This document shows positions 1 through 57,392 of a stretch of DNA of 57,392 bases, one piece after another. Position 1 is the first letter of the stretch, and the number at the start of each line of letters is the position of its first letter. Made by a program: the position numbers and the translations under genes. Below the pieces are notes generated by a model. It made no database searches. It was not told the DNA's origin and saw only the letters and a program-made list of their open reading frames with translations. The DNA comes from Acidobacteriota bacterium. GTDB taxonomy: Bacteria > Acidobacteriota > UBA6911 > RPQK01 > JANQFM01. The stretch covers positions 1 to 57,392 of the forward strand of contig JBFKLX010000005.1 of NCBI GenBank assembly GCA_041630155.1. Reading direction: 5' to 3'.

Positions 1-397
1 CGATCGAGCCCCCTGAGGTCTTCAGATCGGCATCGAATTGCTCGGGCACGCTGATATCAAACTCCAGGCGCCGCTTGCTCCACCCAAACCAGCCGCTCCA
101 CCAGCTGCTGGAGCCCATGTCAAGGGTCACCCGGACCTCGTTCCGCCGGCTGTCGAACTCCAATTGCAGCGCGTCCTGGACGCGCTGCGAGTCCCGCCCG
201 CTGTAACTCACCAAGATGTCTACAGCTTCGTACGCACCTCCTCGCAGCGAGATCCGGCCAAAATCGGTCTTGACCACGAGTTTTCCGCCGGGCGCCGCCG
301 GGAAGGAACGATCGACCGTGAAGTCGGCTGCCGGCAGGACCGCCGAGGACCAGAGAAGAGCGCCGCAGAAAACCAGAGCACAAACAGGTCGCTTCAT
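1..397 (-). CDS. DUF4097-family (putative adhesin beta-repeat) exported protein, 5' part; runs off the window edge
   Basis: Not in the ORF track. Hand translation from ATG 397 gives MKRPVCALVFCGALLWSSAVLPAADFTVDRSFPAAPGGKLVVKTDFGRISL...LEFDISVPEQFDADLKTSGGSI. It has a signal peptide, a GGGAG RBS upstream and resembles the paralogues at 25401 and 33640. Confidence 0.85.
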   Translation of the reverse strand, partial: MKRPVCALVFCGALLWSSAVLPAADFTVDRSFPAAPGGKLVVKTDFGRISLRGGAYEAVDILVSYSGRDSQRVQDALQLEFDSRRNEVRVTLDMGSSSWWSGWFGWSKRRLEFDISVPEQFDADLKTSGGSI

Positions 398-446
398 ATC
401 GATTACTCCCAAAAGAAATCCTTCGAATCCTGAGCCTTCTGCTGGT

Positions 447-474
447 GTTACGCAGGCGTCCCGGCAAAAGTTCA
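447..474 (-). promoter_or_regulatory. Putative ECF sigma promoter for the DUF4097 gene
   Basis: Minus strand reads TGAAC-ttttgccgggacgcctg(17)-CGTAAC; same architecture as 25304-25330. Confidence 0.6.
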
Positions 475-729
475 ATCCTTCTGGGTCGGATTCCAAGACG
501 CGAACAAATCAATGTCCTCGCATCATGGCCGGCCTTGCCGACAGTGATCCCCTGCGGATTACCGGAGAGGGAGGCTGGCGAGGCGCCTGAGGTGGCATCA
601 GAGGAGGCTCACGACATTGGCTGCCCGAACCCGGTTTTTTTCAAAACCGCGATTGGTATATCGTGGGCGGGTTTGAACGGGCCTCGGACGGGGCCTTCAA
701 TGATGTTTTCTTCAACAGGATGGCAAGGT

Positions 730-3228
730 ATGCGTTTGTCAAAAACAACCTGGCTGGGCGTGATTGGGTGGCTATTGATCGGGGTGCTACCCGCTCAGCC
801 CGAATCGACGGTTCAGAGCATCGAGGACGTCACCGGCGGCTTCCAGAAAAACGAGGGATTCTTCACCTTCTACTGGGACGAAGCCGGGGGGAGGATTTGG
901 CTGGAGATCGACCGATTCGAGCAGGAGTTCCTCTACGTCAACTCACTGGCAACCGGCCTGGGCTCGAACCCAGTGGGCCTCGACCGCAGCCAGCTGGGCC
1001 GGGACCGAGTCGTCCGGTTCGAGCGTTCCGGACCCCGCGTGCTGCTGGCGCAACGCAACCTGGATTATCGGGCTGAGACCGAAAACGCTGACGAGCGCAG
1101 GGCGGTTCAGGAGTCCTTTGCCGAGTCCATCCTGTGGGGAACCGAGGTCAAGGCACGGACCGGTGACCGGGTCCTGGTCGACGCCACCGACCTGCTGATG
1201 CAGGACGCGCACGGTGTCACCGCCCGCTTGCTGCGGTCCCGGCAGGGAACCTTCACCCTGGACCGCTCCCGCAGTGCCGTCTACTTGCCGCGCACCAGGG
1301 CTTTCCCCAGCAACACGGAATTCGAGGTCCTCCTGACGTTTGCCTCCAGTCAGCCAGGGCCGCTGGTCCGAGAGGTGACCCCCAGCCCTGAATCTGTGAC
1401 CCTGCGCCAGCACCATTCCTTCATCCAGTTGCCCGAGTCCGGTTACCGGCCTCGGGCGTTCGATCCCCGCTCCGGAGCCATTTCAATCAGCTACTCGGAC
1501 TACGCGACGGCCCTGGACCAACCCCTGGAAAAGCGTTTGGTGCTGCGGCACCGACTGGAGAAGAAGGACCCCTCGGCAGACGTCTCCGAACCGCTCGAAC
1601 CCATCGTTTACTACCTGGACCGCGGCGCCCCGGAGCCGGTGCGCAGCGCACTTCTGGAAGGCGCGAGTTGGTGGAATCAAGCTTTCGAAGCGGCCGGCTT
1701 CCAAGATGCTTTTCGAGTCGAAGTCCTGCCCGAGGGCGCTGATCCCCTCGACGTCCGCTACAACGTGATTCAATGGGTGCACCGTTCCACCCGGGGGTGG
1801 TCCTACGGGAGTTCGGTGGTCGATCCCCGCACTGGAGAGATCCTCAAGGGACACGTCCAGCTGGGTTCGCTGAGGGTGCGGCAGGATCGGATGATCATCG
1901 AGGGGCTCCAACCCCTGTTCAACGGCAGCGGCCAGGCCGCCAACTGTGCGCAGACGTTAGGGATCGAGACAGAGGCCTTGGCGGCGTTCGATCCCGAGAC
2001 CAGCCCGGTGGAGGTGGCGTTGGCTCGGATCCGCCAGCTGTCCGCCCACGAGGTCGGGCATACGCTGGGCTTCGCCCATAATTTCGCAGCCAGCTCCTAC
2101 GGCCGGGCCTCCGTGATGGACTATCCGGCTCCCCTCGTTCGAGTCACTGCTGAGGGAAAGCTGGACCTGAGTGAGGCCTACGCTGTGGGGATCGGCACCT
2201 GGGACAAACAAGCCGTCCGATACAGCTACAGCATTTTCTCCCAAGACACCGACGAGGCGGATGGACTTCGGGCCGTCATCGACGAGAACATTCGCCAGGG
2301 CTGGTACTTCCTGAGTGACGCTGACGCCCGGCCGCAGAGTGCCGCCCAGCCCATCGCCAGCCTCTGGGACAACGGCGCCGATCCGGTGGCTGCTTTGCGG
2401 CAGGTGATGCGAGTGCGGAGGATCGCACTCGACAGCTTCAGCGAACGAAACATTCCGGAAGGCCGGCCGCTGTCCGATCTGCAGAGCGGCTTCGTCCCGC
2501 TCTACCTGTATCACCGGTATCAGGTAGAGGCCACCTCCAAACTGATCGGTGGAGTCTCCTACCACTACAAAGTCCGTGGAGACGGCCTGCCTTCGGCCAG
2601 CCCCGTGCCGCCGCAACACCAGCGAGCTGCGCTGGAGGCGGTGTTGGACACATTGTCACCGGCAGAGCTGGCGATACCGCGTCGCTTGAACCTGCTGCTG
2701 CATCCCCTGGCCTACGGAAGTTCCGATCGTCGCGAACTCTTTCCTTCTCGACTGGACCCGATTTTCGATCCGCTCGCAGCTGCCGAGACTGCTGCCGGCA
2801 CGACACTCGATTTCCTGCTCAATCCCGGGCGGGCCGGCCGGCTCCAGCTGTGGCACTCCTACGAAACGGAAATTCCCAGTCTCGCGGAGGTCTTGGATCG
2901 GCTGCTGGAAGTGACCTGGAAAGCCCCCACACCAGGAAACGCGACCGAGGCGGCCACGGCCCGAACCGTCGAGCGGACCGTCCTGGGCAAGCTGCTAAGC
3001 CTGGCCGGGCTGGACGAAGCCTCTCCGGATGTCCGCTCCATCACCAGCCTGAAGCTGGCCGAACTGGCCGAATGGCTGGCTGAGCAGGAGTTCGCTGATG
3101 CTTTGGAGCGAGGCCACACAGAGGAGGCAATTCGGGAGATCTCCAGCTTCACTGCCAGACCCTACCCGCCAGCCACCCCTCCGGCGTCGCTGGAAGCCCC
3201 TCCGGGCAGCCCGATCGGCCAGCCCTGA
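730..3228 (+). CDS. Exported zinc-dependent metalloprotease (DUF5117/DUF4953, EcxA-like metzincin)
   Basis: HEVGHTLGFAHNF zinc motif, SVMDYP Met-turn and DPRTGEI motif. Signal peptide from ATG 730 (MRLSKTTWLGVIGWLLIGVLPA). Confidence 0.9.
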   Translation: MRLSKTTWLGVIGWLLIGVLPAQPESTVQSIEDVTGGFQKNEGFFTFYWDEAGGRIWLEIDRFEQEFLYVNSLATGLGSNPVGLDRSQLGRDRVVRFERSGPRVLLAQRNLDYRAETENADERRAVQESFAESILWGTEVKARTGDRVLVDATDLLMQDAHGVTARLLRSRQGTFTLDRSRSAVYLPRTRAFPSNTEFEVLLTFASSQPGPLVREVTPSPESVTLRQHHSFIQLPESGYRPRAFDPRSGAISISYSDYATALDQPLEKRLVLRHRLEKKDPSADVSEPLEPIVYYLDRGAPEPVRSALLEGASWWNQAFEAAGFQDAFRVEVLPEGADPLDVRYNVIQWVHRSTRGWSYGSSVVDPRTGEILKGHVQLGSLRVRQDRMIIEGLQPLFNGSGQAANCAQTLGIETEALAAFDPETSPVEVALARIRQLSAHEVGHTLGFAHNFAASSYGRASVMDYPAPLVRVTAEGKLDLSEAYAVGIGTWDKQAVRYSYSIFSQDTDEADGLRAVIDENIRQGWYFLSDADARPQSAAQPIASLWDNGADPVAALRQVMRVRRIALDSFSERNIPEGRPLSDLQSGFVPLYLYHRYQVEATSKLIGGVSYHYKVRGDGLPSASPVPPQHQRAALEAVLDTLSPAELAIPRRLNLLLHPLAYGSSDRRELFPSRLDPIFDPLAAAETAAGTTLDFLLNPGRAGRLQLWHSYETEIPSLAEVLDRLLEVTWKAPTPGNATEAATARTVERTVLGKLLSLAGLDEASPDVRSITSLKLAELAEWLAEQEFADALERGHTEEAIREISSFTARPYPPATPPASLEAPPGSPIGQP

Positions 3229-3284
3229 AGGTGCCGGCCCGAATTGCTCAGGCGCCGGCTTCGATCAGTGCCGGACCTCCTGGT

Positions 3285-4367
3285 TCACTTCGACAACTGC
3301 TCGAGATGCGGATCACTCTCGATGATCGGCTTCGCCAACAAACGACTGAAGGAAAAAGAGAGGATGAAGACGAGCACCACACTGAACAACACCAGCCAGA
3401 GAAAGTTGGTGTGAATGTCGAGAAAACCCGCGTAGGCTTCCCGGTAGGGTTGGCGCACCACCAGATACCAGTCCAATTCTGGATAGGTGTCCTTCAAGCG
3501 GCCGCGGGGCAACCCGACGAAACTGCGATCCGAGCCCTCTCCCACTTCGACCGAGAATCGCTGGTTTGCGACCGCAGCTCGAACCTCGTCGAAATAGGGA
3601 AATGCCACCTGCCGTTCGACTGTCAGATCACGGCTCACGACGACCAGGCCGTCGGCCCGGAGCAAGCTCGCCTGGCCTCCCCCGCTCACCTCGATCGAGT
3701 TGACGAGGCCAAAAATCTCTTGAGCATCCACCAACACCTTGACCACCCCCACACAGGAGTTGGTGGCGTTGTCGATGATGGGTTCGGCAATCTCTACAGC
3801 GTAGGCACCGACGCTGGGGTCGAAGTGCAGGTCCCCCAGGAAGTGCCCCCCCTCTCCTTGCCGATACGCATAGGCCCACCAGCGCTCATCTCCCTGGAAG
3901 TAGTCCTCGGTCTTGTTGGTGGCCGCAACCGTGCGTCCCAGGATGTCCGTGACGATGATCTCCCGGAATGAAGGTACCAGGGCGGTGTAGTCTCGCAGGA
4001 AGCGCGAGGCAGGATTGCCCAGCAGATTCCGCAAGACCGGCGACTTGTTGACATCCAGCCCGTCCCACTCTTGTTCCAGCCTTTTTTGAGCATCGGTCAG
4101 GTCCTGAGCACCGGACCGCAAGACTTCCTGCCGGATCTCGGGCACGGTTCCCAGAGCCGCGACTTGGACGATCAGCCGCTGCAAGTAATTGCTGAGAGTC
4201 ACCTGAGCGTTGTCGGCAAGCTCGCTGAGGTGTTGATTGTTCGAGGCGATGTAGTCGGCCCGAGCACCGTAAATCAACACCAGCGAGCCCACGCCCAGGG
4301 GTAGGAGCCCAAGCACCATGAAGAGAATCAGGATTTTTGGGTCGAGTCGGGACTTTTTTTTCGCCAT
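3285..4367 (-). CDS. Two-TM membrane protein with an extracytoplasmic dCache/PDC sensor domain and no cytoplasmic output domain
   Basis: TM1, long helix, cache motifs (EIIVTDILGRTVAA, DYFQGDERWW, VGVVKVLVD, WYLVVRQP), TM2, then only ~15 residues. GGAGG RBS before ATG 4367. Confidence 0.8.
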   Translation of the reverse strand: MAKKKSRLDPKILILFMVLGLLPLGVGSLVLIYGARADYIASNNQHLSELADNAQVTLSNYLQRLIVQVAALGTVPEIRQEVLRSGAQDLTDAQKRLEQEWDGLDVNKSPVLRNLLGNPASRFLRDYTALVPSFREIIVTDILGRTVAATNKTEDYFQGDERWWAYAYRQGEGGHFLGDLHFDPSVGAYAVEIAEPIIDNATNSCVGVVKVLVDAQEIFGLVNSIEVSGGGQASLLRADGLVVVSRDLTVERQVAFPYFDEVRAAVANQRFSVEVGEGSDRSFVGLPRGRLKDTYPELDWYLVVRQPYREAYAGFLDIHTNFLWLVLFSVVLVFILSFSFSRLLAKPIIESDPHLEQLSK

Positions 4368-4420
4368 CGTACCTCCCACGGAGCAGAGTCAAAATGTCAA
4401 AAATCGAGGCCGGAATCGGT

Positions 4421-4448
4421 GTTACGGGCAACGTACCAACCGCTTTCA
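4421..4448 (-). promoter_or_regulatory. Possible ECF promoter for the dCache gene
   Basis: TGAAA-N17-CGTAACACC; the CGTAACACC segment is identical to the one in the 447-474 promoter. Confidence 0.4.
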
Positions 4449-4516
4449 ATTGTAGTCACAGCCTTCAAAATTTTCAAGAAGAACTCATGAAAAGACAAGC
4501 ACTTAGCCTCACGAAA

Positions 4517-5362
4517 TCAATAAAAGCGGAGACTGATCCCGCCCACTACCGTCCAGTCCGCGGTCTCGCTCGTGAGGCCACGGATCAAGGAGAGATCCAA
4601 CTGGAGATCGTTGGTCAGAATGTGCGTAACGCCCCCATCCACCACGAGTGTTGAGCCCACCCCGTCGGTGCTCGACGCCGTCCCGGCCACCTCCAGGAAC
4701 CACCCACTCCGCTGCCCCAGACTTCGGCCCAGAGCGACAGCGTAGAAGACCTCCTGGAAATGCTCGCCGGCGTCTGAATCAAAGGGGAAGCTCACACCAA
4801 TGTTGGTGGACAGCGTGGTCTCGCCGTCGAGGGCGAAATCGGACGCGAGAACCAAGCCCGGCTCCGGCTCATCCGGGCGAAAAGGCCTCGAACCGGCCGG
4901 CAGGTTCAAGGAGAAAAGGAGGGCCAGGGAGGGTGCGCTGGATTGCTCGCTTGCCTCGGCGAACCGCCATTTCAGACCGACCGCCGGACTGGAGATCCCC
5001 GATCGGCTGGAGCGCGAGTTCATCGTTGTCTCCTGGAGACGAGGAACGGCAGTCGTCGACACCCGGAACTCCAAGCTTCGCAGCAACCCCAGACGCAGAA
5101 CTACCGGCGCCAGGATGGCCTCGCTCTCAAGACCGCCAGCCTCATTTCGCTCAAAACCCAGTCCGGCCTCGATCTGAAAAACCCCAGGCGGCATCACGTA
5201 GGTGCCACAGTAGAGTCCAGGCCGGTCGGTGACCAAGGGGGGAAGAGGGTTGCTCTGGGCAGGCAGGACAATCGTGCTCGCCCCCATCGCGAAGAGTCCG
5301 AACAGGAGCCGCGCGGGGCGCTCCCAAAGCACCGGCAGTCGGCCTCTCGCAATTCCCTGCAT
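4517..5362 (-). CDS. Outer-membrane beta-barrel 'transporter' (Phenol_MetA_deg-like)
   Basis: Signal peptide, LVTDRPG motif, amphipathic beta-strands and a C-terminal aromatic end (ISLRFY). Confidence 0.75.
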   Translation of the reverse strand: MQGIARGRLPVLWERPARLLFGLFAMGASTIVLPAQSNPLPPLVTDRPGLYCGTYVMPPGVFQIEAGLGFERNEAGGLESEAILAPVVLRLGLLRSLEFRVSTTAVPRLQETTMNSRSSRSGISSPAVGLKWRFAEASEQSSAPSLALLFSLNLPAGSRPFRPDEPEPGLVLASDFALDGETTLSTNIGVSFPFDSDAGEHFQEVFYAVALGRSLGQRSGWFLEVAGTASSTDGVGSTLVVDGGVTHILTNDLQLDLSLIRGLTSETADWTVVGGISLRFY

Positions 5363-5559
5363 CTACCATCCTTTCCGTCTGCGATCTTTGAAAAGTGGCT
5401 GGAGTGGACTGTTGGGTCGGGCTCCTCGCTACCCGAATTGCTCGCCCGGATCCTCCCCCGGCCCGGACGTTCAATCATAGACGAGAGCCAGGGCCAGCCG
5501 CCACGCCCCCCCCGATTTCACCCCTGGAGACCCAATCATGATCGATCTATCATGGGTTC

Positions 5560-5955
5560 ATGAAACAGGTACTGTCGGTCCGAACCAGCCGCGGGATGGA
5601 AATGCGCGAAATCACGGCCGAGGTTCAAAAAACGGTTCGCGAACAAGGCCTCGAAAACGGTTTCTGCATCGTCTACTGCCCTCACACGACGGCGGGACTC
5701 GCCATCAACGAAAACGCCGATCCGGACGTTTGCTCGGACCTGGTTCGCGCCTTCGAAGCTGCAGTGCCCAAGGTGCGGTTCGATCATGCGGAAGGGAACT
5801 CCCCTGCCCACTTCCTGTCGTGCCTGGTCGGCAGCTCCGTGCAGCTCCTCGTCGAGAACGACCGCCTTCAGCTGGGGCGCTGGCAGGGAATATTCTTCTG
5901 CGAATTCGACGGCCCCCGGGAGCGCTCCGTCTGGGTCCGCTGCGTGGAGGGTTAG
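5560..5955 (+). CDS. yjbQ: YjbQ/UPF0047 secondary thiamine-phosphate synthase family
   Basis: PHTTAGLAINENADPDV, HAEGNSPAH and LGRWQGIFFCEFDGPRER motifs. Confidence 0.92.
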   Translation: MKQVLSVRTSRGMEMREITAEVQKTVREQGLENGFCIVYCPHTTAGLAINENADPDVCSDLVRAFEAAVPKVRFDHAEGNSPAHFLSCLVGSSVQLLVENDRLQLGRWQGIFFCEFDGPRERSVWVRCVEG

Positions 5956-6005
5956 GGAAACGCAGGACTCAGGGCGTTGGGCTCAGGAGTTTCTTGCGGC
6001 GGCAA

Positions 6006-7007
6006 CTAGTCGCGGGCGAAGGCGGCATCGAAGGCTGCTGCGGCCGGTTCGAAGTCGAGACGCTTGACGAAAGCGGCGGCTTCGCTCGCGCCGTGCTCCC
6101 GGTCCATTCCGGGATCCTCCCATTCCACCGAAAGCGGACCTGCATAGCCGATCTGGTTGAGCACCCGAATGATTTCCTCGAAGCGGATACACCCCCTTCC
6201 CAGCGAACGGAAGTCCCAGAAGCGATCGGGATGCCCAAAGGGCAGATGCCCGCCAAAAACTCCAGACCGGGTGGGCCTCGAAGACCAGTACACGTCCTTC
6301 ATGTGCACGTGGTAGATGCGGTCTGAGAACTCGCGCAAGAACGCCACGTAGTCCACGCCCTGGTAACCCAGGTGGCTGGGATCGTAGTTGAATCCGAAAG
6401 CGGGCCGCCGATCGACTGCTTCCAGGGCGCGTCGGGCGCTGGACAGGTCGAAGGCGATTTCGGTGGGATGGACCTCCAATGCAAACCGCACCCCCACCTC
6501 GTCGAACACGTCCAGGATCGGGTCCCAGCGTTCGGCGAAATCCTGAAATCCAGCTTCGATCGTGGCGGGGTCGACGGGCGGAAACGAGTACAGCAGGTGC
6601 CAAATCCCGCTCCCGACGAATCCATTGACCACCTTCACTCCCAGGCGAGCTGCCGCCCGGGCGGTAGCCTTCATCTCCTCGGCCGCACGCTCCCGCACTG
6701 CTTCCGGATTGCCGTCACCCCACACGTGCGGCGGCAGAATCGAACGATGCCTCTCGTCGATCTTGTCACAGACGGCCTGACCCACCAGGTGGTTGCTGAT
6801 CGCAACGCACTGCAGGTCGTGAGAGCGCAGCACTTCCCACCTGCCCGCACAATAGTCGGTTTCCCCCAGGGCCCGGCCAACCTCGAAATGATCCCCCCAG
6901 CAGGCCAGCTCCACACCGTCGTACCCGAACTGGCGGGCCTTTTGGCATATCGTCGCAAAGTCCAGGTCCGCCCATTGCCCCGTGAAAAGAGTCACCGCTC
7001 GCGCCAT
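6006..7007 (-). CDS. Sugar phosphate isomerase/epimerase (xylose-isomerase-like TIM barrel)
   Basis: [34 protein letters not shown] and LSVEWED metal motifs; start moved to ATG 7007. Confidence 0.88.
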
Positions 7008-7166
7008 CTCGTCGTCCTTTCCATTTGCGGTTTCGCAGATTAGCATGGCGCCTGCGAAATCCCAAGTTGGGCCTCCAGCCGAGAGCCCTCCGGCGGGCTG
7101 TGCCGGCGGCTCGCACCTGCCCTGCCTGCTTTGCGAGGCCCTGCAATTTTGACTAAGATGTCTCTC

Positions 7167-8012
7167 ATGGAACCGATCACAGCGCACGAGGGGTGGTTCG
7201 TACTACACCTCTACTACCGAATCGAAAGGGAGAATTGGGATTCTGTCGAGACCGAGGATAGAAGACGAACGCTCGACGAATTCCGGCAACTCATGGACGA
7301 TTTCCGTGCGGGCAAGAACTGTCAGGCCTATTGCTACTCCGTCTGGGGACACAAGGCCGACTTCGGCGTGATACTGGTCGACCCCGACCTGGATCATCTC
7401 AACCAGGCCGAGAACGACCTGCTCTCCTGCTTTCCCCCCGGCACGCTCGATGTGGTTCGGTCGTTCACGTCGATGAGCGAAATCTCCGAATACATTTCCC
7501 AGGAGCGTGACTACGACCGCACCCTCCGGGAAAAAGAAGGCCTGGAGCCGGGCTCACCGGCCTACGAAGAGAAGATGAACGCGTTTCGCGAGCGGATCCA
7601 GGTCTACATCGATGAGCGGTTGAAGCCCGAGCTGCCCGAACACCGGCTGATGTGTTTCTACCCCATGAACAAAGCCCGCCGCGACGGGGCCAACTGGTAC
7701 ATGCTGGATTTCGATAAACGCAAGCAATTGATGGGCGGACACATGATGACCGGACGCAAGTTCGCCGGCAAAGTCAAACAGCTCGTCACCGGCTCCATCG
7801 GGCTGGACGACTGGGAGTGGGGCGTCACTCTCTTCGCCGATGACCCCTACTACTTCAAGAAAATCCTCTACGAAATGCGCTACGACGAGGTCAGCGCCGC
7901 CTACGGCGAGTTCGGGGAGTTCCTGGTGGGCATCAATCTCGAACCCGAAGAACTCTTCCAGAGGCTGCGCCTGACCGAGAGGGTCGGAAGCCCTGTGGGT
8001 TTCCGACCCTGA
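7167..8012 (+). CDS. hemQ: Coproheme decarboxylase (ChdC/HemQ, chlorite dismutase family)
   Basis: EGWFVLH, GHKADF, CFYPMNK, NWYML, proximal His (MGGH), [15 protein letters not shown] and [16 protein letters not shown] motifs. Confidence 0.88.
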
Positions 8013-8054
8013 GCCGTCGCAACCTTCGGAGTTACGTCGGGCTCTGGAAAACCT

Positions 8055-8084
8055 CGAGAATCACCGGCAAGATCCCGGTTTCAC
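8055..8084 (+). repeat. REP-like intergenic palindrome, copy 1
   Basis: GAGAATCACCGGCAAGATCCCGGTTTTCAC; core TCACCGGCAAGAT. Confidence 0.6.
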
Positions 8085-8096
8085 ACGCACTCCGTT

Positions 8097-9497
8097 CTAC
8101 GCCCCCTCCAGCCAGCCCGAAGGCTGCCTCGAATGCCAGTTCGTCCTTTGTTGATACCAATGGCCCAAGGCGAAGAGGCTTGCCTCCTGATTGAACCCGG
8201 CGATGAGTTGCATGGACAACGGCAGCCCGTCCCGGGAAAAGCCGCAGGGGAGCGCCAGGGCGGGTACGCCCGCCACATTCTGGGGGGCGTTCATGCGGAC
8301 CAGGTTTTCGACGATTGGCTCTTGCTCCCCGTTGATCGACAGGTGTCCCTGCCCCACCCGCGGCGGCAGGCTGGGGACGGTGGCTCCGACCAGGCAGTCG
8401 ACCCGGCGAAACGCCTCACGGAACGACTCGATCAGTCCGCGGCGCAGGTGCAACGCCTCTGCCATTTGGACGCCGCTGATCGTCTCCCCCTGGCGCAGCC
8501 GCTCCAGGACCGCGGGATCGTAAGCCTGAGGCTTGTCGCGGATGAATTTGCGATGATACGCTAGGGCCTCGCTGGCAGCCAGGATCCGCGAGGCCTCGAG
8601 CGCCTCGTCGATGGAGGGGATGGAAACGGGATACAACTGGAAGCCGTGCTTCTCGAACGCCTCCACTGCTTCGTCCAAAGCGTCCTTCGTCTCGCCATCG
8701 AGTCGGGTCCAGTAGTAGTCGCACACTCCCAAGCGGAGTCGCAGCTTCCAACTGCCCGGAGAAAGCGCGGCTAGATAGTCGGTTCTGCCGCGGGGGCGAA
8801 GCACCTGAAACAGCAGCGCCGCGTCGCGCACGCGGCGGACGATGGGGCCGGCGTGATCCAGGGTCCAGCTGAGCGGGAGAACTCCCTCCAGCGGGATCGT
8901 ACCGAGAGTGGGTTTCAGTCCCACCAGGCCGCAAAAGGCGGAGGGAATCCGCACCGAGCCGCGCGTGTCCGTCCCGATGGAGGCGAGGCACATACCAGCG
9001 GCTACCGAAACGGCCGACCCACCGCTGGACCCGCCGGAAACCCGGTCCGGATCCCAAGGATTCCGGGCGGGACCGAAGTGAGCATTCTCATTGGTGACTC
9101 CGAAGGCGAATTCGTGCAGGTGCGCCTTGCCGACCACGACCGCCCCGGCGCGCCGCAGCGCCCGCACCAGGAGGGCGTCTTTCTTCGAAGTCAATCCGGT
9201 CCCGAACACCCGTGAACCCGCCGTGGTGGGGAGGTCCCGCGTCAAAATCAAGTCCTTGATCGACACCGGAACTCCCGCCAGGGGACCCACGGACTGCCCG
9301 GCTCGCACTTTCCTTTCAATGGCGAAAGCAGCGTCCAGCGCTGTCGGAGATAAGGAAATAAGCGCGTTCAATCGTGGATTGCAGCGTTCGATTTGTTGCA
9401 GCGCCGCCCGGACGACATCAGTGGGTGAGAGTTTCCCGTGCCGGATCGCGCGGGCAGTTCCTTCAACGGACGAGAAGAGATCCCAGCCTTGCTTCAT
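8097..9497 (-). CDS. Amidase-signature family protein (GatA-like)
   Basis: GVPVSIKDL (Lys), SGGSSGGSA and IGTDTRGSVRIP catalytic triad motifs; start moved to ATG 9497. Confidence 0.9.
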   Translation of the reverse strand: MKQGWDLFSSVEGTARAIRHGKLSPTDVVRAALQQIERCNPRLNALISLSPTALDAAFAIERKVRAGQSVGPLAGVPVSIKDLILTRDLPTTAGSRVFGTGLTSKKDALLVRALRRAGAVVVGKAHLHEFAFGVTNENAHFGPARNPWDPDRVSGGSSGGSAVSVAAGMCLASIGTDTRGSVRIPSAFCGLVGLKPTLGTIPLEGVLPLSWTLDHAGPIVRRVRDAALLFQVLRPRGRTDYLAALSPGSWKLRLRLGVCDYYWTRLDGETKDALDEAVEAFEKHGFQLYPVSIPSIDEALEASRILAASEALAYHRKFIRDKPQAYDPAVLERLRQGETISGVQMAEALHLRRGLIESFREAFRRVDCLVGATVPSLPPRVGQGHLSINGEQEPIVENLVRMNAPQNVAGVPALALPCGFSRDGLPLSMQLIAGFNQEASLFALGHWYQQRTNWHSRQPSGWLEGA

Positions 9498-9753
9498 GGC
9501 GGCTCCATTTTGACTCGGAGGGAACCTCAGCGAAAGAGCCCGACGGCCGGGCCCTGGTGGTGGGGGGCGGGCATGGCGAGCAGCGGTCTCCCCGGGTGTC
9601 GCTCTGGTAGATTCGAATTCGGCTTCGAGATCACAGGGAGGCTTGTTGCGATGGGTCGAGTCGGGCTCCCCACTTCGAAGCAGGCCCCGCGCATTGCCCG
9701 CCGCTTCGCGAGCCCTGAGCCTTCGGGTTAGAATCATTCCTTTGCGAGGCTCT

Positions 9754-10374
9754 ATGAATTTGAATCAATCCGCGTCGACCGACTTCGTCTTCGACCTGGG
9801 TGGTGTGCTCATCGATTGGAACCCGCGCCATCTGTACCGAAAGCTCTTCGCCGACGAGTCCGACATGGAGGCTTTCCTGGGACGTGTCTGCACCCCCGAG
9901 TGGAACAGCCGGCAGGACGAGGGGCGTTCGCTGAACGAGGCCACCGAAGAGCTGGTCCACCGATTCCCCGAACAGGAAGCGCTGATTCGGGCCTACTACC
10001 AACGCTGGGAAGAGATGATCGGGGGGGAGATCAGCGGCACCGTCAAGATCCTGAAACGCCTCCGCGAACGGAGCCGCACTCTGTACGCCCTGAGCAACTG
10101 GTCGGCTGAGACCTTCCCGCGCGTGCGGAGCCGCTTCCAGTTTCTGCAATGGTTCGACGACATTCTTCTTTCGGGGGCTGCCGGTGTTCGAAAACCGGAC
10201 GCGGAAATCTTCCAGCAGTTTCTGACGCGGATCGACCGGCGCGCGCCCGACTGTCTGTTCATCGACGACAGCTTGGAAAACGTCGAAGCCGCCTGCAGAC
10301 TCGGCTTTCAAACCATCCACTTCGCATCGCCGGAGCAGCTCGAAGGAGAACTGGTAGGGCGAAAACTACTCTGA
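9754..10374 (+). CDS. HAD-superfamily phosphatase (sEH-N-like subfamily)
   Basis: FDLGGVLIDW, LSNW, RKPD and FIDDSLENV motifs I-IV. Confidence 0.9.
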   Translation: MNLNQSASTDFVFDLGGVLIDWNPRHLYRKLFADESDMEAFLGRVCTPEWNSRQDEGRSLNEATEELVHRFPEQEALIRAYYQRWEEMIGGEISGTVKILKRLRERSRTLYALSNWSAETFPRVRSRFQFLQWFDDILLSGAAGVRKPDAEIFQQFLTRIDRRAPDCLFIDDSLENVEAACRLGFQTIHFASPEQLEGELVGRKLL

Positions 10375-10438
10375 GTTCACGCTCGAGTACGCCCTACGTT
10401 CCAACCTGTGCCTCGAGCCTTCTTCCGAATTTCTGAGA

Positions 10439-10641
10439 GGCCCCATCCCAGCTGGGGGAAGGGACGGGGCCGGAGGACAAGGTAGGGGCGTTGAGTATGA
10501 AGATTATTTATAAGGCGCGACGGAGACCGAAGCCGAAACGCGAAAATCGGGATCGCGGGGGAGGGGGAGCAACTCCGAGTATTTCACCCAGCTCCGATCT
10601 CCGTCTTCCTTAACACCCGGTCAGCCTTGGCCAACCAGATG
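10439..10641 (-). ncRNA. Candidate structured small RNA (~200 nt, three hairpins, C-rich loops)
   Basis: Three stems at 10614-10641, 10511-10612 and 10439-10471 rely on G-U pairs available only on the minus strand. Loops include UCCCCCUCCCCC and UUCCCCCAGCU. A promoter lies directly upstream and the element sits between convergent genes. Confidence 0.7.
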
Positions 10642-10656
10642 CGAATAAATTAACAT
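10639..10656. promoter_or_regulatory. Rex/CRP-like operator overlapping the -10 and start site of the sRNA
   Basis: ATGCGAATAAATTAACAT versus the Rex consensus TTGTGAANNNNTTCACAA. Confidence 0.5.
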
Positions 10657-10676
10657 CTCTCGCGCACCCAAGTCAA
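10647..10676 (-). promoter_or_regulatory. Sigma70-type promoter of the candidate sRNA
   Basis: TTGACT-N18-TAATTT with an extended -10 TG, in an AT-rich island; the predicted start (~10640) coincides with the base of hairpin 1. Confidence 0.65.
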
Positions 10677-10681
10677 CAAAA

Positions 10682-10699
10682 ATGTGAAATATTTCGCAT
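10682..10699. promoter_or_regulatory. Rex/CRP-like operator upstream of the -35
   Basis: ATGTGAAATATTTCGCAT, an 18-bp palindrome with one mismatch. Confidence 0.6.
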
Positions 10700-10803
10700 A
10701 AATTCTTGGGGGCGCCGTCAATTCCCCGTTCTCGCCTGCAATGACGGCACTTTCGGGACTGGCCGGCCAGGTCTCAGTGCACGGCGCGTCATGAGGCTCC
10801 AGC

Positions 10804-10830
10804 GTGAGACTGGCACCTTGCCGGTGATTC
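10804..10830 (-). repeat. REP-like intergenic palindrome, copy 2
   Basis: Minus strand reads GAATCACCGGCAAGGTGCCAGTCTCAC. Confidence 0.6.
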
Positions 10831-10860
10831 CCTGGGGGATTGAGTTCTCATGCTTCTCCT

Positions 10861-11919
10861 CTACGCCCCCTCCGCCACCTGCAGGGCCTCCCGGGCCACC
10901 ACTGGAATCAACTGGCCAAAGGCTGCAAAACGGGGGTCGGAGGTCTGTCCCCGCCGGAAGCGAAAGTAGATCTGGGCGATGATGACGGCCAGCCTGAACA
11001 GCCCCAGGCAGTGATAAAAGCGGGCGTGCCGAAGATCCCGGCCGCTCAGGCGTTCGTACAGTTCGAGCAATTGCGACCGGTTCCAAAAGCCTTCGGACGG
11101 CATCATGGCCATGGCTCGCAACTGTGCTGAGTCTGCGGGTTCCGACCAGTAGGCCAGCAGCGCTCCAAGGTCGGAAAGGGGGTCTCCCAGCGTGCACATG
11201 TCCCAATCGAAGACGGCCACGACTCGGCCGGGATCGCCGGGCTGGACCATCAAGTTATCGAGTTTGAAATCATTGTGAACCAGGGAAGAGTCCGAGGCCG
11301 GCGGCAGGTTCTCGGAGAGCCATGCCGAGCAGGCGTCCATCTCGCTGAGCGGTTCGGCGGCGGCCTCGAGCCACCTCCGAGTCCAGCCTTCGACCTGGCG
11401 CTCAATGAAGCCTTCAGGCTTGCCCAGATCGTCCAGTCCCAGCGACGCATAATCGACCGCGTGGAATTCGACCAGGGTTTCGATCAGGGCCCGGCTGATT
11501 TTCTGACCCGCTCGGGGATCGGCGGCGAAGGCGTCCGGCATGGTTTCGCGCACCACGATTCCCCTGCGCCGCTCCATCACGAAGAAGGGGGCACCGATGA
11601 CCGCCGGGTCTTTACAATAGAGAAATGCCCGAGGGGCCGGGCGAAAGGCCCGGTGCAGCACCGAGAGCACCCGGTATTCCCGGTGCATGTCGTGCGCCGA
11701 CGGGGCGACGGGTCCCAGGGGCGGGCGCCGCAAGACGTACTCGTGCCCGGGGTAGTGCAGCAGATAGGTGAGGTTGGCCTTGCCTCCCCCGAACTGCCGA
11801 ACGGTCGGGGTGGTGACCGCGCCTTTCAGCCGTCCCTCGAGACAGCGCTGCAGCCGCTGCGCGTCGAAGGCCTCCTCCGGCCGCACCTCAATCGTGTCGT
11901 CTTCCCTCCGATTCGGCAT
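10861..11919 (-). CDS. Phosphotransferase (APH/choline-kinase fold; ACAD10/11 kinase-like, LvaA-like)
   Basis: QFGGGKANLTY, YVLRRPP, AHDMHREYRVL, LVHNDFKLDN and FDWDMCTLGDPLSDLG motifs. Confidence 0.9.
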   Translation of the reverse strand: MPNRREDDTIEVRPEEAFDAQRLQRCLEGRLKGAVTTPTVRQFGGGKANLTYLLHYPGHEYVLRRPPLGPVAPSAHDMHREYRVLSVLHRAFRPAPRAFLYCKDPAVIGAPFFVMERRRGIVVRETMPDAFAADPRAGQKISRALIETLVEFHAVDYASLGLDDLGKPEGFIERQVEGWTRRWLEAAAEPLSEMDACSAWLSENLPPASDSSLVHNDFKLDNLMVQPGDPGRVVAVFDWDMCTLGDPLSDLGALLAYWSEPADSAQLRAMAMMPSEGFWNRSQLLELYERLSGRDLRHARFYHCLGLFRLAVIIAQIYFRFRRGQTSDPRFAAFGQLIPVVAREALQVAEGA

Positions 11920-11943
11920 GATCCGCCTCGGGCCTTTGGGAAG

Positions 11944-11955
11944 TCACCGGCAAGA
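11944..11955 (+). repeat. REP-like repeat half-copy
   Basis: TCACCGGCAAGA; the right arm is degenerate. Confidence 0.4.
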
Positions 11956-12014
11956 CCTCCGCCGCAGCCCAATTGACAACCAAACCTGAGACCCAATCCC
12001 TGAGCCCCAAGTCC

Positions 12015-13220
12015 CTAAGCCTCTCCCGCCCGCTGATACTTCTTCAAGATTCGCCGGGCCAGGGCCAACTTGTGCACTTCGTCCGGCCCGTCGTAGATTC
12101 GCGCGGCGCGTTCCTGCCGGTAAAAGTAGGAGAGCGGAGTGTCATCGCTCACCCCCAGAGCGCCGTGCACTTGAATGGCTCGATCGAGTACGCGCTGCAA
12201 GGTGCCGGCGACCAGAAACTTGATCCCGGATATCTGGTGTCGCGCCGCCTTCGCCCCGTCCCGCTCGATCAACCAGGCCGTGTGTAAGACGGCCAGGCGG
12301 CTGGAGTCGATCTGGACACGGCTGGACGCGATCCAGTCCTGGATGAGGCTCTCTCCCGCCAGGGGTCGGCCCGGTTCCAGCTCTCGCTCGGTAGCCCTTC
12401 GGCACATCAGGTCGAACGCCCGTTCGCAGATTCCCAGCCAGCGCATGCAGTGATGAATCCGGCCCGGCCCCAGCCGCTGCTGGGCCAGCCGGAACCCTTC
12501 ACCCTCTTCGCCCAGCCGATTCTCCACGGAAACCCGGCAATCTTGGAGTGCGATCTCCCCATGGCTGGTCCAACCCGAGCCGGCTTCGCCCATGTGCGAG
12601 ATGTTGCGCTCCAGCCGGTATCCCGTCGTATCGGTTGGGACGATGAACATGGTGGCCCGCTGATGGGGGGAAGCGGCCGGATCGGTCACGGCCATCACGA
12701 TGCAGAAGGCGGCGCCTTCGGCCCCGGTCACGAACCACTTTCGCCCGTTGAGCCGGTAGCCTTCTCCGTCGCGCTCCGCTCGGGTGCTCAGCCACAACGG
12801 GTTGGAGCCGGCGCGCTCGGGCTCGGTCATCCCGAAGCAGCTGCGGATCTCACCCCGCGCCAGGGGTTCCAGAAAACGGCTCTTCTGTTCTGCGGTTCCC
12901 CGCCCGGCCAGCACCTCCAGGTTTCCGGAGTCGGGTGCCTGGCAGTTGAAGAGATAGTGACCCACCATGCAGCGTCCCAGTTCGGCGCTGAGGAGGCCGA
13001 ATTCGACCAGATCCAACCCCATGCCGCCGTGCTCCCGGCTGAGTTGGGGCAGCCACCAGCCCCGGCTTTTCACTTCGGACCGCAACTCGGCCAGCCGAGG
13101 CTCCAAGTCGGTCCAATTTCCCTGCATCAAGAGGTTCTCCAGCGGGAAAGCCCGGCGCTCGAGCCAGGCCCGCACCTCCTGAAGCAGGTCCTGTGTTGCA
13201 GGCGCTATCGAAAAATCCAT
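12015..13220 (-). CDS. Acyl-CoA dehydrogenase (ACAD10/11, FadE2-like)
   Basis: FNCQAPDSGNLEVL, SCFGMTEP, AQQRLGPGRIHHCMR, AIQVHGALGVS and RIYDGPDEVH motifs. Confidence 0.92.
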   Translation of the reverse strand: MDFSIAPATQDLLQEVRAWLERRAFPLENLLMQGNWTDLEPRLAELRSEVKSRGWWLPQLSREHGGMGLDLVEFGLLSAELGRCMVGHYLFNCQAPDSGNLEVLAGRGTAEQKSRFLEPLARGEIRSCFGMTEPERAGSNPLWLSTRAERDGEGYRLNGRKWFVTGAEGAAFCIVMAVTDPAASPHQRATMFIVPTDTTGYRLERNISHMGEAGSGWTSHGEIALQDCRVSVENRLGEEGEGFRLAQQRLGPGRIHHCMRWLGICERAFDLMCRRATERELEPGRPLAGESLIQDWIASSRVQIDSSRLAVLHTAWLIERDGAKAARHQISGIKFLVAGTLQRVLDRAIQVHGALGVSDDTPLSYFYRQERAARIYDGPDEVHKLALARRILKKYQRAGEA

Positions 13221-13321
13221 GCCCCGAAGACTGGCACAGAGTCCGCCTGAGGTCTAGCCCGATGCCTGCCCCGCAGCTCAACCCTCGCGCCTGATCCCGT
13301 CTTCCGCGTATTCTTGCAGGA

Positions 13322-14539
13322 ATGAGCCGCCTCGGTCGGGTCCGGACTTTTCTGGGTTTGGAACGGAGCATCGTGGCCCTGCTCGTGATGGTCGTTCTGG
13401 TGGGCATGGGGGAGCGGCTGGCGGAGCGCTTCCTGCCGATCTACCTGGTGGCTCTGGGCGGCGGCGCGATGGCGGTCGGCCTGCTCAGTGCCCTGGACAA
13501 CTTTCTTTCTGCGCTCTACTCCTTCCCCGGCGGCTACCTGTCGGAACGGATGGGTACCAAACGGTCGCTCCTCGTCTTCAATCTGATCGCGATGGCGGGC
13601 TTTCTGATCGTCATCCTGGTCCCGAAATGGGAAGCCGTCATCGTGGGCGCGGTGCTCTTCTTGAGCTGGAGCGCGATCTCTCTACCCGCCACGATGAGTC
13701 TGGTGGGAAAGGTGCTTCCCAAGAACAAGCGCGCCATGGGCGTCTCGATGCACTCGATCGTGCGCCGCGTTCCCATGGCTCTCGGGCCCCTCATCGGCGG
13801 GCTCGCCGTCGACACCTGGGGAGCCGTCAGAGGAATCCGAATCGCGTTCGTGGGGGCACTGCTGATGGCCGTGGTGGCGGCTCTGGTCCAGCAGCGCTAC
13901 CTGGAAGAAGACGGGCGTCGGATCGGCATGCCGGGAGCCCTGCCGGCCCGGCCCGAAGCCAATCCCTTGCGCGTGCTTCGCACGATGCCTCCGGCTCTGT
14001 GGGACTTGCTGGTCTCGGATATCCTGATTCGCTTCTGCGAGCAGATTCCCTATGCGTTCGTTGTCATCTGGTGCATGAGCACGATTTCGGAGCCCGTCTC
14101 GGGTTTTCAGTTCGGGCTCCTGACCAGTGTGGAGATGGCGACGGCGGTGCTCATCTACGTTCCCGTTGCTTATCTTGCCGACCGCGGGACCAAGAAGCCC
14201 TTCGTCCTGATCACTTTCGTCTTCTTCACCTTCTTCCCGCTGCTCCTGCTCTACTCGCATTCTTTCTGGCCGCTGGTGGGAGCTTTCGTCTTGCGCGGCC
14301 TGAAGGAGTTTGGAGAGCCGACCCGCAAGTCTCTGATTCTGGACCTGTCTCCGGAGGGCCGCCAGGCCAGCATGTTCGGCGCCTACTACCTGGTGCGCGA
14401 CTCGATCGTGGCTCTGGCGGCCCTGGGAGGAGCGTACCTGTGGAAGGTCGGGCCGGAAGTCAACCTTGTCACCGCGTTCGGCTTCGGCCTGCTGGGAACG
14501 CTCTGGTTTGCCTGGAAGGGGCGGGACGTGAGGAGATGA
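13322..14539 (+). CDS. MFS transporter
   Basis: About 12 hydrophobic segments, with motif A variants GYLSERMGTKR and YLADRGTKK. Confidence 0.88.
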   Translation: MSRLGRVRTFLGLERSIVALLVMVVLVGMGERLAERFLPIYLVALGGGAMAVGLLSALDNFLSALYSFPGGYLSERMGTKRSLLVFNLIAMAGFLIVILVPKWEAVIVGAVLFLSWSAISLPATMSLVGKVLPKNKRAMGVSMHSIVRRVPMALGPLIGGLAVDTWGAVRGIRIAFVGALLMAVVAALVQQRYLEEDGRRIGMPGALPARPEANPLRVLRTMPPALWDLLVSDILIRFCEQIPYAFVVIWCMSTISEPVSGFQFGLLTSVEMATAVLIYVPVAYLADRGTKKPFVLITFVFFTFFPLLLLYSHSFWPLVGAFVLRGLKEFGEPTRKSLILDLSPEGRQASMFGAYYLVRDSIVALAALGGAYLWKVGPEVNLVTAFGFGLLGTLWFAWKGRDVRR

Positions 14540-14546
14540 GATTCGT

Positions 14547-16190
14547 TCAGCCCGAATTTTCGATCTGCTGCAGTAGCCGAGCCGCCAGCTGCGCGTCCGC
14601 ACGCACGAGTCGCTGGTGAACTCTCCGGGCCTCTTCCGGACGACTCGCGCGCAGATAGGCCAACCCGAGCAGGTAAAGGGTTTCTCCCTGATCGGGCTGC
14701 AGCGAATCGGCCTTTTCGAAAGCCTCGATGGCATCCTTCCAGCTCCCCGACCAGGAGTGGGCCACGCCCAGCCAGTGGAACGCCGCAGCCGACTGTGGGT
14801 CCCGCTGGCCTGCCTCTTCGAAGAGCTGCCGCGCTCTGTCCCAGCGCCCCAGCCTGGACTCCGCTTCTCCGTAGGACAGCAGCACCTGAGAAGTGCGCAA
14901 GGCGGGCCGGGCTTCCAGGGCCCGCTGGAATCGAGCAACCGCCTCCTGCCACCGCCCCAGCAGGGCAAGCGACTTGGCCTCGGCCAGCAGCAGGCCCTCC
15001 TGCAGAGTCTTTGGGTCGCCCAGGAGGTTCTTCCAGTACGGGCTTCCAGACTCCTCCAGAGACTCGACCCTGGAGGCTGCGCCGAAGGCTTCCAACGCTT
15101 CCCCGTGCCGTTGTAGAGCGGTCAACGCGTTGCCGATTCCGAACCAGGCGTAGCGGCGGCGTGAGGGCGCGAAACTGAGTCGGAGCGCCTCGCGGTAGTG
15201 GCGCAACGCCGCTTCCGGATCTTCCATCAGCAACTGTGACGTCCCCATGACCGCTTGGGAATCAGCCAGATTGGGGCGCAAGAGCAGAGAGGCACTGGCC
15301 AGCCCCAGCGCATTGCGATAGCTCTCGATCCGGAAGAATATCGCTCCCGCCAGCGCAGCAGCTTCGGCGCGACCAGGGGCGTCCCTCATGACTTGGCCGA
15401 GCCGCTCGACAGCCTCTTCGTCGTTTCCCTGATTGGACAGCACCAGAGCGGCCAGTAGATCGATCCAGGACCGATCCAGCCCGGCCGACTTCAGCTGGTC
15501 GAGCTGCTCCAAGACTCCCGGTTGATCCAGGTAGATAGAACGTCGAACTGCTTGAAACCTCTCCCAGCTCGAGGGAGGGGCGTCGCCCGGCCACATCCAA
15601 CCCTCTCCCCTCGCTACCGGCAGGTCCGCCAGATAAGCGCCCGTCAGCGCCAACCAACGGTCGGCTTCCAGCGGCAGCAAGAGCAGGCCGGCGAGTCGTT
15701 GCTGCTCGTCCAGCAAGGGAAGGCCTGGCGAAAGGCGAGCGTCGCACTGCAGCTCCAAGATCTCGCCAATCGCGGGAAGGCTGCGGACGCTGCTCAGCAG
15801 GACGGGAGCGAGCGGCCCCCCGGGTGGACTCGCCCAAAGCACCCGATTCGCCGCGGTGGCCAGCCAGGAGGTTTGTTCTCCGGGAACCGCCTGGGCACCG
15901 AGGCTCACTCCCAAAAGGCCCGAGAGGGGGTCCACCGCGACGGATCGAATCGGTATCGACTGGTCATTGGCAATGACTTCGATCCTCTCCGCCGGCAAAC
16001 CCAGGTCGACAGCGAAGAGCGCCGTCTCCGGTCTGGACAGAGCTCCCGTGTAGCGGATCGTTCGTCCTTCCGGCAGGTAAACGATCAGCGTCGCATTGGG
16101 CACGGCCCCCATTGCCGACAGTCCCGCCAGCGCGACCAGCGCCAACAACGCAGAGACCTTCAAGCTTCCGGGTTTCACGCTCGAGAGCAT
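14547..16190 (-). CDS. Exported TPR-repeat protein with a degenerate trypsin-like N-terminal domain
   Basis: Signal-like hydrophobic stretch and multiple TPR helices in the C-terminal two thirds; start codon uncertain. Confidence 0.75.
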   Translation of the reverse strand: MLSSVKPGSLKVSALLALVALAGLSAMGAVPNATLIVYLPEGRTIRYTGALSRPETALFAVDLGLPAERIEVIANDQSIPIRSVAVDPLSGLLGVSLGAQAVPGEQTSWLATAANRVLWASPPGGPLAPVLLSSVRSLPAIGEILELQCDARLSPGLPLLDEQQRLAGLLLLPLEADRWLALTGAYLADLPVARGEGWMWPGDAPPSSWERFQAVRRSIYLDQPGVLEQLDQLKSAGLDRSWIDLLAALVLSNQGNDEEAVERLGQVMRDAPGRAEAAALAGAIFFRIESYRNALGLASASLLLRPNLADSQAVMGTSQLLMEDPEAALRHYREALRLSFAPSRRRYAWFGIGNALTALQRHGEALEAFGAASRVESLEESGSPYWKNLLGDPKTLQEGLLLAEAKSLALLGRWQEAVARFQRALEARPALRTSQVLLSYGEAESRLGRWDRARQLFEEAGQRDPQSAAAFHWLGVAHSWSGSWKDAIEAFEKADSLQPDQGETLYLLGLAYLRASRPEEARRVHQRLVRADAQLAARLLQQIENSG

Positions 16191-16328
16191 ACAGCAAGAG
16201 TAGTGCATGAGTGGCAGTGCGTACGACTGCTGAGTTATCCTTGCTCTCTGGAAACTCTGGCTGGACTGGGGCGCCCGAAAGGCGCCGGCCGAGAGTCCGA
16301 CCCTACCCCACATCGAGGTCGCGAGCGA

Positions 16329-18839
16329 ATGAGGCTACTCTCGGAACTCCTTCCCGACCAGAACCTGAGCGCTCGGGCGCGCCGGACCTGGATGCTCATC
16401 CTGGTGCTCGCTCCACTGGCTTACCTGGTGGGGGGATGGTTGCTCACGCAGCTTCAGCGGGTTCAAGGGGTGAGCTTCGAGATCGGTCGTGAGCAGGCCA
16501 TTGGGATCGCCCGGGAATACGCCTCGTCCCTGGGATGGAACGTCGAAGACTTTCAGGCCTTTACGACCGTCGAAACCGACAAGACCCTCCACTTCTACTA
16601 TCGGTCCGCATCTTCAGAGTTCCACGACAGTTTGATGCAACTGAGGCCCGAGGCCGTGATTCGCATCGTCTTTCTCTCCGGCGAACCCGATCGGATCTTC
16701 GAGGCCAGGCTCGGACCGGACGGTTCCCCTTTGGGTTTCTCCACCCGAGCACCGGACTCGGCAATAACCCAGTTGGGGAACGTTGCCATCGGAGTCGATC
16801 GAGATGCCGATTCTCCCCCGAAACCAGCCGAGTCGCCCCTCGACGAAGACCAGCAGCTGGCCGCGGCTGAATTCGAAAAGGAAGCAACGGACCTCGGGTT
16901 TTTGACCTTCGATCCACAACCGGCGGTGGAAACGGAACGCTCCGAAACTCACCTCATCCGAACCTTTTCCTGGAAAGGGCGCCGGGATGAGTACCCGGAG
17001 GTCACCGTAAAGCTGCGCTATCAAGTGGACGATGTGCGGCTGGTCTCCCGGGAGGCGACCGTCGAACTCGATCCGCTCTTCGTGAGCGAGCGGCTGACCT
17101 TTCAAAGCGGGCTCAAGACTGCGGCTTGGGTGCTTCTTGGCATCGTGGCAGCAGTCCTGTCGATCTATGCATTCGTGCTGTACATCCGAAAAGCTCTCCA
17201 GAAAGAAGTTTCCCACGCCAGAACGGTCGCCGTCGGAACCGTCATCGCGGTTTCGTTCATCACCGTCGCCATCACCACTGCCGGAGAGCAGCTGGTGATC
17301 CAATCCAAGCGTTTGCCGACGGACCCGTTGCTTTTGGCGATGCTCGGCCTGACGAGCTTCGGCTATCTGCTCGTGGGGTTCTGGGTCGGAATGTTCTGGG
17401 GAAGTGCCGAAGGCGAGGTTCGAGAGAACTATCCCGGGAAGCTCAGTGCGTTGGATGCGCTGATGATGGGGAAGGTGTTCTCCAAGAAGGTCGGCCGCGC
17501 CTCCGTGGTGGGTGCGGCTCTCGGCGGATGGCTCCTCTTGGCCGTCGCTCTGGCCCAGGCTTCCTGGATCCAAAGCTCCCAGTTCGGCTTCGGGATGGCC
17601 GAATACTACGTGCTGCTCTTCTCGCGATTTCCGGGCACCCTCGCCTTGTTGAGCCCCATACTGGCTTCGGTGCCGGTGGTGGCGCTGGGGCTGCTCATGC
17701 CACTCACTCTCGCTCACCGGACGTTCCGTTCGGGCCGGCTTCGAAGAATTGCGCAATTCGGCCTGACCATCGTGGCTTGCAGTTGGATCGGCCTGCGCAT
17801 CAATCCGATGGCCGCCAGCATCCTGGTGACACTGGTCCTCGTAGTGGCTTTGATAACAGTCTTTCGATCCTACGACCTGCTGGTGTGCCTCGCCATGTTG
17901 AGCACTCACGGCTTCGTGGGCAGTCTGGCAGCCATGGTGACTTTCACCTCGGTCAGCTGGAAAGCCGCCATTGCACCCGGGCTTGTGTTTCTGGGGATTC
18001 TGATCGTTCATTCCTGCGCAGCGGTCTGGGGCAAGGACTACCGCGAGGAGGAGATCCGTCCTGTGTATGCCGAGAATCTGGCTCAACGGCTCTCCCTCCA
18101 GGCCGAGGTTTCGGCGGCGCGGGAGGCGCAGCTGCGACTCGCGCCTCAACGCATCCCCCAGCTGCGGGCAGCCAGTCTGGCGGCCTGTTGCCAGCCCGGT
18201 CGGGTCGTGGGGGGGGATTTCTACGATTTCTTCCCCATGGCATCAGGCAATTTGGGTGTCTTTCTGGCGGAGGGAGGCGGCACGGGCCTCTCTTCGGCGT
18301 TGACCATCGCCTACGCCAAGGGGCTCATTCTCCCCATGGTTCGGCAGCAGCCGGAGCCGGGAGAAGTGGTCCGAAAACTGCTCCGCGAGATGGGGCCGCT
18401 GATCGACTCTCAGGAGGGCGAGATCGGCTTCATGTTCGGGATCATGGATGATTCGGAGCGGACGTTTCGGTTTGCGCGCCACGGCCGCTATCCTCGGCTC
18501 CTGGCCGAAGGAATCTCCGAGAATGCCGATGAGTCGACGGTCCGGCTCGGGGACGCGGCCATGACTTCCGGTCGGGTGCGACTCGAGTCCAGGGCCCGGC
18601 TGGTCCTGTTCACCAACGGAATCGCCGACGTTCTCGAAAGCAGCCGGACCGCCCCCGAAGACTGGGTCATCCGGCTCCTGCGGAGCTATCCCGACGCCTC
18701 GGCCAATGAACTCCAGCAGATCTTCCTCTCCAACCTCGAGCCATTGATACGGCAGGCCAGGCGCCGAGGTATCGAAGACGACATCTCAGCAGTATTCTTG
18801 AGATTCGAAGGCGCTGGAGACGGGGAGCGAGGCGTGTGA
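16329..18839 (+). CDS. Multi-TM membrane SpoIIE/PP2C-family protein, probably catalytically impaired
   Basis: TM, periplasmic domain, ~10 TM, then a PP2C fold with GGDFYDF but AEGGGTG and FTNG. Start moved to ATG 16329 because the upstream part of the ORF overlaps the TPR gene. Confidence 0.85.
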   Translation: MRLLSELLPDQNLSARARRTWMLILVLAPLAYLVGGWLLTQLQRVQGVSFEIGREQAIGIAREYASSLGWNVEDFQAFTTVETDKTLHFYYRSASSEFHDSLMQLRPEAVIRIVFLSGEPDRIFEARLGPDGSPLGFSTRAPDSAITQLGNVAIGVDRDADSPPKPAESPLDEDQQLAAAEFEKEATDLGFLTFDPQPAVETERSETHLIRTFSWKGRRDEYPEVTVKLRYQVDDVRLVSREATVELDPLFVSERLTFQSGLKTAAWVLLGIVAAVLSIYAFVLYIRKALQKEVSHARTVAVGTVIAVSFITVAITTAGEQLVIQSKRLPTDPLLLAMLGLTSFGYLLVGFWVGMFWGSAEGEVRENYPGKLSALDALMMGKVFSKKVGRASVVGAALGGWLLLAVALAQASWIQSSQFGFGMAEYYVLLFSRFPGTLALLSPILASVPVVALGLLMPLTLAHRTFRSGRLRRIAQFGLTIVACSWIGLRINPMAASILVTLVLVVALITVFRSYDLLVCLAMLSTHGFVGSLAAMVTFTSVSWKAAIAPGLVFLGILIVHSCAAVWGKDYREEEIRPVYAENLAQRLSLQAEVSAAREAQLRLAPQRIPQLRAASLAACCQPGRVVGGDFYDFFPMASGNLGVFLAEGGGTGLSSALTIAYAKGLILPMVRQQPEPGEVVRKLLREMGPLIDSQEGEIGFMFGIMDDSERTFRFARHGRYPRLLAEGISENADESTVRLGDAAMTSGRVRLESRARLVLFTNGIADVLESSRTAPEDWVIRLLRSYPDASANELQQIFLSNLEPLIRQARRRGIEDDISAVFLRFEGAGDGERGV

Positions 18840-21205
18840 GATTTCGCACTGCGGCCCTGCTGGGAGGTTTCGGAGGCTACGCCCTTTTCTTTCTCCTCTT
18901 TTCGGGCAGCGACCCGTCCGCTGGCTGGGGGCTCACCTCGGGCCGGGCCGAGGCGATTGCACGGGCCGGTCAGCTGGTCTCCGAGTTCGGTGAGAGCGTC
19001 TCGGGATGGCGGTCTGCCGTTACGATCGAGGAGAGGTCGCTGGCCGGGCGCTTCGTGCAGCTTCAGCCTTCTGATCCCGCCGCCCCCCTGATCAACCCGC
19101 TGCGAATCGGTGTGTGGCTGCGCTCTCCCGACGGATCCAGCCGCTGGAAAGTATGGATGGGGCCCACCGGTTCGTTCGAGGAGATTTCTCAGCGCTCTTC
19201 GGGAGAGAGCGAGCCGCTTCAACCCGAAGAGTCGCACGCGATCGCCCGGAGGGCGCTGCAACAACTGGTCCCCGAACCGGACCGCTTCGCTCTCCTTCCC
19301 GATCAGCCCTCTGGAGACGGCCAAGATCTTCGTTACCGGTGGGAGCTTCAGGACTCCGGAGGTGAGAGCGTCCCCCAAGTGGTCGTCGAGCTGCGCGGCT
19401 CCATGATCCGCCAGGCAAAGCTGGAAGCGGAAATCCCCGAGACCTTCGACGACCGGGAAACGGAACGCCGGGAATCCATGGGAATCCTCTCGGTGCTGGT
19501 TGGGATTCTTGCGGTGGTCTCTCTGCTGGTGGGGCTGGCTTTTTATGTTTCCGCCATCTTTCGGCACCTGGTGCACCAGCCAAGTCTGCTCGTGTTGATC
19601 GGTGTGGCGACCTTTCTGCACATTCTGGCGGTCCTCGGAGGAGGCCCTTGGGACCAGCAGAGCATGCAGGACGACACGTTGCCGGAAGCGTTGCTGTTGG
19701 CCGGGTTGCTGATCGTGGGTGTGGTCGCTCCATGCATTGCCGGCGTCGCCGGCGCGGGTTTCAGTCTCACCAGTTCGTCCCTGACCGAAAAACGGGTCAC
19801 CTTCGAACTGCTCTTGCGAAAAGGCCCGTGGGTGCGGGGCGTGGCTGAATCCCTGCTTTACGGCTGGGCTCTGGCGGGGTGGGTGGGCGCCGTGCCGCTG
19901 CTGGTCGAGCGCATATGGGGCCCCCAGACAGTTTGGCTCCCTTCGCCCGACCCCTCCAGCCTGATCGCGGCGGTGCCGGTCTTCCCGGCACTGGATCTGT
20001 TCACCAGGGGAGAAATGCTGATCTGGGCCATCGTCTTCGGGCTTTGGTACCCATTGGCGGACCGCTATTTGGGTCGTCGCTGGCTGCAACGACCGAGCCA
20101 GATTGCCCTTTCCGCGCTGGGATTGTCGATCCTCTACCTCCGGGCGCCCTTGGCGCTGGCCCTGCTGACGGGGCTGGCCCTGGCCCTGCTGGCGGACCGG
20201 CTCTACTGGCGCCGTGACCTGCTGGCGGTACTGGCCGTGGTGCCGGCACTCCTGCTGGCTCGAACCGGTGCCACGCATCTGGTGCAGCCCGCGGCCTCGG
20301 TCCAGAACTGGGGGTTGATCTTGCTGGGCCTTCTGCTGGCACCGCTTCCGCTCTTCTGGTGGCTCTCCCGGAAGGGAGTCGAGCTGGACCTGGATTTGGA
20401 GGCCCAGAAGAGGCGACAGCAGGCTTTTCGACTCGAAAATCTGCGAAAGGCTGAGAGGGAACGGCTGCTGGCGGAGTTCTCGGTGGCCCGCCGTGCCCAA
20501 CAACAGATGCTGCCCCAGAGTCCACCCGAACTGCCTGGCTATCAACTGTCCGCCATCTGCCAGCCGGCCCGCGAGGTGGGAGGCGACTTCTTCGAGTTCG
20601 TACCGCTGGGGGAGCGCTGCTGGGGCGTCCTGGTGGCCGATGTGTCCGGAAAAGGGGTGCCGGCCGCCCTCTACATGACGCTCACCAAAGGCCTGCTGCG
20701 GTCGCTGGGAGGCGGCGACGGAAACCCGCCGGCCACCATCGTCTCAGAAGTCAACCGCCACCTGTATGAAGTGGCTCACCGCAGCGTTTTCGTGACCATG
20801 GCGCTGGGTGTCGTCGACCCCCGGCGGGGCTCGGTGGATTGCTTCAGAGCCGGCCACAACCCTCCCATCTGGCGCAGAGCGGCGAAGGGGGAGAACCGCA
20901 TCATTCGCCCCTCGGGCTTGGGTTTGGGGCTGACGTCCAGCCGTCTGTTCGAGCGCAGTCTGGCCTACGAGACCATACCGCTCGAGCCGGGTGACGCGCT
21001 GTTCTTCTACTCGGACGGAATCACCGAGGCGATGAACCGCGACGGCCACGAATATGGTGACGACCGGCTCCTGGAGACGATCGCACGAACCGACGGGCTG
21101 GCGGCCGACGAGGCCCGCGCGATGCTGCTGGCCGACGTGGATCATTTCCTGGCCGGCCATCCGGCCAACGACGACATCACGCTGCTGGTTTTGCGAGCGG
21201 TGTGA
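18836..21205 (+). CDS. Multi-TM membrane SpoIIE/PP2C phosphatase (RsbU-like)
   Basis: Intact GGDFF, VADVSGKG, RAGHNPP, YSDGITEA and DDITLL motifs; GTGA overlap with the previous gene. Confidence 0.9.
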   Translation: MRFRTAALLGGFGGYALFFLLFSGSDPSAGWGLTSGRAEAIARAGQLVSEFGESVSGWRSAVTIEERSLAGRFVQLQPSDPAAPLINPLRIGVWLRSPDGSSRWKVWMGPTGSFEEISQRSSGESEPLQPEESHAIARRALQQLVPEPDRFALLPDQPSGDGQDLRYRWELQDSGGESVPQVVVELRGSMIRQAKLEAEIPETFDDRETERRESMGILSVLVGILAVVSLLVGLAFYVSAIFRHLVHQPSLLVLIGVATFLHILAVLGGGPWDQQSMQDDTLPEALLLAGLLIVGVVAPCIAGVAGAGFSLTSSSLTEKRVTFELLLRKGPWVRGVAESLLYGWALAGWVGAVPLLVERIWGPQTVWLPSPDPSSLIAAVPVFPALDLFTRGEMLIWAIVFGLWYPLADRYLGRRWLQRPSQIALSALGLSILYLRAPLALALLTGLALALLADRLYWRRDLLAVLAVVPALLLARTGATHLVQPAASVQNWGLILLGLLLAPLPLFWWLSRKGVELDLDLEAQKRRQQAFRLENLRKAERERLLAEFSVARRAQQQMLPQSPPELPGYQLSAICQPAREVGGDFFEFVPLGERCWGVLVADVSGKGVPAALYMTLTKGLLRSLGGGDGNPPATIVSEVNRHLYEVAHRSVFVTMALGVVDPRRGSVDCFRAGHNPPIWRRAAKGENRIIRPSGLGLGLTSSRLFERSLAYETIPLEPGDALFFYSDGITEAMNRDGHEYGDDRLLETIARTDGLAADEARAMLLADVDHFLAGHPANDDITLLVLRAV

Positions 21206-21339
21206 GCTGTCGATGCGCGACGGCGCACCTTTTGAGAACGGGAAGGCATTTCGGGTCACGGGTTTCCCCACGTGCCCGTATACCGTTACAATGTATGCTT
21301 TTGCGCGGCTTCTTCCACGCAAACTCTGCGAGGTCGCTT

Positions 21340-21708
21340 ATGTCAAACTCCTTCGTGGTCGAAAAATCGGCGGAAGGGCAAATCGCGATTCTGAAACTTG
21401 CCGGTTTCCTGGATGCTCACACGGCTCCCGAATTCGAGGCGGCCATGCAAGGGCTGATCGACGAGGGCAAGAACCGCATCATCGTTGAATGCTCCGGCCT
21501 GACCTATATCTCCTCCGCGGGACTCGGGGTCTTCATGGGTTTCGTCGAGGACATTCGGGATCGGGGCGGGGATATCAAGATCTGCAGCCTGGTTCCAAAG
21601 GTTCAGCAAGTCTTCGAATTGCTCGGCTTCCACCAGCTCTTTCACATCGTCGGGAGCCTCCCCGAGGCGGTGCAGAAATTCGAACACTCTCCGGTCTGGG
21701 AGGAATGA
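21340..21708 (+). CDS. STAS anti-anti-sigma factor (RsbV/SpoIIAA-like)
   Basis: LAGFLDAHTAPEF, phospho-Ser motif LTYISSAGLGVF and VFELLGF; GAGG RBS before ATG 21340. Confidence 0.92.
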   Translation: MSNSFVVEKSAEGQIAILKLAGFLDAHTAPEFEAAMQGLIDEGKNRIIVECSGLTYISSAGLGVFMGFVEDIRDRGGDIKICSLVPKVQQVFELLGFHQLFHIVGSLPEAVQKFEHSPVWEE

Positions 21709-21712
21709 GAGG

Positions 21713-22156
21713 ATGGCCACCATCGAAAAGCGCTTCGTGCTGCAAGTTCCGTCGTCCACTCGCAACCTGGCCCTGGTCCGGGAGTTCGTCGGCTCGGTCG
21801 GACAGCAGGCAGGAATGGAGGCCAGTGAGGTGGCCAAGCTTCAGCTCGCAGTGGACGAAGCCTGCAGCAACGTGATCGAACACGCTTACTGCCACGACGA
21901 CACTCAGGAAGTGGTGATCCGAGTTTCTTTCGACGACGCGGAAATGCGCTTCGACGTGATCGACACCGGCTGCTGTTTCGACCCTCACGCCATCGCCCAA
22001 AAAGACCTGGATCAGCTCATCGCCGAGCGAAGGAAAGGAGGCCTGGGCCTGCGGCTGATTCAATCCCTGATGGACGAGGTCCAATACGAGATCGAGCCGG
22101 GCAAGAAGAATCAGCTCCACATGGTCAAGCGGCTGCGCAAAGACCCCACGGCCTGA
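21713..22156 (+). CDS. Anti-sigma factor/Ser kinase (RsbW/SpoIIAB-like HATPase)
   Basis: LAVDEACSNVIEHAY N-box, DTG and GGLGLRLIQSLMDEV. Confidence 0.92.
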   Translation: MATIEKRFVLQVPSSTRNLALVREFVGSVGQQAGMEASEVAKLQLAVDEACSNVIEHAYCHDDTQEVVIRVSFDDAEMRFDVIDTGCCFDPHAIAQKDLDQLIAERRKGGLGLRLIQSLMDEVQYEIEPGKKNQLHMVKRLRKDPTA

Positions 22157-22162
22157 CTGCCT

Positions 22163-23803
22163 ATGAAAGCCCCCCTCGAAGCCTCTCGCCTCGAATCTCT
22201 CCTGGAGTCGGCTCGGCTCCTGCACGCTTCCCTGGAACTCCAGCCACTCCTGGAACACCTCCTGCGCACGGTGATGGGCCGGCTGCTGACCAGCAAAGCC
22301 CTGATTGCCGTCTCCGAAGAAGGGGTCTTTCGAATCGCGGCGAGGCGAGGGCTGAGCCAATTGGAGATTGGCGATCCATTCGAAGAAGAGTCGGCCCGCG
22401 CGGCCGGGATCGAACACCTGTTTCCCATCGGACCGCCCAAATCTCCTGCGGGCAAGCTGGGGATCGGCAAAACCGTCCGCCCCCTCGAGAAGGGCGACGA
22501 GGGGTTTCTCCAGGCACTGCTCGGCATCGCGGCCAGCGGCATCCGAAATGCTTCCGCCCACGCCCGGGCCCAGAGCCTCAACGAAAACCTCAACCGGCGA
22601 GTCCAGGACCTCCGCACGCTGCTGGAGCTGGTCCAAGGCCTGACCTCAACTTTGGACCCCAGAGAGATCGCCCATCTGCTGGTCCTGACACTGACGGGCC
22701 GCTGGCTGGTCAGCCGGTACGCTCTGGCCACCTGGAAGGAGAGTCATTCCCCCCTCGTCCTGGGACGGGGCCTGGAGCTGCCGGAATTGGACCTGTTGAA
22801 GAAGGAGGCCGCGTCTCTGCGGGAACCGGTGAAGGTCGCCGCACTGCCCCCCGGCCAATTGAAGTCGTCCCTGGAGGCCAAGCAGGGAGCGGTGATCTTT
22901 CCCCTGGTGTCCAGTCACGGCGTGCTGGGCATCGTGGCGCTGGGCCCCCGCATGCAGAAACTGCCCTTCACGGATGCCGATTTGGAGTTCGGCGCCGGGC
23001 TCGCCGCACAGGCCACCGTCGCTTTCGAAAACTCCTGGCACTTCCACGAAACCGTCGAGAAAAGGAAGATCGAACAGGAGTTGGAGCTGGCCGCGAGCAT
23101 CCAAAAAGATCTGTTCCCCAAGGAGCTGCCCGCCCTCGAGGGCATCGATCTGGCCGCCCGAAGCCTGGCCGCCCGCCAGGTGGGCGGGGACTACTACGAT
23201 GTTCTGAGTTGGGACACCTCGGCCCGAGACCAGCCGCATCTTCTCTGCGTGGCGGACGTCTCGGGAAAAGGCATCCCCGCCTCGCTCCTGATGAGCAACA
23301 TCCAGGCCACCCTCCGGGCTCTGCTCTCCCCCGGTCTCCGGCTGGTGGATCTGGTCACCCGCACCAGCCAGCTGCTCTATGCCACCACGCCTTCCAACAA
23401 GTACGCCACCGCCTTCCTGGCCCTGGTCGACCCCGCCAAGGGCAAAATCACCTACGTCAACGCCGGCCACAACGACGGCCTGCTGCTGCGAGCCAACGGG
23501 GAATTGCTCCGGATGACGTCGACTGGCCCGCCCCTGGGCCTGCTCCCCGCGATTCCGTTCGAGGAAGGGCAAGCCCAGATGCAGCCCGGGGATCTGATCG
23601 CGATTTGCTCCGACGGGGTCGTCGAAGCACAAAACAGGGCAGAAGAAGAGTTCGAGGAGGAGCGCTTCCTGGACTCGCTGCGCTCCGCCAACGGTTCCGG
23701 AGCAAACACCATCATCGACACGGTCTTCCAGGCAGTGCAGCAGTTCGCCGGCGACGCCCCCCAACATGACGACATCACGCTGATGGTGTTACTACGGCAG
23801 TAG
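22163..23803 (+). CDS. Soluble GAF-SpoIIE/PP2C phosphatase (RsbU/RsbP-like)
   Basis: Two GAF-like segments, then GGDYYD, VADVSGKG, NAGHN, SDGVVEA and DDITLM. Confidence 0.92.
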   Translation: MKAPLEASRLESLLESARLLHASLELQPLLEHLLRTVMGRLLTSKALIAVSEEGVFRIAARRGLSQLEIGDPFEEESARAAGIEHLFPIGPPKSPAGKLGIGKTVRPLEKGDEGFLQALLGIAASGIRNASAHARAQSLNENLNRRVQDLRTLLELVQGLTSTLDPREIAHLLVLTLTGRWLVSRYALATWKESHSPLVLGRGLELPELDLLKKEAASLREPVKVAALPPGQLKSSLEAKQGAVIFPLVSSHGVLGIVALGPRMQKLPFTDADLEFGAGLAAQATVAFENSWHFHETVEKRKIEQELELAASIQKDLFPKELPALEGIDLAARSLAARQVGGDYYDVLSWDTSARDQPHLLCVADVSGKGIPASLLMSNIQATLRALLSPGLRLVDLVTRTSQLLYATTPSNKYATAFLALVDPAKGKITYVNAGHNDGLLLRANGELLRMTSTGPPLGLLPAIPFEEGQAQMQPGDLIAICSDGVVEAQNRAEEEFEEERFLDSLRSANGSGANTIIDTVFQAVQQFAGDAPQHDDITLMVLLRQ

Positions 23804-23878
23804 TAGCAAGGTGCCCGGCTCGCAGGGGGTAGCGCTCAATCCGGCTCGAACCCCAGGGGCCCCCCGCCCCAATCCCGA

Positions 23879-23907
23879 GAGAATCACCGGCAAGATGCGG
23901 GTGTCAC
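23879..23907 (+). repeat. REP-like intergenic palindrome, copy 3
   Basis: GAGAATCACCGGCAAGATGCGGGTGTCAC; overlaps the hutF stop codon. Confidence 0.6.
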
Positions 23908-25223
23908 TCTCGCTGCGCTCTACGCTCGGACACCTGCCGTCCGGCGACGTAAACGGCTTGGATCACCGAGTTCCCGCAGCCGAAGATCAGAGAGTCCAGC
24001 AGATTGTCCGGGGTCCAGCCGTGCAGGGACGGATGCTCGAGGTCGATGCGGATGAAATCGGCAGGCAGGCCAGCTTCGATTCGGCCAGACCGGAGTCCCA
24101 GAGCGCGGGCGCCTTCGCGGGTCGCCGACTCCAGGAGGCGCCTGGCGACGTCTCCGCGCTGGTCCGCCCACACTCCTCGTTGCTGACGCTGCAGTCGCTG
24201 GGCGTATTCCAGCCAGCGGGCTTCTTCCAGGAAACACAATCGGGCGTTGCTGTCGGTTCCGAGGCAAAGGTGCCCACGGGCGGCCTTGACGGCGGGCAGG
24301 TCAGCGATGCCATCCCCCAAATTGGCCTCGGTCAGCGGACAGATACAGACGTTCCCGCCCGCCCGAAGCAACGGTGCCAGATCTTCGGCGCTGCTGTGAG
24401 TGCAGTGCACGGCGGTAAACCCTGCGTCGATGTCCAGGCGGCGGTTCAGCAGCTCGAGGGGACCCCGACGGTAGTGAGTTCGACACTGCTCGATTTCCTG
24501 GCGCTGCTCCTCCACGTGCATGTGAAAGACCAGGCCTCGGCGACGGGCTTCACGGTGAATCTCCTCGATATCTTCCACCGGTGCAGCACGAATGCTGTGC
24601 ACGACCGCGCCCAGTGTCTGGGTGGTGGGATCGAGAAGCCGACCCAGCTGGTCCATCTGCTCCCAGTAAACCTCCGGCGTGGGCGTGGAGAAACGCCGCT
24701 GAGTCCCCTCCAGCGGCCTTCCCACTCCGCCCGTTCGATAGTAGGCTTGAAGCAGAACGAGACGAATACCCGCGTCGGCAGCGGCCCTCACGACCATCGG
24801 GTCGAACCGGAAGTCAGCACGTTCCGTCCGGTGGTGCAGGTAGTGGAATTCCCCGACCGTGGTGATTCCCGCCGCCAGCATTTCCTGAAAGCACTCCAGG
24901 CAGAGATGATAGAACGCCTCCTCGTCCAACTCCGACACGAGCGAGTACATTTCCTCCCGCCACGACCAGAACGAGCCTGCCCCGCTGGGGAATCGCTCTC
25001 CGCGGCCTCGGAGCCCTCTCTGGAAGGCGTGGCTGTGGGCGTTCACGAAACCAGGCAGCAGCGCGGCCCCACGCCAGCGCAAAATGGTCGAATCGGAGTC
25101 GGAGGACGCCGCCGAGATGCGCTCGATCTTTCCATCCGAGCGCACCGCCACCTGGACTCCCGCTTCGAATCGAGAACCGGTCCAGGTCAAATCAGCCTCG
25201 AAGATCCGAGACCCGTCGCTCAT
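23904..25223 (-). CDS. hutF: Formimidoylglutamate deiminase
   Basis: PGFVNAHSHAFQRGLRG, SFWSWREEMY, VGEFHYLHH, HSIRA, CPLTEANLGDG and LGTDSN motifs; start moved to ATG 25223. Confidence 0.9.
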   Translation of the reverse strand: MSDGSRIFEADLTWTGSRFEAGVQVAVRSDGKIERISAASSDSDSTILRWRGAALLPGFVNAHSHAFQRGLRGRGERFPSGAGSFWSWREEMYSLVSELDEEAFYHLCLECFQEMLAAGITTVGEFHYLHHRTERADFRFDPMVVRAAADAGIRLVLLQAYYRTGGVGRPLEGTQRRFSTPTPEVYWEQMDQLGRLLDPTTQTLGAVVHSIRAAPVEDIEEIHREARRRGLVFHMHVEEQRQEIEQCRTHYRRGPLELLNRRLDIDAGFTAVHCTHSSAEDLAPLLRAGGNVCICPLTEANLGDGIADLPAVKAARGHLCLGTDSNARLCFLEEARWLEYAQRLQRQQRGVWADQRGDVARRLLESATREGARALGLRSGRIEAGLPADFIRIDLEHPSLHGWTPDNLLDSLIFGCGNSVIQAVYVAGRQVSERRAQRE

Positions 25224-25303
25224 CGGGCTCCGATTGTACCCAAGCAACCGAAACACCCCCAAGTTTCCCGACCCGATGGGCGGGGGCAGGCTGAGGACGC
25301 GAG

Positions 25304-25330
25304 TGAACTTTTCAATTCGGTCATCCGTAG
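25304..25330 (+). promoter_or_regulatory. Putative ECF sigma promoter for the DUF4097 gene
   Basis: TGAAC-ttttcaattcggtcatc(17)-CGTAG. Confidence 0.6.
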
Positions 25331-25400
25331 AATCAATCAATAGCTGGAACTGAATTCGAGCGGGCAAGTGTGCACTGCTCGACTCGAGGAGGGGAGAACA

Positions 25401-26261
25401 ATGAGTGGCGCCCATTCAAACCGACTGGCCCTGCTTTTGACGGCGTTTTGCTTGACCGTCGCACCGGGCTTTGCGCAATCCAAGGAATTCAACGAAACGG
25501 TTCCTCTGCAGCCGGGCGGAACCGTCTCGCTCAAGGCTTACAAGGGGACCGTTCACATCAGCGCCTGGGACCGCCCCGAGATCTCGATTTTCGCGCGAAT
25601 CACGATGGACGCGGACGAGGACCCAGCATATGCCGAACGAGTGGTGCAAGCGACCCGTGTGGAAGTCCGCCGGCGCGGCAACGGCGTCGCGATCCGGTCC
25701 GATTACGATGATGTTCCCTCCCGAGGAGGCTGGTTCTACCAGAGCAGGTCCCTCGCCTACATCCATTACGAGATCCACACTCCGCGCCAGGTCGACCTGC
25801 GCCTGGAGGACTACAAATCGGAGATCGAGGTTTACGAGCTGGAGGGAAGCCTGGAGATCGAGACCTATAGAGGAACCCTCTTTGCCAGCGGCCTGAGCGG
25901 CAGCGTCAAGCTCGAGACGTACAAAGGAAAGGCCGAGCTGCAGGCGTTGCGGGGAAGCCTCGACATCGAAACCTACAAGGGCGACGTGGTGGCGGAGGCG
26001 CTGCAGATCGACGGCTCTTCCCGGCTCGACACCTACAAGGGCCAGATCCAGTTGGCGGTCCCGGCAAACCAGGGCTTGACACTGGTTGGCGAGATGGGGA
26101 GGCGGGGTTCACTGACCAGCGACTTCGAAATGGTGAACCCCCAGGTCGAAGAAGACAGCTCCCGCCGGCGCTCCCGCCAGCTGGACAGTCAGATCAACCA
26201 AGGCGGCCCTCGCCTGGAGATCTCGAGCCACAAGGGCGAGATCCGCATCAAACGGCTCTGA
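25401..26261 (+). CDS. DUF4097-family exported beta-repeat protein
   Basis: Signal peptide, repeated (L/I)ETYKG beta-hairpin units and a C-terminal GGPRLEISSHKGEIRI; GGAG RBS. Confidence 0.85.
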   Translation: MSGAHSNRLALLLTAFCLTVAPGFAQSKEFNETVPLQPGGTVSLKAYKGTVHISAWDRPEISIFARITMDADEDPAYAERVVQATRVEVRRRGNGVAIRSDYDDVPSRGGWFYQSRSLAYIHYEIHTPRQVDLRLEDYKSEIEVYELEGSLEIETYRGTLFASGLSGSVKLETYKGKAELQALRGSLDIETYKGDVVAEALQIDGSSRLDTYKGQIQLAVPANQGLTLVGEMGRRGSLTSDFEMVNPQVEEDSSRRRSRQLDSQINQGGPRLEISSHKGEIRIKRL

Positions 26262-26369
26262 GAGCGGCGTGGGTGCAGCGCCTGGGGCTCGAGCTTCGAA
26301 GCCTCGAAGGCTCTCGATCGCATTTCTCATGAGCGTCGACTGCGGCGCAACGGACATCTAGCGCCGAGG

Positions 26370-27185
26370 CTAGAAGTCGAACGTCTTGGAGAAGCCGATG
26401 ATGAAGCCGGAATCGGGGTCCGTGTCCTCGATCCCCCAGAACCCGGCCAGATCCCAGTAGATGCCCCCAGCTTCGATCTGAGCGCCGGCGCGCACCCGCG
26501 TCTGATCCTCGGTCCCGATTCCCCCAGGACCGGTTCGACCGTACACTTCCGCGAGCAGCGTGACGCGGGGACTCAGGTCGAGGGTGGCCGCAGCGCCGTA
26601 GGTGAACAGGTCGTCCTGGCCGCTGGCCGAGGTGGGGTCCCCAAGGATGGCGACTCCGGCGTTTCCGATCAGCCGCAGGTTGGCGACTTTCTTCTCGATC
26701 AGCAAGCCGCCGAAGGCATTGGTTTCATCGTTGCCCAGCCCGCTCTCCGTTGAAGCGTTGGGCAATTCCACTCCAAAGCGCACGCCGATCCCCGGAACTC
26801 CGAGCTTCTCCTTGACCAGCTGAACCTTGGTGGCCAGGGTGAAGTCACCAAAATCGCTGGTAGAGTTTCCTGAGAAATCGAGGGAGTTGGAGTTGGGCGC
26901 GGCGAAGCGCCGGTTGACGTTGAGGAAGTCCTGAATCGTGCCCAGGATTTGAATTTCCACTTTCTCGCCAGCGCCGAATCGGAGCCCCAACACCCCGACT
27001 CGGGACAAGTCTCCCTCCAAGCCGGACAACGGAAACACTGCGTCTTGCAGGAATTCGAAGCCCAGTTCCAGCCGGAAGCCGCCACGCGGGACGGTCTCCA
27101 CGCGCTCTGTGATCAAAGGACGCTGCTGAGCCGACAACGGAAGAAGAAAGAGAAGAAAAAGGGCCGGGAGGATTCTGAATTTCAT
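26370..27185 (-). CDS. Outer-membrane beta-barrel 'transporter' (Phenol_MetA_deg-like)
   Basis: Signal peptide, RPLITE, FGDFTLATK and a C-terminal Phe. Confidence 0.7.
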   Translation of the reverse strand: MKFRILPALFLLFLLPLSAQQRPLITERVETVPRGGFRLELGFEFLQDAVFPLSGLEGDLSRVGVLGLRFGAGEKVEIQILGTIQDFLNVNRRFAAPNSNSLDFSGNSTSDFGDFTLATKVQLVKEKLGVPGIGVRFGVELPNASTESGLGNDETNAFGGLLIEKKVANLRLIGNAGVAILGDPTSASGQDDLFTYGAAATLDLSPRVTLLAEVYGRTGPGGIGTEDQTRVRAGAQIEAGGIYWDLAGFWGIEDTDPDSGFIIGFSKTFDF

Positions 27186-27295
27186 GCGGGGAGTTTAGGT
27201 GCAGCCTCCGAAGCAGTCAACGCAGAAGCTGCTGGATCGCGAAAAGGGTGCCTCGAATCGGCGGAGGTATGACCAATTGGCCCCGAGGAGCTTCC

Positions 27296-27865
27296 TCAAG
27301 AACTCGATTTCGAATCCGACAGACGCCGGTAGGTCCCCAGGAGCAGGTCCCAGAGAGGCGAGGTGACTCCGAAACAGAACCGGTCGTCGATGAAATGGTG
27401 ATAGAAGTGCCAGCGCCGCTGGACACCCAACAGTCCGTTGCTCTGCTTGCTGACGTGGATACGGTAGTGCACCAGTTCGTAGTAGAGAAATCCGCTCCAG
27501 GTTCCTACCATGATCCAGACCCCCGCGGACCAGCCGAAGGAAGCCGCGAACGAGGCCAGCAGCAGAAGTGAGATGGGCAGGCTGTAGTGGGGGCGCACCA
27601 GGATGTGGGACGGCTCCCTGGGATCCCCATGGTGCCGGAGGTGCAGCTTGGCCAGGAAACGGCGGATGGCACGATTCTCGGGAATCCAGTGAAAGAAGAA
27701 CCGATGAAGCAAGTACTCCAGCAAGCTCCAGACGAGCAGGCCCGAAAGCAGCCAACCCGGCAGGGCGAAACCCGAGGGCATCCGGCTCTCTCCGAGCAGC
27801 CCGATCAGGAGCGCGGCCAGGAGCGGATAGAGCCAAAAAGACACGAACAATCTCAGGCTCGACAT
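27296..27865 (-). CDS. Fatty-acid hydroxylase/sterol desaturase family
   Basis: Four His boxes (HRFFFH, HLRHH, HYRIH, HFYHH) and FGVTSPLWDLLLGT. Confidence 0.9.
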   Translation of the reverse strand: MSSLRLFVSFWLYPLLAALLIGLLGESRMPSGFALPGWLLSGLLVWSLLEYLLHRFFFHWIPENRAIRRFLAKLHLRHHGDPREPSHILVRPHYSLPISLLLLASFAASFGWSAGVWIMVGTWSGFLYYELVHYRIHVSKQSNGLLGVQRRWHFYHHFIDDRFCFGVTSPLWDLLLGTYRRLSDSKSSS

Positions 27866-27986
27866 CTGCTCTTCAGTATACGGATTTCTGGCTGACGCGG
27901 CGACCAGGGGACGCAACCATTGCCGCGTGAAATCCCGGGCGGGGCGGGGATTGGTGTGGGAATTACTCGGGGAGGCTCCGGGAGGT

Positions 27987-28658
27987 CTACCCGTGGGCGC
28001 TCAATTCAGCCACGAGCGGGTCGAAGTGCAACCCGCGGAAGTCACTGACGATGCAGTGGGGATTCAGGGAGCGCAGTTCGGTTTCAGAGTGAGTAGTGGC
28101 CACAGCCACGCAGAAACAGCCGGCTCGCAGCGCTGCTTGCACCCCCGACGTGGAGTCCTCGAAGACGACGCAGCGTTGGGGCGGCAACCGCAGGCGCTGG
28201 GCGGCGACAAGGAAGACGTCCGGGTGTGGCTTGCCCCGTTGCACGTCAGCGCTGGTCACGAACGCATCGAACTGCGATTCGATGCCGAGTCCCTCAGTCA
28301 CGAGGGTGACGTTCTGGATCGGCCCGCTGGTGGCAACCGCCGTTTTGGCGCCACGTCGGCGAATCTCCAGGAGGAAGTGGCGCAGACCCGGAACCATGGC
28401 CCGCTCGAGGTCTCCGGCGACCACTTCTCGATAGAGCGATTCTTTTCGATCTGCCAGGCGCTGGGCTGCTTCATCGCTCAGGTCCGCTTGGATCAGGGCC
28501 TGCAGCATCTCCTGGTTGCGCTGGCCAAAGGTGGCCCGAATTTCCTGATCCGTGAGTTCCTTTCCGTTTTCAAGGCCGATCCGGCGCCAGGCTTCCAGAT
28601 GATGCGCCACGTTGTCCAGAAGCACCCCGTCCATGTCGAAGACGAATCCTTCGATCAA
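27987..28658 (-). CDS. HAD-family phosphatase (beta-phosphoglucomutase/CbbY-like)
   Basis: FDMDGVLLD, VATS, GKPHPDVF and VVFEDS motifs. Confidence 0.9.
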   Translation of the reverse strand: MIEGFVFDMDGVLLDNVAHHLEAWRRIGLENGKELTDQEIRATFGQRNQEMLQALIQADLSDEAAQRLADRKESLYREVVAGDLERAMVPGLRHFLLEIRRRGAKTAVATSGPIQNVTLVTEGLGIESQFDAFVTSADVQRGKPHPDVFLVAAQRLRLPPQRCVVFEDSTSGVQAALRAGCFCVAVATTHSETELRSLNPHCIVSDFRGLHFDPLVAELSAHG

Positions 28659-28733
28659 AACCGTCCCCTTTCTCGAATCGTGTGGATGGGAATTTTCCTT
28701 CGCCGCGGGTTTCCGGAGGCAGTCTCGGGCCGT

Positions 28734-29702
28734 TCAGACAGAGGTTCCCCGGTCGGCCAGGACTCGGTCCAGTTCACGCTTGATCAGATTGTAATGGTTC
28801 TCTTCTTCTTCGGCGAACTTCAGAAAGATGTCGCGGCCTCGGGTGTCATTGAACTTCTCGGCGTATTCCGCGAAGAAGTTGTGAGCATCCAGCTCCATGG
28901 CCATGGCCAGCTGCAGCGCCTCCACCTCGGAGAGATTTTCGCGCATCTTCTTCCGGACCTTTTCGCGCGAAGGGAAAATGCGCTCGAGCGCCTCGAAGTC
29001 GAAGTGCAGGAAGACCGGTGCGTCCAGTATCCTCTTGTCCTTGGCGATCAGCTCCCTCCACTCCTCCTGCAGATTGCTCAGGTGTTCCTTTTCTTCCTGA
29101 AGCATCTCCTGAAATGCCGCGCGCGTGGAGGGGTCCTTGGAGTTTTCGGCAGCCGTCCTGTAGAAGTTGATCCCCCGCCGCTCGGTCTCCATGGCGATCT
29201 TGAGGGCATCCCGGGCGAAGACCAGGTCCGAGTCGTAAGCCTCGAGGCTGCCGGGGCGCTCCTGTTTCTGGCACTCCTCGCAGACCCCAAAGATCTGGAG
29301 CCGCTGGCGGACCGGTTTGACGTGATACTTGGAGACGATTTCCATCTCCAGCTCATGCAGTTCGGGACTGAAGAACTCGATCGTCTTGCCACAGACTTCG
29401 CAGACGATGTGATGATGATCGGGCCGCTTGTATAGCTTCTCGAAGCGGGTTCGGCCGTCGCTCAAATCGGTCTCGCGGGCCAGCCCGCATTCGGTGAGCG
29501 CTTTGAGGGTTCGAAAAACCGTGGCGAACCCGAGTTTCTGGTCTTTCTGTTTGACCAGCTCGAAGAGTTCGTCGGCGCTCAGGTGGCCGTCGGCCTCCAG
29601 GAACGTCTGCACCAACAACTCGCGCTGGCGGGTCATCTTCAGACCGTTCTTCTTCAGATAGTCTGCGAAGACCTCCAATTGCTCTTCGAATTCCTGATTC
29701 AT
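28734..29702 (-). CDS. Fur-family regulator fused to a C-terminal ferritin/rubrerythrin-like di-iron domain
   Basis: KMTRQR, GHLSADEL, GFATVFRTL, HHHIVCEVCG and GVCEEC, then AMETERRGINFY...EEKEH...MELDAHNFF...EEENH; start ATG 29702. Confidence 0.9.
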   Translation of the reverse strand: MNQEFEEQLEVFADYLKKNGLKMTRQRELLVQTFLEADGHLSADELFELVKQKDQKLGFATVFRTLKALTECGLARETDLSDGRTRFEKLYKRPDHHHIVCEVCGKTIEFFSPELHELEMEIVSKYHVKPVRQRLQIFGVCEECQKQERPGSLEAYDSDLVFARDALKIAMETERRGINFYRTAAENSKDPSTRAAFQEMLQEEKEHLSNLQEEWRELIAKDKRILDAPVFLHFDFEALERIFPSREKVRKKMRENLSEVEALQLAMAMELDAHNFFAEYAEKFNDTRGRDIFLKFAEEEENHYNLIKRELDRVLADRGTSV

Positions 29703-29907
29703 CAGCCCTTTTGCGGGTGTCTTGCCCTCGCCCGTCCGAGCAAGCAAGGGCTTCCACGCCTTCATTCTCGCATGTTCGGAGGTTTCCCGTCGAGTCGACC
29801 CGCCCGGGCTCTCCAGCTCCTCAGCCCGGCATTTCGAGATGCCGGGATGGCCGCGAAACGGGACTGGCTTGACATCCCGCCTTGGAGGGCGGATTAATGG
29901 ACTCGCG

Positions 29908-31119
29908 ATGGAGATTTTGGGGGGGCCTTTCTTCGGGGTGGCGGCTGGCGGTGAATCGCACGGACCGGCCGTGACCACGATCGTTTTCGGTTGCCCGCCC
30001 GGGCTTCGGCTCCAACGCGCTGCGATCCAAGCTCATTTGGATCGGCGCAGGCCGGGTTCGAGCAAACACGGCACGCCGCGCCGCGAGGGAGACAAGCTGC
30101 TTTTGCTTTCGGGGTTGTTTTGTGAACCCGCAGACCATCTGCTGGGACCCACGCTGCGAGCTACCCTGGAGGGTGAACGCTACGAAACGCAGGCGTACGA
30201 GGCCGGTTTCACGACGGGGGAACCGATCTCCGCTATCGTCCTCTCCACTTCCACCAAGCCCCACGATTACAGCCAGTTCGCCGGACCGCGGGGAGAAGTG
30301 AGGCCCGGACACACCGATCTGGTGAAGCATCACAAGTCGATGGGATTCGCGGATCACCGGGGTGGGGGGCGCTCCAGTTATCGCTCCACCATCTCGGACG
30401 TGATCGGCGGGTCGATCGCCCGGATCTTTCTGCACCACCACTTCGAAACCGAGATTTTTTCTTCGGTCTGCCAGGTGGGATCGCTGCAGGCGGGCTCCTC
30501 TCTGGAGGAATGCCTGAACACGATGGGCCCCGCCCGAGTGGCCCGCCGGCTGGAGGAGGCCGAGATCGCTACGGTAGACCCGGAATTTGCGCTGCGCGCG
30601 GCCGAGCTGATTCGAGAGACCCGCAAGCAGGGTGACTCATTGGGTGCCCTCCTCGAGGTGGTCGCCGTGAAGGTGCCGCCGCTGCTCGGCGATCCGCTTT
30701 ACCAGAGCCTCAAATTACGGCTCATGGGAAGTCTGGGAGGGTTGCACGCGGTCCAATCCTGCGAGTATGGAGCCGGCAGCCAGGTAGTTTCCCGAACCGG
30801 GAGCGAGAACAACGACCCGATCCGATCCAGCGGTTATCAACACAACAGCCACGGCGGTTTGCTGGGAGGGATCACGACCGGGAATCCCCTGGCCTTTCGA
30901 GTCGGGTTCAAGCCGACCTCCAGCATTTCCAAACCGCAACTCAGTGTTCGTAAGAATCTCGAGGAAATCGACTTCCAGCTGAAGCGGGGCCGGCACGACC
31001 CGTGCGTCGGGATCCGGGCCGGGGTGACGCTGGAGTCGCGCCTGGCCATCGAGCTGATGAACGCCGTTCTGAGCCACCAGGCCAGCCGCGTGGATCCCGA
31101 GCAGTTCCAGCTTTTTTAG
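29908..31119 (+). CDS. aroC: Chorismate synthase
   Basis: GESHG, RRRPG, TTGEPI, RPGHTD, GGGRSS, GGLLGGITTG, FKPTSSI and GRHDPC motifs. Confidence 0.9.
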   Translation: MEILGGPFFGVAAGGESHGPAVTTIVFGCPPGLRLQRAAIQAHLDRRRPGSSKHGTPRREGDKLLLLSGLFCEPADHLLGPTLRATLEGERYETQAYEAGFTTGEPISAIVLSTSTKPHDYSQFAGPRGEVRPGHTDLVKHHKSMGFADHRGGGRSSYRSTISDVIGGSIARIFLHHHFETEIFSSVCQVGSLQAGSSLEECLNTMGPARVARRLEEAEIATVDPEFALRAAELIRETRKQGDSLGALLEVVAVKVPPLLGDPLYQSLKLRLMGSLGGLHAVQSCEYGAGSQVVSRTGSENNDPIRSSGYQHNSHGGLLGGITTGNPLAFRVGFKPTSSISKPQLSVRKNLEEIDFQLKRGRHDPCVGIRAGVTLESRLAIELMNAVLSHQASRVDPEQFQLF

Positions 31120-31184
31120 CCCGGATTGTGCACCAGGTTTCGGCACAGCAGCAGAAAGCTGGCGAATCGTCCGGTTAGGCATGC

Positions 31185-31209
31185 ATCACCGGCAAGATGC
31201 TGGGGTCGC
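31185..31209 (+). repeat. REP-like intergenic palindrome, copy 4
   Basis: ATCACCGGCAAGATGCTGGGGTCGC. Confidence 0.55.
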
Positions 31210-31223
31210 GCCACGCCCCATCG

Positions 31224-31871
31224 CTATTTCTCCCATCCGTGATCTCCGATCAACGGTACGAAAGTGCAGGCCTCGCCTCGCTGCGTGACGACACCGTCGG
31301 GGTAGCGCGTGCAGGTGTAGAGGACCTGGGCAACCCCTTCCTGAACGGGGATGACCAGGCGGCCTCTTTCTGCCAGCTGGCCCAGCAGGGGTCGGGGGAT
31401 GGAAGGGGCTCCGGCAGTCACCAGGATGGCGTCGTAAGGGGCCTGCTCGGGGAGTCCATGCGTGCCGTCCCTGCACACGACCGTGACATTGTGGAAGCCC
31501 AGCCGCTCGAGTCGCTCGCCCGCGTTCTCAGCCAACTGGGGGATCCTCTCCACGCTGAAGACCTGCTTGGCGAGCAGAGATATGACGGCTGCCTGATAGC
31601 CGCAGCCCGTACCGATCTCCAGGACGCGGTCGTCCGAGCCCAGTCGGGCATTCTGAGTCATCACGGCGACCATGTAGGGCTGGCTGATGGTCTGACCGTA
31701 CCCGATCGGCAGCGGGCCGTCGCGATAGGCGCGGCTGCAAAGCTCCTGGGAAACGAATTCGTGGCGCGGGACCGTACGCATCGCATTCAAGACGCGCTGG
31801 TCCCGAATGCCCCGGCTCTCCAGCTGCTGAACCACCATTCTCTCGCGCTCCGCAGCATAAGGATCGCTCAT
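31224..31871 (-). CDS. pcm: Protein-L-isoaspartate O-methyltransferase
   Basis: VPRHEFV, GQTISQPYMVA, VLEIGTGCGYQAA, APYDAILVTA and FVPLIG motifs. Confidence 0.95.
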   Translation of the reverse strand: MSDPYAAERERMVVQQLESRGIRDQRVLNAMRTVPRHEFVSQELCSRAYRDGPLPIGYGQTISQPYMVAVMTQNARLGSDDRVLEIGTGCGYQAAVISLLAKQVFSVERIPQLAENAGERLERLGFHNVTVVCRDGTHGLPEQAPYDAILVTAGAPSIPRPLLGQLAERGRLVIPVQEGVAQVLYTCTRYPDGVVTQRGEACTFVPLIGDHGWEK

Positions 31872-31878
31872 GGCAACC

Positions 31879-32850
31879 TCAGTCCAAAAGGGAGAGTTGC
31901 TCAGGACCGGGATATTTCTTCTTGTGGCGCGTGATCAATTGCTGGAGCCGTCGCCTTTCCGCGGGAAGGAGCCCGGCGGTCCCTCGAAAGTCGTGCCGAA
32001 CCGCGGCCAATTCTTCGGCCGAACATTCCGAGTCCAGGCGTCTCTTCAAATCGCGGTACTGAGGGCTGCTCTCACCCGCGAGTTCCTGAACGAAAGCGTA
32101 GGAACGGCGATGGGCGGGGCAGAGGCCATGGCGCCGAATTGCCTGCTGGTGCTGCGGAGTCGCATAGCCCTTGTGGGCTGAGAACCCATACTCTGGAAAC
32201 CGGCTGTCCAGCTCACACATCAGTTCGTCGCGGTACGTCTTGGCCATGATCGAGGCAGCCGCGATTGAGAAATGTCTGGAATCTCCGCCCGCCACGGGAT
32301 GCTGCGGCAGCGGCAGGTCGGGGATGGTGCGAGCATCGACGAGCACCTGTTGCGGGCGCAGCGGGAGATCCAGCACCGCTCGCCGCATCGCCTGAAGAGC
32401 CGCATGGTACACGTTCAATCGATCGATCTCTGCAACTTCGGCCACTCCAAAGCCGATGCCAACGACCGCGCTGCGGATTCGGATGCAGAGCCGGCCCCGC
32501 TCTTCCGGGTCGAGCCGCTTCGAATCATCGACGGCAGGGATCACCGTCCCGGGTGGAAAAACCACTGCCGCGGCGACCACGGGCCCCGCCAGCGGGCCCA
32601 CGCCGGCCTCGTCTACTCCCGCCACTCTGGTGACTCCCTGAGACCAGAGCTCACGCTCCAAGGAAAGCAGGCGCTGCATGCGGCGGCGCTCCTGCTGCCG
32701 GGCCGCCCGCCGTCGGTCGAGTCGACGAGCGAGCCTCCGGACGCCCTGCCGGGGATCGTTCTGGAGTTCCTCGAGCAGCCTCCTGGAGAGGCGTTTGCGG
32801 CGTTCGACGAACTCTCGGATTTCGGCCAGGGAGAGGGAGGCGAGTTCCAA
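31879..32850 (-). CDS. rnhB: Ribonuclease HII with N- and C-terminal extensions
   Basis: GVDEAGVGPLAGPVVAAAV, DDSKRL, SIAAASIMAKTYRD, HKGYAT and HRRSY motifs; TTG start. Confidence 0.93.
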   Translation of the reverse strand: MELASLSLAEIREFVERRKRLSRRLLEELQNDPRQGVRRLARRLDRRRAARQQERRRMQRLLSLERELWSQGVTRVAGVDEAGVGPLAGPVVAAAVVFPPGTVIPAVDDSKRLDPEERGRLCIRIRSAVVGIGFGVAEVAEIDRLNVYHAALQAMRRAVLDLPLRPQQVLVDARTIPDLPLPQHPVAGGDSRHFSIAAASIMAKTYRDELMCELDSRFPEYGFSAHKGYATPQHQQAIRRHGLCPAHRRSYAFVQELAGESSPQYRDLKRRLDSECSAEELAAVRHDFRGTAGLLPAERRRLQQLITRHKKKYPGPEQLSLLD

Positions 32851-32851
32851 G

Positions 32852-33484
32852 TCAGGTCTCCAGAAACATGAGGTTTCCCAGGCAAGCCGTTTGGTGGAAG
32901 TCGGGTTGCGCCGTATAGGGAGGCCTCCAGATGGCTACTTCCCGGGTGTTCTCCGACCCGACGATCCGGGCGAGATTGATTCCCCAAACGTCACCCACCT
33001 CGGGGTTGCCGGAACATTGACTGGCCCTCAGGATCGGTCGGAAAGGAAGCGCCAGGAAAGCTCTCCAGATTCGTTCTTCCTGCCCGATCGAGACGGTCAA
33101 GTCGGAGTCTGAGCTCCACTGATAGTCCAGGTCGACCCGTGGCTCCATGACGTGGCAGTCGAGGCAGCGATCGGGCGGTCCGACCTCCCAGTGGAAATAG
33201 TCTTCGCAGTTTTCAGGCCGCAAGATGAGTTCGATTGCATCACCGTCTCGGTCGAGGCTTTCGAACCAACACTCCACCAGCAAGAAGAGGGTGTCCGAAT
33301 TCCATAGAGAGGCCACCTGGGTGAGGTTTTTCCAGTGAAGCCCTTGTTCTTTGAGGAAGGAGCGGCCGCGCCAGTCGCGATCGAGAGTGACCAAGCTGTC
33401 GCGGCGCCACGCAGAATGGCGCGGGTTCCTCAGGGCGTCCGGGTTTTCCGGCACGAAAAAACTGAAGAGAGTGTTCTGCGGCAT
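32852..33484 (-). CDS. Carbohydrate-binding family 9-like (CBM9/DOMON-like) protein
   Basis: TQVASLWNSDTLFL, DAIELIL, YFHWEVGP, GDVWGINLAR and PDFH pattern. Confidence 0.6.
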   Translation of the reverse strand: MPQNTLFSFFVPENPDALRNPRHSAWRRDSLVTLDRDWRGRSFLKEQGLHWKNLTQVASLWNSDTLFLLVECWFESLDRDGDAIELILRPENCEDYFHWEVGPPDRCLDCHVMEPRVDLDYQWSSDSDLTVSIGQEERIWRAFLALPFRPILRASQCSGNPEVGDVWGINLARIVGSENTREVAIWRPPYTAQPDFHQTACLGNLMFLET

Positions 33485-33596
33485 GACCCTGTTCAGCTTA
33501 GCTGAACGGGGCGGCAGGGCCAAGCCCTGAGTTGGAGGTTTCCGGCCCGGCTCGAGAGCTTTCCGCGAGGGCGAGTGACCGGGTTGGCCACGAAAT

Positions 33597-33620
33597 GAGG
33601 CGGCCTCTGAGAGCCGCCTC
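33597..33620 (-). terminator. Possible terminator hairpin after the ECF operon
   Basis: GAGGCGGC-N8-GCCGCCTC stem ~20 nt past the DUF4097 stop codon; weak U-tail. Confidence 0.4.
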
Positions 33621-33639
33621 GTGCAAGGGGCCGCTGGGA

Positions 33640-34752
33640 CTAGTTGCGGCGAATCTGGATGGTTCCGTTGACCGTTTCCAGCTGAATGGTGGGTCCGCCC
33701 CCGCCGATCCGATAGGTTCCTGCGATGTCCCTTCCCTCCGCATCTTTCTCGCTGGACACGGCGGGAAAGTCCGAGATGATCTGGTAGTCGTCGAAGCGGC
33801 GCGACCAGGAGCTCCGGACTCGGATCCGGGCCTCGACGGTCGCCCCGACCGACGAGTCCAGCCGAAGCACGATATCGCCGCCTCTGGACACCAGGCGGCT
33901 CCCCTTGGAGCCGCGCGGAACGAGCCTGGCTTCGATATCGCCTCCAGCCGTGTCGGCGTCGATCGAACCCGTGATCTCTCTCAAATCGATGTCGCCTCCA
34001 GCGGTGCTGGCTTTGACTTCTCCGCTGGCTCCAGCCAGCCGGATGTCGCCCCCTTTCGTGTCCAGTGAAGCCGAGGCCGAAACGCGACCCACTTCGATAT
34101 CGCCCCCCAGAGTCGAGAGCACCGCGTCGGCATCCACGTCTCCCACTACGATATCGCCTCCCAGGGTCTTGGCTTCGAGGCCGCCGCCCACTCGACCGAT
34201 CACCACGTCACCGCCGTGGGTGGAGAGTTTGAGCGTTCCCTCGACGGCTCCCACTTGGATGTCGCCGCCCATGCTTCGGATCGAGGAGTTGCCGGCAACG
34301 TCTTGCCCTCGAATGTCCCCGCCCGAACTCCGCACATCGGCTTCTCCTCGAACATTGCGGAAGCTGATGTCGCCGCCGTGCGTGTTGATCTTGAGCATTC
34401 CCTCCAGATCGCCGTCGATGCGCACGTCCCCGGCATCGGTATCCAGATTGAGATTGAACCGCTCGGGCACGACCACCTCGAAGCGCACGTTGCCCCAGTT
34501 CCCGCGTCCCGTTTGGACGACCTGGATGAGATTTCCGCTCTGGTTGACTTCCAGATCGGTATCGCTCAAACCTCGGCAAAACAGCGACACCTGGCCGCCG
34601 GGCTGTACCTTGACCTGAATGTCACCGTGACGGGCCTTCAGGCTGAGTTCGCCTCCCGGACTCACGTTGAAAACCCGGTTCACTTCGAGGCCAAAGACCG
34701 TGCCGGCCATCAGCAGGGCGGCTGTGATGAAAATCAATGCTCTTGCTTTCAT
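33640..34752 (-). CDS. DUF4097-family exported beta-repeat protein
   Basis: Signal peptide and about ten TxGGDI repeats; ATGA overlap with the anti-sigma gene. Confidence 0.9.
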   Translation of the reverse strand: MKARALIFITAALLMAGTVFGLEVNRVFNVSPGGELSLKARHGDIQVKVQPGGQVSLFCRGLSDTDLEVNQSGNLIQVVQTGRGNWGNVRFEVVVPERFNLNLDTDAGDVRIDGDLEGMLKINTHGGDISFRNVRGEADVRSSGGDIRGQDVAGNSSIRSMGGDIQVGAVEGTLKLSTHGGDVVIGRVGGGLEAKTLGGDIVVGDVDADAVLSTLGGDIEVGRVSASASLDTKGGDIRLAGASGEVKASTAGGDIDLREITGSIDADTAGGDIEARLVPRGSKGSRLVSRGGDIVLRLDSSVGATVEARIRVRSSWSRRFDDYQIISDFPAVSSEKDAEGRDIAGTYRIGGGGPTIQLETVNGTIQIRRN

Positions 34753-35663
34753 TGGAATCGAACCTCCTCGAGCAACGCCTTCGATCGAAGGCGGATGAAA
34801 TCGTTCTTTTCGCTGCTCACGCTCTGTTCGAGTTGGCGCAGCGTTTCCTGGTCCAGCGAGACCTCACCGACTGCGTCGCTTTCCAGCGCGGTGATGGCGG
34901 CAACTCGCAGGCCGGGGTTGGGGTCGTGGACGAGTACGTGAATCAGCGCCCGTTGAACGTCTGCCCGGCGGGGCATTTCCGCCAGCACGCTCAAGGCACG
35001 CTTTCGGACACCCGCATTCTCGTCGAACTTGACAGCCTCGATCAAAGCACCCCGCAGACTCTCGCTTCGGGATGGGGCGGCTTCTTCCTGAACCGCTGCC
35101 ACGGCCTGAATGCGCGTTCCCGGGTTTCCCTCTGCGCGCAGCGCTCCGAGCAAGACCGCTTGAATACGTGGATCGGAGAAGGCAGCTCTCAGCTGGATGG
35201 TGCGCACCGCGTCGAAGCGTACCTCCAATTCGCCGTCGGAGGGGTCCGCGTCCAGAAACTGAATATTGGCCAGACCCAGTCCGCGGGCCAGCCAATCGTC
35301 CGGCGCCTCGGGGGCTGCCGAGGGAAGCATCCAACGCCCCAACAACAGGCCCACCAGGAGCGATGCGGCCAGGGCAATCGGAGTCTGTAAACGCCCCAAG
35401 GGCGGAAGAAGAGAAAGCACGCGCGAGGGAGGGCGCTGGGCGCGCAGACTGCCACGCAACTGCGCCCGGGCCTCAGCGAGCAAGCCGGGGGGAGGCTCGG
35501 CGAGGTTCGAATCGAGCAGGCTCTGCAGGCGCCGAAGCTCGGTCAATTCCTGTCGGCAGGTCTGGCATTTCTCCAGATGCTCGCTCAACCGGGACTGTTC
35601 GTCCTCACTCAACTCCCCATAGATCGACAGGGAAAGCCATTGGCGGAATCTCTCGTGTTTCAT
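34749..35663 (-). CDS. zf-HC2 anti-sigma factor with one TM and extracytoplasmic HEAT repeats
   Basis: HLEKCQTC (HxxxCxxC), a TM helix and repeats NPGTRIQAV / NAGVRKRAL / NPGLRVAAI. Confidence 0.9.
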   Translation of the reverse strand: MKHERFRQWLSLSIYGELSEDEQSRLSEHLEKCQTCRQELTELRRLQSLLDSNLAEPPPGLLAEARAQLRGSLRAQRPPSRVLSLLPPLGRLQTPIALAASLLVGLLLGRWMLPSAAPEAPDDWLARGLGLANIQFLDADPSDGELEVRFDAVRTIQLRAAFSDPRIQAVLLGALRAEGNPGTRIQAVAAVQEEAAPSRSESLRGALIEAVKFDENAGVRKRALSVLAEMPRRADVQRALIHVLVHDPNPGLRVAAITALESDAVGEVSLDQETLRQLEQSVSSEKNDFIRLRSKALLEEVRFQ

Positions 35664-36244
35664 ATTCCTTGCTCGCTCAGGCGAGTTTGCAGCTGCCTGC
35701 GCATCCGCCGGGTCGCGGTGAACAGATGGCGCTTGACGGTACCCTCGGCACAGCGCAACATGGCTGCGATCTCGCGGAGTTTGAAGTCGTGATAATGACG
35801 GAGAATGAACACCAGCCTCTGGGTGGGTGACAGCTCCCGCAGAGCATCATGAATCTGGCTCGAGAGCTCGTCCACCAGCACACGGTCTTCTCCGGTTCTC
35901 TCATCCAGGATCATCTCGCCCCAACTGGCACCAGTGCCCGCCGCACCGCGCGGCTCATCCAGGGACAGGTGGGATCGGCGCTGAAGCTGCCGTCTCTGGG
36001 TGAAACAGACATTGACGGCGATCCGGTGCAGCCAGGTGGCGAACTGGCTGCGGAACTGGAATCGCGGCAGCGCTCGGTAAACGCGCATGAAGACCTCCTG
36101 ATAAACGTCCTTTGCCTCATCGGGATCCTGGGTATAGCGAAGCGCCAGCGCGAGGATTCGCTGATCGTAGCGGTGCACGATCTGTTCGAATGCCTCGACG
36201 TCACCCCTCTGAGCCCGAAGAATCAGGGTCTCGTCACTCTGCAA
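35660..36244 (-). CDS. ECF RNA polymerase sigma factor
   Basis: Region 2 (AKDVYQEVF, FATWLHRIAVN) and region 4 (EIAAML...EGTVKRHLFTA); TTG start with a GGAG RBS. Confidence 0.95.
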   Translation of the reverse strand: MQSDETLILRAQRGDVEAFEQIVHRYDQRILALALRYTQDPDEAKDVYQEVFMRVYRALPRFQFRSQFATWLHRIAVNVCFTQRRQLQRRSHLSLDEPRGAAGTGASWGEMILDERTGEDRVLVDELSSQIHDALRELSPTQRLVFILRHYHDFKLREIAAMLRCAEGTVKRHLFTATRRMRRQLQTRLSEQGI

Positions 36245-36275
36245 CGGCCCTCTCCAATCTCATTGCGCACCCACC

Positions 36276-36304
36276 TTAGACCGGGCCATGGGCGGAAAGG
36301 TTGA
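36276..36304 (-). promoter_or_regulatory. Putative autoregulatory ECF promoter
   Basis: TCAAC-ctttccgcccatggccc(17)-GGTCTAA upstream of the sigma gene. Confidence 0.5.
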
Positions 36305-36321
36305 CGCCTCCCCGGGGCCCG

Positions 36322-36344
36322 TCACCGGCGAGATCCCGGTGTGA
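36322..36344 (+). repeat. REP-like intergenic palindrome, copy 5
   Basis: TCACCGGCGAGATCCCGGTGTGA. Confidence 0.55.
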
Positions 36345-36361
36345 AAAAGTGCGGTCCTGTC

Positions 36362-38092
36362 TCAGACTGCGAAGCTCGGCGGGATGCGGCGGTGGAAGTC
36401 AGTCGATTCCTGATAGGCTCGAGCCACGAGAAGAGCGGACTCCTCCTGGTAGAGCTTCCCGGTGAAGGTGATGCTGGCGGGCCGCCCCTCGTCGACGAAA
36501 CCATTGGGGACCACGACACACGGATGTCCCGTGAGGTTGGTCATGAGCAGATTGGGATTGCCAAAGCTGGGCGCCACGTAGACATCCACCTCGGCCAAGG
36601 CTGCATCGAGTTGCTGCATCAAGAGCGTTCGCATGCGGTTGGCCTGGATGTAATCGACCGCCGGGACCAATCGGGAGTGGCGGAACACGTTGGGCCAGGC
36701 GTTCTCGATCTGCCGCACCATCAGATCGTCCCGGTTGCTGCGGGTCAATTCGTCGAAGGCGGCCGCCGCTTCCACATTCAGGATGAAGCTCATGGCACTC
36801 ACCGGAAGCTGCTCCGGCAACTCGATTGCCACCAGCTCGAAGCCGAGCTGCTGCAAGTGATCCAGGGCCGCGCGATCCAGCTCGCGCACCTTCTGGGCGG
36901 CTTCCTCTTCGGGCTCCCGGGCAAAGGCTTTCTCGAGGTAGCCCAAGCGGAGTCCCCGGCCTCGACGGGTGCCGTCCCATTTCCACGGAGCACGGCGCAC
37001 CGTCGGGTCGCGATCGTCCGGGCCCTGGATCGCGTCCAGGACGAGGGCGCCATCCTCGACACTCCGGCAGATCGGTCCCAGTTTGTCCATGCTCCAGCTG
37101 AGAGCCATGGCTCCATGGCGGCTCACCCGCCCGAAGGTCGGCCTCAAGCCGGTCACTCCGCAGCGAGTAGCCGGCGAGACGATGGAGCCCCAGGTCTCGG
37201 AGCCGATGGCGAAGCCAACCAGGCCGGCCGCAACCGCCGCGGCCGAACCGGCTGAAGATCCGCTGGAGCCCTGCTCCGGATTCCAGGGGTTGCGGGTCTT
37301 TCCTCCAAACCAGACATCCCCCCAGGCCAGCGCGCCCAGTGTAAGCTTCGCGACGAGCACGGCGCCCGCGGATTCCAGACGCTGAACCACCGTGGCGTCC
37401 TCGTCGATCACCTGGTCCCTGAACGGCATGGCGCCCCAGGTGGTGCGGTATCCTCGCACGGCCAGCAGGTCCTTGGCGCCCCAGGGAATGCCATGCAGCG
37501 GGCCCCGGTAGCGTCCTCGAGCCAGTTCGGCGTCCGCCCGGTCGGCTTGGCGCAAAGCCATTTCTTCGGTGAGCGTGACCACGCAGAAGAGTTCCCGGTC
37601 GTGGCGCTTCAAGCGCTCCAGATACATCTCGGTCAGTTGCCGAGAGGTCACTTGCCGGGTCCGGATCAACTCGGCCAGCTGCGTCACCGGAAGAAAGGCC
37701 AATTTCTCCAGGTTCTCAGGGACGCTGGGCGGCGATTGGGGGCTCGTCCTGGGCGGCTGATCGGGCTCGGATTTCAACTCGACACCCGGTAGAAGCGGAT
37801 CGAAGCGCAGGGCGGGAGGTATTGCGTTGTCCAGAGTGACAGTGCGCAGCTTCTCGTAGTTTTCCAGGGCCTCGTTGACCCCGGAAAGCATCAATGTTCG
37901 CTCTTCATCGGTGAGTTCGAGCCCGATCATCTTGCCGGCTTGTTCCAGCATTTCCACTGTGACTCGAAGGTCTTTCTTTTCCGCCTCCTGCAGCTTGGCC
38001 CACAGGACTCCAGGCAGCAATGTGGCACCCAGGCCCAAGCCGGAGAAGTATTGTATGAACGAACGACGAGCCAATTCCTGACGATCCGACAT
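36362..38092 (-). CDS. Amidase-signature family protein with a Tat-like leader
   Basis: ARRSFI leader; GIPWGAKDL, GSSGSSAGS and IGSETWGSIVSP motifs. Confidence 0.9.
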   Translation of the reverse strand: MSDRQELARRSFIQYFSGLGLGATLLPGVLWAKLQEAEKKDLRVTVEMLEQAGKMIGLELTDEERTLMLSGVNEALENYEKLRTVTLDNAIPPALRFDPLLPGVELKSEPDQPPRTSPQSPPSVPENLEKLAFLPVTQLAELIRTRQVTSRQLTEMYLERLKRHDRELFCVVTLTEEMALRQADRADAELARGRYRGPLHGIPWGAKDLLAVRGYRTTWGAMPFRDQVIDEDATVVQRLESAGAVLVAKLTLGALAWGDVWFGGKTRNPWNPEQGSSGSSAGSAAAVAAGLVGFAIGSETWGSIVSPATRCGVTGLRPTFGRVSRHGAMALSWSMDKLGPICRSVEDGALVLDAIQGPDDRDPTVRRAPWKWDGTRRGRGLRLGYLEKAFAREPEEEAAQKVRELDRAALDHLQQLGFELVAIELPEQLPVSAMSFILNVEAAAAFDELTRSNRDDLMVRQIENAWPNVFRHSRLVPAVDYIQANRMRTLLMQQLDAALAEVDVYVAPSFGNPNLLMTNLTGHPCVVVPNGFVDEGRPASITFTGKLYQEESALLVARAYQESTDFHRRIPPSFAV

Positions 38093-38202
38093 TTTCGAGT
38101 TCCCCCAGAATGTGACGCCCGAATCTTAGCAGCCGCCGGGTCGGAACGGCCAGCCTCGACCAGGAGAACCCTCGGCCGGCCGGGAGAAACCACTGGTGTG
38201 GT

Positions 38203-39789
38203 TCACATGCCGGCCTCGAGACTCTGCACCGGGAGCGTGGCCATCTGATTGCCGCGAAGCAGGATCGCCATCGCCGCGAACCGGCAGTCGGCTGTGCCGG
38301 TCAGTGAGCCTTCGAACTCCACGTCCAGCCCGGGGAACAGCTGATCGATGAAACTCGCCACGTGACCCAGGGCGGCCAACGCGATCTCGGCAGTCGCGAT
38401 CAGATTGCCCGCCGAGTCCAGCAGAGAGAGCCGGATAGTGCAGCCGGTCTCCGAAACCTCGGCTAGAGCGATGCCCGAGTTCACATTGCCTCGGGCACTG
38501 CGCTGCACCGGCACTCCGAATGCCCGCAGCGGCACTGAAGCGAGCACTCCTGCGAAGCCAAAGTCACTGGAAAAGAGGACGTGTGCCAACAAGGGCTGGT
38601 TGGAGAACACCTGAGCGAATCCAACAGCGGGCGGCTGGGTCGCACCGGGCGTGGAGAGCGTGCGGCTTTGCCCCGGCTGCAGGGTGAATCCGGTCTGGCC
38701 GGCTGCCGGTCCTTCGTCCAGGGGAATGGGGAGCAGAGCGCCGTCCTGCCCTCGAAGCTCCGCCACAACTTCTACCGGCGTCGCCTTGAAATTGGCGGCC
38801 AGCAGTTGAGAGACGATCTCAGGGCTGTCGGCGAACTGTGCGAGAACCGCATGGTGCCGGAGAACCAGAAACTCGTCCGACTGCGCGGTCGACCCGAAGC
38901 CCTCGACGGTGGCGCCACCCGGGATGATGATTCGATCGAGAAACACGGCAGCTCCGATCCCGTGGCGGGGCAGGGGCATCGGGGTCAGGCTGGACCAGCG
39001 GCCGGTGCCAGGGTCGAAGACCTCCACCTCTTCGAAGACCCCTGGGATCTCTCCTCCGAAAACGAAGAGCCGGCCGCCCACGGCGACCGCAGCAATCCCG
39101 GAGCGAGCCGTGGGGAGCGGTGGCCCTGCTTCCCAGCTCGCGGTGGCCGGATCGAAGATCTCGAGGCTGTTGAGATTGCTCCCGAAGCGGCGCCCGCCGA
39201 CCACGTAGAGCTTGCCGTCTATGGCCGCAGCCGCGTGATGGTTGCGCGGCATGCTCATGGAAGGGAGCGTCTCCCAGGTTCCCGCAGCCGGATCGAAACG
39301 GAACAAAGAACTGGTGTCCCCGCCCAGGCCCGCGCCACCCGCCGCATAGATGCAACCGTCGATGACCGCCGCGGCCAACGCTCCCCGCGAACTCGGCAGT
39401 GAAGAAATTTCACTCCAGTTTCCAGCCGACGGATCCAACTCGAAGACCTCGTCGGTGGGAGAAAAAGTGGTTCCCAGAAAACCTCCCACTGAATAGATCC
39501 TCCCGCCAACCTGGGCGGCGGCGCCATGGTGCAGGACGCGTGGAAGCCCCGCAGCTTCGCTCCAGGTACCGGCTTCGGCGTCGAAGACCGCGACTCCGTT
39601 GGTGGCGCCTCCCGGCGTCAAGCCTCCCAGCACGTAGACATCCTTTCCCAGGGCTGTCACCGCGACTTCCTGACGGGGCGAGGGCAGCGGCGCGATCGCC
39701 CGCCACAGGCCTCGAACCGGCGCGGAAGCAAGGCTGGTCATCGAGAGAGTCAGAAGCACTGCCGGGATGAGAATCGATCGAGAATTCAT
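38203..39789 (-). CDS. Exported Kelch-repeat beta-propeller with a C-terminal tandem beta-rich domain
   Basis: Signal peptide, six Kelch repeats (YVLGG...W...LP..R) and a ~215-aa beta-rich C-terminus. Confidence 0.88.
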   Translation of the reverse strand: MNSRSILIPAVLLTLSMTSLASAPVRGLWRAIAPLPSPRQEVAVTALGKDVYVLGGLTPGGATNGVAVFDAEAGTWSEAAGLPRVLHHGAAAQVGGRIYSVGGFLGTTFSPTDEVFELDPSAGNWSEISSLPSSRGALAAAVIDGCIYAAGGAGLGGDTSSLFRFDPAAGTWETLPSMSMPRNHHAAAAIDGKLYVVGGRRFGSNLNSLEIFDPATASWEAGPPLPTARSGIAAVAVGGRLFVFGGEIPGVFEEVEVFDPGTGRWSSLTPMPLPRHGIGAAVFLDRIIIPGGATVEGFGSTAQSDEFLVLRHHAVLAQFADSPEIVSQLLAANFKATPVEVVAELRGQDGALLPIPLDEGPAAGQTGFTLQPGQSRTLSTPGATQPPAVGFAQVFSNQPLLAHVLFSSDFGFAGVLASVPLRAFGVPVQRSARGNVNSGIALAEVSETGCTIRLSLLDSAGNLIATAEIALAALGHVASFIDQLFPGLDVEFEGSLTGTADCRFAAMAILLRGNQMATLPVQSLEAGM

Positions 39790-39949
39790 CACGGTCCCAC
39801 TATACAACCCGGGGTCTCCGGGAAATGTTCAATTGCCGATTCCCGACTGCCCCGCGGTCAAGGGATTTGGCGTGTGGTGCTCGAATGTGTCTGCCTCCGG
39901 GCCCTCCAAGCTGGCCAGCCATCCTGCCGATCGCGTAAGCTGAAAGCCG

Positions 39950-40999
39950 ATGAGACTCCCTCGCTGGCTGCTCGTCCTGATCGCGATCGCTTCCTGTGCC
40001 GCGGCCTTTGCCGCCAAGACGCTCTGGGACGCCGGGGAGTTCCGACGCCTGGAGCCCAGGCTTCCGGGTCCCTGCCGCCAAGTGGCTGGAGTTCCCAGCT
40101 CCGAAGACATCACCGTGGACCGGGAGACTGGGATCGCGCTGGTCTCGGCCGCTGACCGGCGCGGCGGCACGCCCGGAGCCATCTTCGAGTTCGATTTGAG
40201 CGACCCGGCCGCCCAGCCGGTCAGGCTGGCGCAGGACTTTCCAGCCGACTTCCACCCTCACGGGATTTCGCTGTTTCGAGACGACCAGGGCCACAAGACT
40301 CTTCTGGTCGTCAATCATCGGCGGGACGGCCACTTCGTCGAAGTTTACGACTACTTCGAGCGAGCGCTGCGTCACCGGCGCTCGATCGGCTCGCCCCTGA
40401 TGCACAGCCCCAACGATCTCGCCGCCACCGGCCCGGACAGCTTCTACGTCACCAATGATCACCGGGCTGAGAGCGGTTTTGGGAGAGCCCTGGAGGAGTA
40501 TCTGCAGCTGGCTCGTTCCTATCTGCTCTACTTTGACGGGAGGGAATTCCAGATCGCGGCCGCCGGCCTCGCCTATCCCAACGGGGTCCAGCTCAGCGCC
40601 GACGGCAGAATGGTTTACGTTGGAGCATCGGTGGGCCGCACCATTTCGATTTATCGGCGCAACCCTGCGGACAACCAGCTCCGGCTGGAGCAGGTCATCG
40701 ACGCCGGGACCGGCGTGGACAACATCGAACTGGACGAGCAGGGCCACCTTTGGATCGGCGCCCACCCCAGGCTTCTGACATTCGTTCAGTACATGGCCGA
40801 TCCAGCCGAAATCGCTCCCTCGGAGGTGCTCGAAGTGATGCTCTTCCCGCAGCGCGGCTTTCAAATCACGCGCGTCCTGGTAGACGACGGCAGCCTGCTG
40901 TCCGCCTCCAGCGTGGCGGCGGTCTGGAAGGGCCACCTGCTGGTCGGCTCGGTCGCCGACCGGAGATTTCTGGTTTGCCGCCTGGGCGGGGGGTCTTAG
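39950..40999 (+). CDS. Paraoxonase/arylesterase-like (SMP-30/PON six-bladed propeller) lactonase
   Basis: SEDI, FHPHGIS, VVNH, SPND, FYVTNDH, YPNG and VDNI Ca-ligand motifs. Confidence 0.85.
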   Translation: MRLPRWLLVLIAIASCAAAFAAKTLWDAGEFRRLEPRLPGPCRQVAGVPSSEDITVDRETGIALVSAADRRGGTPGAIFEFDLSDPAAQPVRLAQDFPADFHPHGISLFRDDQGHKTLLVVNHRRDGHFVEVYDYFERALRHRRSIGSPLMHSPNDLAATGPDSFYVTNDHRAESGFGRALEEYLQLARSYLLYFDGREFQIAAAGLAYPNGVQLSADGRMVYVGASVGRTISIYRRNPADNQLRLEQVIDAGTGVDNIELDEQGHLWIGAHPRLLTFVQYMADPAEIAPSEVLEVMLFPQRGFQITRVLVDDGSLLSASSVAAVWKGHLLVGSVADRRFLVCRLGGGS

Positions 41000-41061
41000 C
41001 CCGGATTGCTCGAGCGGTCAAGACAAGGCAGCGCGAGACTGTCCGGGTTTTCGGCGCCGCT

Positions 41062-42744
41062 CTAGCGGCGAGGAACCAGTACTCTTCCCGGCAAGGCGCC
41101 CGTCGGTTTGCCGTCTCGCACCACGAATCGCCCGTTGACCAACACCTGTTCGATCCCCTCCGGAAACTGATGGGGTTCGAAGAAGGTGGCCCGATCTCGA
41201 ACGGTCTCGGGGTCCAGCACGACCAGATCAGCCTGGAAGCCCTCTCGCACCTGCCCACGGTTTTTCAAGCCGAGGATCTGAGCCGGCAGCGAAGTCATGG
41301 AGCGAACGGCATCCTCCAATGTGACCACCCCCAATTCGAGAGCGTAGCGCCGGAGCTTCCGAGGGAAGGTGCCATAGAATCGGGCATGCACGAAGCCGTC
41401 TTCGGGCAGAGCAATCCCCGCGTCGGAAGCGGTCGCCGTCCAGGCGGGACGTGCATAGCGCTGTAGATCCTCCTCGTGCAGAGAGAAGCCTCGCAACCGG
41501 GCGCCGCCGGGCCGCTGCGGGTCGCAACGGAACTGCAGCTGGAGAGCCGCGTCGACTTCGGTCAAACTCCACTCCACAGCCAGATCCGCCAGACTCTTTC
41601 CCACCAGCTCGTTCTCCGGGCACTCGAAAACCACGATCCGATCGGCTCCGCCACGCCGTGAGATCTCATGGCGCACATCCTGGCGGAGTCGAACCTCCGC
41701 TTCGGAATCCTCCAAAACCTGGCGCAGCGCGGCGGCACGGTCCACGACGCCTGCGGCCGGGGAGCGATTGGGGAACACCCAGGGTGGAATCAGCACCGTA
41801 TTGCCGTCGCTGCCGGTGGTGTCATAAGGGTACTGATCCGCATAGATCTCCACACCCTCCTTGCGCGCCCGTTGGATCGCCAGAATCGCTGCCGCAGAGG
41901 AGCCCCAGTAATGCGCCCCCTTGGCCTTGATGTGGGAGGCCACAACCGCGACACCCGTCCCGCGTCCGATCTCGATCGTCTCCATCACGGCGTCCAGCAG
42001 AGTCGGAGGTGAGGCGTCCCGACTGGGCCACCACCACATCGGGTCGGATCCTTCGCTGCGCTGATGTGAGATGTAGACTCCCCCGTAAGGCGCCACACTC
42101 CTGACCACCTCCACCGTCTCTTCCAGATTGCTCCAACGACCCGGGTAGTATTCCAGACCCGCCGACACGCCGGCTGCCCCCTCCTCCATCGCCTGGGTCA
42201 CCAGCTCGGACATCTGCGCCACCTCTTGCGGGGTGGCCGCCCGGCGAACGTCGGCACCCATGGCCAAGGCGCGCACGGTGCCATGTCCGACCAGCAGAAT
42301 CGTGTTGGGTCCGATCCCCCCGGACTCGAGGGCCGTCTTCTGTTCGGCAATCGGCCAAGCCGAGCGTCCGTCCTGGTTTACTACAACCGTAGTAATTCCC
42401 TGGGCCACCAGGTTGGGTGCGGCACGGCGCGCCGCGTTGGACGAGCGAAGGCCGGTCTCCTGGCGCAGCGGATCGTCGGCGTGGGAGTGCAAGTCGATGA
42501 AACCGGGAAGGATGAGCTTCCCGGCGGCCTCCACTACGAGATCGGCGCGTAAAGCGTCCAGCCGTCCCACGGCCACGATTCCGCTCTCGCGTACCCCGAC
42601 GTCGGCACGAAAGGGGGGATTTCCGGTACCGTCCATGACTCGTCCCCCCCGGATCAGGACCGAGAAGCGCTGATCCTGGGCCGAAAGGGATCCCAGCAGG
42701 GTCAGCAATAGGGACAGGACTGCAAGGCTATGTTTGGCTTTCAT
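41062..42744 (-). CDS. Exported N-acyl-D-amino-acid deacylase (amidohydrolase)
   Basis: PGFIDLHSHAD, SHQRSE, SHIKA, DQYPY, HARFYGTFPR and SMTSLPA motifs. Confidence 0.9.
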   Translation of the reverse strand: MKAKHSLAVLSLLLTLLGSLSAQDQRFSVLIRGGRVMDGTGNPPFRADVGVRESGIVAVGRLDALRADLVVEAAGKLILPGFIDLHSHADDPLRQETGLRSSNAARRAAPNLVAQGITTVVVNQDGRSAWPIAEQKTALESGGIGPNTILLVGHGTVRALAMGADVRRAATPQEVAQMSELVTQAMEEGAAGVSAGLEYYPGRWSNLEETVEVVRSVAPYGGVYISHQRSEGSDPMWWWPSRDASPPTLLDAVMETIEIGRGTGVAVVASHIKAKGAHYWGSSAAAILAIQRARKEGVEIYADQYPYDTTGSDGNTVLIPPWVFPNRSPAAGVVDRAAALRQVLEDSEAEVRLRQDVRHEISRRGGADRIVVFECPENELVGKSLADLAVEWSLTEVDAALQLQFRCDPQRPGGARLRGFSLHEEDLQRYARPAWTATASDAGIALPEDGFVHARFYGTFPRKLRRYALELGVVTLEDAVRSMTSLPAQILGLKNRGQVREGFQADLVVLDPETVRDRATFFEPHQFPEGIEQVLVNGRFVVRDGKPTGALPGRVLVPRR

Positions 42745-42904
42745 TGAATCGGTCTCCGCAGGGATTGTAGACCATCCCTGACTTCCCGAGGGGGGGCTGA
42801 GAGATCCAGGCTTGGTCTTTCGCCTGGCCTGAATCCGAGATCAGATGCATGTCGTCCTTGGTTAGAGAATCGGGCGGCGGATTCCATCGGGAGGGGAACT
42901 GGGG

Positions 42905-43822
42905 ATGCTGGAGGTTCTGGCCTTTGCTGTTTTGTGCCTCGTGTGGGGGACCTCCTGGGTCGCGATCAAGTACTCTCTGCTCGGATTTCCGCCCTTCCTG
43001 GGTGCCGCTCTGCGCTTCCTGGCAGCCGCGGTCATGCTGGCTGGATATCTTCGGCTGCGCCATCCCAAGCCACGAACCCGAGGGAACTTGCCACTGGTGG
43101 TCCTGACGGCGGTGCTGGTGTACGTCGTCGATTACGGGTTGATCTATTGGGGTGAGCAGTTCCTCTCGGCTGGAGTCACAGCGATCTTCTTCGCCACTTT
43201 TCCGATCTTCACCGGGCTGATGTCCCACTTCCTTCTTCGCAAGGAGCCCTTCCGCCACAACATCTATCTGGGCCTGGCGGTGGGGTTCGCCGGCGTGGCA
43301 GTGATTTTTCATCAAGAGTTGGCGCGCACCGCCTTTGAAGGCCAGATCCTGCTGGCGGTCCTGGGTGTGTTGACCGGCGCCGCATCCGGAGCCCTCAGTT
43401 CGGTGCTGGTGAAGAAGCATCTCAGCACGACCGACCCTGCTCAGCTCAGCCTCCAGCAGATGATCGTGGGAAGCCTGTGCCTGCTGGTGGTGGCCTGGCT
43501 CCGGGGCGAGGTCGCCCAGGCAGCCTGGGACGACCGTGCCGTGCTGGCGGTGCTTTACCTGGCCCTGGCTGCCTCGGCACTGGCATTTACCCTCTACTAC
43601 TGGCTCCTGCAGCGAATCACCGCGGTGTCTCTTTCCCTGGTCGTCTATTTCACACCAGTTGTGGCGGTGTTTTTCGATTGGCTGCTGCTGAATCAGGCGA
43701 TCCACCCCCAAGTCGTCCTGGGGATGCTGCTGATTTTTCTCGGGGTGTTGACCTCGCAGCTCCACCACTACCGGGCCTACCGGAGAAGGAAAAGAGCTCG
43801 CGAGGCCGTCGAAGCGAGTTGA
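42905..43822 (+). CDS. EamA/DMT-family transporter
   Basis: Ten TM helices in two EamA repeats (VWGTSWVAIK...PPF..AALRF). Confidence 0.9.
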   Translation: MLEVLAFAVLCLVWGTSWVAIKYSLLGFPPFLGAALRFLAAAVMLAGYLRLRHPKPRTRGNLPLVVLTAVLVYVVDYGLIYWGEQFLSAGVTAIFFATFPIFTGLMSHFLLRKEPFRHNIYLGLAVGFAGVAVIFHQELARTAFEGQILLAVLGVLTGAASGALSSVLVKKHLSTTDPAQLSLQQMIVGSLCLLVVAWLRGEVAQAAWDDRAVLAVLYLALAASALAFTLYYWLLQRITAVSLSLVVYFTPVVAVFFDWLLLNQAIHPQVVLGMLLIFLGVLTSQLHHYRAYRRRKRAREAVEAS

Positions 43823-43865
43823 CGACCTCTGGAACGATCGTTCCACCAATCGATCTGCCGGGGCG

Positions 43866-44408
43866 TCATCCAGGCTCGCCCGTTTCGACAAAGTTCCTGT
43901 AGCGGCTCAACTGTTCACTGAGTACGTGATCGACCGGCCCCGCCAGCCGCTCCAGCCCGCCCTTCGAGTAACCCGACACTCGATAAGTCAACTCCACCCG
44001 GGCTCCACCCTCGTCGATCGGCAGGAAGACCACGCTCATGGCACCGTCCAATCCCAGCTCCTGGAGGGGGCCCAAGCCGCCGAGCATGCGGATCCCCTTG
44101 CCAGGGTCGACGAACACCACGGTGAGATGACGCACCTCGGAGCCGGCAGGGGTGCGCTCACAAAAGCAGCCTTGGGCCTCGGGTTGGATCGAGAGGTACT
44201 CAGAAGTCCCGAAGAAGGTATGGTCGGGATGCCACCAAGAGCTCACTTTGCCGACAAAAATCTGGTAGGCCCGGTCCGGGGTTGCGGAGACCTCGACTGT
44301 ACTGCGAACGGAGAAGCCCTGTGGCGCCACATCCAGGACTTCCGCCCTCGACCCGGTTCCAAGCATACAGAGCACCGCGACCCAAGGGGTGATTCTGAAC
44401 AGATTCAT
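43866..44408 (-). CDS. Exported SRPBCC/START-fold protein
   Basis: Signal peptide, SSWWHPDHTF, GCFCE, GGLGPLQELG and PVDHVLSEQLSRY. Confidence 0.75.
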   Translation of the reverse strand: MNLFRITPWVAVLCMLGTGSRAEVLDVAPQGFSVRSTVEVSATPDRAYQIFVGKVSSWWHPDHTFFGTSEYLSIQPEAQGCFCERTPAGSEVRHLTVVFVDPGKGIRMLGGLGPLQELGLDGAMSVVFLPIDEGGARVELTYRVSGYSKGGLERLAGPVDHVLSEQLSRYRNFVETGEPG

Positions 44409-44540
44409 TGACGCTTTCCTCCGCACCGGACTGTCAACAAGTTTACAGACGCGTGGCTGATACGGAAAGCCCGTGCCAAACTGGGGCGGCGCTCTTTGCT
44501 CGCAAGTGTGGCGGGCGGTCCCTTCGGCGCTCGGCGGCCC

Positions 44541-45437
44541 TCAATCGTAAAGCAGTTTCAGGAGCCGTCGGGCCAGGTTGGCCATGAACTCGACGGACAT
44601 CTCGAAGTGGTCTTCCAGGATGTCCAGGAAGGACTCGATGCGAATCTCGAGGATGGTGCTCTGCCTGGAGGCCTCGAGCTCGTACCAGCGGAGCCGGGAG
44701 GAGAGCGCTTCTTCCAACCCCACCAGGGCCGGTGGGCGAATCGGTGACTGCCGGGTCTGACTTCGCTGCAACAGCTCACCCGCTGTCAACAGGAGAAAAT
44801 GTTCGGCGTCGGACCCCATGGTCCACAGCTGTCGTCCGGCCTCGAGTTCCCGCGTGCGCGCATGCCGGCACACTTCCCCCAGGGCGTCGAGACTGCAGTT
44901 CTGAAACTCCGAAAGTGTGGCCAGTAGGCCGAGTTTGTCGACCAGATCGAGTCTCGCACCAAAGATTGGGTGGGTCGGTGCCTGCCTTTCCCGGGGAGCT
45001 GCGGCCTGGTCGATCACACTGATGGTCAGCGACAGCAGGTAGCGGAAATAGCTGGCCAGGATGTCGAAATGGCTCTCCCATAAGTCCAACTGGCTCTCAC
45101 CCGGGAACTCCAGCGCGAGTGTTTCCGTCTCGGCCCGGGCGGTCAAACCTTGCCCCCCCCGGGCGACCAGGTGCAAAAATCCCACCGTCTCTTCGGGGCC
45201 CAGGCGCTGAGGTTGCCCGCTCCCCCTTTGGACTTCCACTATGCCGTCCACGACGACGTAAAACGATTCCACTGGGACGCCGCTGCGGAAGAGATACTCC
45301 CCACTGGCAAAGGTGCGTTCCTTGGCGTGCCGAGCGATGCTGGCCAGGTGATCCGAGCTCAAGCCCTGGGCGGCGGGGAGGCTGCGGAGGTAAAGCACCC
45401 GCTCCAGCGGCCCGACGAACAGCACTTTATCGCGCAC
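44541..45437 (-). CDS. Tandem cyclic-nucleotide-binding (cNMP) domain protein with no DNA-binding domain
   Basis: Two repeats (LERVLYLRSLP...GEYLFRSG...FYVVVDG and VDKLGLLATL...GRQLWTMG...FLLLTAG). GTG 45437 has a GGAGG RBS and overlaps the upstream stop codon. Confidence 0.85.
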   Translation of the reverse strand: MRDKVLFVGPLERVLYLRSLPAAQGLSSDHLASIARHAKERTFASGEYLFRSGVPVESFYVVVDGIVEVQRGSGQPQRLGPEETVGFLHLVARGGQGLTARAETETLALEFPGESQLDLWESHFDILASYFRYLLSLTISVIDQAAAPRERQAPTHPIFGARLDLVDKLGLLATLSEFQNCSLDALGEVCRHARTRELEAGRQLWTMGSDAEHFLLLTAGELLQRSQTRQSPIRPPALVGLEEALSSRLRWYELEASRQSTILEIRIESFLDILEDHFEMSVEFMANLARRLLKLLYD

Positions 45438-48153
45438 CCTGACCCTCCATTCGCGAATTGGAGTCGGGCAAGTCTCCTTGGATGACCAGCGCCAAAGCCG
45501 TGGAGGCGCCACGCAGTCGCCGGCGCAAGAGGCGCTCCCAGCCTGGAATCTCCAGGTGGGCCAGCTGTCGAGCGGCCAGACAGCTCAGCATTTCTGAGGG
45601 ACTCTCCAGCAGGACCTCCAGCACCTCGCCATATTCCTCCGAGGAAGCGACACCATCTCGAAGGGTCGAATCGTCGAACAGTTCCAGGAGGGCTCCGGCC
45701 AGTGTCTTGGGGACCAGATACTCCAGCAACTCTCGACTGCCGGCCCGTGAGCTCTCCTGTTCACTCCGGAGACCCGCATAGACTTTGCGGAAGTCTTCGC
45801 TGGCATAGAGCAGGTTGAGCAACCGGAAGATCCGCTCCAGGGCGTGAATCTGCTTGTGCCGGAGCAGGTCCGCCAGGATGTCGTGAACCGAGCCGGCCCG
45901 GAGATGCAAATCGGGAGGGATGGATCCCAGTTGCCGGCGCCACTGCGAGTACGCCACGGCAGAACCGAGATTCTCGTCCAACACGAGTTGCAGAGGCTCA
46001 GCCGGAAGTTCCAGGCGGGGGTAGTCCTTGCGCAGCGCACCCAGCGCGCGCAGGATCTTGAAACGGATCATCCCGTCGCTCTCGCCCTGCAAATGTTCGA
46101 TCAGGATCTCTGCAGCGACGGTGGGTTCGAACCGCCTGACCACGGCGGGAACATGGCAACGGATGCCGTGGGGCACCTCTGGATTGCGCAGCGCGGAGTC
46201 CAGTTGGGACACGACAGCGGGGCGCAGGGCCAACAGGGCCTCGGTGACCGGGCCACGCAGCCGCCGAGTCCCCAGGAACATCAAGAGCGGCTCGAACAGC
46301 TGGGCCGTCCCCACGGCCCGCATCGCGCGGACCAGTTCGAGTGGCGCCGAGCCGCCGAGCTGGCTGCGGCACATCAGGGCCAGCAGAGGTCCAAACTCCC
46401 GCAGGGGTCGGGCCCGGATTGCTCGGGCCATGGCGCCAATGGCAGGGGACGAGTTCAAGAACCCCTGTCTCTCCACCTCTCGGAGTTGCCGGGCCGAGGG
46501 AAGGCCGTCTCTGGCGATGATTCCCACCAGCGCAGTGGCTCGAACCGCCGGAGAAGCATCTCGCCGTGCCCGGTCGAGAACTGCCTGGCTCCCTCCCCCT
46601 TCTCTCATCACGAGCGCCTGCACGGCCGCCGCGCGAATCGCCTCGTGCTCGTGCTCCACGAGGCGTTCGATTGCCGGCAGCACGTCCTCTTTGGGGTCGA
46701 CGCCCAGCAACTCCAGGGCGCGCAAAACGACGCGGGGAGCAGGATGGTAGAGGATCAGAGCCGGAATGCGCGACTCCTGACGCAATTCGTGAAGCATTTC
46801 CAGGGCCGCCAGGACTCTCCGATCGTCGGGATGATTCAGCGCCTGCAGCAGCCGGGTGAGCGATGCGGTGTCCAAGGCAGGGAAATCGATTCGCGCCTGC
46901 GAGACCTCGGACGTCAGAATTTCCCGAAAAACGCCCAGATAATGCTGCTTGACACCTGGTACCAGCAACAGCCACAGCAGTGCGGAGGCCAGGGTAAACG
47001 CGAGGAAGGTCTGTTCATCGGCGCCCACCCGAAGAGCCCCAAGAATCAGCAGCGACGCAAGGCTCTGCCCACCCCGCTGACCCAACACGTCGATCACGCC
47101 CTTGACCTGGCCTCGCACTTTTTCGGGTAGGGGAACGAAAAGCAGTTCCGTGAGCGTTCGGTGGAAGGAGTGGCGCAGCGACCCGTCGACTGCCTTGAGC
47201 GACAGGGCAGCCAGCAGTCCGCCGGCAGCCCAGAAGCCGGCACAGCCCATCAACAGCAGCCCGGGCACCACGCCCTGGCTGGCATGCACCCCCAGACGAG
47301 GCAAGAGCCGCGGCGCCACTATCAGTTGCACCAGTAAAGACGACAGGTTCAGTGCCAGATAGACGCTGGAAAAGAACTGGTCCAACTGTGCGGCTGGAAC
47401 GAATCGGTCGGCCGCACTCTTGAACAGAAAGTCCACCAGGGTGAAGGTGACCGTGGACAGGAGGATCAGGAGCCCCAGACGCCGCAAATACGGACCCGCC
47501 CAGACCTTTCGCAGCACGGCCCTCAGCTCCTCCTGGCTCCCCTCCTCCGGGGGATCCATGACCGGGCTGTTCAGATGCATGATGCGCGGGAGGGGTGCTG
47601 AGAGCAGGAGCAAGCCGGCGGACGCCAGCAGCAAATGCCGGGCGGGGAGGTAGGTGGCCAGAACCACCGCCACGAAAGACCCCAGAATCGCTCCCACGAC
47701 GCTGCCGGTGCCGATCAGCGCAAACACGTGCTTGGCCCGAGTCAGGTTGAACAAGCCACCCAGCAGAGTCCAAAATCGGACGCCCACCAAGGTCACCAGG
47801 ACACCCGACCAGACGTAGAGTGCGTAGTACACCCAGGGCCCGACCCGACCGACCATCAGCCAGAACAGCAGCGTCACCAGGCCACTGGCACTCAACCAGA
47901 GGGAAAGCTCGTTCCGGGCTGCGAACAGGACGACCAGGCGCCGGTGATATCGAGTCAGCAGCAGGGAGATCAGCGCAATGGCCAGATAGACCCAGGGAAG
48001 TTCGCTGGCGGGAAGACGAGACAAGAAGAGGCTGTCGCGGGCGGTCTCGAGAAGAGCGTGCCCCGCCATGAAGCCACCCAGGGTCAGAAAAGCTCCGGCG
48101 ACGTTGCGCTTCTCGTCTCGACTCAGATCCCAACGCCAGAAGAACACTTTCAC
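45427..48153 (-). CDS. NTT/TLC (Npt1/Npt2-like) nucleotide translocase fused to HEAT repeats
   Basis: About 12 TMs with ETARDSLFLS, FWTL...AKHVFALIG, TLVDFLFK, DGSLRHSFHRTLTELLFVPLP and KGVIDVLGQRGG, followed by ~450 aa of HEAT-like helices; probable start GTG 48153. Confidence 0.82.
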   Translation of the reverse strand: MKVFFWRWDLSRDEKRNVAGAFLTLGGFMAGHALLETARDSLFLSRLPASELPWVYLAIALISLLLTRYHRRLVVLFAARNELSLWLSASGLVTLLFWLMVGRVGPWVYYALYVWSGVLVTLVGVRFWTLLGGLFNLTRAKHVFALIGTGSVVGAILGSFVAVVLATYLPARHLLLASAGLLLLSAPLPRIMHLNSPVMDPPEEGSQEELRAVLRKVWAGPYLRRLGLLILLSTVTFTLVDFLFKSAADRFVPAAQLDQFFSSVYLALNLSSLLVQLIVAPRLLPRLGVHASQGVVPGLLLMGCAGFWAAGGLLAALSLKAVDGSLRHSFHRTLTELLFVPLPEKVRGQVKGVIDVLGQRGGQSLASLLILGALRVGADEQTFLAFTLASALLWLLLVPGVKQHYLGVFREILTSEVSQARIDFPALDTASLTRLLQALNHPDDRRVLAALEMLHELRQESRIPALILYHPAPRVVLRALELLGVDPKEDVLPAIERLVEHEHEAIRAAAVQALVMREGGGSQAVLDRARRDASPAVRATALVGIIARDGLPSARQLREVERQGFLNSSPAIGAMARAIRARPLREFGPLLALMCRSQLGGSAPLELVRAMRAVGTAQLFEPLLMFLGTRRLRGPVTEALLALRPAVVSQLDSALRNPEVPHGIRCHVPAVVRRFEPTVAAEILIEHLQGESDGMIRFKILRALGALRKDYPRLELPAEPLQLVLDENLGSAVAYSQWRRQLGSIPPDLHLRAGSVHDILADLLRHKQIHALERIFRLLNLLYASEDFRKVYAGLRSEQESSRAGSRELLEYLVPKTLAGALLELFDDSTLRDGVASSEEYGEVLEVLLESPSEMLSCLAARQLAHLEIPGWERLLRRRLRGASTALALVIQGDLPDSNSRMEGQGAR

Positions 48154-48171
48154 CAACGTGCTCCGCCCTTG

Positions 48172-48229
48172 ACAGTAGCATAGTTGCCTGAGCCAACCAG
48201 CTTGGCTGCAGAGCACTCTCTGCTAAAAT
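48172..48229. promoter_or_regulatory. Possible divergent extended -10 promoters
   Basis: TGcTAAAAT (+, 48221-48229) and TGcTACTGT (-, 48172-48180) in the 124-bp spacer between the divergent genes. Confidence 0.35.
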
Positions 48230-48277
48230 CAGGTGATGGCGAGTTCGCGCGAGTTCGCGCCGAACAGCAAGAGCACC

Positions 48278-51232
48278 ATGACTCACTCACACCGGAATTC
48301 ACATCGCACCCGTGCTGCTGCGGCTTTCGCCTTGCTAGTCGCAATCTTCATGCTGTCCGGCCGGGACGCCGCCGCCGCAATCGTGCCACGTTCCTTGTCG
48401 GCGGCCGAGGTGAGAGAGGTGCGGCAGACCCTCGAAAGCATGAAACTGGACCCCCGAGGGCCCTATCTTCGCATTCGCTGGTTTTGCAGGGACGGCACGG
48501 TTCAACCACCCGCCGGCACCCCGTGCCGGGAGCGCGGAGGCGGGGTCCAACACGCTGAGGTGAGCCCCAAAACGCAACGCCTGGCCGAATTGGGTTTTCA
48601 GGTGGGTACGATCCTCCAGGCCCTGGATTTCGATCAGTTCTTCGACCGGGACAACGATCACCGACTGCTCAAACAGCTGGTCCTGCAGGACTATCTCGGG
48701 CAAGTCGACGATGGATGGGTTCTTCGCGAAGCTCGCTTCTACAGAGGAGCTCGACAGATCGAGGACGAGGAGAGGCAAGGCGAAGCATTCCTGCGTCAGC
48801 TCCTGGCCCAGCCCGATTGGGTCGACCGGAATTTCCTGCTGGTGTTTCAACTGGCCGCGACTCTACCCCAACCGGACTGGACCGCGGGAAGCACCGAACG
48901 AGTTCGCAATCTGGCCACGGAGATCGCCAATCTGGACCCCAACTTTCAGAATCTCCGCAGCAAGATTCACTCCTTTCCCGAAGCCACGGACATCGAGCGT
49001 GTACGGGCCTTCCTGAATTCGAAGTCTCACCCGGCCGAGACGGGTGGCCGCTTGCGGGAGCTGGTGGCAACCATGGAGAAGCAGTACGACCCCGCTCGGG
49101 TCGTGGAACTGATTCGCCGGTCGGCCAGACGCCTGCCACAGCTCGAACAGCCCTTGACCGCCTTGATCGACCAGCTAGAGAAGGGCCGGCACCGCGAGGC
49201 CTTTCTGGGCATGGCCCGACTGGCGGAGGGATTGAGACGGCAAATTGCCTCCGAGGCCCTTGATCGAGACAATCTGCACCGCCTCAACCTGCTTCGGGTC
49301 CTGCTGGAAACGGCGTTTGGACTACCCGGGGAAGACTCGAAGCGGGCCCGGGAGACTCGACTCGCCCGCATCGAAGTCTGTGGGCCGTACTTTCAATTGG
49401 CGTTCGCGGCCGGTCTGCTCACGGATCGCGAGCTGCAGGCGCAGCGCCAGGAACTCACGGAGATTCGAGAGAAGGCGCCGGCTTTGCCGGCTCTCGAACT
49501 CAGACAACACCTGGCCTATCTCAGCCGGAGCCTCGACTGGGGGCAGGCTTCCATTCGCCAGACCTTCGGCCCCGAGTTCGACCACTTCCTACGGGTCGAG
49601 CCCAAAGTCTCCGGCTTCATGGACTCTCGCGTTCGGGGCTCGATCCTGCTGCCGCTTTCGGAGGTGCTCAGCAGCCTGACCCAGGACGTGGACGAGTCTT
49701 TGAACCAGTCTCATGTTCTTTGGGACCAGCCCATCAGCCACGGCTTGCGCGGCCTCAATCCAGGAGTGGCTCGAGCAGAGCTCTCCTTGGCGCACCAGAT
49801 CGACGAGCCGGACCCCACCAAGATCTACGTGATTCCCGACACAGTGGCGGACCTGCGGCCCATGGCCGGCATCCTGACCCTGGACGCTGGAAATTTGCTG
49901 TCCCACTCGCAACTGCTGGCACGCAACCTGGGCATTCCGAACGCCTCGGTCTCCCCCGCTTTGCTGCCCAGTCTGAAAGCACTGGAGGGCCGCCAGCTTT
50001 TTTACGCAGTCTCGCCGCTGGGGCGGGTGGTCATCAGAGACCCCGGCAGACTGGAAGGCTTCGAAAAGGAGTTGATCGCGAACATCACGCGAAACGCTCC
50101 GGCGAAAATCGACCTGGACATCTCCAGGGTCCAACTGCAGCGGGTCGAGCCTTTGCCGCTGAAACAGCTGCGGCTCTCGGATTCGGGGGTAGTGGTGGGT
50201 CCCAAGGCCGCCAACCTGGGCCAACTGGGAGCGCTCTTCCCTCGTCAGGTCGCCGAAGGCGTAGCGCTCCCCTTCGGGATGTTTCACCGTCACATCGACC
50301 GCCCTTACGAGGGGAAACAGAAGCTCACCGAAGAGATCCGAGCAGCTTACGATACTTCCCGCCGGATGGCAGAGGCCGGGCGAAGCCAGGTTGAGATCGA
50401 CCGCTTCATGTTCAACCGCCTCGATTACTTCCGAAGGGCAATCCTCGAGCTGCCTTGGCTTCCCGATCTTCGCGCAATGGTGGAAAGAGCGGTCCGCAAC
50501 CTGCCCGATTACCAAAAAGGTGTGTTCGTGCGCAGCGATACCAACGCCGAAGACCTGCCGCACTTTTCGGGAGCCGGCCTGAACTTGACCCTGCCACACC
50601 GCAAGAACATGGAGTCGATCCTCGGCGGGATCAAGAGGGTATGGGCATCGCCGTTCAGCGAGAGGGCCTATCTGTGGAGGAGGGAGATCCTGAACTCGCA
50701 GGAAAAAATCTTTTGCTCCGTACTCCTGTTGCGCAGCGTTCCCAGCGCCGAGTCGGGAGTGCTGATCACCGCCGGCCTGGAGGCCGGGGAGGCCGACAGC
50801 CTCACTGTCGTCACGGCGGAAGGGGTGGGTGGAGCGGTCGACGGCCAGAGCGCTGAAACCCTGTCGATCCTGCCGTCGGGTGAGACCAAACTGCTCTCTT
50901 CCGCCAAGGCCCCTTATCGAAGAGGGCTCAGCGAAACCAGCGAGGGCGTCGAGATCCTGCCGGCCCGGAGAGACCAGTACCTCCTGAACGAGGCCAAGAT
51001 CCAGCAGCTCCAACGGGCCGTCCAGCGTTGGATGGCAACCCTCTCGGCTCAGCAACGCGGCCTGGTTTGGGACATCGAGTTCGGCTTCGTGGACGGCAAG
51101 CTCTGGCTCTTTCAAATCAGGCCTTTCGTCGGACACCTCAACACACGTATCATGGAGGTTTTGCGGGAGTACGATCGCGACCTGCTCGAGGCGGGTCAGC
51201 GAAAAATCTCCCTGGAGGAACCTTCTTCTTGA
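48278..51232 (+). CDS. Signal-peptide-bearing dikinase-like protein: helical N-domain, phospho-His swivel domain, C-terminal PPDK-type ATP-grasp
   Basis: Leader RTRAAAAFALLVAIFMLSGRDAAA; TLDAGNLLSHSQLLARNLGIP; GPKAANLGQL, FVRSDTNAEDLPHFSGAGLN and DIEFGFVDGKLWLFQIRP; no PEP/pyruvate TIM barrel. Confidence 0.85.
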   Translation: MTHSHRNSHRTRAAAAFALLVAIFMLSGRDAAAAIVPRSLSAAEVREVRQTLESMKLDPRGPYLRIRWFCRDGTVQPPAGTPCRERGGGVQHAEVSPKTQRLAELGFQVGTILQALDFDQFFDRDNDHRLLKQLVLQDYLGQVDDGWVLREARFYRGARQIEDEERQGEAFLRQLLAQPDWVDRNFLLVFQLAATLPQPDWTAGSTERVRNLATEIANLDPNFQNLRSKIHSFPEATDIERVRAFLNSKSHPAETGGRLRELVATMEKQYDPARVVELIRRSARRLPQLEQPLTALIDQLEKGRHREAFLGMARLAEGLRRQIASEALDRDNLHRLNLLRVLLETAFGLPGEDSKRARETRLARIEVCGPYFQLAFAAGLLTDRELQAQRQELTEIREKAPALPALELRQHLAYLSRSLDWGQASIRQTFGPEFDHFLRVEPKVSGFMDSRVRGSILLPLSEVLSSLTQDVDESLNQSHVLWDQPISHGLRGLNPGVARAELSLAHQIDEPDPTKIYVIPDTVADLRPMAGILTLDAGNLLSHSQLLARNLGIPNASVSPALLPSLKALEGRQLFYAVSPLGRVVIRDPGRLEGFEKELIANITRNAPAKIDLDISRVQLQRVEPLPLKQLRLSDSGVVVGPKAANLGQLGALFPRQVAEGVALPFGMFHRHIDRPYEGKQKLTEEIRAAYDTSRRMAEAGRSQVEIDRFMFNRLDYFRRAILELPWLPDLRAMVERAVRNLPDYQKGVFVRSDTNAEDLPHFSGAGLNLTLPHRKNMESILGGIKRVWASPFSERAYLWRREILNSQEKIFCSVLLLRSVPSAESGVLITAGLEAGEADSLTVVTAEGVGGAVDGQSAETLSILPSGETKLLSSAKAPYRRGLSETSEGVEILPARRDQYLLNEAKIQQLQRAVQRWMATLSAQQRGLVWDIEFGFVDGKLWLFQIRPFVGHLNTRIMEVLREYDRDLLEAGQRKISLEEPSS

Positions 51233-52518
51233 TGTGCGTGCGCACCTTCATTCGATCGATTCTGCTGCTGGGGATGTTCGTCTCGGTCACTGCTGCCCTC
51301 CCCGGGTATCCGCTGGACGGATACGTACACACGGGCATCCGCCGCCTCAAGGCCTACGACCTCATCCAGCAAGGCAAGCTGGCCGGGCATTTCCGCCTCC
51401 AGCCGGGCGCTCTGCTGGGCAGCGACCGGATCCTGCTGCGCCTGGCCGACACCAATCCCGATTTCGACATCTCGCCGGCCTCCCAGCCCGACCCAAACCT
51501 GCAGTCGGCCTTGGACAAGTTGTTTCAGTCGCGTGACCAGTCCTATCGGGCGGCGGTGCTGGACATCACCGATCCTGCTCAACCGCGCTACGCTCAAATC
51601 CGGGGCGACCAAGGCTACATTCCCGGCAGCGTGGGGAAGCTGTTGGTCATGACGGGGTTGTTCGAGCAGCTGCGCCTCCGTCATCCCGGTGAGATCGAAA
51701 GCCGGGAAAGGCTCCTTCGCGAGACCCAGATCGTAGCGGACCGATTCGTCATTCCCAACAGCCATGCGGTCCCGGTGGTGGGTCCCGACTTCACCTCCAT
51801 CGTGCATCGCTCGATTCAGATCGGGGATCGCTTCAGCCTGTGGGAGTGGCTCGATCACATGATCTCCCCCAGCTCCAATGCCGCCGCGTCCATGGTGTGG
51901 AAGCAGGCCCTTCTGATGGACGCTTTCGAAGCGGGATACCCGATCAGCCCGGAGAGAGAAGCCGCCTATCTGGCCAGCACGCCTGGCCAGCAGCTCAGCG
52001 AACGTGCCATCGAAGTGATTGAGACTCCTCTCCGGAGGGCCGGCCTCGATCCGGAGAGCTTCCGTGTGAGAACGTTCTTCACGGCGACTGCTTCACGAGC
52101 CATTCCCGGAAAATCGAGCACCTGCACCCCGAACCAAATCCTGCGCTGGTTGATCAAGCTGGAACAGGGCCGGCTGGTCGACCGCTGGAGCAGTCTCGAG
52201 ATGAAGAAGCTCATCTACTTCACTCGCCGCCGCTACCGTTACGCCTCCGCCCCGGCACTCAACCGCGCCGCTGTCTTCTTCAAATCGGGCTCCCTCTATC
52301 GCTGCGCCCCCGAGGAAGGCTACAAATGCGTCCAGTACCAGGGCAATGTGGAGAACTTGATGCATTCGGTCGCCATCGTGGAGTCTCCGCGAGAGAATGC
52401 GCCTCCCCTGGTCTATTTGGTCTCAATCATGTCGAACGTGCTCAAAGTGAATTCCGCTCAGGAGCACCAACGACTCGGTGCCGAGATCGAGCGTCTGATC
52501 CAGCAGCGGAATTCTTAG
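51232..52518 (+). CDS. Exported class-A beta-lactamase-fold serine hydrolase
   Basis: TGATG overlap with the dikinase; signal peptide; SxxK (GSVGK), SxN (SSN) and KSG motifs. Confidence 0.82.
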   Translation: MCVRTFIRSILLLGMFVSVTAALPGYPLDGYVHTGIRRLKAYDLIQQGKLAGHFRLQPGALLGSDRILLRLADTNPDFDISPASQPDPNLQSALDKLFQSRDQSYRAAVLDITDPAQPRYAQIRGDQGYIPGSVGKLLVMTGLFEQLRLRHPGEIESRERLLRETQIVADRFVIPNSHAVPVVGPDFTSIVHRSIQIGDRFSLWEWLDHMISPSSNAAASMVWKQALLMDAFEAGYPISPEREAAYLASTPGQQLSERAIEVIETPLRRAGLDPESFRVRTFFTATASRAIPGKSSTCTPNQILRWLIKLEQGRLVDRWSSLEMKKLIYFTRRRYRYASAPALNRAAVFFKSGSLYRCAPEEGYKCVQYQGNVENLMHSVAIVESPRENAPPLVYLVSIMSNVLKVNSAQEHQRLGAEIERLIQQRNS

Positions 52519-52543
52519 AAATTTGAGGTCGAAAAGCATTCCT

Positions 52544-53500
52544 ATGAAATCATTCCTTGTCCTCACTTTGCTTCTGTCTTGCCTCGTCGCTTTTGCGCCG
52601 GCAGGGCCAGCCCAATCGTCCCCGTCCCGTTCTCTGGTGCTTCCGCCTCCGGACCCCGAGCTGCAGGCGGGCCTGGATGCAGCTCTGGACCAGCCGCCGT
52701 TTCGCAAGTTGATCCGGCAGGGACGCCTCTCGGTGGCGCTGGTGGATTTGTCCAATGGCGAACTGAGGTTTTCCGGAGTCGACCAGGACAAGATGCGCTA
52801 CGCCGCCAGCCTGCCCAAGATTGCCGTGCTGCTGGCGGTCTTCGAGGAAATCGATGCGGGAAGACTGGAATACACTCCGCAGCTGCAGAAGAGCCTCGCG
52901 CGGATGATCCGATTTTCGAGCAACCGGGCGGCCAGCGATCTCATCGCTTTGGTCGGCTTTGAGAGGATCGCTGAGATCCTCCGCGATCCCGCCTACGAGC
53001 TGTACGACCCCCGGCGCAAGGGCGGCCTCTGGGTCGGCAAGGACTACGGGGGGAGTCTGGGCCGCTGGAAGCGTGATCCGCTGAACCAGATTTCGCACGG
53101 GGCGACCGCGCGCCAGGTGGCTCGCTTCCTGGTCATGCTGGAGGAGGGATTGCTCGTCAGCCCCCGAGCCAGTCAGCAGATGAAGGAAATCATGTCCCAG
53201 CCGGGGATCCGTCACAAGTTCGTCAAAGGACTGGCCTCCCGGCCGGATGCCAAGATTTTCCGAAAATCCGGATCTTGGAGGGATTGGCATTCGGATGCCG
53301 CCATCGTGGAGGCGAAAGGGCGCAAGTATGTGGCTGTGGCCCTGATGGAGAGCTCTGCAAAGAATGTCCTCTCACGCCTCATCGTGGCGTTGGACGACCT
53401 GATCCAGGCCGAAAACCAGGAACAGTTGGCCGCCTCTGGCGAGAAGCAGCCGGCCGTGGATCTGCTGGCTCCCAAGGTGGCCGCCTCGCCGATTCCTTGA
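52544..53500 (+). CDS. Exported class-A beta-lactamase-fold serine hydrolase
   Basis: Signal peptide MKSFLVLTLLLSCLVAFAPA; SxxK (ASLPK), SxN (SSN) and KSG motifs. Confidence 0.85.
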   Translation: MKSFLVLTLLLSCLVAFAPAGPAQSSPSRSLVLPPPDPELQAGLDAALDQPPFRKLIRQGRLSVALVDLSNGELRFSGVDQDKMRYAASLPKIAVLLAVFEEIDAGRLEYTPQLQKSLARMIRFSSNRAASDLIALVGFERIAEILRDPAYELYDPRRKGGLWVGKDYGGSLGRWKRDPLNQISHGATARQVARFLVMLEEGLLVSPRASQQMKEIMSQPGIRHKFVKGLASRPDAKIFRKSGSWRDWHSDAAIVEAKGRKYVAVALMESSAKNVLSRLIVALDDLIQAENQEQLAASGEKQPAVDLLAPKVAASPIP

Positions 53501-53566
53501 GTGCTCCAACGCAGAGCCGGACCAATCGTGAGCCAGGCGGCTCGGCGCCTTTCGGGCAACCCACGG

Positions 53567-54838
53567 CTACGACCAGCGCTCCGTCAAGTACGGTTTTTCG
53601 GTTTCGAAACCGTCGCAGAGCTGTTCGATCAACTTTTCGGCTTCATAGGTCGGCATATCTCGGGTCTCTCGTACGAAGGAGCCGGTCCGTCCAAAGTAGA
53701 GAGGCACCATGGAGAGCATGACGCGATCCAGCGTCTCCTGCGACTTGTCGGATCGATGGTACGCCAGGGCGTAGTCCCAGACTACGCGGATCCAGGTTTG
53801 GCCTGGAAAGTCGAATCTCGAGGTGGGAAGCTTCGCAATTGCGGCCAGTTCCCTGAGTCGCTCAGCGGGCAGGAACGAGCCCAGGAACTCGCGATTCTCC
53901 TGAAACCCGGCCCGGAATCGTGCGACCATCGCCTCCAGGTCGACTCGAATCTCCTCCGGATACACTTCCGACCGGAAGCCGAAGAGCGCCGTGGGGCGAC
54001 TCTGCTCCACCCGTTGCCACTTGTCCTGGTAGCGCTCCATGAGGCGAAACATGGTTCCGATGACTTGCTGGAACATCGGGCCCAGCGAATGGGAAGGATC
54101 TTTGGCGTCATGAATCTTGGCGCCGAGGAAGGCTTGACAGATCCGGTAGCCCTCGCAGATAGCCTTGGTGCTCATCCAGATGTCGATGCCGTAGCGAGCG
54201 ATATCGGTACCCCAGATGTCGCGGGACAGGTAATGCTCGGCCAGTGCTCCGGAAAAGCCGAAGTCGCCTCCAATCGGCTGGCGCATCCGGACACCATAGA
54301 GCGATCGAGTGACCGGATAAATGATGCTGTTGGTGATGGTGCCGTCGTATTTGTAGCGAGAATACCAGGGCGCCACGAAATCATAGCCCTTGAGCAGGAT
54401 CGGGCCGGCCAGCAGCTCCACCCATTCGGGTGTGATGCTGCGAAGATCCGAGTCCACGACCAGGCAGGCTTTGGCGCCAAGGCGGACGGCCACTTCGAAG
54501 ATCGTGTGAAAGGCGCTCCCCTTCCCGGGCATGCCATGATAGGGGGTGACCAGCTTCTGAGCGGGGCGCACTTCGTGCTGGATCAGAATCGTATCCATGT
54601 CCCCGTAGACCGCCGTCCCTTCGACAATGTGCCTGGTCTGGTCGGTGGAGCCGCCATCGGAGTTGACCAGCACGGCCTTTTGTCGAGGAAAATACTTGGC
54701 CAGTCCGTACTCCACGGCCCGAACCACGTGCCGGATCGTCACCTCGTTGTTGAAGCTGGGTATACCGACGACGATGTCGGCGGTCGTGATCTGCTCGACT
54801 TTGAGCTGCGTTTCGTGTGAAAGCACCGTTTCTTGCAT
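53567..54838 (-). CDS. GT-A glycosyltransferase, glucosylglycerate/mannosylglycerate synthase-like
   Basis: VGIPSFNNE, NSDGGSTD, PGKGSA, VDSDLRSI, RQPIGGDFG and YGIDIWMS motifs; start moved to ATG 54838. Confidence 0.8.
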   Translation of the reverse strand: MQETVLSHETQLKVEQITTADIVVGIPSFNNEVTIRHVVRAVEYGLAKYFPRQKAVLVNSDGGSTDQTRHIVEGTAVYGDMDTILIQHEVRPAQKLVTPYHGMPGKGSAFHTIFEVAVRLGAKACLVVDSDLRSITPEWVELLAGPILLKGYDFVAPWYSRYKYDGTITNSIIYPVTRSLYGVRMRQPIGGDFGFSGALAEHYLSRDIWGTDIARYGIDIWMSTKAICEGYRICQAFLGAKIHDAKDPSHSLGPMFQQVIGTMFRLMERYQDKWQRVEQSRPTALFGFRSEVYPEEIRVDLEAMVARFRAGFQENREFLGSFLPAERLRELAAIAKLPTSRFDFPGQTWIRVVWDYALAYHRSDKSQETLDRVMLSMVPLYFGRTGSFVRETRDMPTYEAEKLIEQLCDGFETEKPYLTERWS

Positions 54839-54879
54839 GATTTTATGACTGTCTGGAGGAGCCCCTGACGATCTCTCCC

Positions 54880-56115
54880 TCAACCGAGTGAACGGGCGGC
54901 AATCCAACTCCCGGCCAGGAAAGTGCCCAGGACGCTGCCGATGTTTGAAAATGCCACGACGAGCAGGATGCGGCTGGCCGGATTGCTCCAAAAGCCTTTC
55001 ACGTTGGTGATGGCTTCCGGGAGCGCCTCCAGATCGTCCACTGTGGGCTTCTTGACGAACGCCTGAACCAGGCCGCTCACCCAACCGGCCGCCATCAGTG
55101 GGTTCAGGCTGGTCAGCGGGGCCGCCAGGAAAGCCGAGAGCACGCTGAGTGGGTGGCCCCACGCCAGGGCGGCTCCCAGGGCACTCAACGAGCCGTTGAC
55201 GGCGAACCAGATCCAGATGGATCGGATCGACTCCTCCGCACCCCGGGTGAAGAATCCGTACACCAACAGGCCTACGATCAGAACCGGAATACCCCACTGC
55301 AGGAGCTTGGGGAAGAACGCCGATTGGGGCAGGGCCTCCAGAGGCTCCAGCGGATGGTCGCGGAAGATGGCCTCTCGAATGCCGGCCACGTGCGCGGCGC
55401 CGACCGGGGCGACGATCTTCCCGCCTTCGGCCTGGCGCAGCTTTTGAGCCATGTAGACGTCACGCTCAACCACCAGTGTTTCTTTCAAGGCTGGAAACTC
55501 GACGGCCAGCATCTGCAGAGCGTCCTGGATGTTCTGGTGCTGCTTCAATTCCTCGATGATGCGTTCGTCGACCTCTTCGTCAATGAAGAGGCTTCCGAGC
55601 AGATGGAACACCATGCGCAGTTTGTCTTTCCAACCCAGGCGTCTCCAAGCTCGTTTCAGTGTGGTCTGAATGTCCCGATCCAGCAGCTCCAAGCGCATGT
55701 CGTTGGCCTCGGCCAGCCGAATCGCTTCCGCCATTTCGGCACCCGGCCGCACCCCCAGACGATCCCCGATGCGCCGCTGGAACGACGACATGATCAGCGA
55801 GGCCAGGAGCAGGAGCGCCTTGCCCTCCCGCACCACCTTGACGACATCCGTTTTCTTCCACTCCCGGGCGCGCTTCAGGTTGACGTAACGTGCCTGGCAC
55901 AGCTCCACACACACCGTGTCGGGCCGGACCGCCTCGATCACGCGCGCGACCTCATCGACACTCTTTTGAGAAACGTGGGCAGTGCCGACCAGATAGACCT
56001 CTTTGCCCCCCAGCCGAATCAGCTGCACCGAATCGGGCAGTTCGGGCAAATCGCTTGCCGGCTCGGAGACTGGACTGGCCATCTCGGGGCGATCGTCCGG
56101 AGGACTGTGTGACAT
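54880..56115 (-). CDS. TraB/PrgY/GumN-family membrane protein
   Basis: LVGTAHVS, PDTVCVELC, RPGAEM, ERDVYMA and VGAAHV motifs, plus C-terminal TMs. Confidence 0.92.
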   Translation of the reverse strand: MSHSPPDDRPEMASPVSEPASDLPELPDSVQLIRLGGKEVYLVGTAHVSQKSVDEVARVIEAVRPDTVCVELCQARYVNLKRAREWKKTDVVKVVREGKALLLLASLIMSSFQRRIGDRLGVRPGAEMAEAIRLAEANDMRLELLDRDIQTTLKRAWRRLGWKDKLRMVFHLLGSLFIDEEVDERIIEELKQHQNIQDALQMLAVEFPALKETLVVERDVYMAQKLRQAEGGKIVAPVGAAHVAGIREAIFRDHPLEPLEALPQSAFFPKLLQWGIPVLIVGLLVYGFFTRGAEESIRSIWIWFAVNGSLSALGAALAWGHPLSVLSAFLAAPLTSLNPLMAAGWVSGLVQAFVKKPTVDDLEALPEAITNVKGFWSNPASRILLVVAFSNIGSVLGTFLAGSWIAARSLG

Positions 56116-56327
56116 TCTTTCCTCGTTTCAAGCCTGAAAGCTCTCGATTTTACCAGCAAGGGCGGGAAAGGTGGTGGGAAAGCGCCCCGCTGGAGGGACT
56201 CCCGGCAAGTGCCGCGAGCCGCCAACCAGCGGGGAGGTCAGTGACTCGACTCTATTAGACTTTGGCGGCGCGGGTTCGTTCTCAGCACGCCGAACGACGG
56301 TCCGGAAACCAACAAAAGTACCCGTCA

Positions 56328-57008
56328 TCAGACCGAATCACTCTCTTTCCAAAGGGAAACCTCGGACAGGGATTTACGCCTCAGGTCGGGCACTTTTGCG
56401 TCCCCAGCCGGAAAGCCAATCGGAAAGAGTATGTAGGGCCGCTCATTCCTGGGACGCTCCAGCAACTCACTGAGAAACCCCATGGGGCTCGGCGTGTGCG
56501 TCAGCGTCACCAACCCCATGTGATGCAACGCCACGATGAAAAGCCCGCAAGCGATGCCCACGCTTTCCTGCACATAGTAGTTTTTTCGCCTGCTGCCGTC
56601 CGGATTGCGGCCGTGCAACTCCGCGAACACGACGACCAGCCAAGGGGCGGTTTCCAGAAAAGGCTTCCTCCAGGTCGTACCCAAGGGTGCCAGGGCCTCG
56701 AGCCATTCCGGAGGCATGCGGCCCTGATACGAAATCTTCTCCTCTTTTTCGGCTGCGATTCGGATTTGTCGTTTCAGGCTGGGATCGCTGACGGCCACGA
56801 ATCTCCAGGGCTGGCGGTGGGCGCCCGAAGGAGCTGTGGAAGCGGTCCGGATCGCCAGCTCGATCAACTCACGGGGGACGGGATCGGGAGCCAGGTCGCG
56901 AACGCTGCGGCGACCGTCCATTTCTGCGTAGAAGGAGCGCGCCCTCTCCAGCATCACAGCCTCGGGAAGAGGTTCGTGTCGCAAGGGTATGAACGGGTAT
57001 TTCGTCAT
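56328..57008 (-). CDS. Iodotyrosine deiodinase-like flavoprotein (nitroreductase superfamily)
   Basis: RRSVR, TAPSGAHRQPW, AEKEEKISY, LAPLGT..RKPFLE, YYVQESVGIA and LTHTPSPM motifs; start ATG 57008. Confidence 0.85.
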   Translation of the reverse strand: MTKYPFIPLRHEPLPEAVMLERARSFYAEMDGRRSVRDLAPDPVPRELIELAIRTASTAPSGAHRQPWRFVAVSDPSLKRQIRIAAEKEEKISYQGRMPPEWLEALAPLGTTWRKPFLETAPWLVVVFAELHGRNPDGSRRKNYYVQESVGIACGLFIVALHHMGLVTLTHTPSPMGFLSELLERPRNERPYILFPIGFPAGDAKVPDLRRKSLSEVSLWKESDSV

Positions 57009-57130
57009 GCTTCGAGGCTCCTTCGCGCCCGCTGACTGCCAGGGAGCCCGCCTCTGCGCACTCGGCTCGCGCCAACGAGGCGCCAGGCGTTGCATCTCGG
57101 CAGCCCAAAAAAGCTGGAGAACCGGCCCTG

Positions 57131-57392
57131 CTATTCGACGGTCACCGATTTGGCCAGATTGCGCGGCTGGTCGATCTCGCAACCACGCAACAAGGCAATA
57201 TGATACGCCAGCAACTGGAGCGGAATCGCGGTCAGCAGCGGTGTGAACAACTCGTCACAGGCCGGCACCCCAAGGTAGGCGTCGCTCAATTGTGCCAGCT
57301 CCGGATCGCCTTCGGTCCCCACACTGATCACGGGTCCGCGGCGGGCTTTGATTTCCTGCACGTTCGAGAGCATTTTCCGGTAGGTCGAATCG
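57131..57392 (-). CDS. glmS: Glutamine-fructose-6-phosphate aminotransferase, 3' end
   Basis: Invariant C-terminus IPLQLLAYHIA..RG..IDQPRNLAKSVTVE. Confidence 0.96.
   Translation of the reverse strand, partial: DSTYRKMLSNVQEIKARRGPVISVGTEGDPELAQLSDAYLGVPACDELFTPLLTAIPLQLLAYHIALLRGCEIDQPRNLAKSVTVE

Follow-up and report, generated by a model that had tools for sequence, protein, structure and literature searches.

A new structured small RNA family of one Acidobacteriota order, with a predicted promoter whose dyads recur at blaI-blaR1-like operons

Described RNAs with C-rich loops and the Acidobacteriota locus

The RNAs that most resemble the one described here, 6C, RsaE, cuckoo and 6S, are Rfam families, as is Acido-1. 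In RsaE/RoxS, unpaired conserved C-rich motifs act against ribosome-binding sites, and a repressor responsive to a physiological signal controls transcription. The cuckoo (CcsR-type) sRNAs of Alphaproteobacteria carry CCUCC-type anti-Shine-Dalgarno motifs in their loops, and MicA, RybB and CpxQ are sRNAs of the envelope-stress response. An extract of a study of Mycobacterium tuberculosis 6C describes mRNA binding through C-rich loops without a chaperone (PMC6486639), and an extract of a study of Listeria LhrC describes induction by cell-envelope stress (PMC4132741). Literature search results, at overview level, yielded no description of a regulatory sRNA from Acidobacteriota, a major phylum of soil and sediment.

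The locus reported here lies in a stretch of 57,392 nucleotides of an Acidobacteriota genome, which we call the window. The genome that carries it, G000, comprises 5.7 Mb and is 91% complete. The RNA gene is predicted to extend from ~10640 to ~10439 on the minus strand, a length of ~200 nt, under its own promoter. Its neighbors provide context only: upstream on the minus strand is an APH-family phosphotransferase gene (10861..11919; Pfam PF01636, E = 5.9e-52), 185 nt downstream of which the element is found, and on the plus strand is a convergent HAD-family hydrolase gene (9643..10374; Pfam PF00702 and PF13419). An earlier interpretation made from the letters alone, the sequence-only reading, had proposed an unannotated structured RNA of this size with a promoter of its own, and the fold, the homologues and the conserved promoter described below support that proposal.

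The locus shares one or more features with each of the described systems and matches none of them. Like 6C of Actinobacteria (M. tuberculosis 6C/B11), it is a small RNA with runs of C in hairpin loops in a high-GC host, but it belongs to another phylum, has no Rfam match, consists of a 5' hairpin, a ~90-nt rod, a linker and a terminal hairpin, and has a promoter set in a dyad common to blaI-blaR1-like operons. Conserved unpaired C-rich motifs and, if the interpretation given below is right, control by a repressor are shared with RsaE/RoxS of Firmicutes; however, Rfam indicates no homology, and no Rex gene was found in G000 (91% complete). LhrC and other envelope-stress sRNAs are non-coding arms of envelope-related regulons, as this RNA may be, but LhrC is multicopy and under two-component control, whereas the RNA here is single-copy and would answer to a BlaI-type repressor and a BlaR1-type sensor-protease. 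The CCUCC-type motif in a loop is reminiscent of the cuckoo RNAs, which are tandem multicopy short hairpins, in contrast to a single-copy RNA of ~200 nt that has a single long rod and no match in Rfam. The length of ~200 nt, the long rod and the strong conserved promoter also recall 6S RNA, but the predicted fold has neither a stem closing the 5' end onto the 3' end nor a central bubble, and there is no match to the 6S model. Identity with 6S was rejected: RF00013 matches G000:C4:20777-20953 (72 bits) and nothing in the window.

Fold, conserved parts and distribution

The predicted structure is specific to one strand. The minus-strand RNA (211 nt) has a folding energy of -97.1 kcal/mol and a z score of -6.21, with 0 of 200 shuffles equal or better, whereas the plus strand of the same region has a z score of -1.01 and was equaled by 26 of 200 shuffles. 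Strand specificity had been claimed from the sequence, together with more than ten G-U pairs; the z scores agree with the former, and the latter stands because 13 of the 62 pairs in the minimum-energy fold are G-U. The 87 bases left unpaired in this fold include 38 C and 7 G.

Hairpin 1, CAUCUGGUUGGC-CAAG-GCUGACCGGGUG (10614..10641, minus strand), forms 12 bp around the loop CAAG in the minimum-energy fold; its sequence is as the earlier reading described it, and it covaries, with both-sided changes in 8 of 10 modelled pairs among 15 distinct homologues in a model-fitted alignment. The rod follows (10517..10605, minus strand), with a lower stem of 18 + 6 bp, an apical stem-loop and a weak predicted outer extension, UAAGG/CCUUA, that reaches 10612-10511 on the same strand. 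The long rod of the sequence-only reading was recovered, but not its 19 contiguous pairs, which are instead 18 pairs, a 3-nt bulge on the 3' side and then 6 pairs.

Beyond the rod, the two remaining parts appear in the minimum-energy fold much as they had been read from the sequence. The first is a single-stranded linker (10472..10510, minus strand), which holds UUCAUACU and ends in CCUUGUCCUCC; its 39 nt comprise 15 C, 12 U, 10 A and 2 G. G001 also has the motif CCUUGUCCUCC, and both it and L046 have UUCAUAC-like motifs, of which G016 has a looser form. The second is an 11-bp terminal hairpin, GGCCCCGUCCC/GGGAUGGGGCC with the loop UUCCCCCAGCU (10439..10471 including the loop, minus strand), whose position is occupied by hairpins of differing sequence in G001, G016 and L046. 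A terminator scan of the region returned 0 sites and the hairpin has no U-tract; on the basis of the fold it is probably the 3' end of the RNA or a terminator that lacks a U-tract.

Two alignments of the homologues support the fold. With 15 distinct sequences aligned to the model, 89.1% of cells are paired, compared to 76.0% in shuffles and 30-47% in slid controls, and both-sided changes are found in 21 of 37 pairs. When 16 sequences were aligned with MAFFT only, the paired share of cells over all 21 pairs was 90.6%, compared to 29-46% in slid controls, and compensatory changes are found in 9 of 12 outer rod pairs. Covariation, which had been put forward as a check on the original proposal, is thus present in hairpin 1 and the rod, where pairing holds in about 90% of cells and in 29-47% of those of the slid controls.

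The apical stem-loop, UCGGAGUUGC-UCCCCCUCCCCC-GCGAUCCCGA (10547..10578, minus strand), is the most conserved part of the RNA, and is identical in the first 4 homologues aligned except for one base in G002, GCGAUGCCGA. Its loop, UCCCCCUCCCCC (10568-10557, minus strand), has a CCUCC core and is unpaired in the predicted fold; CCCCCUCCCC(C) is retained in 16 of 16 sequences with small changes in length and base. The sequence-only reading had singled out C-rich loops, and the most conserved part does contain one. As in sRNAs with C-rich seeds, conserved C-rich segments are exposed in the loops and linker of the predicted fold, and the examples of 6C, RsaE/RoxS and LhrC make it plausible that the C-rich loops pair with G-rich ribosome-binding regions.

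The behavior of the apical helix could also be explained by a bound protein. Across the 16 sequences, 5 of its 9 pairs never vary and 0 show compensatory changes, while the other helices covary freely. Invariance of both strands of the stem exceeds the needs of a loop seed and is equally compatible with recognition by a protein; GCGAUCCCGRUUUUC, on the 3' side of the loop, is conserved too, and genes for an Hfq-like protein and CsrA were found in G000. The RNA might then sequester or scaffold a protein, with the apical stem-loop as the recognition site and the remainder as structural support. We consider this rather unlikely. No protein gene is linked to the RNA, since synteny differs between families, the apical loop contains no known protein-binding motif, and a loop length that takes values of 10, 11 or 12 nt across the family suits a pairing seed better than it would a tightly fitting protein site.

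Homologues of the sRNA were found with model R2 in 13 of 137 genomes of the class and 4 of 22 families, all in one Acidobacteriota order, and the relatives have one strong R2 match per genome. An exact-pattern scan of 185,579 species genomes returned 12 places, 11 of them in MAGs named Acidobacteriota bacterium and 1 due to chance, and three of four metagenome matches proved to be contigs with true family members. The exact-pattern matches L036, in a Myxococcales MAG, and L047 were treated as chance because they lack both the promoter and a model match. Rfam 15 gave 0 matches at the gathering score for the whole window; with E values up to 10, the interval 10300-10800 gave only one chance-level lncRNA match, and 12 homologous or related loci yielded only matches to two tRNAs. 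The earlier suggestion of a possible new family agrees with this absence from Rfam 15. The RNA is a new family, confined to a few families of one Acidobacteriota order.

A multi-copy MITE, the caveat attached to that suggestion, is refuted by copy number: G000 carries one full copy of the sRNA, with only the promoter part recurring, and the relatives likewise have one copy per genome. Candidate second copies or antisense partners in G000 were short matches at chance level, and the two inspected lie inside coding sequence. The flanking genes change between families. In the window and in G002 the element faces a convergent gene, but the next downstream gene is on the same strand in G001, G016, L046 and the g15 copies. 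Because the neighbors differ between families and a 27-aa open reading frame in the region is not conserved, we read the region as a free-standing, previously undescribed non-coding RNA gene.

Promoter dyads and the genes that share them

The sequence-only reading assigned the gene a sigma70 promoter, TTGACT-N18-TAATTT. Both elements are present on the minus strand, the -35 hexamer TTGACT at 10671..10676, as read in the sequence, and the -10 hexamer TAATTT at 10652-10647 after an 18-nt spacer, but the promoter is not a plain sigma-70 promoter, being set in two dyads. A TG one base 5' of TAATTT makes an extended -10. A consensus promoter scan made no call here because TAATTT matches TATAAT at only 3 of 6 positions; the promoter is supported by the extended -10 and by conservation in the homologues.

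The dyad has the 16-bp consensus TGYKAA-N4-TTMRCA and is present twice in the sRNA promoter. The copy designated O1, TGTTAATTTATTCGCA (10640..10655, minus strand), includes the extended -10 (TG-n-TAATTT), the discriminator and the probable start, while the upstream copy O2, TGCGAAATATTTCACA (10683..10698, minus strand; ~-58 to -43), is a candidate operator. We infer that transcription starts at the A at 10640 from a leaderless gene on contig C58 of G000, in which the final A of the same dyad is the first base of the ATG. O2, the -35 element and O1 align without gaps in 13 sRNA promoters and in 4 promoters of sibling RNAs from f12 genomes, with a fixed distance between O2 and -35. TTGAC or a one-base variant (TCGAC in G043, TTGAA in G006) is kept across the 17 aligned promoters, but the 17-18 nt spacer that follows is not conserved. 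O2 is a perfect palindrome in G042, TGCGAAATATTTCGCA, as is O1 in the g15 copies G039, G023 and L048, where it reads TGCTAATTTCTTAGCA. Part of this conservation reflects promoter function, since the dyad includes the -10 element itself.

The f12 sibling RNAs, which belong to the same order, were not detected by models R1 or R2. They have the O2, -35 and O1 promoter and the 5' start GCAUCU in common with the family, and the one copy that was folded has an unpaired C-rich segment, CUUCCCCUC. Their body and fold are different, with an end-closing stem, a multibranched fold, a U-tract terminator and two copies per genome. In f9 genomes and in G031, the dyad is present and the RNA was not detected.

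Dyad sites are rare and are associated with genes. G000, with 5.7 Mb, has 11 sites, 2 of them at the sRNA promoter. Each of five other genomes has 2-7 strand matches, compared to 0 for a reversed control, and within the order 22 of 76 genomes have the dyad, compared to single matches in 2 genomes for the reversed control. All of the occurrences examined face a gene. In G000, G042, G023 and G016 the dyad lies at the promoter of a Penicillinase_R and Peptidase_M56 (blaI-blaR1-like) operon that is divergent from the gene for a PD40 protein, and sequence likeness indicates a similar arrangement of dyad, operon and PD40 gene in G001. The dyad also precedes an alpha-2-macroglobulin-like gene in G000 and its orthologue in G042, and is found at genes for exported proteins in several families. 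In G013, exact matches to the dyad occurred only at two sibling sRNA promoters, with no blaI site at that stringency.

As in BlaI/MecI regulons, the sRNA promoter and the promoter of the putative repressor's own operon share a dyad that overlaps the promoter. This pattern suggests a repressor-controlled envelope regulon of which the sRNA would be the non-coding arm, and, judging from the shared sites, the sRNA seems to be switched on jointly with cell-envelope genes. The operators of staphylococcal BlaI/MecI are of the TACA/TGTA type, and the dyad at the sRNA promoter is unlike them. It is similar only in outline to Rex/CRP-type sites. Rex was rejected as the regulator: despite the likeness of the dyad to TGTGAA-N4-TTCACA, a search of G000 (91% complete) found no DNA-binding domain of Rex.

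The dyad could instead be a strong promoter motif specific to the lineage, with no dedicated repressor, and the RNA a constitutive, highly expressed housekeeping RNA. The motif contains both TG-n-TAATTT and the start site, it faces a gene wherever it was examined, and an UP element could account for the A/T-rich box between -58 and -43. This explanation is unlikely in our view, as 11 sites in 5.7 Mb are too few for a general type of promoter. The dyad symmetry, perfect in several copies, also speaks against a plain promoter motif, as do the presence of the same dyad at O2, where a -10 role is impossible, and its recurrence at blaI-blaR1-like operons.

Targets and proposed mode of action

A crude scan of start regions and comparisons of leaders found no conserved target of the sRNA. 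The mean duplex energy of the apical segment was -22.0 kcal/mol for 4368 crudely called start regions vs -20.1 kcal/mol for internal coding windows, a separation so slight that the scan is not discriminating, and a genome-wide count of loop complements beside start codons is uninformative without gene calls. The best candidate target linked to the regulon, at rank 14 of 4368, is the G-rich leader of the alpha-2-macroglobulin-like gene on contig C193 of G000; its G-runs are kept only in the three f1 genomes and are absent from the G042 orthologue. Pairing with blaI leaders was rejected: these leaders are not conserved, and the 7 nt that match in G000 have no counterpart in G001, G042, G023 or G016.

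The explanation that we consider best combines a free-standing non-coding RNA gene, repression by a BlaI-type protein bound to the dyads and pairing in trans at ribosome-binding regions; taken as a whole, we give it about an even chance of being right. Transcription would start at a sigma-70-type extended -10 promoter inside the two 16-bp dyads, both of which a dimeric repressor would occupy, O1 from -10 to +1 and O2 from -58 to -43. The likeliest repressor would be the BlaI-family protein whose own blaI-blaR1-like operon bears the same dyad, encoded in G000 at 134-586 of contig C333. A membrane sensor-protease would inactivate this repressor, and the sRNA would be released along with a few exported or envelope proteins. 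It would then work in trans through its exposed, G-poor, C-rich segments, namely the apical loop that contains the CCUCC core, the linker up to its CCUUGUCCUCC end and the loop of the terminal hairpin, which may base-pair to mRNAs at G-rich ribosome-binding regions and reduce the translation of these mRNAs.

A full proteolytic pathway of the BlaR1/BlaI type is a more tentative proposal, which we hold to be possible but doubtful. An extracytoplasmic cue would lead the M56 sensor-protease to destroy the BlaI-like repressor and clear both dyad operators at once, releasing the sRNA together with an envelope-defense set that would comprise the alpha-2-macroglobulin-like protein, exported proteins of one family and the PD40 protein; the sRNA would in turn repress translation of other mRNAs by way of its anti-Shine-Dalgarno-like loop.

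Three further explanations fare less well than those weighed above. The window RNA has four GGA motifs, AAGGAAG, ACGGAGA, UCGGAGC and UCGGAGU; AAGGAGG is found in the g15 copies, and in most homologues hairpin 1 is followed by a purine-rich GGA element, which the fold of one g15 copy leaves unpaired. With CsrA encoded in G000 (85 bits), GGA motifs of the 5' arm might titrate this protein, as in sponges of the CsrB/RsmZ kind. That is very improbable, because the window's motifs sit in the paired 5' arm of the covarying rod and not in hairpin loops like those of CsrB/RsmZ, and because the most conserved element is C-rich and not GGA.

We find it scarcely credible that the element acts in cis, either as a 3' UTR or terminator of the APH-family gene, which it follows on the same strand, or as the leader or riboswitch of the same-strand genes downstream of it in G001, G016, L046 and the g15 copies. 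It has its own conserved promoter, both flanking genes vary between families, the convergent genes in the window and G002 break the constant same-strand arrangement of a riboswitch or leader, and the terminal hairpin stands between the element and the downstream genes. The chance that the locus encodes a small protein, through the 27-aa GTG open reading frame (10504..10587, minus strand) or another short frame, is negligible: the frame noted in the sequence-only reading exists, with its proposed ribosome-binding site buried in the rod, and its ...ELLPLPRD... segment is open in five type A copies, but it is open only because the nucleotides are invariant, its first start and length vary among type A copies with a start upstream of the apex (27, 57, 68, 55 and 98 aa), L045 has no such start in this frame, and loop lengths that differ by a single base, not by a multiple of three, put G006 and the g15 copies out of frame, and we do not regard it as a gene.

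If the interpretation of the sRNA as part of a BlaR1/BlaI system is true, it would be, as far as the literature searched at overview level extends, the first sRNA to be linked to a BlaI-family repressor and, in Acidobacteriota, the first to have a proposed function. The family offers a covariation-backed structure, a precisely delimited promoter with two candidate operators, and a small conserved set of candidate co-regulated envelope genes. It would add an independent case, from a high-GC phylum, of C-rich loops as anti-ribosome-binding-site seeds. It also provides a concrete way into post-transcriptional control in uncultured lineages and into BlaR1/BlaI-like signaling outside beta-lactam resistance.

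Fold and conservation of the RNA

The sRNA lies on the minus strand at about 10640-10439, downstream of an APH-family phosphotransferase gene on the same strand (10861-11919) and convergent with a HAD hydrolase gene (9643-10374). Its sigma70-like promoter pairs a -35 element, TTGACT (10676-10671), with TAATTT (10652-10647), 18 nt further on, where a TG one base upstream makes an extended -10. Next come hairpin 1 and a long rod capped by the apical loop UCCCCCUCCCCC, then a linker poor in G and a terminal hairpin of 11 bp that closes on loop UUCCCCCAGCU; this layout agrees with the sequence-only reading. The rod, described there as 19 contiguous pairs, is indeed long but has a 3-nt bulge between stretches of 18 and 6 pairs. 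No promoter or terminator emerged from the consensus scans of the sRNA, because TAATTT agrees with TATAAT at only three of six positions and the terminal hairpin lacks a U-tract. The G-poor linker and missing U-tract would fit Rho-dependent termination of the sRNA itself.

Structure proved specific to the minus strand, as had been proposed. For the minus-strand RNA (211 nt) the fold energy is -97.1 kcal/mol (z = -6.21), a value matched by 0 of 200 shuffles, compared with z = -1.01 for the plus strand of the region (26 of 200 shuffles as good). The fold has 62 pairs, 13 of them G-U, in line with the earlier estimate of more than ten, and its 87 unpaired bases comprise 38 C, 25 U, 17 A and 7 G.

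Covariation among homologues supports the suggestion that the RNA structure is under selection. Compensatory changes were present in 12 of 37 predicted pairs from four sequences alone. When 15 distinct sequences were aligned by fitting to the model, 89.1% of cells were paired versus 76.0% after shuffling (0 of 500 shuffles as high), both sides had changed in 21 of the 37 pairs, and sliding partners by 1-3 columns left 30-47% paired. Such an alignment is biased towards the model, and the count was therefore redone on a MAFFT-only alignment of the rod and apex (16 sequences, 21 pairs), in which 90.6% were paired versus 29-46% when slid, and outer rod pairs were compensatory in 9 of 12 cases. Five of the nine apical-helix pairs in that alignment are invariant and none is compensatory. 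In the first four homologues, one base in G002 is the sole difference within the loop and its flanks; across the wider family the loop core CCCCCUCCCC follows U, A or G, ...GCGAUCCCGR lies 3' of the core, and the loop measures 10, 11 or 12 nt. Where the terminal hairpin would lie, G001, G016 and the L046 copy have hairpins of other sequence.

Novelty and distribution of the family

The sRNA family is real, well supported and new. Nothing in the entire window matched an Rfam 15 model at gathering score, and a search of 10300-10800 at E up to 10 gave a single lncRNA match at chance level. The sRNA is not 6S RNA, the genome's proper 6S being at G000:C4:20777-20953 (L021, RF00013, 72 bits). Nor is it a multi-copy MITE or other repeat, since it occurs once in the window's own genome, G000 (5.7 Mb, 396 contigs, 91% complete), where the promoter part alone recurs. 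The literature consulted describes neither a comparable sRNA from Acidobacteriota nor any sRNA linked to BlaI.

BLAST against 40 relatives found homologues in G001 (same genus), G002 (same family) and G016 (a different family), and shorter matches, to the apex, in genus g15. Covariance model R1, built from four sequences, matched 11 of 76 genomes of the order. R2, built from 16 sequences and spanning the rod and apex, matched 13 of 137 genomes of the class: the window's own genome and 2/2 others in its family (f1), 8/10 in f14, 1/1 in f15 and 1/1 in f5, with no match in the remaining 18 families of the class. An exact-pattern scan of one genome per species (185,579 species) returned 12 places. 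Eleven of them, in MAGs titled Acidobacteriota bacterium, belong to the family; the place in a Myxococcales MAG sits in apparent coding sequence and is a chance match. The same pattern in metagenome contigs gave four places, three of them true members. These genome-model, species-wide and metagenome results indicate a narrow family, found in five genera of one Acidobacteriota order at one copy per genome, except for a weak second match in G002.

Flanking genes vary between families: an APH-family kinase and a HAD hydrolase in the window, FabH and a GWxTD protein in G001, ApaG and a TIM-barrel protein in G002, an ECF sigma factor and a Na:alanine symporter at the G016 and L046 copies, and a CitMHS_2 transporter and a DsbH-like thioredoxin at four g15 copies (G042, G045, G043, G034). 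In the window, as in G002, the gene that follows is convergent. Judged from sequence, the sRNA is a free-standing non-coding gene. The 27-aa GTG ORF pointed out earlier is not conserved: among the type A copies in which a start precedes the apex, its first start and length vary (27, 57, 68, 55 and 98 aa), in L045 no start precedes the apex in that frame, and loop-length differences shift the frame in the G006 and g15 copies.

Several copies depart from the common form. The G034 copy (L014/L031, g15) is missing about 40 nt, comprising the -35, the promoter dyad copy O1 and the 5' arm of hairpin 1, while the upstream copy O2 and the remaining RNA are intact; inactivation of this copy or an assembly error may explain the gap. 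In G029, a 2.5-Mb genome, L013 retains the rod and apex with an altered loop (CCCCCUCUCCCC) and a degenerate O1 region. The g15 RNAs are longer, with two to three additional hairpins (e.g. L054:1565-1590, L026). The one g15 copy folded has an unpaired AAGGAGGUUAUG, which resembles a ribosome-binding site with a start codon; in g15 copies its spacing is just 2 nt and no conserved ORF lies 3' of it (4 aa vs 12 aa between copies). It could pair with the apical-loop CCUCC.

The promoter dyad and its candidate regulator

Thirteen sRNA promoters and four promoters of a sibling RNA from family f12, compared without gaps, share four elements: O2 (TGCGAA-W4-TTMRCA, about -58 to -43; 10683-10698 in the window), six bases, TTGAC or a one-base variant, and O1 (TGYTAATTTNTTMGCA; 10640-10655), immediately 5' of the transcript start GCAUC. 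Ahead of O1, the 17-18 nt spacer is unconserved. O1 and O2 are one 16-bp dyad in opposite orientation, perfectly palindromic as TGCTAATTTCTTAGCA in three g15 promoters and as TGCGAAATATTTCGCA, the O2 of G042.

The f12 siblings (L065 and L069 in G013, L066 and L058 in G022, L064 in G028) have the same O2, -35 and O1 and the 5' start GCAUCU, with two paralogous copies per genome. Their body differs: it measures about 230 nt and has both a closing stem and a U-tract terminator; the one copy folded has z = -5.4 and an unpaired C-rich CUUCCCCUC. Both R1 and R2 miss them.

Sites of this dyad are rare. Allowing up to one mismatch, G000 has 11 distinct ones, two of them at the sRNA promoter; each of five further genomes has 2-7 strand matches (reversed control, 0). 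Within the order, 22 of 76 genomes carry the dyad, the reversed control giving one match in each of two genomes, and 14 of 76 carry a narrower promoter-plus-start pattern (control, 0). Dyad-bearing groups are every sRNA-bearing family, f12, 4/5 f9 genomes and one f6 genome (G031); f3 (0/15) and f7 (0/15) have none. No sRNA copy was detected in G031 or the four f9 genomes, which may hold further diverged sibling RNAs.

Two divergent sites at G000 C172:265-484 (one also at C333:106-121; L088, L091) lie between a gene for a PD40 beta-propeller protein and an operon with a Penicillinase_R (BlaI-family) gene first and a Peptidase_M56 (BlaR1-like) gene second. This divergent arrangement recurs, with matching Pfam families, at G042:C1:3881866-3882034, G023:C1:766356-766526 and G016:C31:46857, and by evident sequence likeness at G001:C96:4094-4262. 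Where both promoters matched the pattern, each has a dyad, 86-204 bp apart. A gene for a 1898-aa alpha-2-macroglobulin-like protein (C193:294-6078, L089) also lies 3' of a dyad, as does its G042 orthologue. Further G000 dyad genes are at C58:25289-26206, C319:4348-4673, C371:583-1544, C10:518-1898 and C24:29516-31034. Dyad genes in this genome include three paralogous exported proteins with the shared motif ..IFP.V.NG...FQTT...NLS.., for which Pfam has no family, another exported protein of 454 aa, and a small membrane protein whose gene adjoins a multihaem cytochrome. The C58 mRNA is apparently leaderless, its ATG starting at the last A of the dyad, which would place the transcription start at that A, 10640 for the sRNA.

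BlaI-family proteins are usually autoregulated, through an operator overlapping their own promoter. Given this habit and the dyad at the blaI-like promoter, we infer that the BlaI-like protein would bind O1 and O2, making the sRNA a putative member of its regulon, a link for which the inference is good. As caveats, the dyad includes the -10 element itself and is unlike the TACA/TGTA operators of staphylococcal BlaI/MecI, and G013 has no blaI site at the exact pattern. A different regulator may act on the dyad. Control by a Rex-type protein is unlikely, since G000 yielded no Rex domain.

C-rich loops and mode of action

The exposed segments of the sRNA are strongly C-rich and G-poor and contain CCUCC, the complement of GGAGG. 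Counts of loop complements beside start codons were uninformative as to target, duplex energies over 4368 crudely called start regions differed little from coding controls, and the blaI leaders, compared as possible targets, are not conserved. In the alpha-2-macroglobulin-like leader, G-runs complementary to the loop occur in three f1 genomes and are absent from the G042 orthologue.

A protein partner at the apical stem fits equally well. Both strands of that stem are invariant and G000 has Hfq-like and CsrA genes, although the sRNA's GGA motifs are mostly paired.

For action by pairing, the closest way of working is that of the C-rich-loop sRNAs 6C, RsaE/RoxS and LhrC, to which IsrR may be added. 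The sRNA is a member of none of the first three: there is no model match, and architecture, phylum and candidate regulator differ. For 6C, from a different high-GC phylum, direct binding of mRNAs by C-rich loops has been shown (PMC6486639). By analogy, it is plausible that the acidobacterial sRNA acts through its C-rich loops, like 6C.

Follow-up and report, generated by a model that had tools for sequence, protein, structure and literature searches.

The window (the whole 57,392-nucleotide stretch of Acidobacteriota DNA that was analysed) includes five adjacent genes, for an NTT/TLC-type carrier with a C-terminal HEAT-repeat domain, a protein with two cNMP-binding stretches, a dikinase predicted to be exported and two serine hydrolases, here called BL1 and BL2, also predicted to be exported. 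This gene set is conserved in soil and sediment bacteria, and no prior description of it was found in the literature. The reading that we favour, with a probability of roughly one half, is that the dikinase receives ATP in the periplasm through the carrier and works there together with both hydrolases. The gene set suggests that these cells supply ATP on purpose to a compartment that is commonly believed to have none.

The five genes, their domains and their junctions (Table 1), examined by ORF analysis, Pfam searches and reading of the sequence, were as an earlier note on this DNA had described them. The 124-bp spacer that the note placed between two divergent units was borne out when the GTG and ATG starts in Table 1 are used, and it presumably holds the promoters of both units. 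Both junctions claimed for the dikinase unit could be read directly, namely a TGATG in which the dikinase stop codon (TGA, 51230-51232) overlaps the BL1 ATG at 51232, and a 25-nt gap from the BL1 stop codon (TAG, 52516-52518) to the BL2 ATG at 52544. In the other unit the carrier gene ends with TAA (45429-45427), and the overlapping ends proposed earlier for the carrier and cNMP genes are likely but depend on the start chosen for the latter: GTG at 45512 or 45437 gives an overlap of 86 or 11 nt, respectively, whereas GTG at 45425 leaves a 1-nt gap. Related loci L001-L003, L025, L026 and L093 are arranged divergently in the same way, with 75-280 nt between the units.

Table 1. Positions of the features of the two divergent units in the window
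Feature	Position	Strand	Size or remark
cNMP-binding gene ORF	44541-45512	-	323 aa
NTT-HEAT carrier, open frame	45427-48216	-	929 aa
NTT-HEAT carrier gene, GTG start at 48153	45427..48153	-	
Divergent spacer between carrier and dikinase units	48154..48277	.	124 nt, GTG 48153 to ATG 48278
Dikinase, open frame	48233-51232	+	999 aa; 984 aa from ATG 48278
Dikinase, predicted Sec-type signal peptide	48278..48382	+	residues 1-35
Dikinase, N-terminal domain	48383..49717	+	residues 36-480; mostly helical, small Cys-containing beta element
Dikinase, swivelling phosphohistidine domain	49727..50077	+	residues about 484-600; His543
Dikinase, C-terminal ATP-grasp domain (PPDK_N)	50150..51172	+	residues about 625-965
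BL1, open frame	51028-52518	+	496 aa; gene 51232..52518, 428 aa
BL2, open frame	52523-53500	+	325 aa; gene 52544..53500, 318 aa

The dikinase is a member of a large family, as yet without a name, in which the order of signal peptide, helical domain, phosphohistidine domain and ATP-grasp domain is fixed. Its only hydrophobic segment is N-terminal, and the predicted signal peptide has a basic N-region, a hydrophobic core and an AAAA-I ending, with no twin-arginine motif. Using a crude rule rather than SignalP (a 12-residue window with hydropathy of at least 2.0 within the first 70 residues), a signal-peptide-like N-terminus was called in 93 of 120 homologues and in 0 of 120 internal control segments, and AxA-Q is the typical signal ending among the homologues. 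The earlier note had named a lack of signal peptides in dikinase homologues as a result that would refute it, and this was not what was seen.

The N-terminal domain appears to be new. In the AlphaFold model (pLDDT 87.6, pTM 0.86) it matched nothing among the Foldseek PDB hits listed, of which ranks 1-8 are ATP-grasp enzymes aligned over about 334-361 columns. A phmmer search with this domain against 1.84 billion representatives returned 504 hits at E <= 1e-3, which, as clusters at 50 % identity, make up a family of putatively exported dikinases of about 980 aa with a new, presumed substrate domain. Among the 150 representatives listed, the domain begins within the first ~100 residues, usually at 20-60, and the proteins are no longer than 1051 aa. 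Two of its cysteines, C70 and C83, do not vary among 42 sequences. We presume that it is a substrate-binding or phosphoryl-acceptor domain, though neither the Foldseek nor the phmmer search gave a clue to the substrate.

The catalytic domains are more readily placed. His543 lies within the motif G-N-x-L-S-H-x-Q-L-L-A-R, in which G538, N539, L541, S542, H543, Q545, L546, L547, A548 and R549 are invariant in 42 sequences, and this stretch aligns with the His domain of the PEP synthase 8a8e (residues 384-466), the TSH of 8a8e falling over LSH of the query. The corresponding Pfam family, PEP-utilizers, was below threshold (16.2 bits against a cut-off of 23.1; residues 535-569 of the 999-aa frame). 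In contrast, PPDK_N (PF01326) was found at E 9e-25 (88 bits, cut-off 27; residues 654-965 of the 999-aa frame), and the invariant residues R752, S753, D754, T755, N756, E758, D759 and L760 align with R-S-S-A-T-A-E-D-L of 8a8e. A profile search of the PDB matched 8a8e at E 9.5e-29, and every chain that it gave at E <= 0.01 bears the name phosphoenolpyruvate synthase, while the best Foldseek matches included 2ols (2.9e-12), rifampin phosphotransferase 5hv1 (1.2e-11) and HpeI 9goj (1.2e-10). The lack of any change in the ATP-grasp and His motifs among 42 divergent sequences argues for retained catalysis.

The pairing of an ATP-grasp domain with a swivelling phosphohistidine domain, and the catalytic motifs, are shared with the PPS/PPDK/RPH/HpeI superfamily, but the domains come in a permuted order, with the His domain ahead of the ATP-grasp domain here and behind it in 8a8e. 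There is also no PEP/pyruvate-binding or rifampin-binding domain, a 445-residue helical domain and a signal peptide being present instead. All of the NCBIfam equivalogs were far below their cut-offs. PEP synthase or PPDK proper was rejected, as Pfam found no C-terminal PEP/pyruvate-binding TIM-barrel domain and the best equivalog, PEP synthase, scored 94 bits against a cut-off of 883. RPH proper was likewise rejected (NF041857, 70 bits against 999), the top eight folds being PEP synthase and phosphotransferases of the ATP-grasp type.

In the plant glucan water dikinases GWD and PWD, a substrate-binding region at the N-terminus is followed by the His domain and, at the C-terminus, by the ATP-grasp domain. 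The window dikinase has the same order, so that its likeness to GWD is one of domain order, and Pfam found in it no carbohydrate-binding module, whereas GWD/PWD have N-terminal starch-binding modules (CBM45/CBM20). The parallel would extend to the surroundings: in plastids an NTT-type carrier imports ATP for a dikinase, and the polymer that this enzyme phosphorylates is then broken down by hydrolases, and a phosphatase found in some loci recalls SEX4, a phosphatase in starch breakdown. However, the partners in the window are SxxK serine enzymes rather than amylases, and the compartment would be the periplasm. In the parts available to us, PMC8814037 ties NTT import to starch turnover in plastids.

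Both partner proteins are, judging from their sequences, exported serine hydrolases, each with a single N-terminal hydrophobic segment; the hydropathy rule called a signal-like N-terminus in 103 of 120 BL1 homologues. Pfam Beta-lactamase2 (cut-off 22) was matched by BL1 at 35.2 bits and by BL2 at 82.8 bits, the latter over the whole model. BL1, which is translationally coupled to the dikinase, is predicted to have the class A beta-lactamase/PBP-A fold with insertions. The best matches of its structure model (pLDDT 93.7) were PBP-A 2j9o/2j7v (E 1.2e-9, TM 0.72-0.73 on the target), with CTX-M-14 next, and S133/K136 (SxxK), S214/N216 (SxN), K351-S352-G353 and C358/C366 are invariant in 40 sequences. 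BL2 appears to be PBP-A-like: PBP-A Tll2115 (2j7v, E 1.4e-3) is its sole sequence relative in the PDB, and stretches with SLPK, SSN and KSGS are conserved among 42 homologues. The two thus share fold and SxxK, SxN and KSG motifs with Tll2115 of Thermosynechococcus and with class A beta-lactamases, though BL1 is about 160 residues longer than these, with insertions and a conserved Cys pair. At the place of the omega-loop motif R-x-E-x-x-L-N of class A beta-lactamases, in which the Glu166 equivalent is the general base for fast deacylation, BL2 has R-W-K-R-D-P-L-N, with no Glu at the matching position as judged by eye. We know of no fixed linkage to a dikinase for PBP-A or lactamases, and the conserved pair of PBP-A-like enzymes is, like the dikinase family, a concrete and testable object that emerges from the analysis.

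These motifs, the resemblance of BL1 to CTX-M, the closeness of the ATP-grasp fold to rifampin phosphotransferase and the presence of RPH among the weak NCBIfam hits would all suit a variant in the earlier note, namely that the module inactivates antibiotics in the periplasm, with BL1 and BL2 hydrolysing beta-lactams and an RPH-like dikinase phosphorylating another antibiotic before it enters, using ATP from the carrier or from elsewhere. We consider this improbable, and it gained no specific support. Besides the RPH score, which is far below cut-off, NCBIfam bla_class_A gave 20.7 bits against a cut-off of 200 for BL2 and no match for BL1, both proteins have as their closest solved relative not a lactamase but PBP-A, of the K15-type low-molecular-weight DD-peptidases, and the RPH substrate domain is replaced by the family-specific helical domain. 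The dikinase family is also old, with an architecture that is fixed down to 34 % identity, which is easier to reconcile with a physiological substrate that is itself conserved than with a drug.

The carrier consists of an NTT/TLC-type MFS part (residues about 1-440), to which its hydrophobic segments are confined (residues 49-401), and the HEAT-repeat domain. Pfam TLC (PF03219) scored 27 bits against a cut-off of 21, HEAT_2 was found at E 1.1e-9 and MFS_1 matched weakly. The NCBIfam model TIGR00769 gave 29.9 bits against a cut-off of 387. The window's carrier thus matches TLC only weakly, and its cargo could be something other than ATP. However, all six of the neighbour carriers sampled pass the Pfam TLC cut-off (21.1-78.6 bits), and a profile built from 15 dikinase-adjacent carriers, including that of the window, matched solved ADP/ATP carriers over profile positions 114-428 (9j3n, E 6.3e-36; 9j3j, E 2.6e-29). 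The cNMP protein, in which Pfam cNMP_binding was found in two stretches (E 1.1e-19), has no hydrophobic segment and is probably cytoplasmic, its gene being tightly coupled to that of the carrier. Homologues sharing 37-40 % identity occupy the same position in L001-L003, and in L008 the cNMP domain is fused to the carrier (1078 aa). In the portion available to us, Major, Embley and Williams (2017; PMC5381601) describe NTTs that carry HEAT repeats at the C-terminus and have a cNBD either fused to them or encoded by the next gene downstream, call this layout functionally uncharacterised and propose regulated ATP uptake, naming no partner enzymes there. The window and L008 have the separate and the fused form of that layout, respectively, and are likened to those carriers by layout; they differ from the carriers as described in that portion of PMC5381601 in being tied to an exported dikinase module, and in many loci plain carriers lacking HEAT occupy the same position.

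Linkage was examined in 88 related loci. When ORFs from these and the window (89 sources) were clustered, only four families recurred, the dikinase (86), BL1 of about 430 aa (62), BL2 of about 300 aa (47) and the TLC/NTT-type carrier (30), the next family reaching 8. A carrier HMM found an NTT-like gene in 36 of the 88 loci. Well-flanked loci, those with 2.5 kb or more upstream and 7 kb or more downstream, number 21; a carrier was found within 8 kb in 13 of them, and BL1 is present in 20 and BL2 in 16. The earlier note had said that NTT adjacency unique to this genome would refute it, and the adjacency is not unique to this genome, though it is not universal either, as 8 of the 21 have no carrier. 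The same gene set is found at dikinase identities to that of the window as low as 34-52 %, which is more than chance would produce, and, with only three NTT-like ORFs in the window's 5.7-Mb genome, chance adjacency would be of the order of 1 %. The adjacent carriers come from no fewer than five deeply divergent clades (support 99-100, stem lengths 0.74-1.9). Some are plain (about 430-480 aa) and others carry a fused HEAT or HEAT-cNMP part, and they vary in position and orientation; two non-adjacent paralogues from the window's genome nest among them in the carrier tree. In the dikinase tree, carrier adjacency occurs in four of five major clades, and L008 and L034, which have a downstream HEAT-cNMP carrier, are placed among loci whose HEAT carrier lies upstream. 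These carriers come from opposite sides of the carrier tree, which implies that the carrier was replaced.

The loci that have no carrier give some weight to another explanation, in which the dikinase genuinely belongs with BL1 and BL2 but has no function in common with the carrier, which would just often lie nearby, or the dikinase-like protein now serves in binding or phosphate relay and uses no ATP outside the cell. In addition to the eight well-flanked loci, a 13-member dikinase clade has no adjacent carrier in any of its loci (some on short contigs), and among 11 loci from a sample of the window's phylum only L114 and L118 have a carrier inside the flanks, four of the other nine being on short contigs. 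Furthermore, NTT-like genes are abundant, occurring in 185 of the 401 genomes sampled, and because of this their presence in 9 of 11 dikinase-positive genomes is weak evidence for a link. Nevertheless, we judge this explanation rather unlikely, given adjacency with so many deep carrier lineages in varied positions and orientations, the small number of NTT-like ORFs in the window's genome and the invariant catalytic motifs.

We return to supply of ATP by the carrier. The steps proposed are that the Sec-dependent dikinase would transfer the beta-phosphate of ATP to His543 of the ATP-grasp/phosphohistidine pair and from there to a substrate held by the N-terminal helical domain, with release of AMP, and that BL1 and BL2 would act on the same substrate. 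The inner-membrane carrier would supply the nucleotide by running in the export direction, which would be that of an ATP/ADP-type exchanger in a cell with high internal ATP, and the HEAT domain, predicted to be cytoplasmic, and the cNMP partner may gate it so that ATP is not lost. The substrate may be an envelope polymer with peptides attached, for instance peptidoglycan or peptidoglycan debris, though this is a doubtful guess; if it is right, phosphorylation by the dikinase would open the substrate to the hydrolases, as happens to starch in plastids. It counts against supply that the dikinase reaction releases AMP, a nucleotide that classical ATP/ADP exchangers are not known to transport, and that ATP could leak through outer-membrane porins. 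The periplasmic-ATP proposal of the earlier note is partly supported: the domain make-up, conserved catalytic motifs and signal peptides, and recurrent linkage of the genes are shown, whereas the export of the proteins, the direction and cargo of the carrier, its gating and the substrate are inferred, and the link to the carrier is not universal.

A precedent for an ATP-dependent periplasmic enzyme is Lig E, which the source, in the part available, describes as an ATP-dependent enzyme of Gram-negative bacteria that has a signal peptide and is targeted to the periplasm; it raises the same question about where periplasmic ATP comes from. Its fold is unrelated to that of the dikinase, and a ligase could in principle be charged once, whereas a dikinase needs a steady supply. 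We know of no report of a dedicated carrier beside Lig E.

Pyruvate phosphate dikinase is reversible, and the dikinase might therefore run backwards outside the cell, making ATP from AMP, Pi or PPi and an energy-rich phosphorylated substrate, with the carrier importing the ATP as a form of energy scavenging. This seems far-fetched, as water dikinases run strongly forward, we know of no plausible extracellular energy-rich phosphate donor, and the two serine hydrolases would have no role. In its favour, NTTs are best known as ATP importers (PMC5381601, in the portion available).

All NTTs of known activity import nucleotides, to our knowledge, into the compartment that bears them. Import is an alternative, with the genes truly linked but the carrier taking up AMP/ADP, another nucleotide or a phosphorylated product, and environmental or leaked ATP serving as the dikinase's donor. 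The available part of PMC5381601 provides the background for this, and nucleoside and nucleotide salvage genes that neighbour the carrier in some loci, which we also count in favour of supply, would suit uptake too: a HAD IIIB acid phosphatase is found in five loci and lies inside the module in L062 and L070, and in L043 and L053 the genes after the carrier are a PNP_UDP_1 gene and one of the Metalloenzyme superfamily. However, an exported ATP-grasp enzyme needs ATP at useful concentrations and the module encodes no other source. Exchangers are also reversible, so that the gradients of a free-living cell would favour efflux of ATP.

A further finding bears on the direction of transport. A second exported family, unrelated to the dikinase, is represented by a protein of 541 aa with kinase-like motifs; its gene lies on the same strand as an NTT-like gene, 13-582 nt upstream of it and in an operon with it, in at least nine of the phylum-sample genomes, and it also adjoins two NTT-like genes in the window's own genome. 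Supply of ATP would explain this linkage more simply than uptake, and overall we think import unlikely. The wider possibility is that, as a class, NTT/TLC carriers of free-living bacteria export ATP for periplasmic phosphorylation, with at least two unrelated exported families depending on them, the GWD-like dikinase module and the very large family of about 540 aa with protein-kinase-like motifs, and with HEAT and cNMP modules acting as valves against the bleeding of ATP. We put this forward tentatively, at less than even odds. Were it true, the ATP importers of plastids and parasites would be reversals of an older bacterial export function, and the absence of ATP from the periplasm would not be a general rule.

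Textbook accounts of the envelope assume that ATP is absent outside the cytoplasmic membrane and have periplasmic reactions powered by lipid-linked donors, pre-activated bonds or trans-envelope machines. Supplying an exported dikinase through a carrier of its own would be another way to meet the need, and the NTT-type carriers found in free-living bacteria, unexplained since the 2017 catalogue (PMC5381601, as far as the available portion goes), would gain a first function. Should the substrate prove to be peptidoglycan or some other recalcitrant polymer, the module may be relevant to how cell-wall debris is turned over in soils and sediments, in which these phyla are common. The parallel between this gene set and the plastid pairing of NTT and glucan water dikinase poses an evolutionary question that sequence comparison can answer.

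The five genes named in the earlier note were all present in the open reading frames of the window where it had placed them, and the junctions are as it had described them, with a TGATG overlap between the dikinase and BL1 genes and a gap of 25 nt between BL1 and BL2, the two serine hydrolases of class A beta-lactamase/PBP-A fold. The spacer between the divergent carrier and dikinase genes is 124 nt provided that the carrier starts at GTG 48153, and the carrier stop lies inside the cNMP gene or 1 nt off it, depending on which of three GTG starts is used. No named NCBIfam equivalog was found for the module proteins, all scores being far under cut-off. The flanking genes encode an amidohydrolase, an arylesterase-like protein, a GT2-like protein, TraB, a nitroreductase and unassigned proteins. 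Among 88 related loci and the window, the nitroreductase gene was the only flanking ORF with any cluster partner, a single one (family f45) in locus L094. As no flanking gene recurs with the module, its extent was set at 44541-53500. Past BL2, on the opposite strand, lie genes for the GT2-like protein, which resembles glucosyl-3-phosphoglycerate synthase (NCBIfam 50 bits, below cut-off), and for the TraB-family protein (TIGR00261, 347 bits); neither recurred with the module in the other loci.

Coordinates of the module genes and of features in related loci (L), phylum-sample genomes (G) and their contigs (C); positions without a prefix are in the window
Feature	Position	Strand	Remarks
cNMP protein, 323 aa	44541-45512	-	Pfam cNMP_binding, two stretches
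Carrier, 929-aa frame	45427-48216	-	Pfam HEAT_2; TLC 27 bits (cut-off 21); weak MFS_1
Dikinase	48278-51232	+	C-terminal Pfam PPDK_N, E 9e-25; sub-threshold PEP-utilizers match ahead of it
BL1	51232-52518	+	Pfam Beta-lactamase2
BL2	52544-53500	+	Pfam Beta-lactamase2
GT2-like and TraB-family genes	53567-56115	-	
Nitroreductase	56328-57182	-	
Second NTT locus (L107)	C60:8223-16201		window's genome
NTT-HEAT gene, 973 aa	C60:8223-11144	-	L107
Plain NTT-like gene, 442 aa	C60:11721-13049	-	L107
Omp85-like gene	C60:13237-14568	+	L107
Predicted exported 541-aa protein	C60:14576-16201	+	L107; no Pfam family
Head-to-head NTT pairs (examples)	G153:C30:2393-5082; G291:C24:11754-14405; G186:C1:256265-258926; G425:C20:65100-67753; G217:C12:162621-165315		
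His + ATP-grasp-only frames (examples)	G209:C2:104494-105819; G374:C2:764049-765374; G107:C6:30321-31685		
Dikinase match with two in-frame TAG codons	G080:C6:40457-43378		
Dikinase match joined to NTT-HEAT and cNMP matches	L079:8345-12490		metagenome
Salvage-type genes	L043:10097-10963; 8978-9856; 11472-12650	-; +; +	same genes in L053
SDF + solute-binding fusion	L051:3533-5725	+	also L062, L089, L090, L095

To examine conservation of the gene set, the window was compared with 8 loci from named genomes and 80 metagenomic loci, the best of 561 confirmed matches, giving 89 sources. Searches with the window proteins (tblastn) and unsupervised clustering of the ORFs agreed that only four families recur, namely the dikinase (86 sources), BL1 (62), BL2 (47) and an NTT-like carrier (30); the next commonest, panB, was in 8. 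Many of the contigs are short; in the 21 loci whose flanks reach 2.5 kb or more upstream and 7 kb or more downstream, BL1 was found in 20, BL2 in 16 and a carrier in 13. The adjacency of an NTT to the dikinase trio, from which the earlier note had proposed that exported ATP fuels the dikinase, thus recurs but is not universal, as no locus of a 13-member dikinase clade has a carrier, including five that are well flanked (L028, L037, L038, L040 and L042). The neighbouring carriers scored above the Pfam TLC threshold in all six sampled, and a profile of 15 of them matched two solved ADP/ATP carriers (9j3n/9j3j) with E values of 6.3e-36 and 2.6e-29. Their placement varies. The carrier is divergent and upstream in the window and in L001-L003, L025, L026 and L093; a single NTT-HEAT-cNMP carrier is convergent after BL2 in L008 and L034; many sediment loci have the dikinase, BL1, BL2 on the opposite strand and then a plain carrier of 420-480 aa; and the carrier lies between BL1 and BL2 in L082 and L099. 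A run search listed 8 DNA runs, from marine and sediment metagenomes, and no RNA runs.

In a midpoint-rooted tree of 34 carriers (IQ-TREE, quick mode), those adjacent to a dikinase fall into at least five deep clades with support of 99-100 and stems of 0.74-1.9, and two non-adjacent paralogues from the genome of the window nest among them. Carrier adjacency is in turn found in four of the five major clades of a midpoint-rooted dikinase tree (84 rows, FastTree). The dikinases of L008 and L034 group (support 99) with those of loci that have an upstream HEAT carrier, whereas in the carrier tree the carrier of these two loci is separated from that lineage by the deepest split, and because of this discordance we read these two loci as cases where one carrier lineage was replaced by another. 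A full-length dikinase was found in 11 of the 401 genomes sampled from the phylum, and when their flanks and those of one further relative were inspected a carrier was nearby only in L114 and L118, which counts against the link. Of the 401 genomes, 185 have NTT-like genes, as do 9 of the 11 dikinase-positive ones, and since they are so common, presence or absence at the level of the genome says little about the link. We put at about 0.85 the probability that the dikinase makes up one functional unit with BL1, BL2 and, in most lineages, a carrier.

The dikinase family is large and uniform, the best 120 homologues being 884-1027 aa long, sharing 45-62 % identity and coming from Gemmatimonadota and Acidobacteriota, and they are named only as 'hypothetical' or 'PEP/pyruvate-binding domain-containing protein'. 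An alignment of 42 members revealed three invariant sets, a phosphohistidine motif at H543, a nucleotide-site stretch (R752-S-D-T-N-x-E-D-L) and a Cys pair, C70/C83. In a PDB profile search, residues 700-965 aligned to the ATP-grasp domain of PEP synthase 8a8e (chain residues 99-376) and residues 484-563 to its His domain (384-466). Hence, both catalytic domains are present, but whereas in PEP synthase the ATP-grasp domain precedes the His domain, the order here is reversed. Plant glucan, water dikinases (GWD/PWD) have the same order as the window dikinase. The AlphaFold model is confident (pLDDT 87.6, pTM 0.86) and includes a mostly helical N-domain at residues ~40-475. Foldseek matches in the PDB were all of ATP-grasp type (among them PEP synthase, rifampin phosphotransferase, HpeI and D-Ala-D-Ala ligase), the top eight aligning over ~334-361 columns, and none indicated a fold for the N-domain. 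In the ESM Atlas this domain gave only leads below 0.9, to 'hypothetical protein' clusters that in part bear PEP-utilizers and are probably fragments of the dikinase family. When it alone was searched against 1.84 billion representatives (phmmer), 504 matches had E <= 1e-3 and 231 had E <= 1e-30; in the 150 matches listed it begins within ~100 residues of the N-terminus of proteins that are mostly ~980 aa or shorter fragments, and no other architecture was seen among these 150.

Open frames of ~630-750 aa in 35 genomes of the phylum sample match only the His and ATP-grasp part (profile ~474-634 to ~944-968) and may represent a dikinase family that shares the permuted order but is shorter, having no N-domain. 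The dikinase match in G080 may stem from a broken copy or from an error of assembly. In L079, a match to dikinase residues 354-930 is followed without a break by matches to NTT-HEAT (residues 391-861) and cNMP, all on one strand, and BL2 lies upstream on the opposite one; the contig may be rearranged or chimeric.

A signal-peptide-like N-terminus, as the earlier note had ascribed to the dikinase, is retained in most homologues as judged by hydropathy. A strongly hydrophobic 12-residue window is found in the first 70 residues of 93 of 120 homologues, typically ending AxA-Q, and in none of the 120 when an internal control stretch was used. Export would be by Sec, unfolded and without bound nucleotide, as no twin-arginine motif is visible in the N-terminus. 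The hydrophobic segment might instead be read as an anchor for a cytoplasm-facing protein; this was rejected on account of the basic residues ahead of it and the AxA-type endings behind it, the extracytoplasmic fold of the co-operonic BL proteins and the conserved Cys pairs in the dikinase and BL1.

In BL1, S133-x-x-K136, S214-x-N216, K351-S-G and one Cys pair are invariant (n=40). Its model (pLDDT 93.7) best matched the DD-peptidase PBP-A, followed by CTX-M lactamases (TM ~0.72 on target); no sequence relative was found in the PDB, and homologues are named only 'serine hydrolase' or 'hypothetical'. The stretches of BL2 with the SxxK, SxN and KSG motifs are likewise marked as conserved, and its sole PDB sequence match was PBP-A (E 1.4e-3). 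A signal-like N-terminus is found in 103 of 120 BL1 homologues. From the conserved motifs, fold matches and signal-like N-termini, BL1 and BL2 both have the look of catalytically active acyl-serine enzymes that are exported and resemble a penicillin-binding DD-peptidase more than a true lactamase. A complex prediction that paired residues 36-600 of the dikinase with residues 25-428 of BL1, each entered as an alignment and run without controls, reached no verdict, with a score of 0.00 and a mark of 0.32.

The 5.7-Mb genome of the window contains exactly three NTT-like ORFs by a carrier HMM, and the two outside the module are both on contig C60, near a gene for a 541-aa protein. This family is very large, with 7196 matches at E <= 1e-5 among 8000 scored, none bearing a functional name, and 107 of 120 members have a signal-like N-terminus. 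Residues K145, H274, D276, N281 and D302-F303 are invariant in its alignment, in H-D-D-x-x-x-x-N and D-F-G contexts, and D275, G304 and E159 are conserved in at least 90 % of rows, a pattern that we take to resemble the catalytic-loop and DFG motifs of protein-kinase-like enzymes. Weak Pfam HipA_2 matches were found in 15 of 24 members (best E 1.4e-4), and the nearest named Atlas clusters were Fam20C, HipA and PI3/PI4-kinase at 0.79-0.81, a range where chance matches are common. A PDB profile search gave only chance matches (E >= 0.19), and no true HipA_2 members for a profile-profile comparison were present among 61 relatives. A kinase-like identity is, hence, a lead rather than a finding. 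The family occurs in 78 of the 401 genomes, and coordinate comparison, covering 150 of 394 carrier matches, showed at least nine (G311, G070, G396, G087, G197, G310, G339, G372 and G394) in which its gene precedes a same-strand NTT-like gene by 13-582 nt. Many genomes of the sample also have two NTT-like genes head to head, 66-128 nt apart, with open frames of ~920-980 aa and ~1230-1270 aa.

The simplest account of the dikinase, BL, linkage and 541-aa evidence is that NTT-type carriers in these bacteria would serve exported ATP-binding enzymes. An exchanger of the ATP/ADP type is reversible, so that export of ATP would be its direction in a cell that is rich in ATP and has none outside. The HEAT domain is without a hydrophobic segment and, by MFS topology, should face the cytoplasm, from which side the signal-less cNMP protein would regulate the carrier. 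The N-domain of the dikinase would hold the molecule that the enzyme phosphorylates, and BL1 and BL2 would have this molecule as their substrate too. We give about even odds to a supply of periplasmic ATP by the carrier. The BL proteins resemble PBP-A, which directs attention to peptides containing D-Ala and hence to peptidoglycan or debris from it; a peptidoglycan-like substrate is our guess, made with low confidence. The domain order of the dikinase and the occasional phosphatase recall the phosphorylation of starch by GWD ahead of its hydrolysis.

A 2017 study describes the NTT-HEAT(-cNBD) carriers, calls them uncharacterised and suggests regulated ATP uptake (PMC5381601). Full-text literature searches brought up no account of PPDK-type dikinases that are exported, of the gene set described here or of NTTs that export ATP; the supplementary trees and tables of PMC5381601 may list the carriers discussed here. 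The existence of ATP-dependent enzymes targeted to the periplasm is accepted, as the ligase Lig E shows. The components of the module belong to known superfamilies, and we could find no described system that matches the module and the principle it implies.

Accessory genes adjoin the module in a few loci, some of them close relatives, and fit recycling of AMP via adenosine together with import of an amino acid or dicarboxylate that has been released. Five loci (L043, L051, L053, L062 and L070) have an acid phosphatase of the HAD IIIB type (E 2e-44); its gene separates BL1 from BL2 in L062 and BL2 from the carrier in L070. Genes for a PNP_UDP_1 phosphorylase, the phosphatase and a protein of the Metalloenzyme superfamily, which includes phosphopentomutase, come after the carrier in L043 and L053, and these look like a nucleoside/nucleotide salvage set attached to the module. 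A sodium:dicarboxylate symporter (SDF) fused to a family-3 periplasmic solute-binding domain adjoins the dikinase in five loci and may take up the released amino acid or dicarboxylate.

Follow-up and report, generated by a model that had tools for sequence, protein, structure and literature searches.

An exported-type dikinase with the domain order of glucan water dikinases, encoded with PBP-like proteins and a nucleotide carrier

Introduction

The Gram-negative periplasm is held in textbooks to be free of ATP, and the phosphorylations of the cell envelope known to us draw on lipid-linked or other non-nucleotide donors. What would a protein with the ATP-grasp of a dikinase be doing behind an export leader? 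This question is raised by a gene, here called DK, in a 57,392-nucleotide stretch of an Acidobacteriota genome (contig JBFKLX010000005.1), which is referred to as the window. An initial annotation of DK had proposed an exported kinase with a glucan water dikinase (GWD)-like domain order that phosphorylates an extracytoplasmic acceptor. Here we describe the architecture of DK, the conservation of its catalytic residues and of its leader, and its linkage to neighboring genes, and we consider what these features suggest about its function.

Results

DK has a phosphohistidine domain ahead of a C-terminal ATP-grasp

The open reading frame of DK offers two start options, GTG at 48233 and ATG at 48278, and ends at 51232 on the + strand with the stop codon TGA (51230-51232). 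The only sigma-70-like promoter match in positions 44000-54000, where 0.8 would be expected by chance, would, if real, favor the ATG over the GTG. The features of the gene are as follows.

48202..48229, + strand: weak match to a sigma-70-like promoter ahead of the DK ATG, TTGGCT-16-TAAAAT with a TG extension
48278..51232, + strand: dikinase gene DK, 984 aa plus stop
48278..48379, + strand: Sec-type signal peptide predicted from the sequence, residues 1-34, with a putative cleavage position
48383..49711, + strand: helical N-domain, residues 36-478, candidate acceptor-binding 'central' domain
48485-48526, + strand: Cys70/Cys83 hairpin within the N-domain
49712..50047, + strand: phosphohistidine swivel domain, residues 479-590
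49904-49906, + strand: CAC codon of the catalytic His543
50183..51127, + strand: PPDK_N-type ATP-grasp, residues 636-950 (K643, R752, T771, E934, Q946)

Pfam placed PPDK_N (PF01326) at residues 639-950 (88 bits, cut-off 27; E 8.7e-25) and, below its cut-off of 23.1 bits, the PEP-utilizers mobile domain (PF00391) at residues 520-554 (E 0.0076, 16.3 bits), the order that the initial annotation had read from the sequence. PPDK_N was likewise found in 31/31 family members scanned, and the PEP-utilizers domain, weakly, in 29/31; a PEP/pyruvate-binding barrel, which DK had been said to lack, was found in neither DK nor any of these 31. For the phosphohistidine domain the sequence evidence is weak and the evidence from motif and position strong, and AlphaFold2 modelled a beta-rich fold at residues 479-590 (full-length DK: pLDDT 85.5, pTM 0.84). 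The N-domain modelled alone (pLDDT 93.4, pTM 0.90) consists of ~23 helices and one beta hairpin, which bears the Cys pair. In an alignment of 31 sequences (A1), the residues singled out earlier as the swivel His (His543) and as a Cys pair near the N-terminus (C70, TGC at 48485-48487; C83, TGC at 48524-48526) proved to be invariant, as did G87-G89 and the ATP-grasp motifs.

DK thus combines features of the dikinase superfamily (PEP synthase, PPDK, rifampin phosphotransferase (RPH) and GWD), namely a PPDK_N ATP-grasp, a mobile His domain and nucleotide- and phosphate-handling residues. In particular, Arg117, Thr136, Glu297 and His825 of RPH-Lm, the importance of which is reported from mutagenesis in PMC4844700, correspond to R752, T771, E934 and H543 of DK; all four are identical to those of RPH and invariant in 31/31 sequences. 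The counterpart of RPH Lys22 is probably K643, in the motif GPKAANLG, as judged from HMM coordinates. Foldseek matched the DK ATP-grasp to PEP synthase (2ols), RPH (5hv1) and HpeI (9goj) with E ~1e-11 to 1e-12, and RPH (RPH-Lm, PDB 5FBS/5HV1) and HpeI (9GOJ), one of the related phenol/hydroxyacetophenone dikinases, are its best solved matches. By this likeness, DK would be expected to share with RPH a swivel mechanism with transfer of the beta-phosphate to a hydroxyl.

Although DK shares its ATP-grasp and, weakly, its mobile His domain with PEP synthase and PPDK, it lacks their PEP/pyruvate TIM barrel and its domain order is reversed. The literature agrees with the background on which the initial annotation drew: PMC4844700 places the ATP-grasp first in PEP synthase, PPDK and RPH (in RPH, ATP-grasp, RIF-binding domain and C-terminal His domain), whereas PMC13553574 places the His domain before the ATP domain in GWD. 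DK differs from RPH also in having no RIF-binding domain and in bearing a leader, RPH being cytoplasmic. Specific assignments tried with NCBIfam were rejected. PEP synthase models gave at most 94 bits against cut-offs of 598-1063 (94 versus 883), in keeping with the earlier view that DK is not a PEP synthase, and the RPH model NF041857 (cut-off 999 bits) aligned with the ATP-grasp alone, at 70.3 bits.

The N-domain may correspond to the central domain of GWD-type enzymes

The N-domain had been described as ~480 aa of novel helical sequence. The helical part of that description holds, and no solved-structure match to the domain was found (9HA9 and 9QVI were absent from the match lists; the library, which ends at 2026-04-08, may hold neither). 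The domain is, however, ~445 aa long, it follows the leader directly in each of the top 150 relatives, and it has relatives of its own. Comparison by hhalign of the N-domain profile with a bacterial GWD-like protein, P0277 (GWD1_pHisD plus PPDK_N), gave a probability of 87.9% (E 3.3e-6, 252 columns), the alignment stopping exactly at the start of the P0277 pHis domain, versus 0.14% for a HEAT domain used as a control. A second GWD-like protein, P0278, gave a probability of only 7% and reached DK residues 83-177, and the best alignment, that with P0277, leaves out the N-terminal third of the domain (hairpin, DDGW...YYRGARQIEDEE). On these comparisons, the N-domain is probably not wholly new but the counterpart of what is called the 'central domain' in GWD-type enzymes.

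According to PMC13553574, GWD has the layout CBM45-CBM45-central domain-His domain-ATP domain, and in potato StGWD1 the last three span residues 483-926, 931-1050 and 1069-1387. Compared with these published boundaries, the order and sizes of the DK domains are those of StGWD1 minus the CBM45s, and DK shares with GWD1 and PWD (EC 2.7.9.4, 2.7.9.5) a ~445-aa helical domain, a short link, a phosphohistidine domain and a C-terminal PPDK_N. By analogy, the chemistry expected of DK would be ATP + acceptor + water -> AMP + phospho-acceptor + Pi. Pfam searches of DK and 31 relatives returned no match to CBM45 or CBM20; GWD1_pHisD (PF22973) had no match in DK at E up to 0.1 and matched weakly in 5/31 relatives (best E 0.0014). 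DK differs from GWD in its Sec leader, in a Cys pair of the disulfide type and in having PBP-like and NTT proteins as dedicated partners; its hosts are bacteria without plastid starch.

The leader is conserved in a large, unnamed family

The DK leader consists of a basic n-region, the h-region AAAAFALLVAIFML and then AAAA ahead of IVP. Counting as a leader any N-terminal hydrophobic core of 11 residues (Kyte-Doolittle >=1.9) with a small-x-small site behind it, we found one in 79/79 homologues that could be analysed (of 81 loci, the window among them, two are truncated at the 5' end), so that the Sec-like leader of the initial annotation is a property of the family; in one of the 79 it is lipobox-like. 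These findings argue that DK is exported and most likely periplasmic. P0277 and P0278, as other exported-type GWD-like proteins, carry leaders too.

Homologues of DK were matched in 574 species genomes and form 853 clusters at 50% identity, and those with a leader come from at least seven phyla; the family is large and unnamed, and our search of the literature found no paper on it. Its tree largely tracks phyla (9 label changes versus a minimum of 6), and its distribution is patchy, with solid matches in 9/301 genomes sampled from the phylum of the window. Cultured, non-pathogenic carriers include Parahaliea, Agaribacterium and, among the Flavobacteriaceae, Lacinutrix, Formosa and Winogradskyella, which leaves our reading of DK open to direct testing.

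DK is linked to two PBP-like proteins and an NTT-family carrier

The genes that flank DK on either side are as follows.

44541..45512, - strand: protein with two cyclic-nucleotide-binding domains (cNBD), directly downstream of the NTT-HEAT gene
45427..48216, - strand: 929-aa fusion of an NTT/TLC-family nucleotide carrier with HEAT repeats, divergent from DK
51214-51219, + strand: Shine-Dalgarno sequence GGAGGA of B1
51232..52518, + strand: B1, divergent beta-lactamase/PBP-fold protein with an export leader, about 420-428 aa (SVGK, SxSxN, KSG, Cys pair)
52523..53500, + strand: B2, PBP-A/class-A-beta-lactamase-like protein with a leader, 325 aa (SLPK, SSN, KSG)

The ATG of B1 overlaps the stop codon of DK (TGATG). 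By tblastn, B1 lies directly downstream of DK in 76/80 loci and, among the 70 in which the ATG of B1 was found, start and stop overlap in 35 and are 0-20 nt apart in 21. Where at least 8 kb was available on both sides (n=44), B1 was present at 41 loci, B2 at 36 and an NTT at 34, with all four genes at 30; B2 abuts the NTT gene in 33/45 loci holding both. The NTT genes near DK, with or without HEAT repeats, are found in several phyla, and their order and orientation vary from locus to locus. At ten of the 44 loci an NTT is missing from the 10 kb around DK; in 5/5 of the genomes of this kind that were checked, one is encoded elsewhere. Clustering of all flanking ORFs from scratch revealed no other recurrent family, and B1, B2 and the NTT are the most informative context of DK; the cNBD gene adjoins DK in only 2/80 other loci.

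In the 301-genome sample, B1 is present in 8/8 genomes with a strong DK match and elsewhere in one, as a fragment at a contig end; B2 is present in 7/8 and in three others. An NTT is encoded in 134/301 genomes, versus nine with a solid DK match, including ~126 of the 292 without one, and among the matches listed it adjoins DK in at least two of the eight (G000, G008). The ninth solid match, which is divergent (G031), has no B1, and no NTT at E 1e-20 or better.

Both partners score above the PF13354 cut-off of 22 bits (B1 35.9, B2 82.8) and have the SxxK, SxN and KSG motifs of PBP-A (Tll2115, PDB 2J7V) and class A beta-lactamases, from which both are very divergent. The motifs are invariant in B1 (G-S-V-G-K, S.S.N and K-S-G; 40 sequences) and in B2 (S50/K53, S86/N88 and K202-S203-G204; 26 sequences). 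Among solved structures, B2 comes closest to PBP-A (E 0.0014), and a search for solved relatives of B1 found none, even with profiles. B1 is ~130 aa longer and has an invariant Cys pair of its own, and its leader, present in 56/57 sequences, ends at an invariant mature N-terminus, YP(L/I)D. Assignment to the class A beta-lactamase equivalog (NCBIfam bla_class_A) was rejected: B2 scored 20.7 bits versus 200, and B1 had no match.

The DK-linked carriers are true NTTs by family, as judged from their sequences: 9/10 score above the Pfam TLC cut-off, as does that of the window (PF03219, 27 bits versus 21), and their profile matched a solved ADP,ATP carrier, 9j3n, over its full length (E 1.1e-36, positions 13-430), and also 9j3j. 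The window neighbor has exactly the arrangement, an NTT-HEAT gene followed by a cNBD gene, of the NTT-HEAT(-cNBD) clade described by Major et al. 2017 (PMC5381601). In the portion of that paper available to us, no function is given to NTT-HEAT proteins, no dikinase, PBP-like gene, 'periplasm' or 'export' is mentioned, and all characterised NTTs are importers. The genome of the window also encodes two more NTT paralogues, without a DK, beside phosphoesterase-type genes (Exo_endo_phos, Metallophos), a setting as compatible with the uptake of nucleotides as with their export.

Discussion

The reading that we favor, with a probability of roughly 0.55, is that DK is a periplasmic GWD-type dikinase, paired with B1 and acting on an envelope acceptor, within a module that includes B2 and an NTT as the possible nucleotide source. 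The ATP-grasp domain would pyrophosphorylate His543, and the phosphate would then travel on the swivel domain to the helical N-domain, the site at which an envelope or periplasmic acceptor would be phosphorylated with release of AMP and Pi. DK would work in an obligate partnership with B1, a serine enzyme translated together with it, in a four-gene module of DK, B1, B2 and the carrier, and the NTT would be the most economical source of nucleotide for a compartment usually said to be without ATP. The sequences show the architecture of DK, its conserved catalytic residues and leader, and its gene linkage; we infer export, ATP as the donor, transfer of the beta-phosphate, and a carrier that would move ATP outward. 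Such export would set the DK-linked carrier apart from the characterised, importing NTTs. AMP, the expected product of DK, is to our knowledge not a known NTT substrate.

A bolder version, which we regard as unlikely, holds that the NTT exports ATP under the control, from the cytoplasm, of its HEAT and cNMP-binding parts, and that DK phosphorylates an insoluble envelope polymer, such as the glycan strands of peptidoglycan or another periplasmic glycan, opening it to both PBP-like hydrolases. The parallel would be the phosphorylation of starch by GWD ahead of amylolysis.

Other explanations bear on different parts of this reading. That the exported DK/B1 pair stands and the NTT does not feed it is rather unlikely: the carrier might import, recapturing AMP or ADP or taking up external nucleotides, or serve another process, while DK uses leaked ATP or another NTP. 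NTTs far outnumber DK in the 301 genomes, the further paralogues in the genome of the window have Exo_endo_phos and Metallophos genes for neighbors and no DK, all characterised NTTs import according to PMC5381601, and the leaders of P0277 and P0278 would indicate exported dikinases in other contexts. Nevertheless, 34 of the 44 fully flanked loci, in several phyla, have an NTT no more than 10 kb away from DK, which is hard to explain without a functional link, and the tested genomes that lack an adjacent NTT have one elsewhere. We consider it very improbable that DK is not exported at all, its N-terminus being a membrane anchor with cytoplasmic catalysis or the true start lying downstream. Met55 is in frame and nearly invariant, and export was read from a hydrophobicity criterion rather than from a signal-peptide predictor; however, basic residues ahead of a short h-region put the C-terminal bulk of DK outside, small-x-small sites follow in all 79 leaders, DK and B1 have invariant Cys pairs, and B1 and B2 also bear leaders. 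Residues 36-54 are coding, since they are conserved and form a helix that is modelled with confidence, which argues against a downstream start.

The module might instead be a periplasmic cassette that inactivates an antibiotic or xenobiotic, DK phosphorylating a hydroxylated compound, in the manner of RPH and phenol-type dikinases, and B1 and B2 hydrolysing it or its relatives. The closest solved relatives of the ATP-grasp include RPH and HpeI, the partners keep the motifs of beta-lactamases and PBPs, and the module is patchily distributed, as accessory traits are. We nonetheless judge this distinctly unlikely, given the missing RIF-binding domain and the low scores against the RPH and class A beta-lactamase models; moreover, the DK tree mostly follows phyla, unlike that of a rapidly spreading resistance gene, and no mobile-element genes were noted in the annotated stretches of the window. 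Scarcely credible, finally, is a DK that runs in reverse, making ATP in the periplasm out of AMP, Pi and some phosphorylated compound of the environment, for import by the NTT. PPDK-type chemistry is reversible in principle. NTTs are known as ATP importers (PMC5381601); reversal, however, would need a donor with PEP-like transfer potential; DK has no PEP-binding barrel, and on thermodynamic grounds ordinary phosphoesters should be unable to drive it.

In the DK family, then, all ATP-handling residues are under selection, yet every analysable member, across at least seven phyla, bears a leader. Together with the pairing of DK with B1 and its frequent linkage to an NTT, this is a hint of ATP-driven chemistry in the periplasm of some bacteria. 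If our favored reading is true, DK would be a bacterial counterpart of the core of the plant starch dikinase, the widespread NTT and NTT-HEAT proteins of free-living bacteria that have been without a function would gain a role, and ATP-driven chemistry beyond the cytoplasmic membrane would be revealed.

Domain content and conserved residues of DK

The dikinase gene, DK, and the sequence around its start are laid out as follows.

48202-48229, match to a sigma-70-like promoter, the sole one across 10 kb, where chance alone would give 0.8
48233 (GTG) or 48278 (ATG) to 51232, + strand, DK, a single long ORF encoding a 984-aa product (P0001) from the ATG at 48278

The promoter match weakly suggests that the transcript may start downstream of the GTG at 48233, and in an alignment of 31 sequences the DK homologues start at the equivalent of the ATG at 48278. 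In a codon check, the His codon (CAC, 49904-49906), the two Cys codons and the stop codon fell where the initial annotation had placed them. Pfam scans of P0001 detected PPDK_N, the C-terminal ATP-grasp (residues 639-950, E 8.7e-25), and, below threshold, the PEP-utilizers mobile domain (residues 520-554, E 0.0076), but no PEP/pyruvate barrel. The NCBIfam matches, to models of PEP synthase, rifampin phosphotransferase (RPH) and PigC/RedH, were partial, were confined to the ATP-grasp and scored far under the cut-offs. The missing barrel and these low scores bear out the earlier denial that the protein is a PEP synthase; judged from its sequence, DK is neither a PEP synthase/PPDK nor an RPH.

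The 31 aligned DK sequences share an invariant H543 within GNLLSH.QLLARNLGIPN, as well as the invariant motifs GPKAANLG, (V/I)RSDTN.EDL, F.GAGLN.T, WD.E and Q.RPF. For the rifampin phosphotransferase RPH-Lm, the published account names Lys22, Arg117, Thr136, Glu297 and His825 as residues important by mutagenesis (PMC4844700). Using phmmer alignments to the RPH-Lm chains, we could map Arg117 to R752, Thr136 to T771, Glu297 to E934 and His825 to H543 of DK, and HMM coordinates indicate that Lys22 most probably corresponds to K643. The AlphaFold2 model of full-length DK was confident (pLDDT 85.5, pTM 0.84), and Foldseek searches with it returned ATP-grasp relatives only, namely PEP synthase (2ols), RPH (5hv1-5hv6) and HpeI (9goj), with E values of ~1e-11 to 1e-12.

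The N-terminus of DK argues for export

A Sec-like leader had been claimed for DK, and we found a leader-type N-terminus, composed of a short basic stretch, a 10-16-residue hydrophobic core and a small-x-small site, in all 79 of the 79 analysable homologues (two rows cut at the 5' end were left out of this count). Only one of the 79 leaders contained a lipobox-like Cys. Residues 36-54, just past the leader, are conserved in the alignment and form a confident helix in the AlphaFold2 model. Cys70 and Cys83 bracket a beta hairpin; this pair, which the initial annotation had also noticed, is invariant in two alignments. Translation of DK from Met55 is opposed by the conserved leader, by the conservation and helical structure of residues 36-54 and by the invariant Cys pair, and the same evidence opposes an N-in membrane anchor that would leave the enzyme in the cytoplasm. 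Because the leaders, residues 36-54 and the Cys pair in combination favour Sec export and cleavage and disfavour both a Met55 start and an N-in anchor, we argue for DK being a predicted Sec-exported and cleaved protein.

The N-domain is probably a counterpart of the GWD central domain

Folded alone with 44 homologues, the N-domain yielded a model of ~23 helices and a hairpin (pLDDT 93.4, pTM 0.90). Foldseek found no solved-structure match past generic helix bundles (best E 0.064), and a profile of the domain had no match among PDB sequences. In the ESM Atlas the best score was 0.84, to unnamed clusters, 17-26% of which carry PEP-utilizers; we treat this as a lead only.

According to the published description of StGWD1, a potato glucan water dikinase (GWD), its "central domain" (483-926, 444 residues) consists entirely of helices; a 4-residue loop links it to the His domain (931-1050), after which comes the ATP domain (1069-1387) (PMC13553574, 2026). 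Set against that description, DK has a common domain order and near-equal domain sizes (36-478, 479-590 and 636-950), so that the GWD-type order proposed earlier, with the His domain before the ATP-grasp, agrees with the layout described for StGWD1. A search for longer proteins with a profile of the C-terminal 700 aa of DK returned 5 proteins, all bacterial, with no plant GWD among them. Two long bacterial proteins from this length-restricted search, P0277 and P0278, bear both Pfam GWD1_pHisD and PPDK_N. When compared by hhalign, the N-domain profile matched P0277 with a probability of 87.9% (E 3.3e-6, 252 columns), as against only 7% for P0278 and 0.14% for a HEAT-domain control. The alignment pairs N-domain residues 178-444 with residues 829-1133 of P0277, ends at the exact edge of the P0277 pHis domain, which starts at 1134, and includes a match to the conserved N-domain motif LR.KIH..P...D...VR. 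Taken with the order and sizes of the StGWD1 domains, the P0277 alignment makes the N-domain the probable equivalent, by way of this bacterial GWD-like protein, of the central domain in GWD-type enzymes. The initial annotation had called this helical region novel, a description that holds with respect to solved structures but has to be qualified given its probable counterpart in P0277.

DK differs from GWD/PWD in having neither CBM45 nor CBM20 and no significant match to GWD1_pHisD. DK may be likened to GWD/PWD in its working, the order of the core being common to them, with plant GWD compared by description only. P0277 (1712 aa) and P0278 (2067 aa, from Omnitrophica) are giant proteins with a C-terminal PPDK_N, and both have signal-peptide-like N-termini; because of these leaders, exported-type GWD-like dikinases appear to occur in other architectures too.

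The DK family spans several phyla

A word-indexed protein search gave 3372 matches to P0001, the best 120 of which were nearly all 960-1030 aa long, with 45-62% identity over 89-100% of the query, and were named, where a name was given, "hypothetical" or "PEP/pyruvate-binding domain-containing". The N-domain profile matched 853 clusters at 50% identity in a search of 1.84 billion representatives, and in 150 of the 150 best profile matches the domain began no later than residue 79. When one genome per species was scanned, at least 574 stretches encoding a relative were located. The best 80 of these (loci L001-L080) come from Acidobacteriota, Gemmatimonadota, Thermodesulfobacteriota, Gamma- and Betaproteobacteria, Bacteroidota, Spirochaetota and Myxococcota, and their hosts include several cultured Flavobacteriaceae as well as Parahaliea and Agaribacterium. 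A FastTree phylogeny of 79 DK sequences largely tracks phyla, with 9 label changes against a minimum of 6: Bacteroidota form one clade (support 100), Acidobacteriota and Gemmatimonadota are interleaved, a few rows are misplaced, and the DK of the window falls with an Acidobacteriota row. Sequencing runs that matched numbered 8, from 4 studies, all of them DNA from marine or sediment metagenomes and none RNA.

DK is linked to two PBP-fold genes and a nucleotide carrier

We clustered the genes flanking DK from scratch, using all ORFs of at least 90 aa from the 80 loci and the window. This left only four genuine families that recur; the remaining recurrent clusters were opposite-strand shadow ORFs. 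In the window, the partners of DK are as follows (NTT, NTT/TLC-family nucleotide carrier; cNBD, cyclic-nucleotide-binding domain).

45427-48216, - strand, NTT-HEAT, divergent from DK and followed by a two-cNBD gene
51232-52518, + strand, B1, exported-type beta-lactamase/PBP-fold protein
52523-53500, + strand, B2, PBP-A-like protein

B1 (~420 aa, only part of which is spanned by Pfam Beta-lactamase2) was detected by tblastn directly 3' of DK in 76 of the 80 loci, and 3 of the 4 misses lie at contig ends. In the window the DK stop codon overlaps the B1 ATG (TGATG), 12 nt past GGAGGA; among the 70 loci in which an ATG was found, the junction was a 1-4-nt overlap in 35 and a 0-20-nt gap in 21. B1 keeps SxxK, SxSxN and KSG motifs and a Cys pair, and a leader terminating at an invariant YP(L/I)D was present in 56 of 57 sequences. 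Neither sequence nor profile searches matched B1 to a solved structure. Nine longer proteins were considered as natural B1 fusions; the 3 inspected were apparent miscalled or frameshifted ORFs rather than Rosetta-stone fusions.

B2 (~310 aa) has SxxK, SxN and KSG motifs, and among solved structures it comes closest to PBP-A Tll2115 (E 0.0014). The DK-linked NTT occurs in short (26 copies) and HEAT-fused (22 copies) forms; 9 of 10 passed the Pfam TLC cut-off, and a profile of these carriers matched the solved ADP,ATP carriers 9j3n and 9j3j across the whole membrane domain. Of the 44 loci flanked by 8 kb or more on each side, 41 contained B1, 36 contained B2 and 34 contained an NTT; the full set of four genes was present in 30. 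B2 adjoins NTT in 33 of the 45 loci that have both.

A few B1 or B2 copies have an in-frame stop inside the tblastn match (for example, L041 3536-4762 and L005 5986-6813), and read-through DK-B1 products also occur (for example, P0130); these may be pseudogenes, or may stem from faulty assembly or gene calling in metagenome bins.

The window segment 44541-48216 (- strand) holds NTT-HEAT and then the two-cNBD gene, and a cNBD gene stands beside DK in only 2 of the 80 other loci; Major et al. 2017 (PMC5381601) describe this arrangement as widespread and assign it no function. Other neighbours in the window are a 186-aa ORF (43866-44426, - strand), whose N-terminus resembles a signal peptide and which matches nothing in Pfam or NCBIfam, and two genes downstream of B2 (53567-56115, - strand), one a weak match to GT2/glucosyl-3-phosphoglycerate synthase (GpgS) and the other of the TraB family (TIGR00261, E 1e-103). 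The GT2/GpgS-like, TraB and exported-type 186-aa genes were each matched in 0 of 80 loci and were dropped as candidate members of the module. Farther away lie three successive genes with a SpoIIE/PP2C phosphatase domain at the end (15522-23800, + strand; 1105, 789 and 546 aa), the 546-aa product also having a GAF domain. A Met-zincin protein (DUF5117/DUF4953) and a pair of amidase-signature genes (445-3228, + strand; 8097-9737, - strand; 36362-38092, - strand) look like ordinary context.

Co-occurrence across genomes of the phylum

In a sample of 301 genomes from the phylum of the window, only 9 had a solid DK match and one more was marginal (E 6e-4). B1 (E 1e-20 or better) was found in 9 genomes: all 8 with a strong DK, on the same contig as DK, and one with a fragment where a contig begins. 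At E 1e-30 or better, B2 was present in 7 of the 8 strong-DK genomes and also in 3 DK-negative genomes of one family. NTTs were encoded by 134 of the 301 genomes, a tally that takes in the unpublished genome G054; they were present in 8 of the 9 solid-DK genomes, but also in ~126 of the other 292. All 5 of the 5 genomes with DK but without an adjacent NTT encode NTTs elsewhere (E 1e-115 to 1e-123); B2 lies beside the remote NTT in just one of these five genomes. From this co-occurrence, therefore, DK, B1 and B2 form a specific set, whereas the NTT family has other uses too; neighbourhood is the sole basis for the link between NTT and DK.

The genome of the window has two more NTTs in tandem (contig C60, locus L086 at 4000-20000; 4227-7145, - strand, and 7725-9050, - strand), of which one has HEAT repeats and the other lacks them. 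Around the pair lie phosphoesterase-type (Exo_endo_phos and Metallophos), Omp85-like and DUF547 genes but no dikinase, and this may be a separate nucleotide-related envelope module.

A possible route to periplasmic phosphorylation

Comparison of the DK loci shows a protein of predicted exported type whose dikinase core is intact, which has B1 as its obligate, apparently co-translated PBP-fold partner and which is frequently linked to an NTT. We infer a scheme in which the NTT would pass ATP, or another NTP, into the periplasm; with high ATP inside and none outside, efflux through an exchanger would be favoured. His543 would then be pyrophosphorylated, the gamma-phosphate going to water and the beta-phosphate to an acceptor bound by the N-domain, and B1 and B2 would act on the substrate of DK. 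Phosphorylation of starch loosens the insoluble polymer for hydrolases. Our boldest reading, which we consider a long shot, is that phosphorylation by DK might likewise open an insoluble polymer to hydrolases; because of the starch analogy, an envelope polymer such as peptidoglycan is an attractive candidate.

Our literature searches found neither an exported or periplasmic dikinase of the DK kind nor a function for NTT-HEAT. The DK family is a real, widespread and new form of GWD-type dikinase, and it is of high interest since it opens the use of ATP in the periplasm to direct testing.
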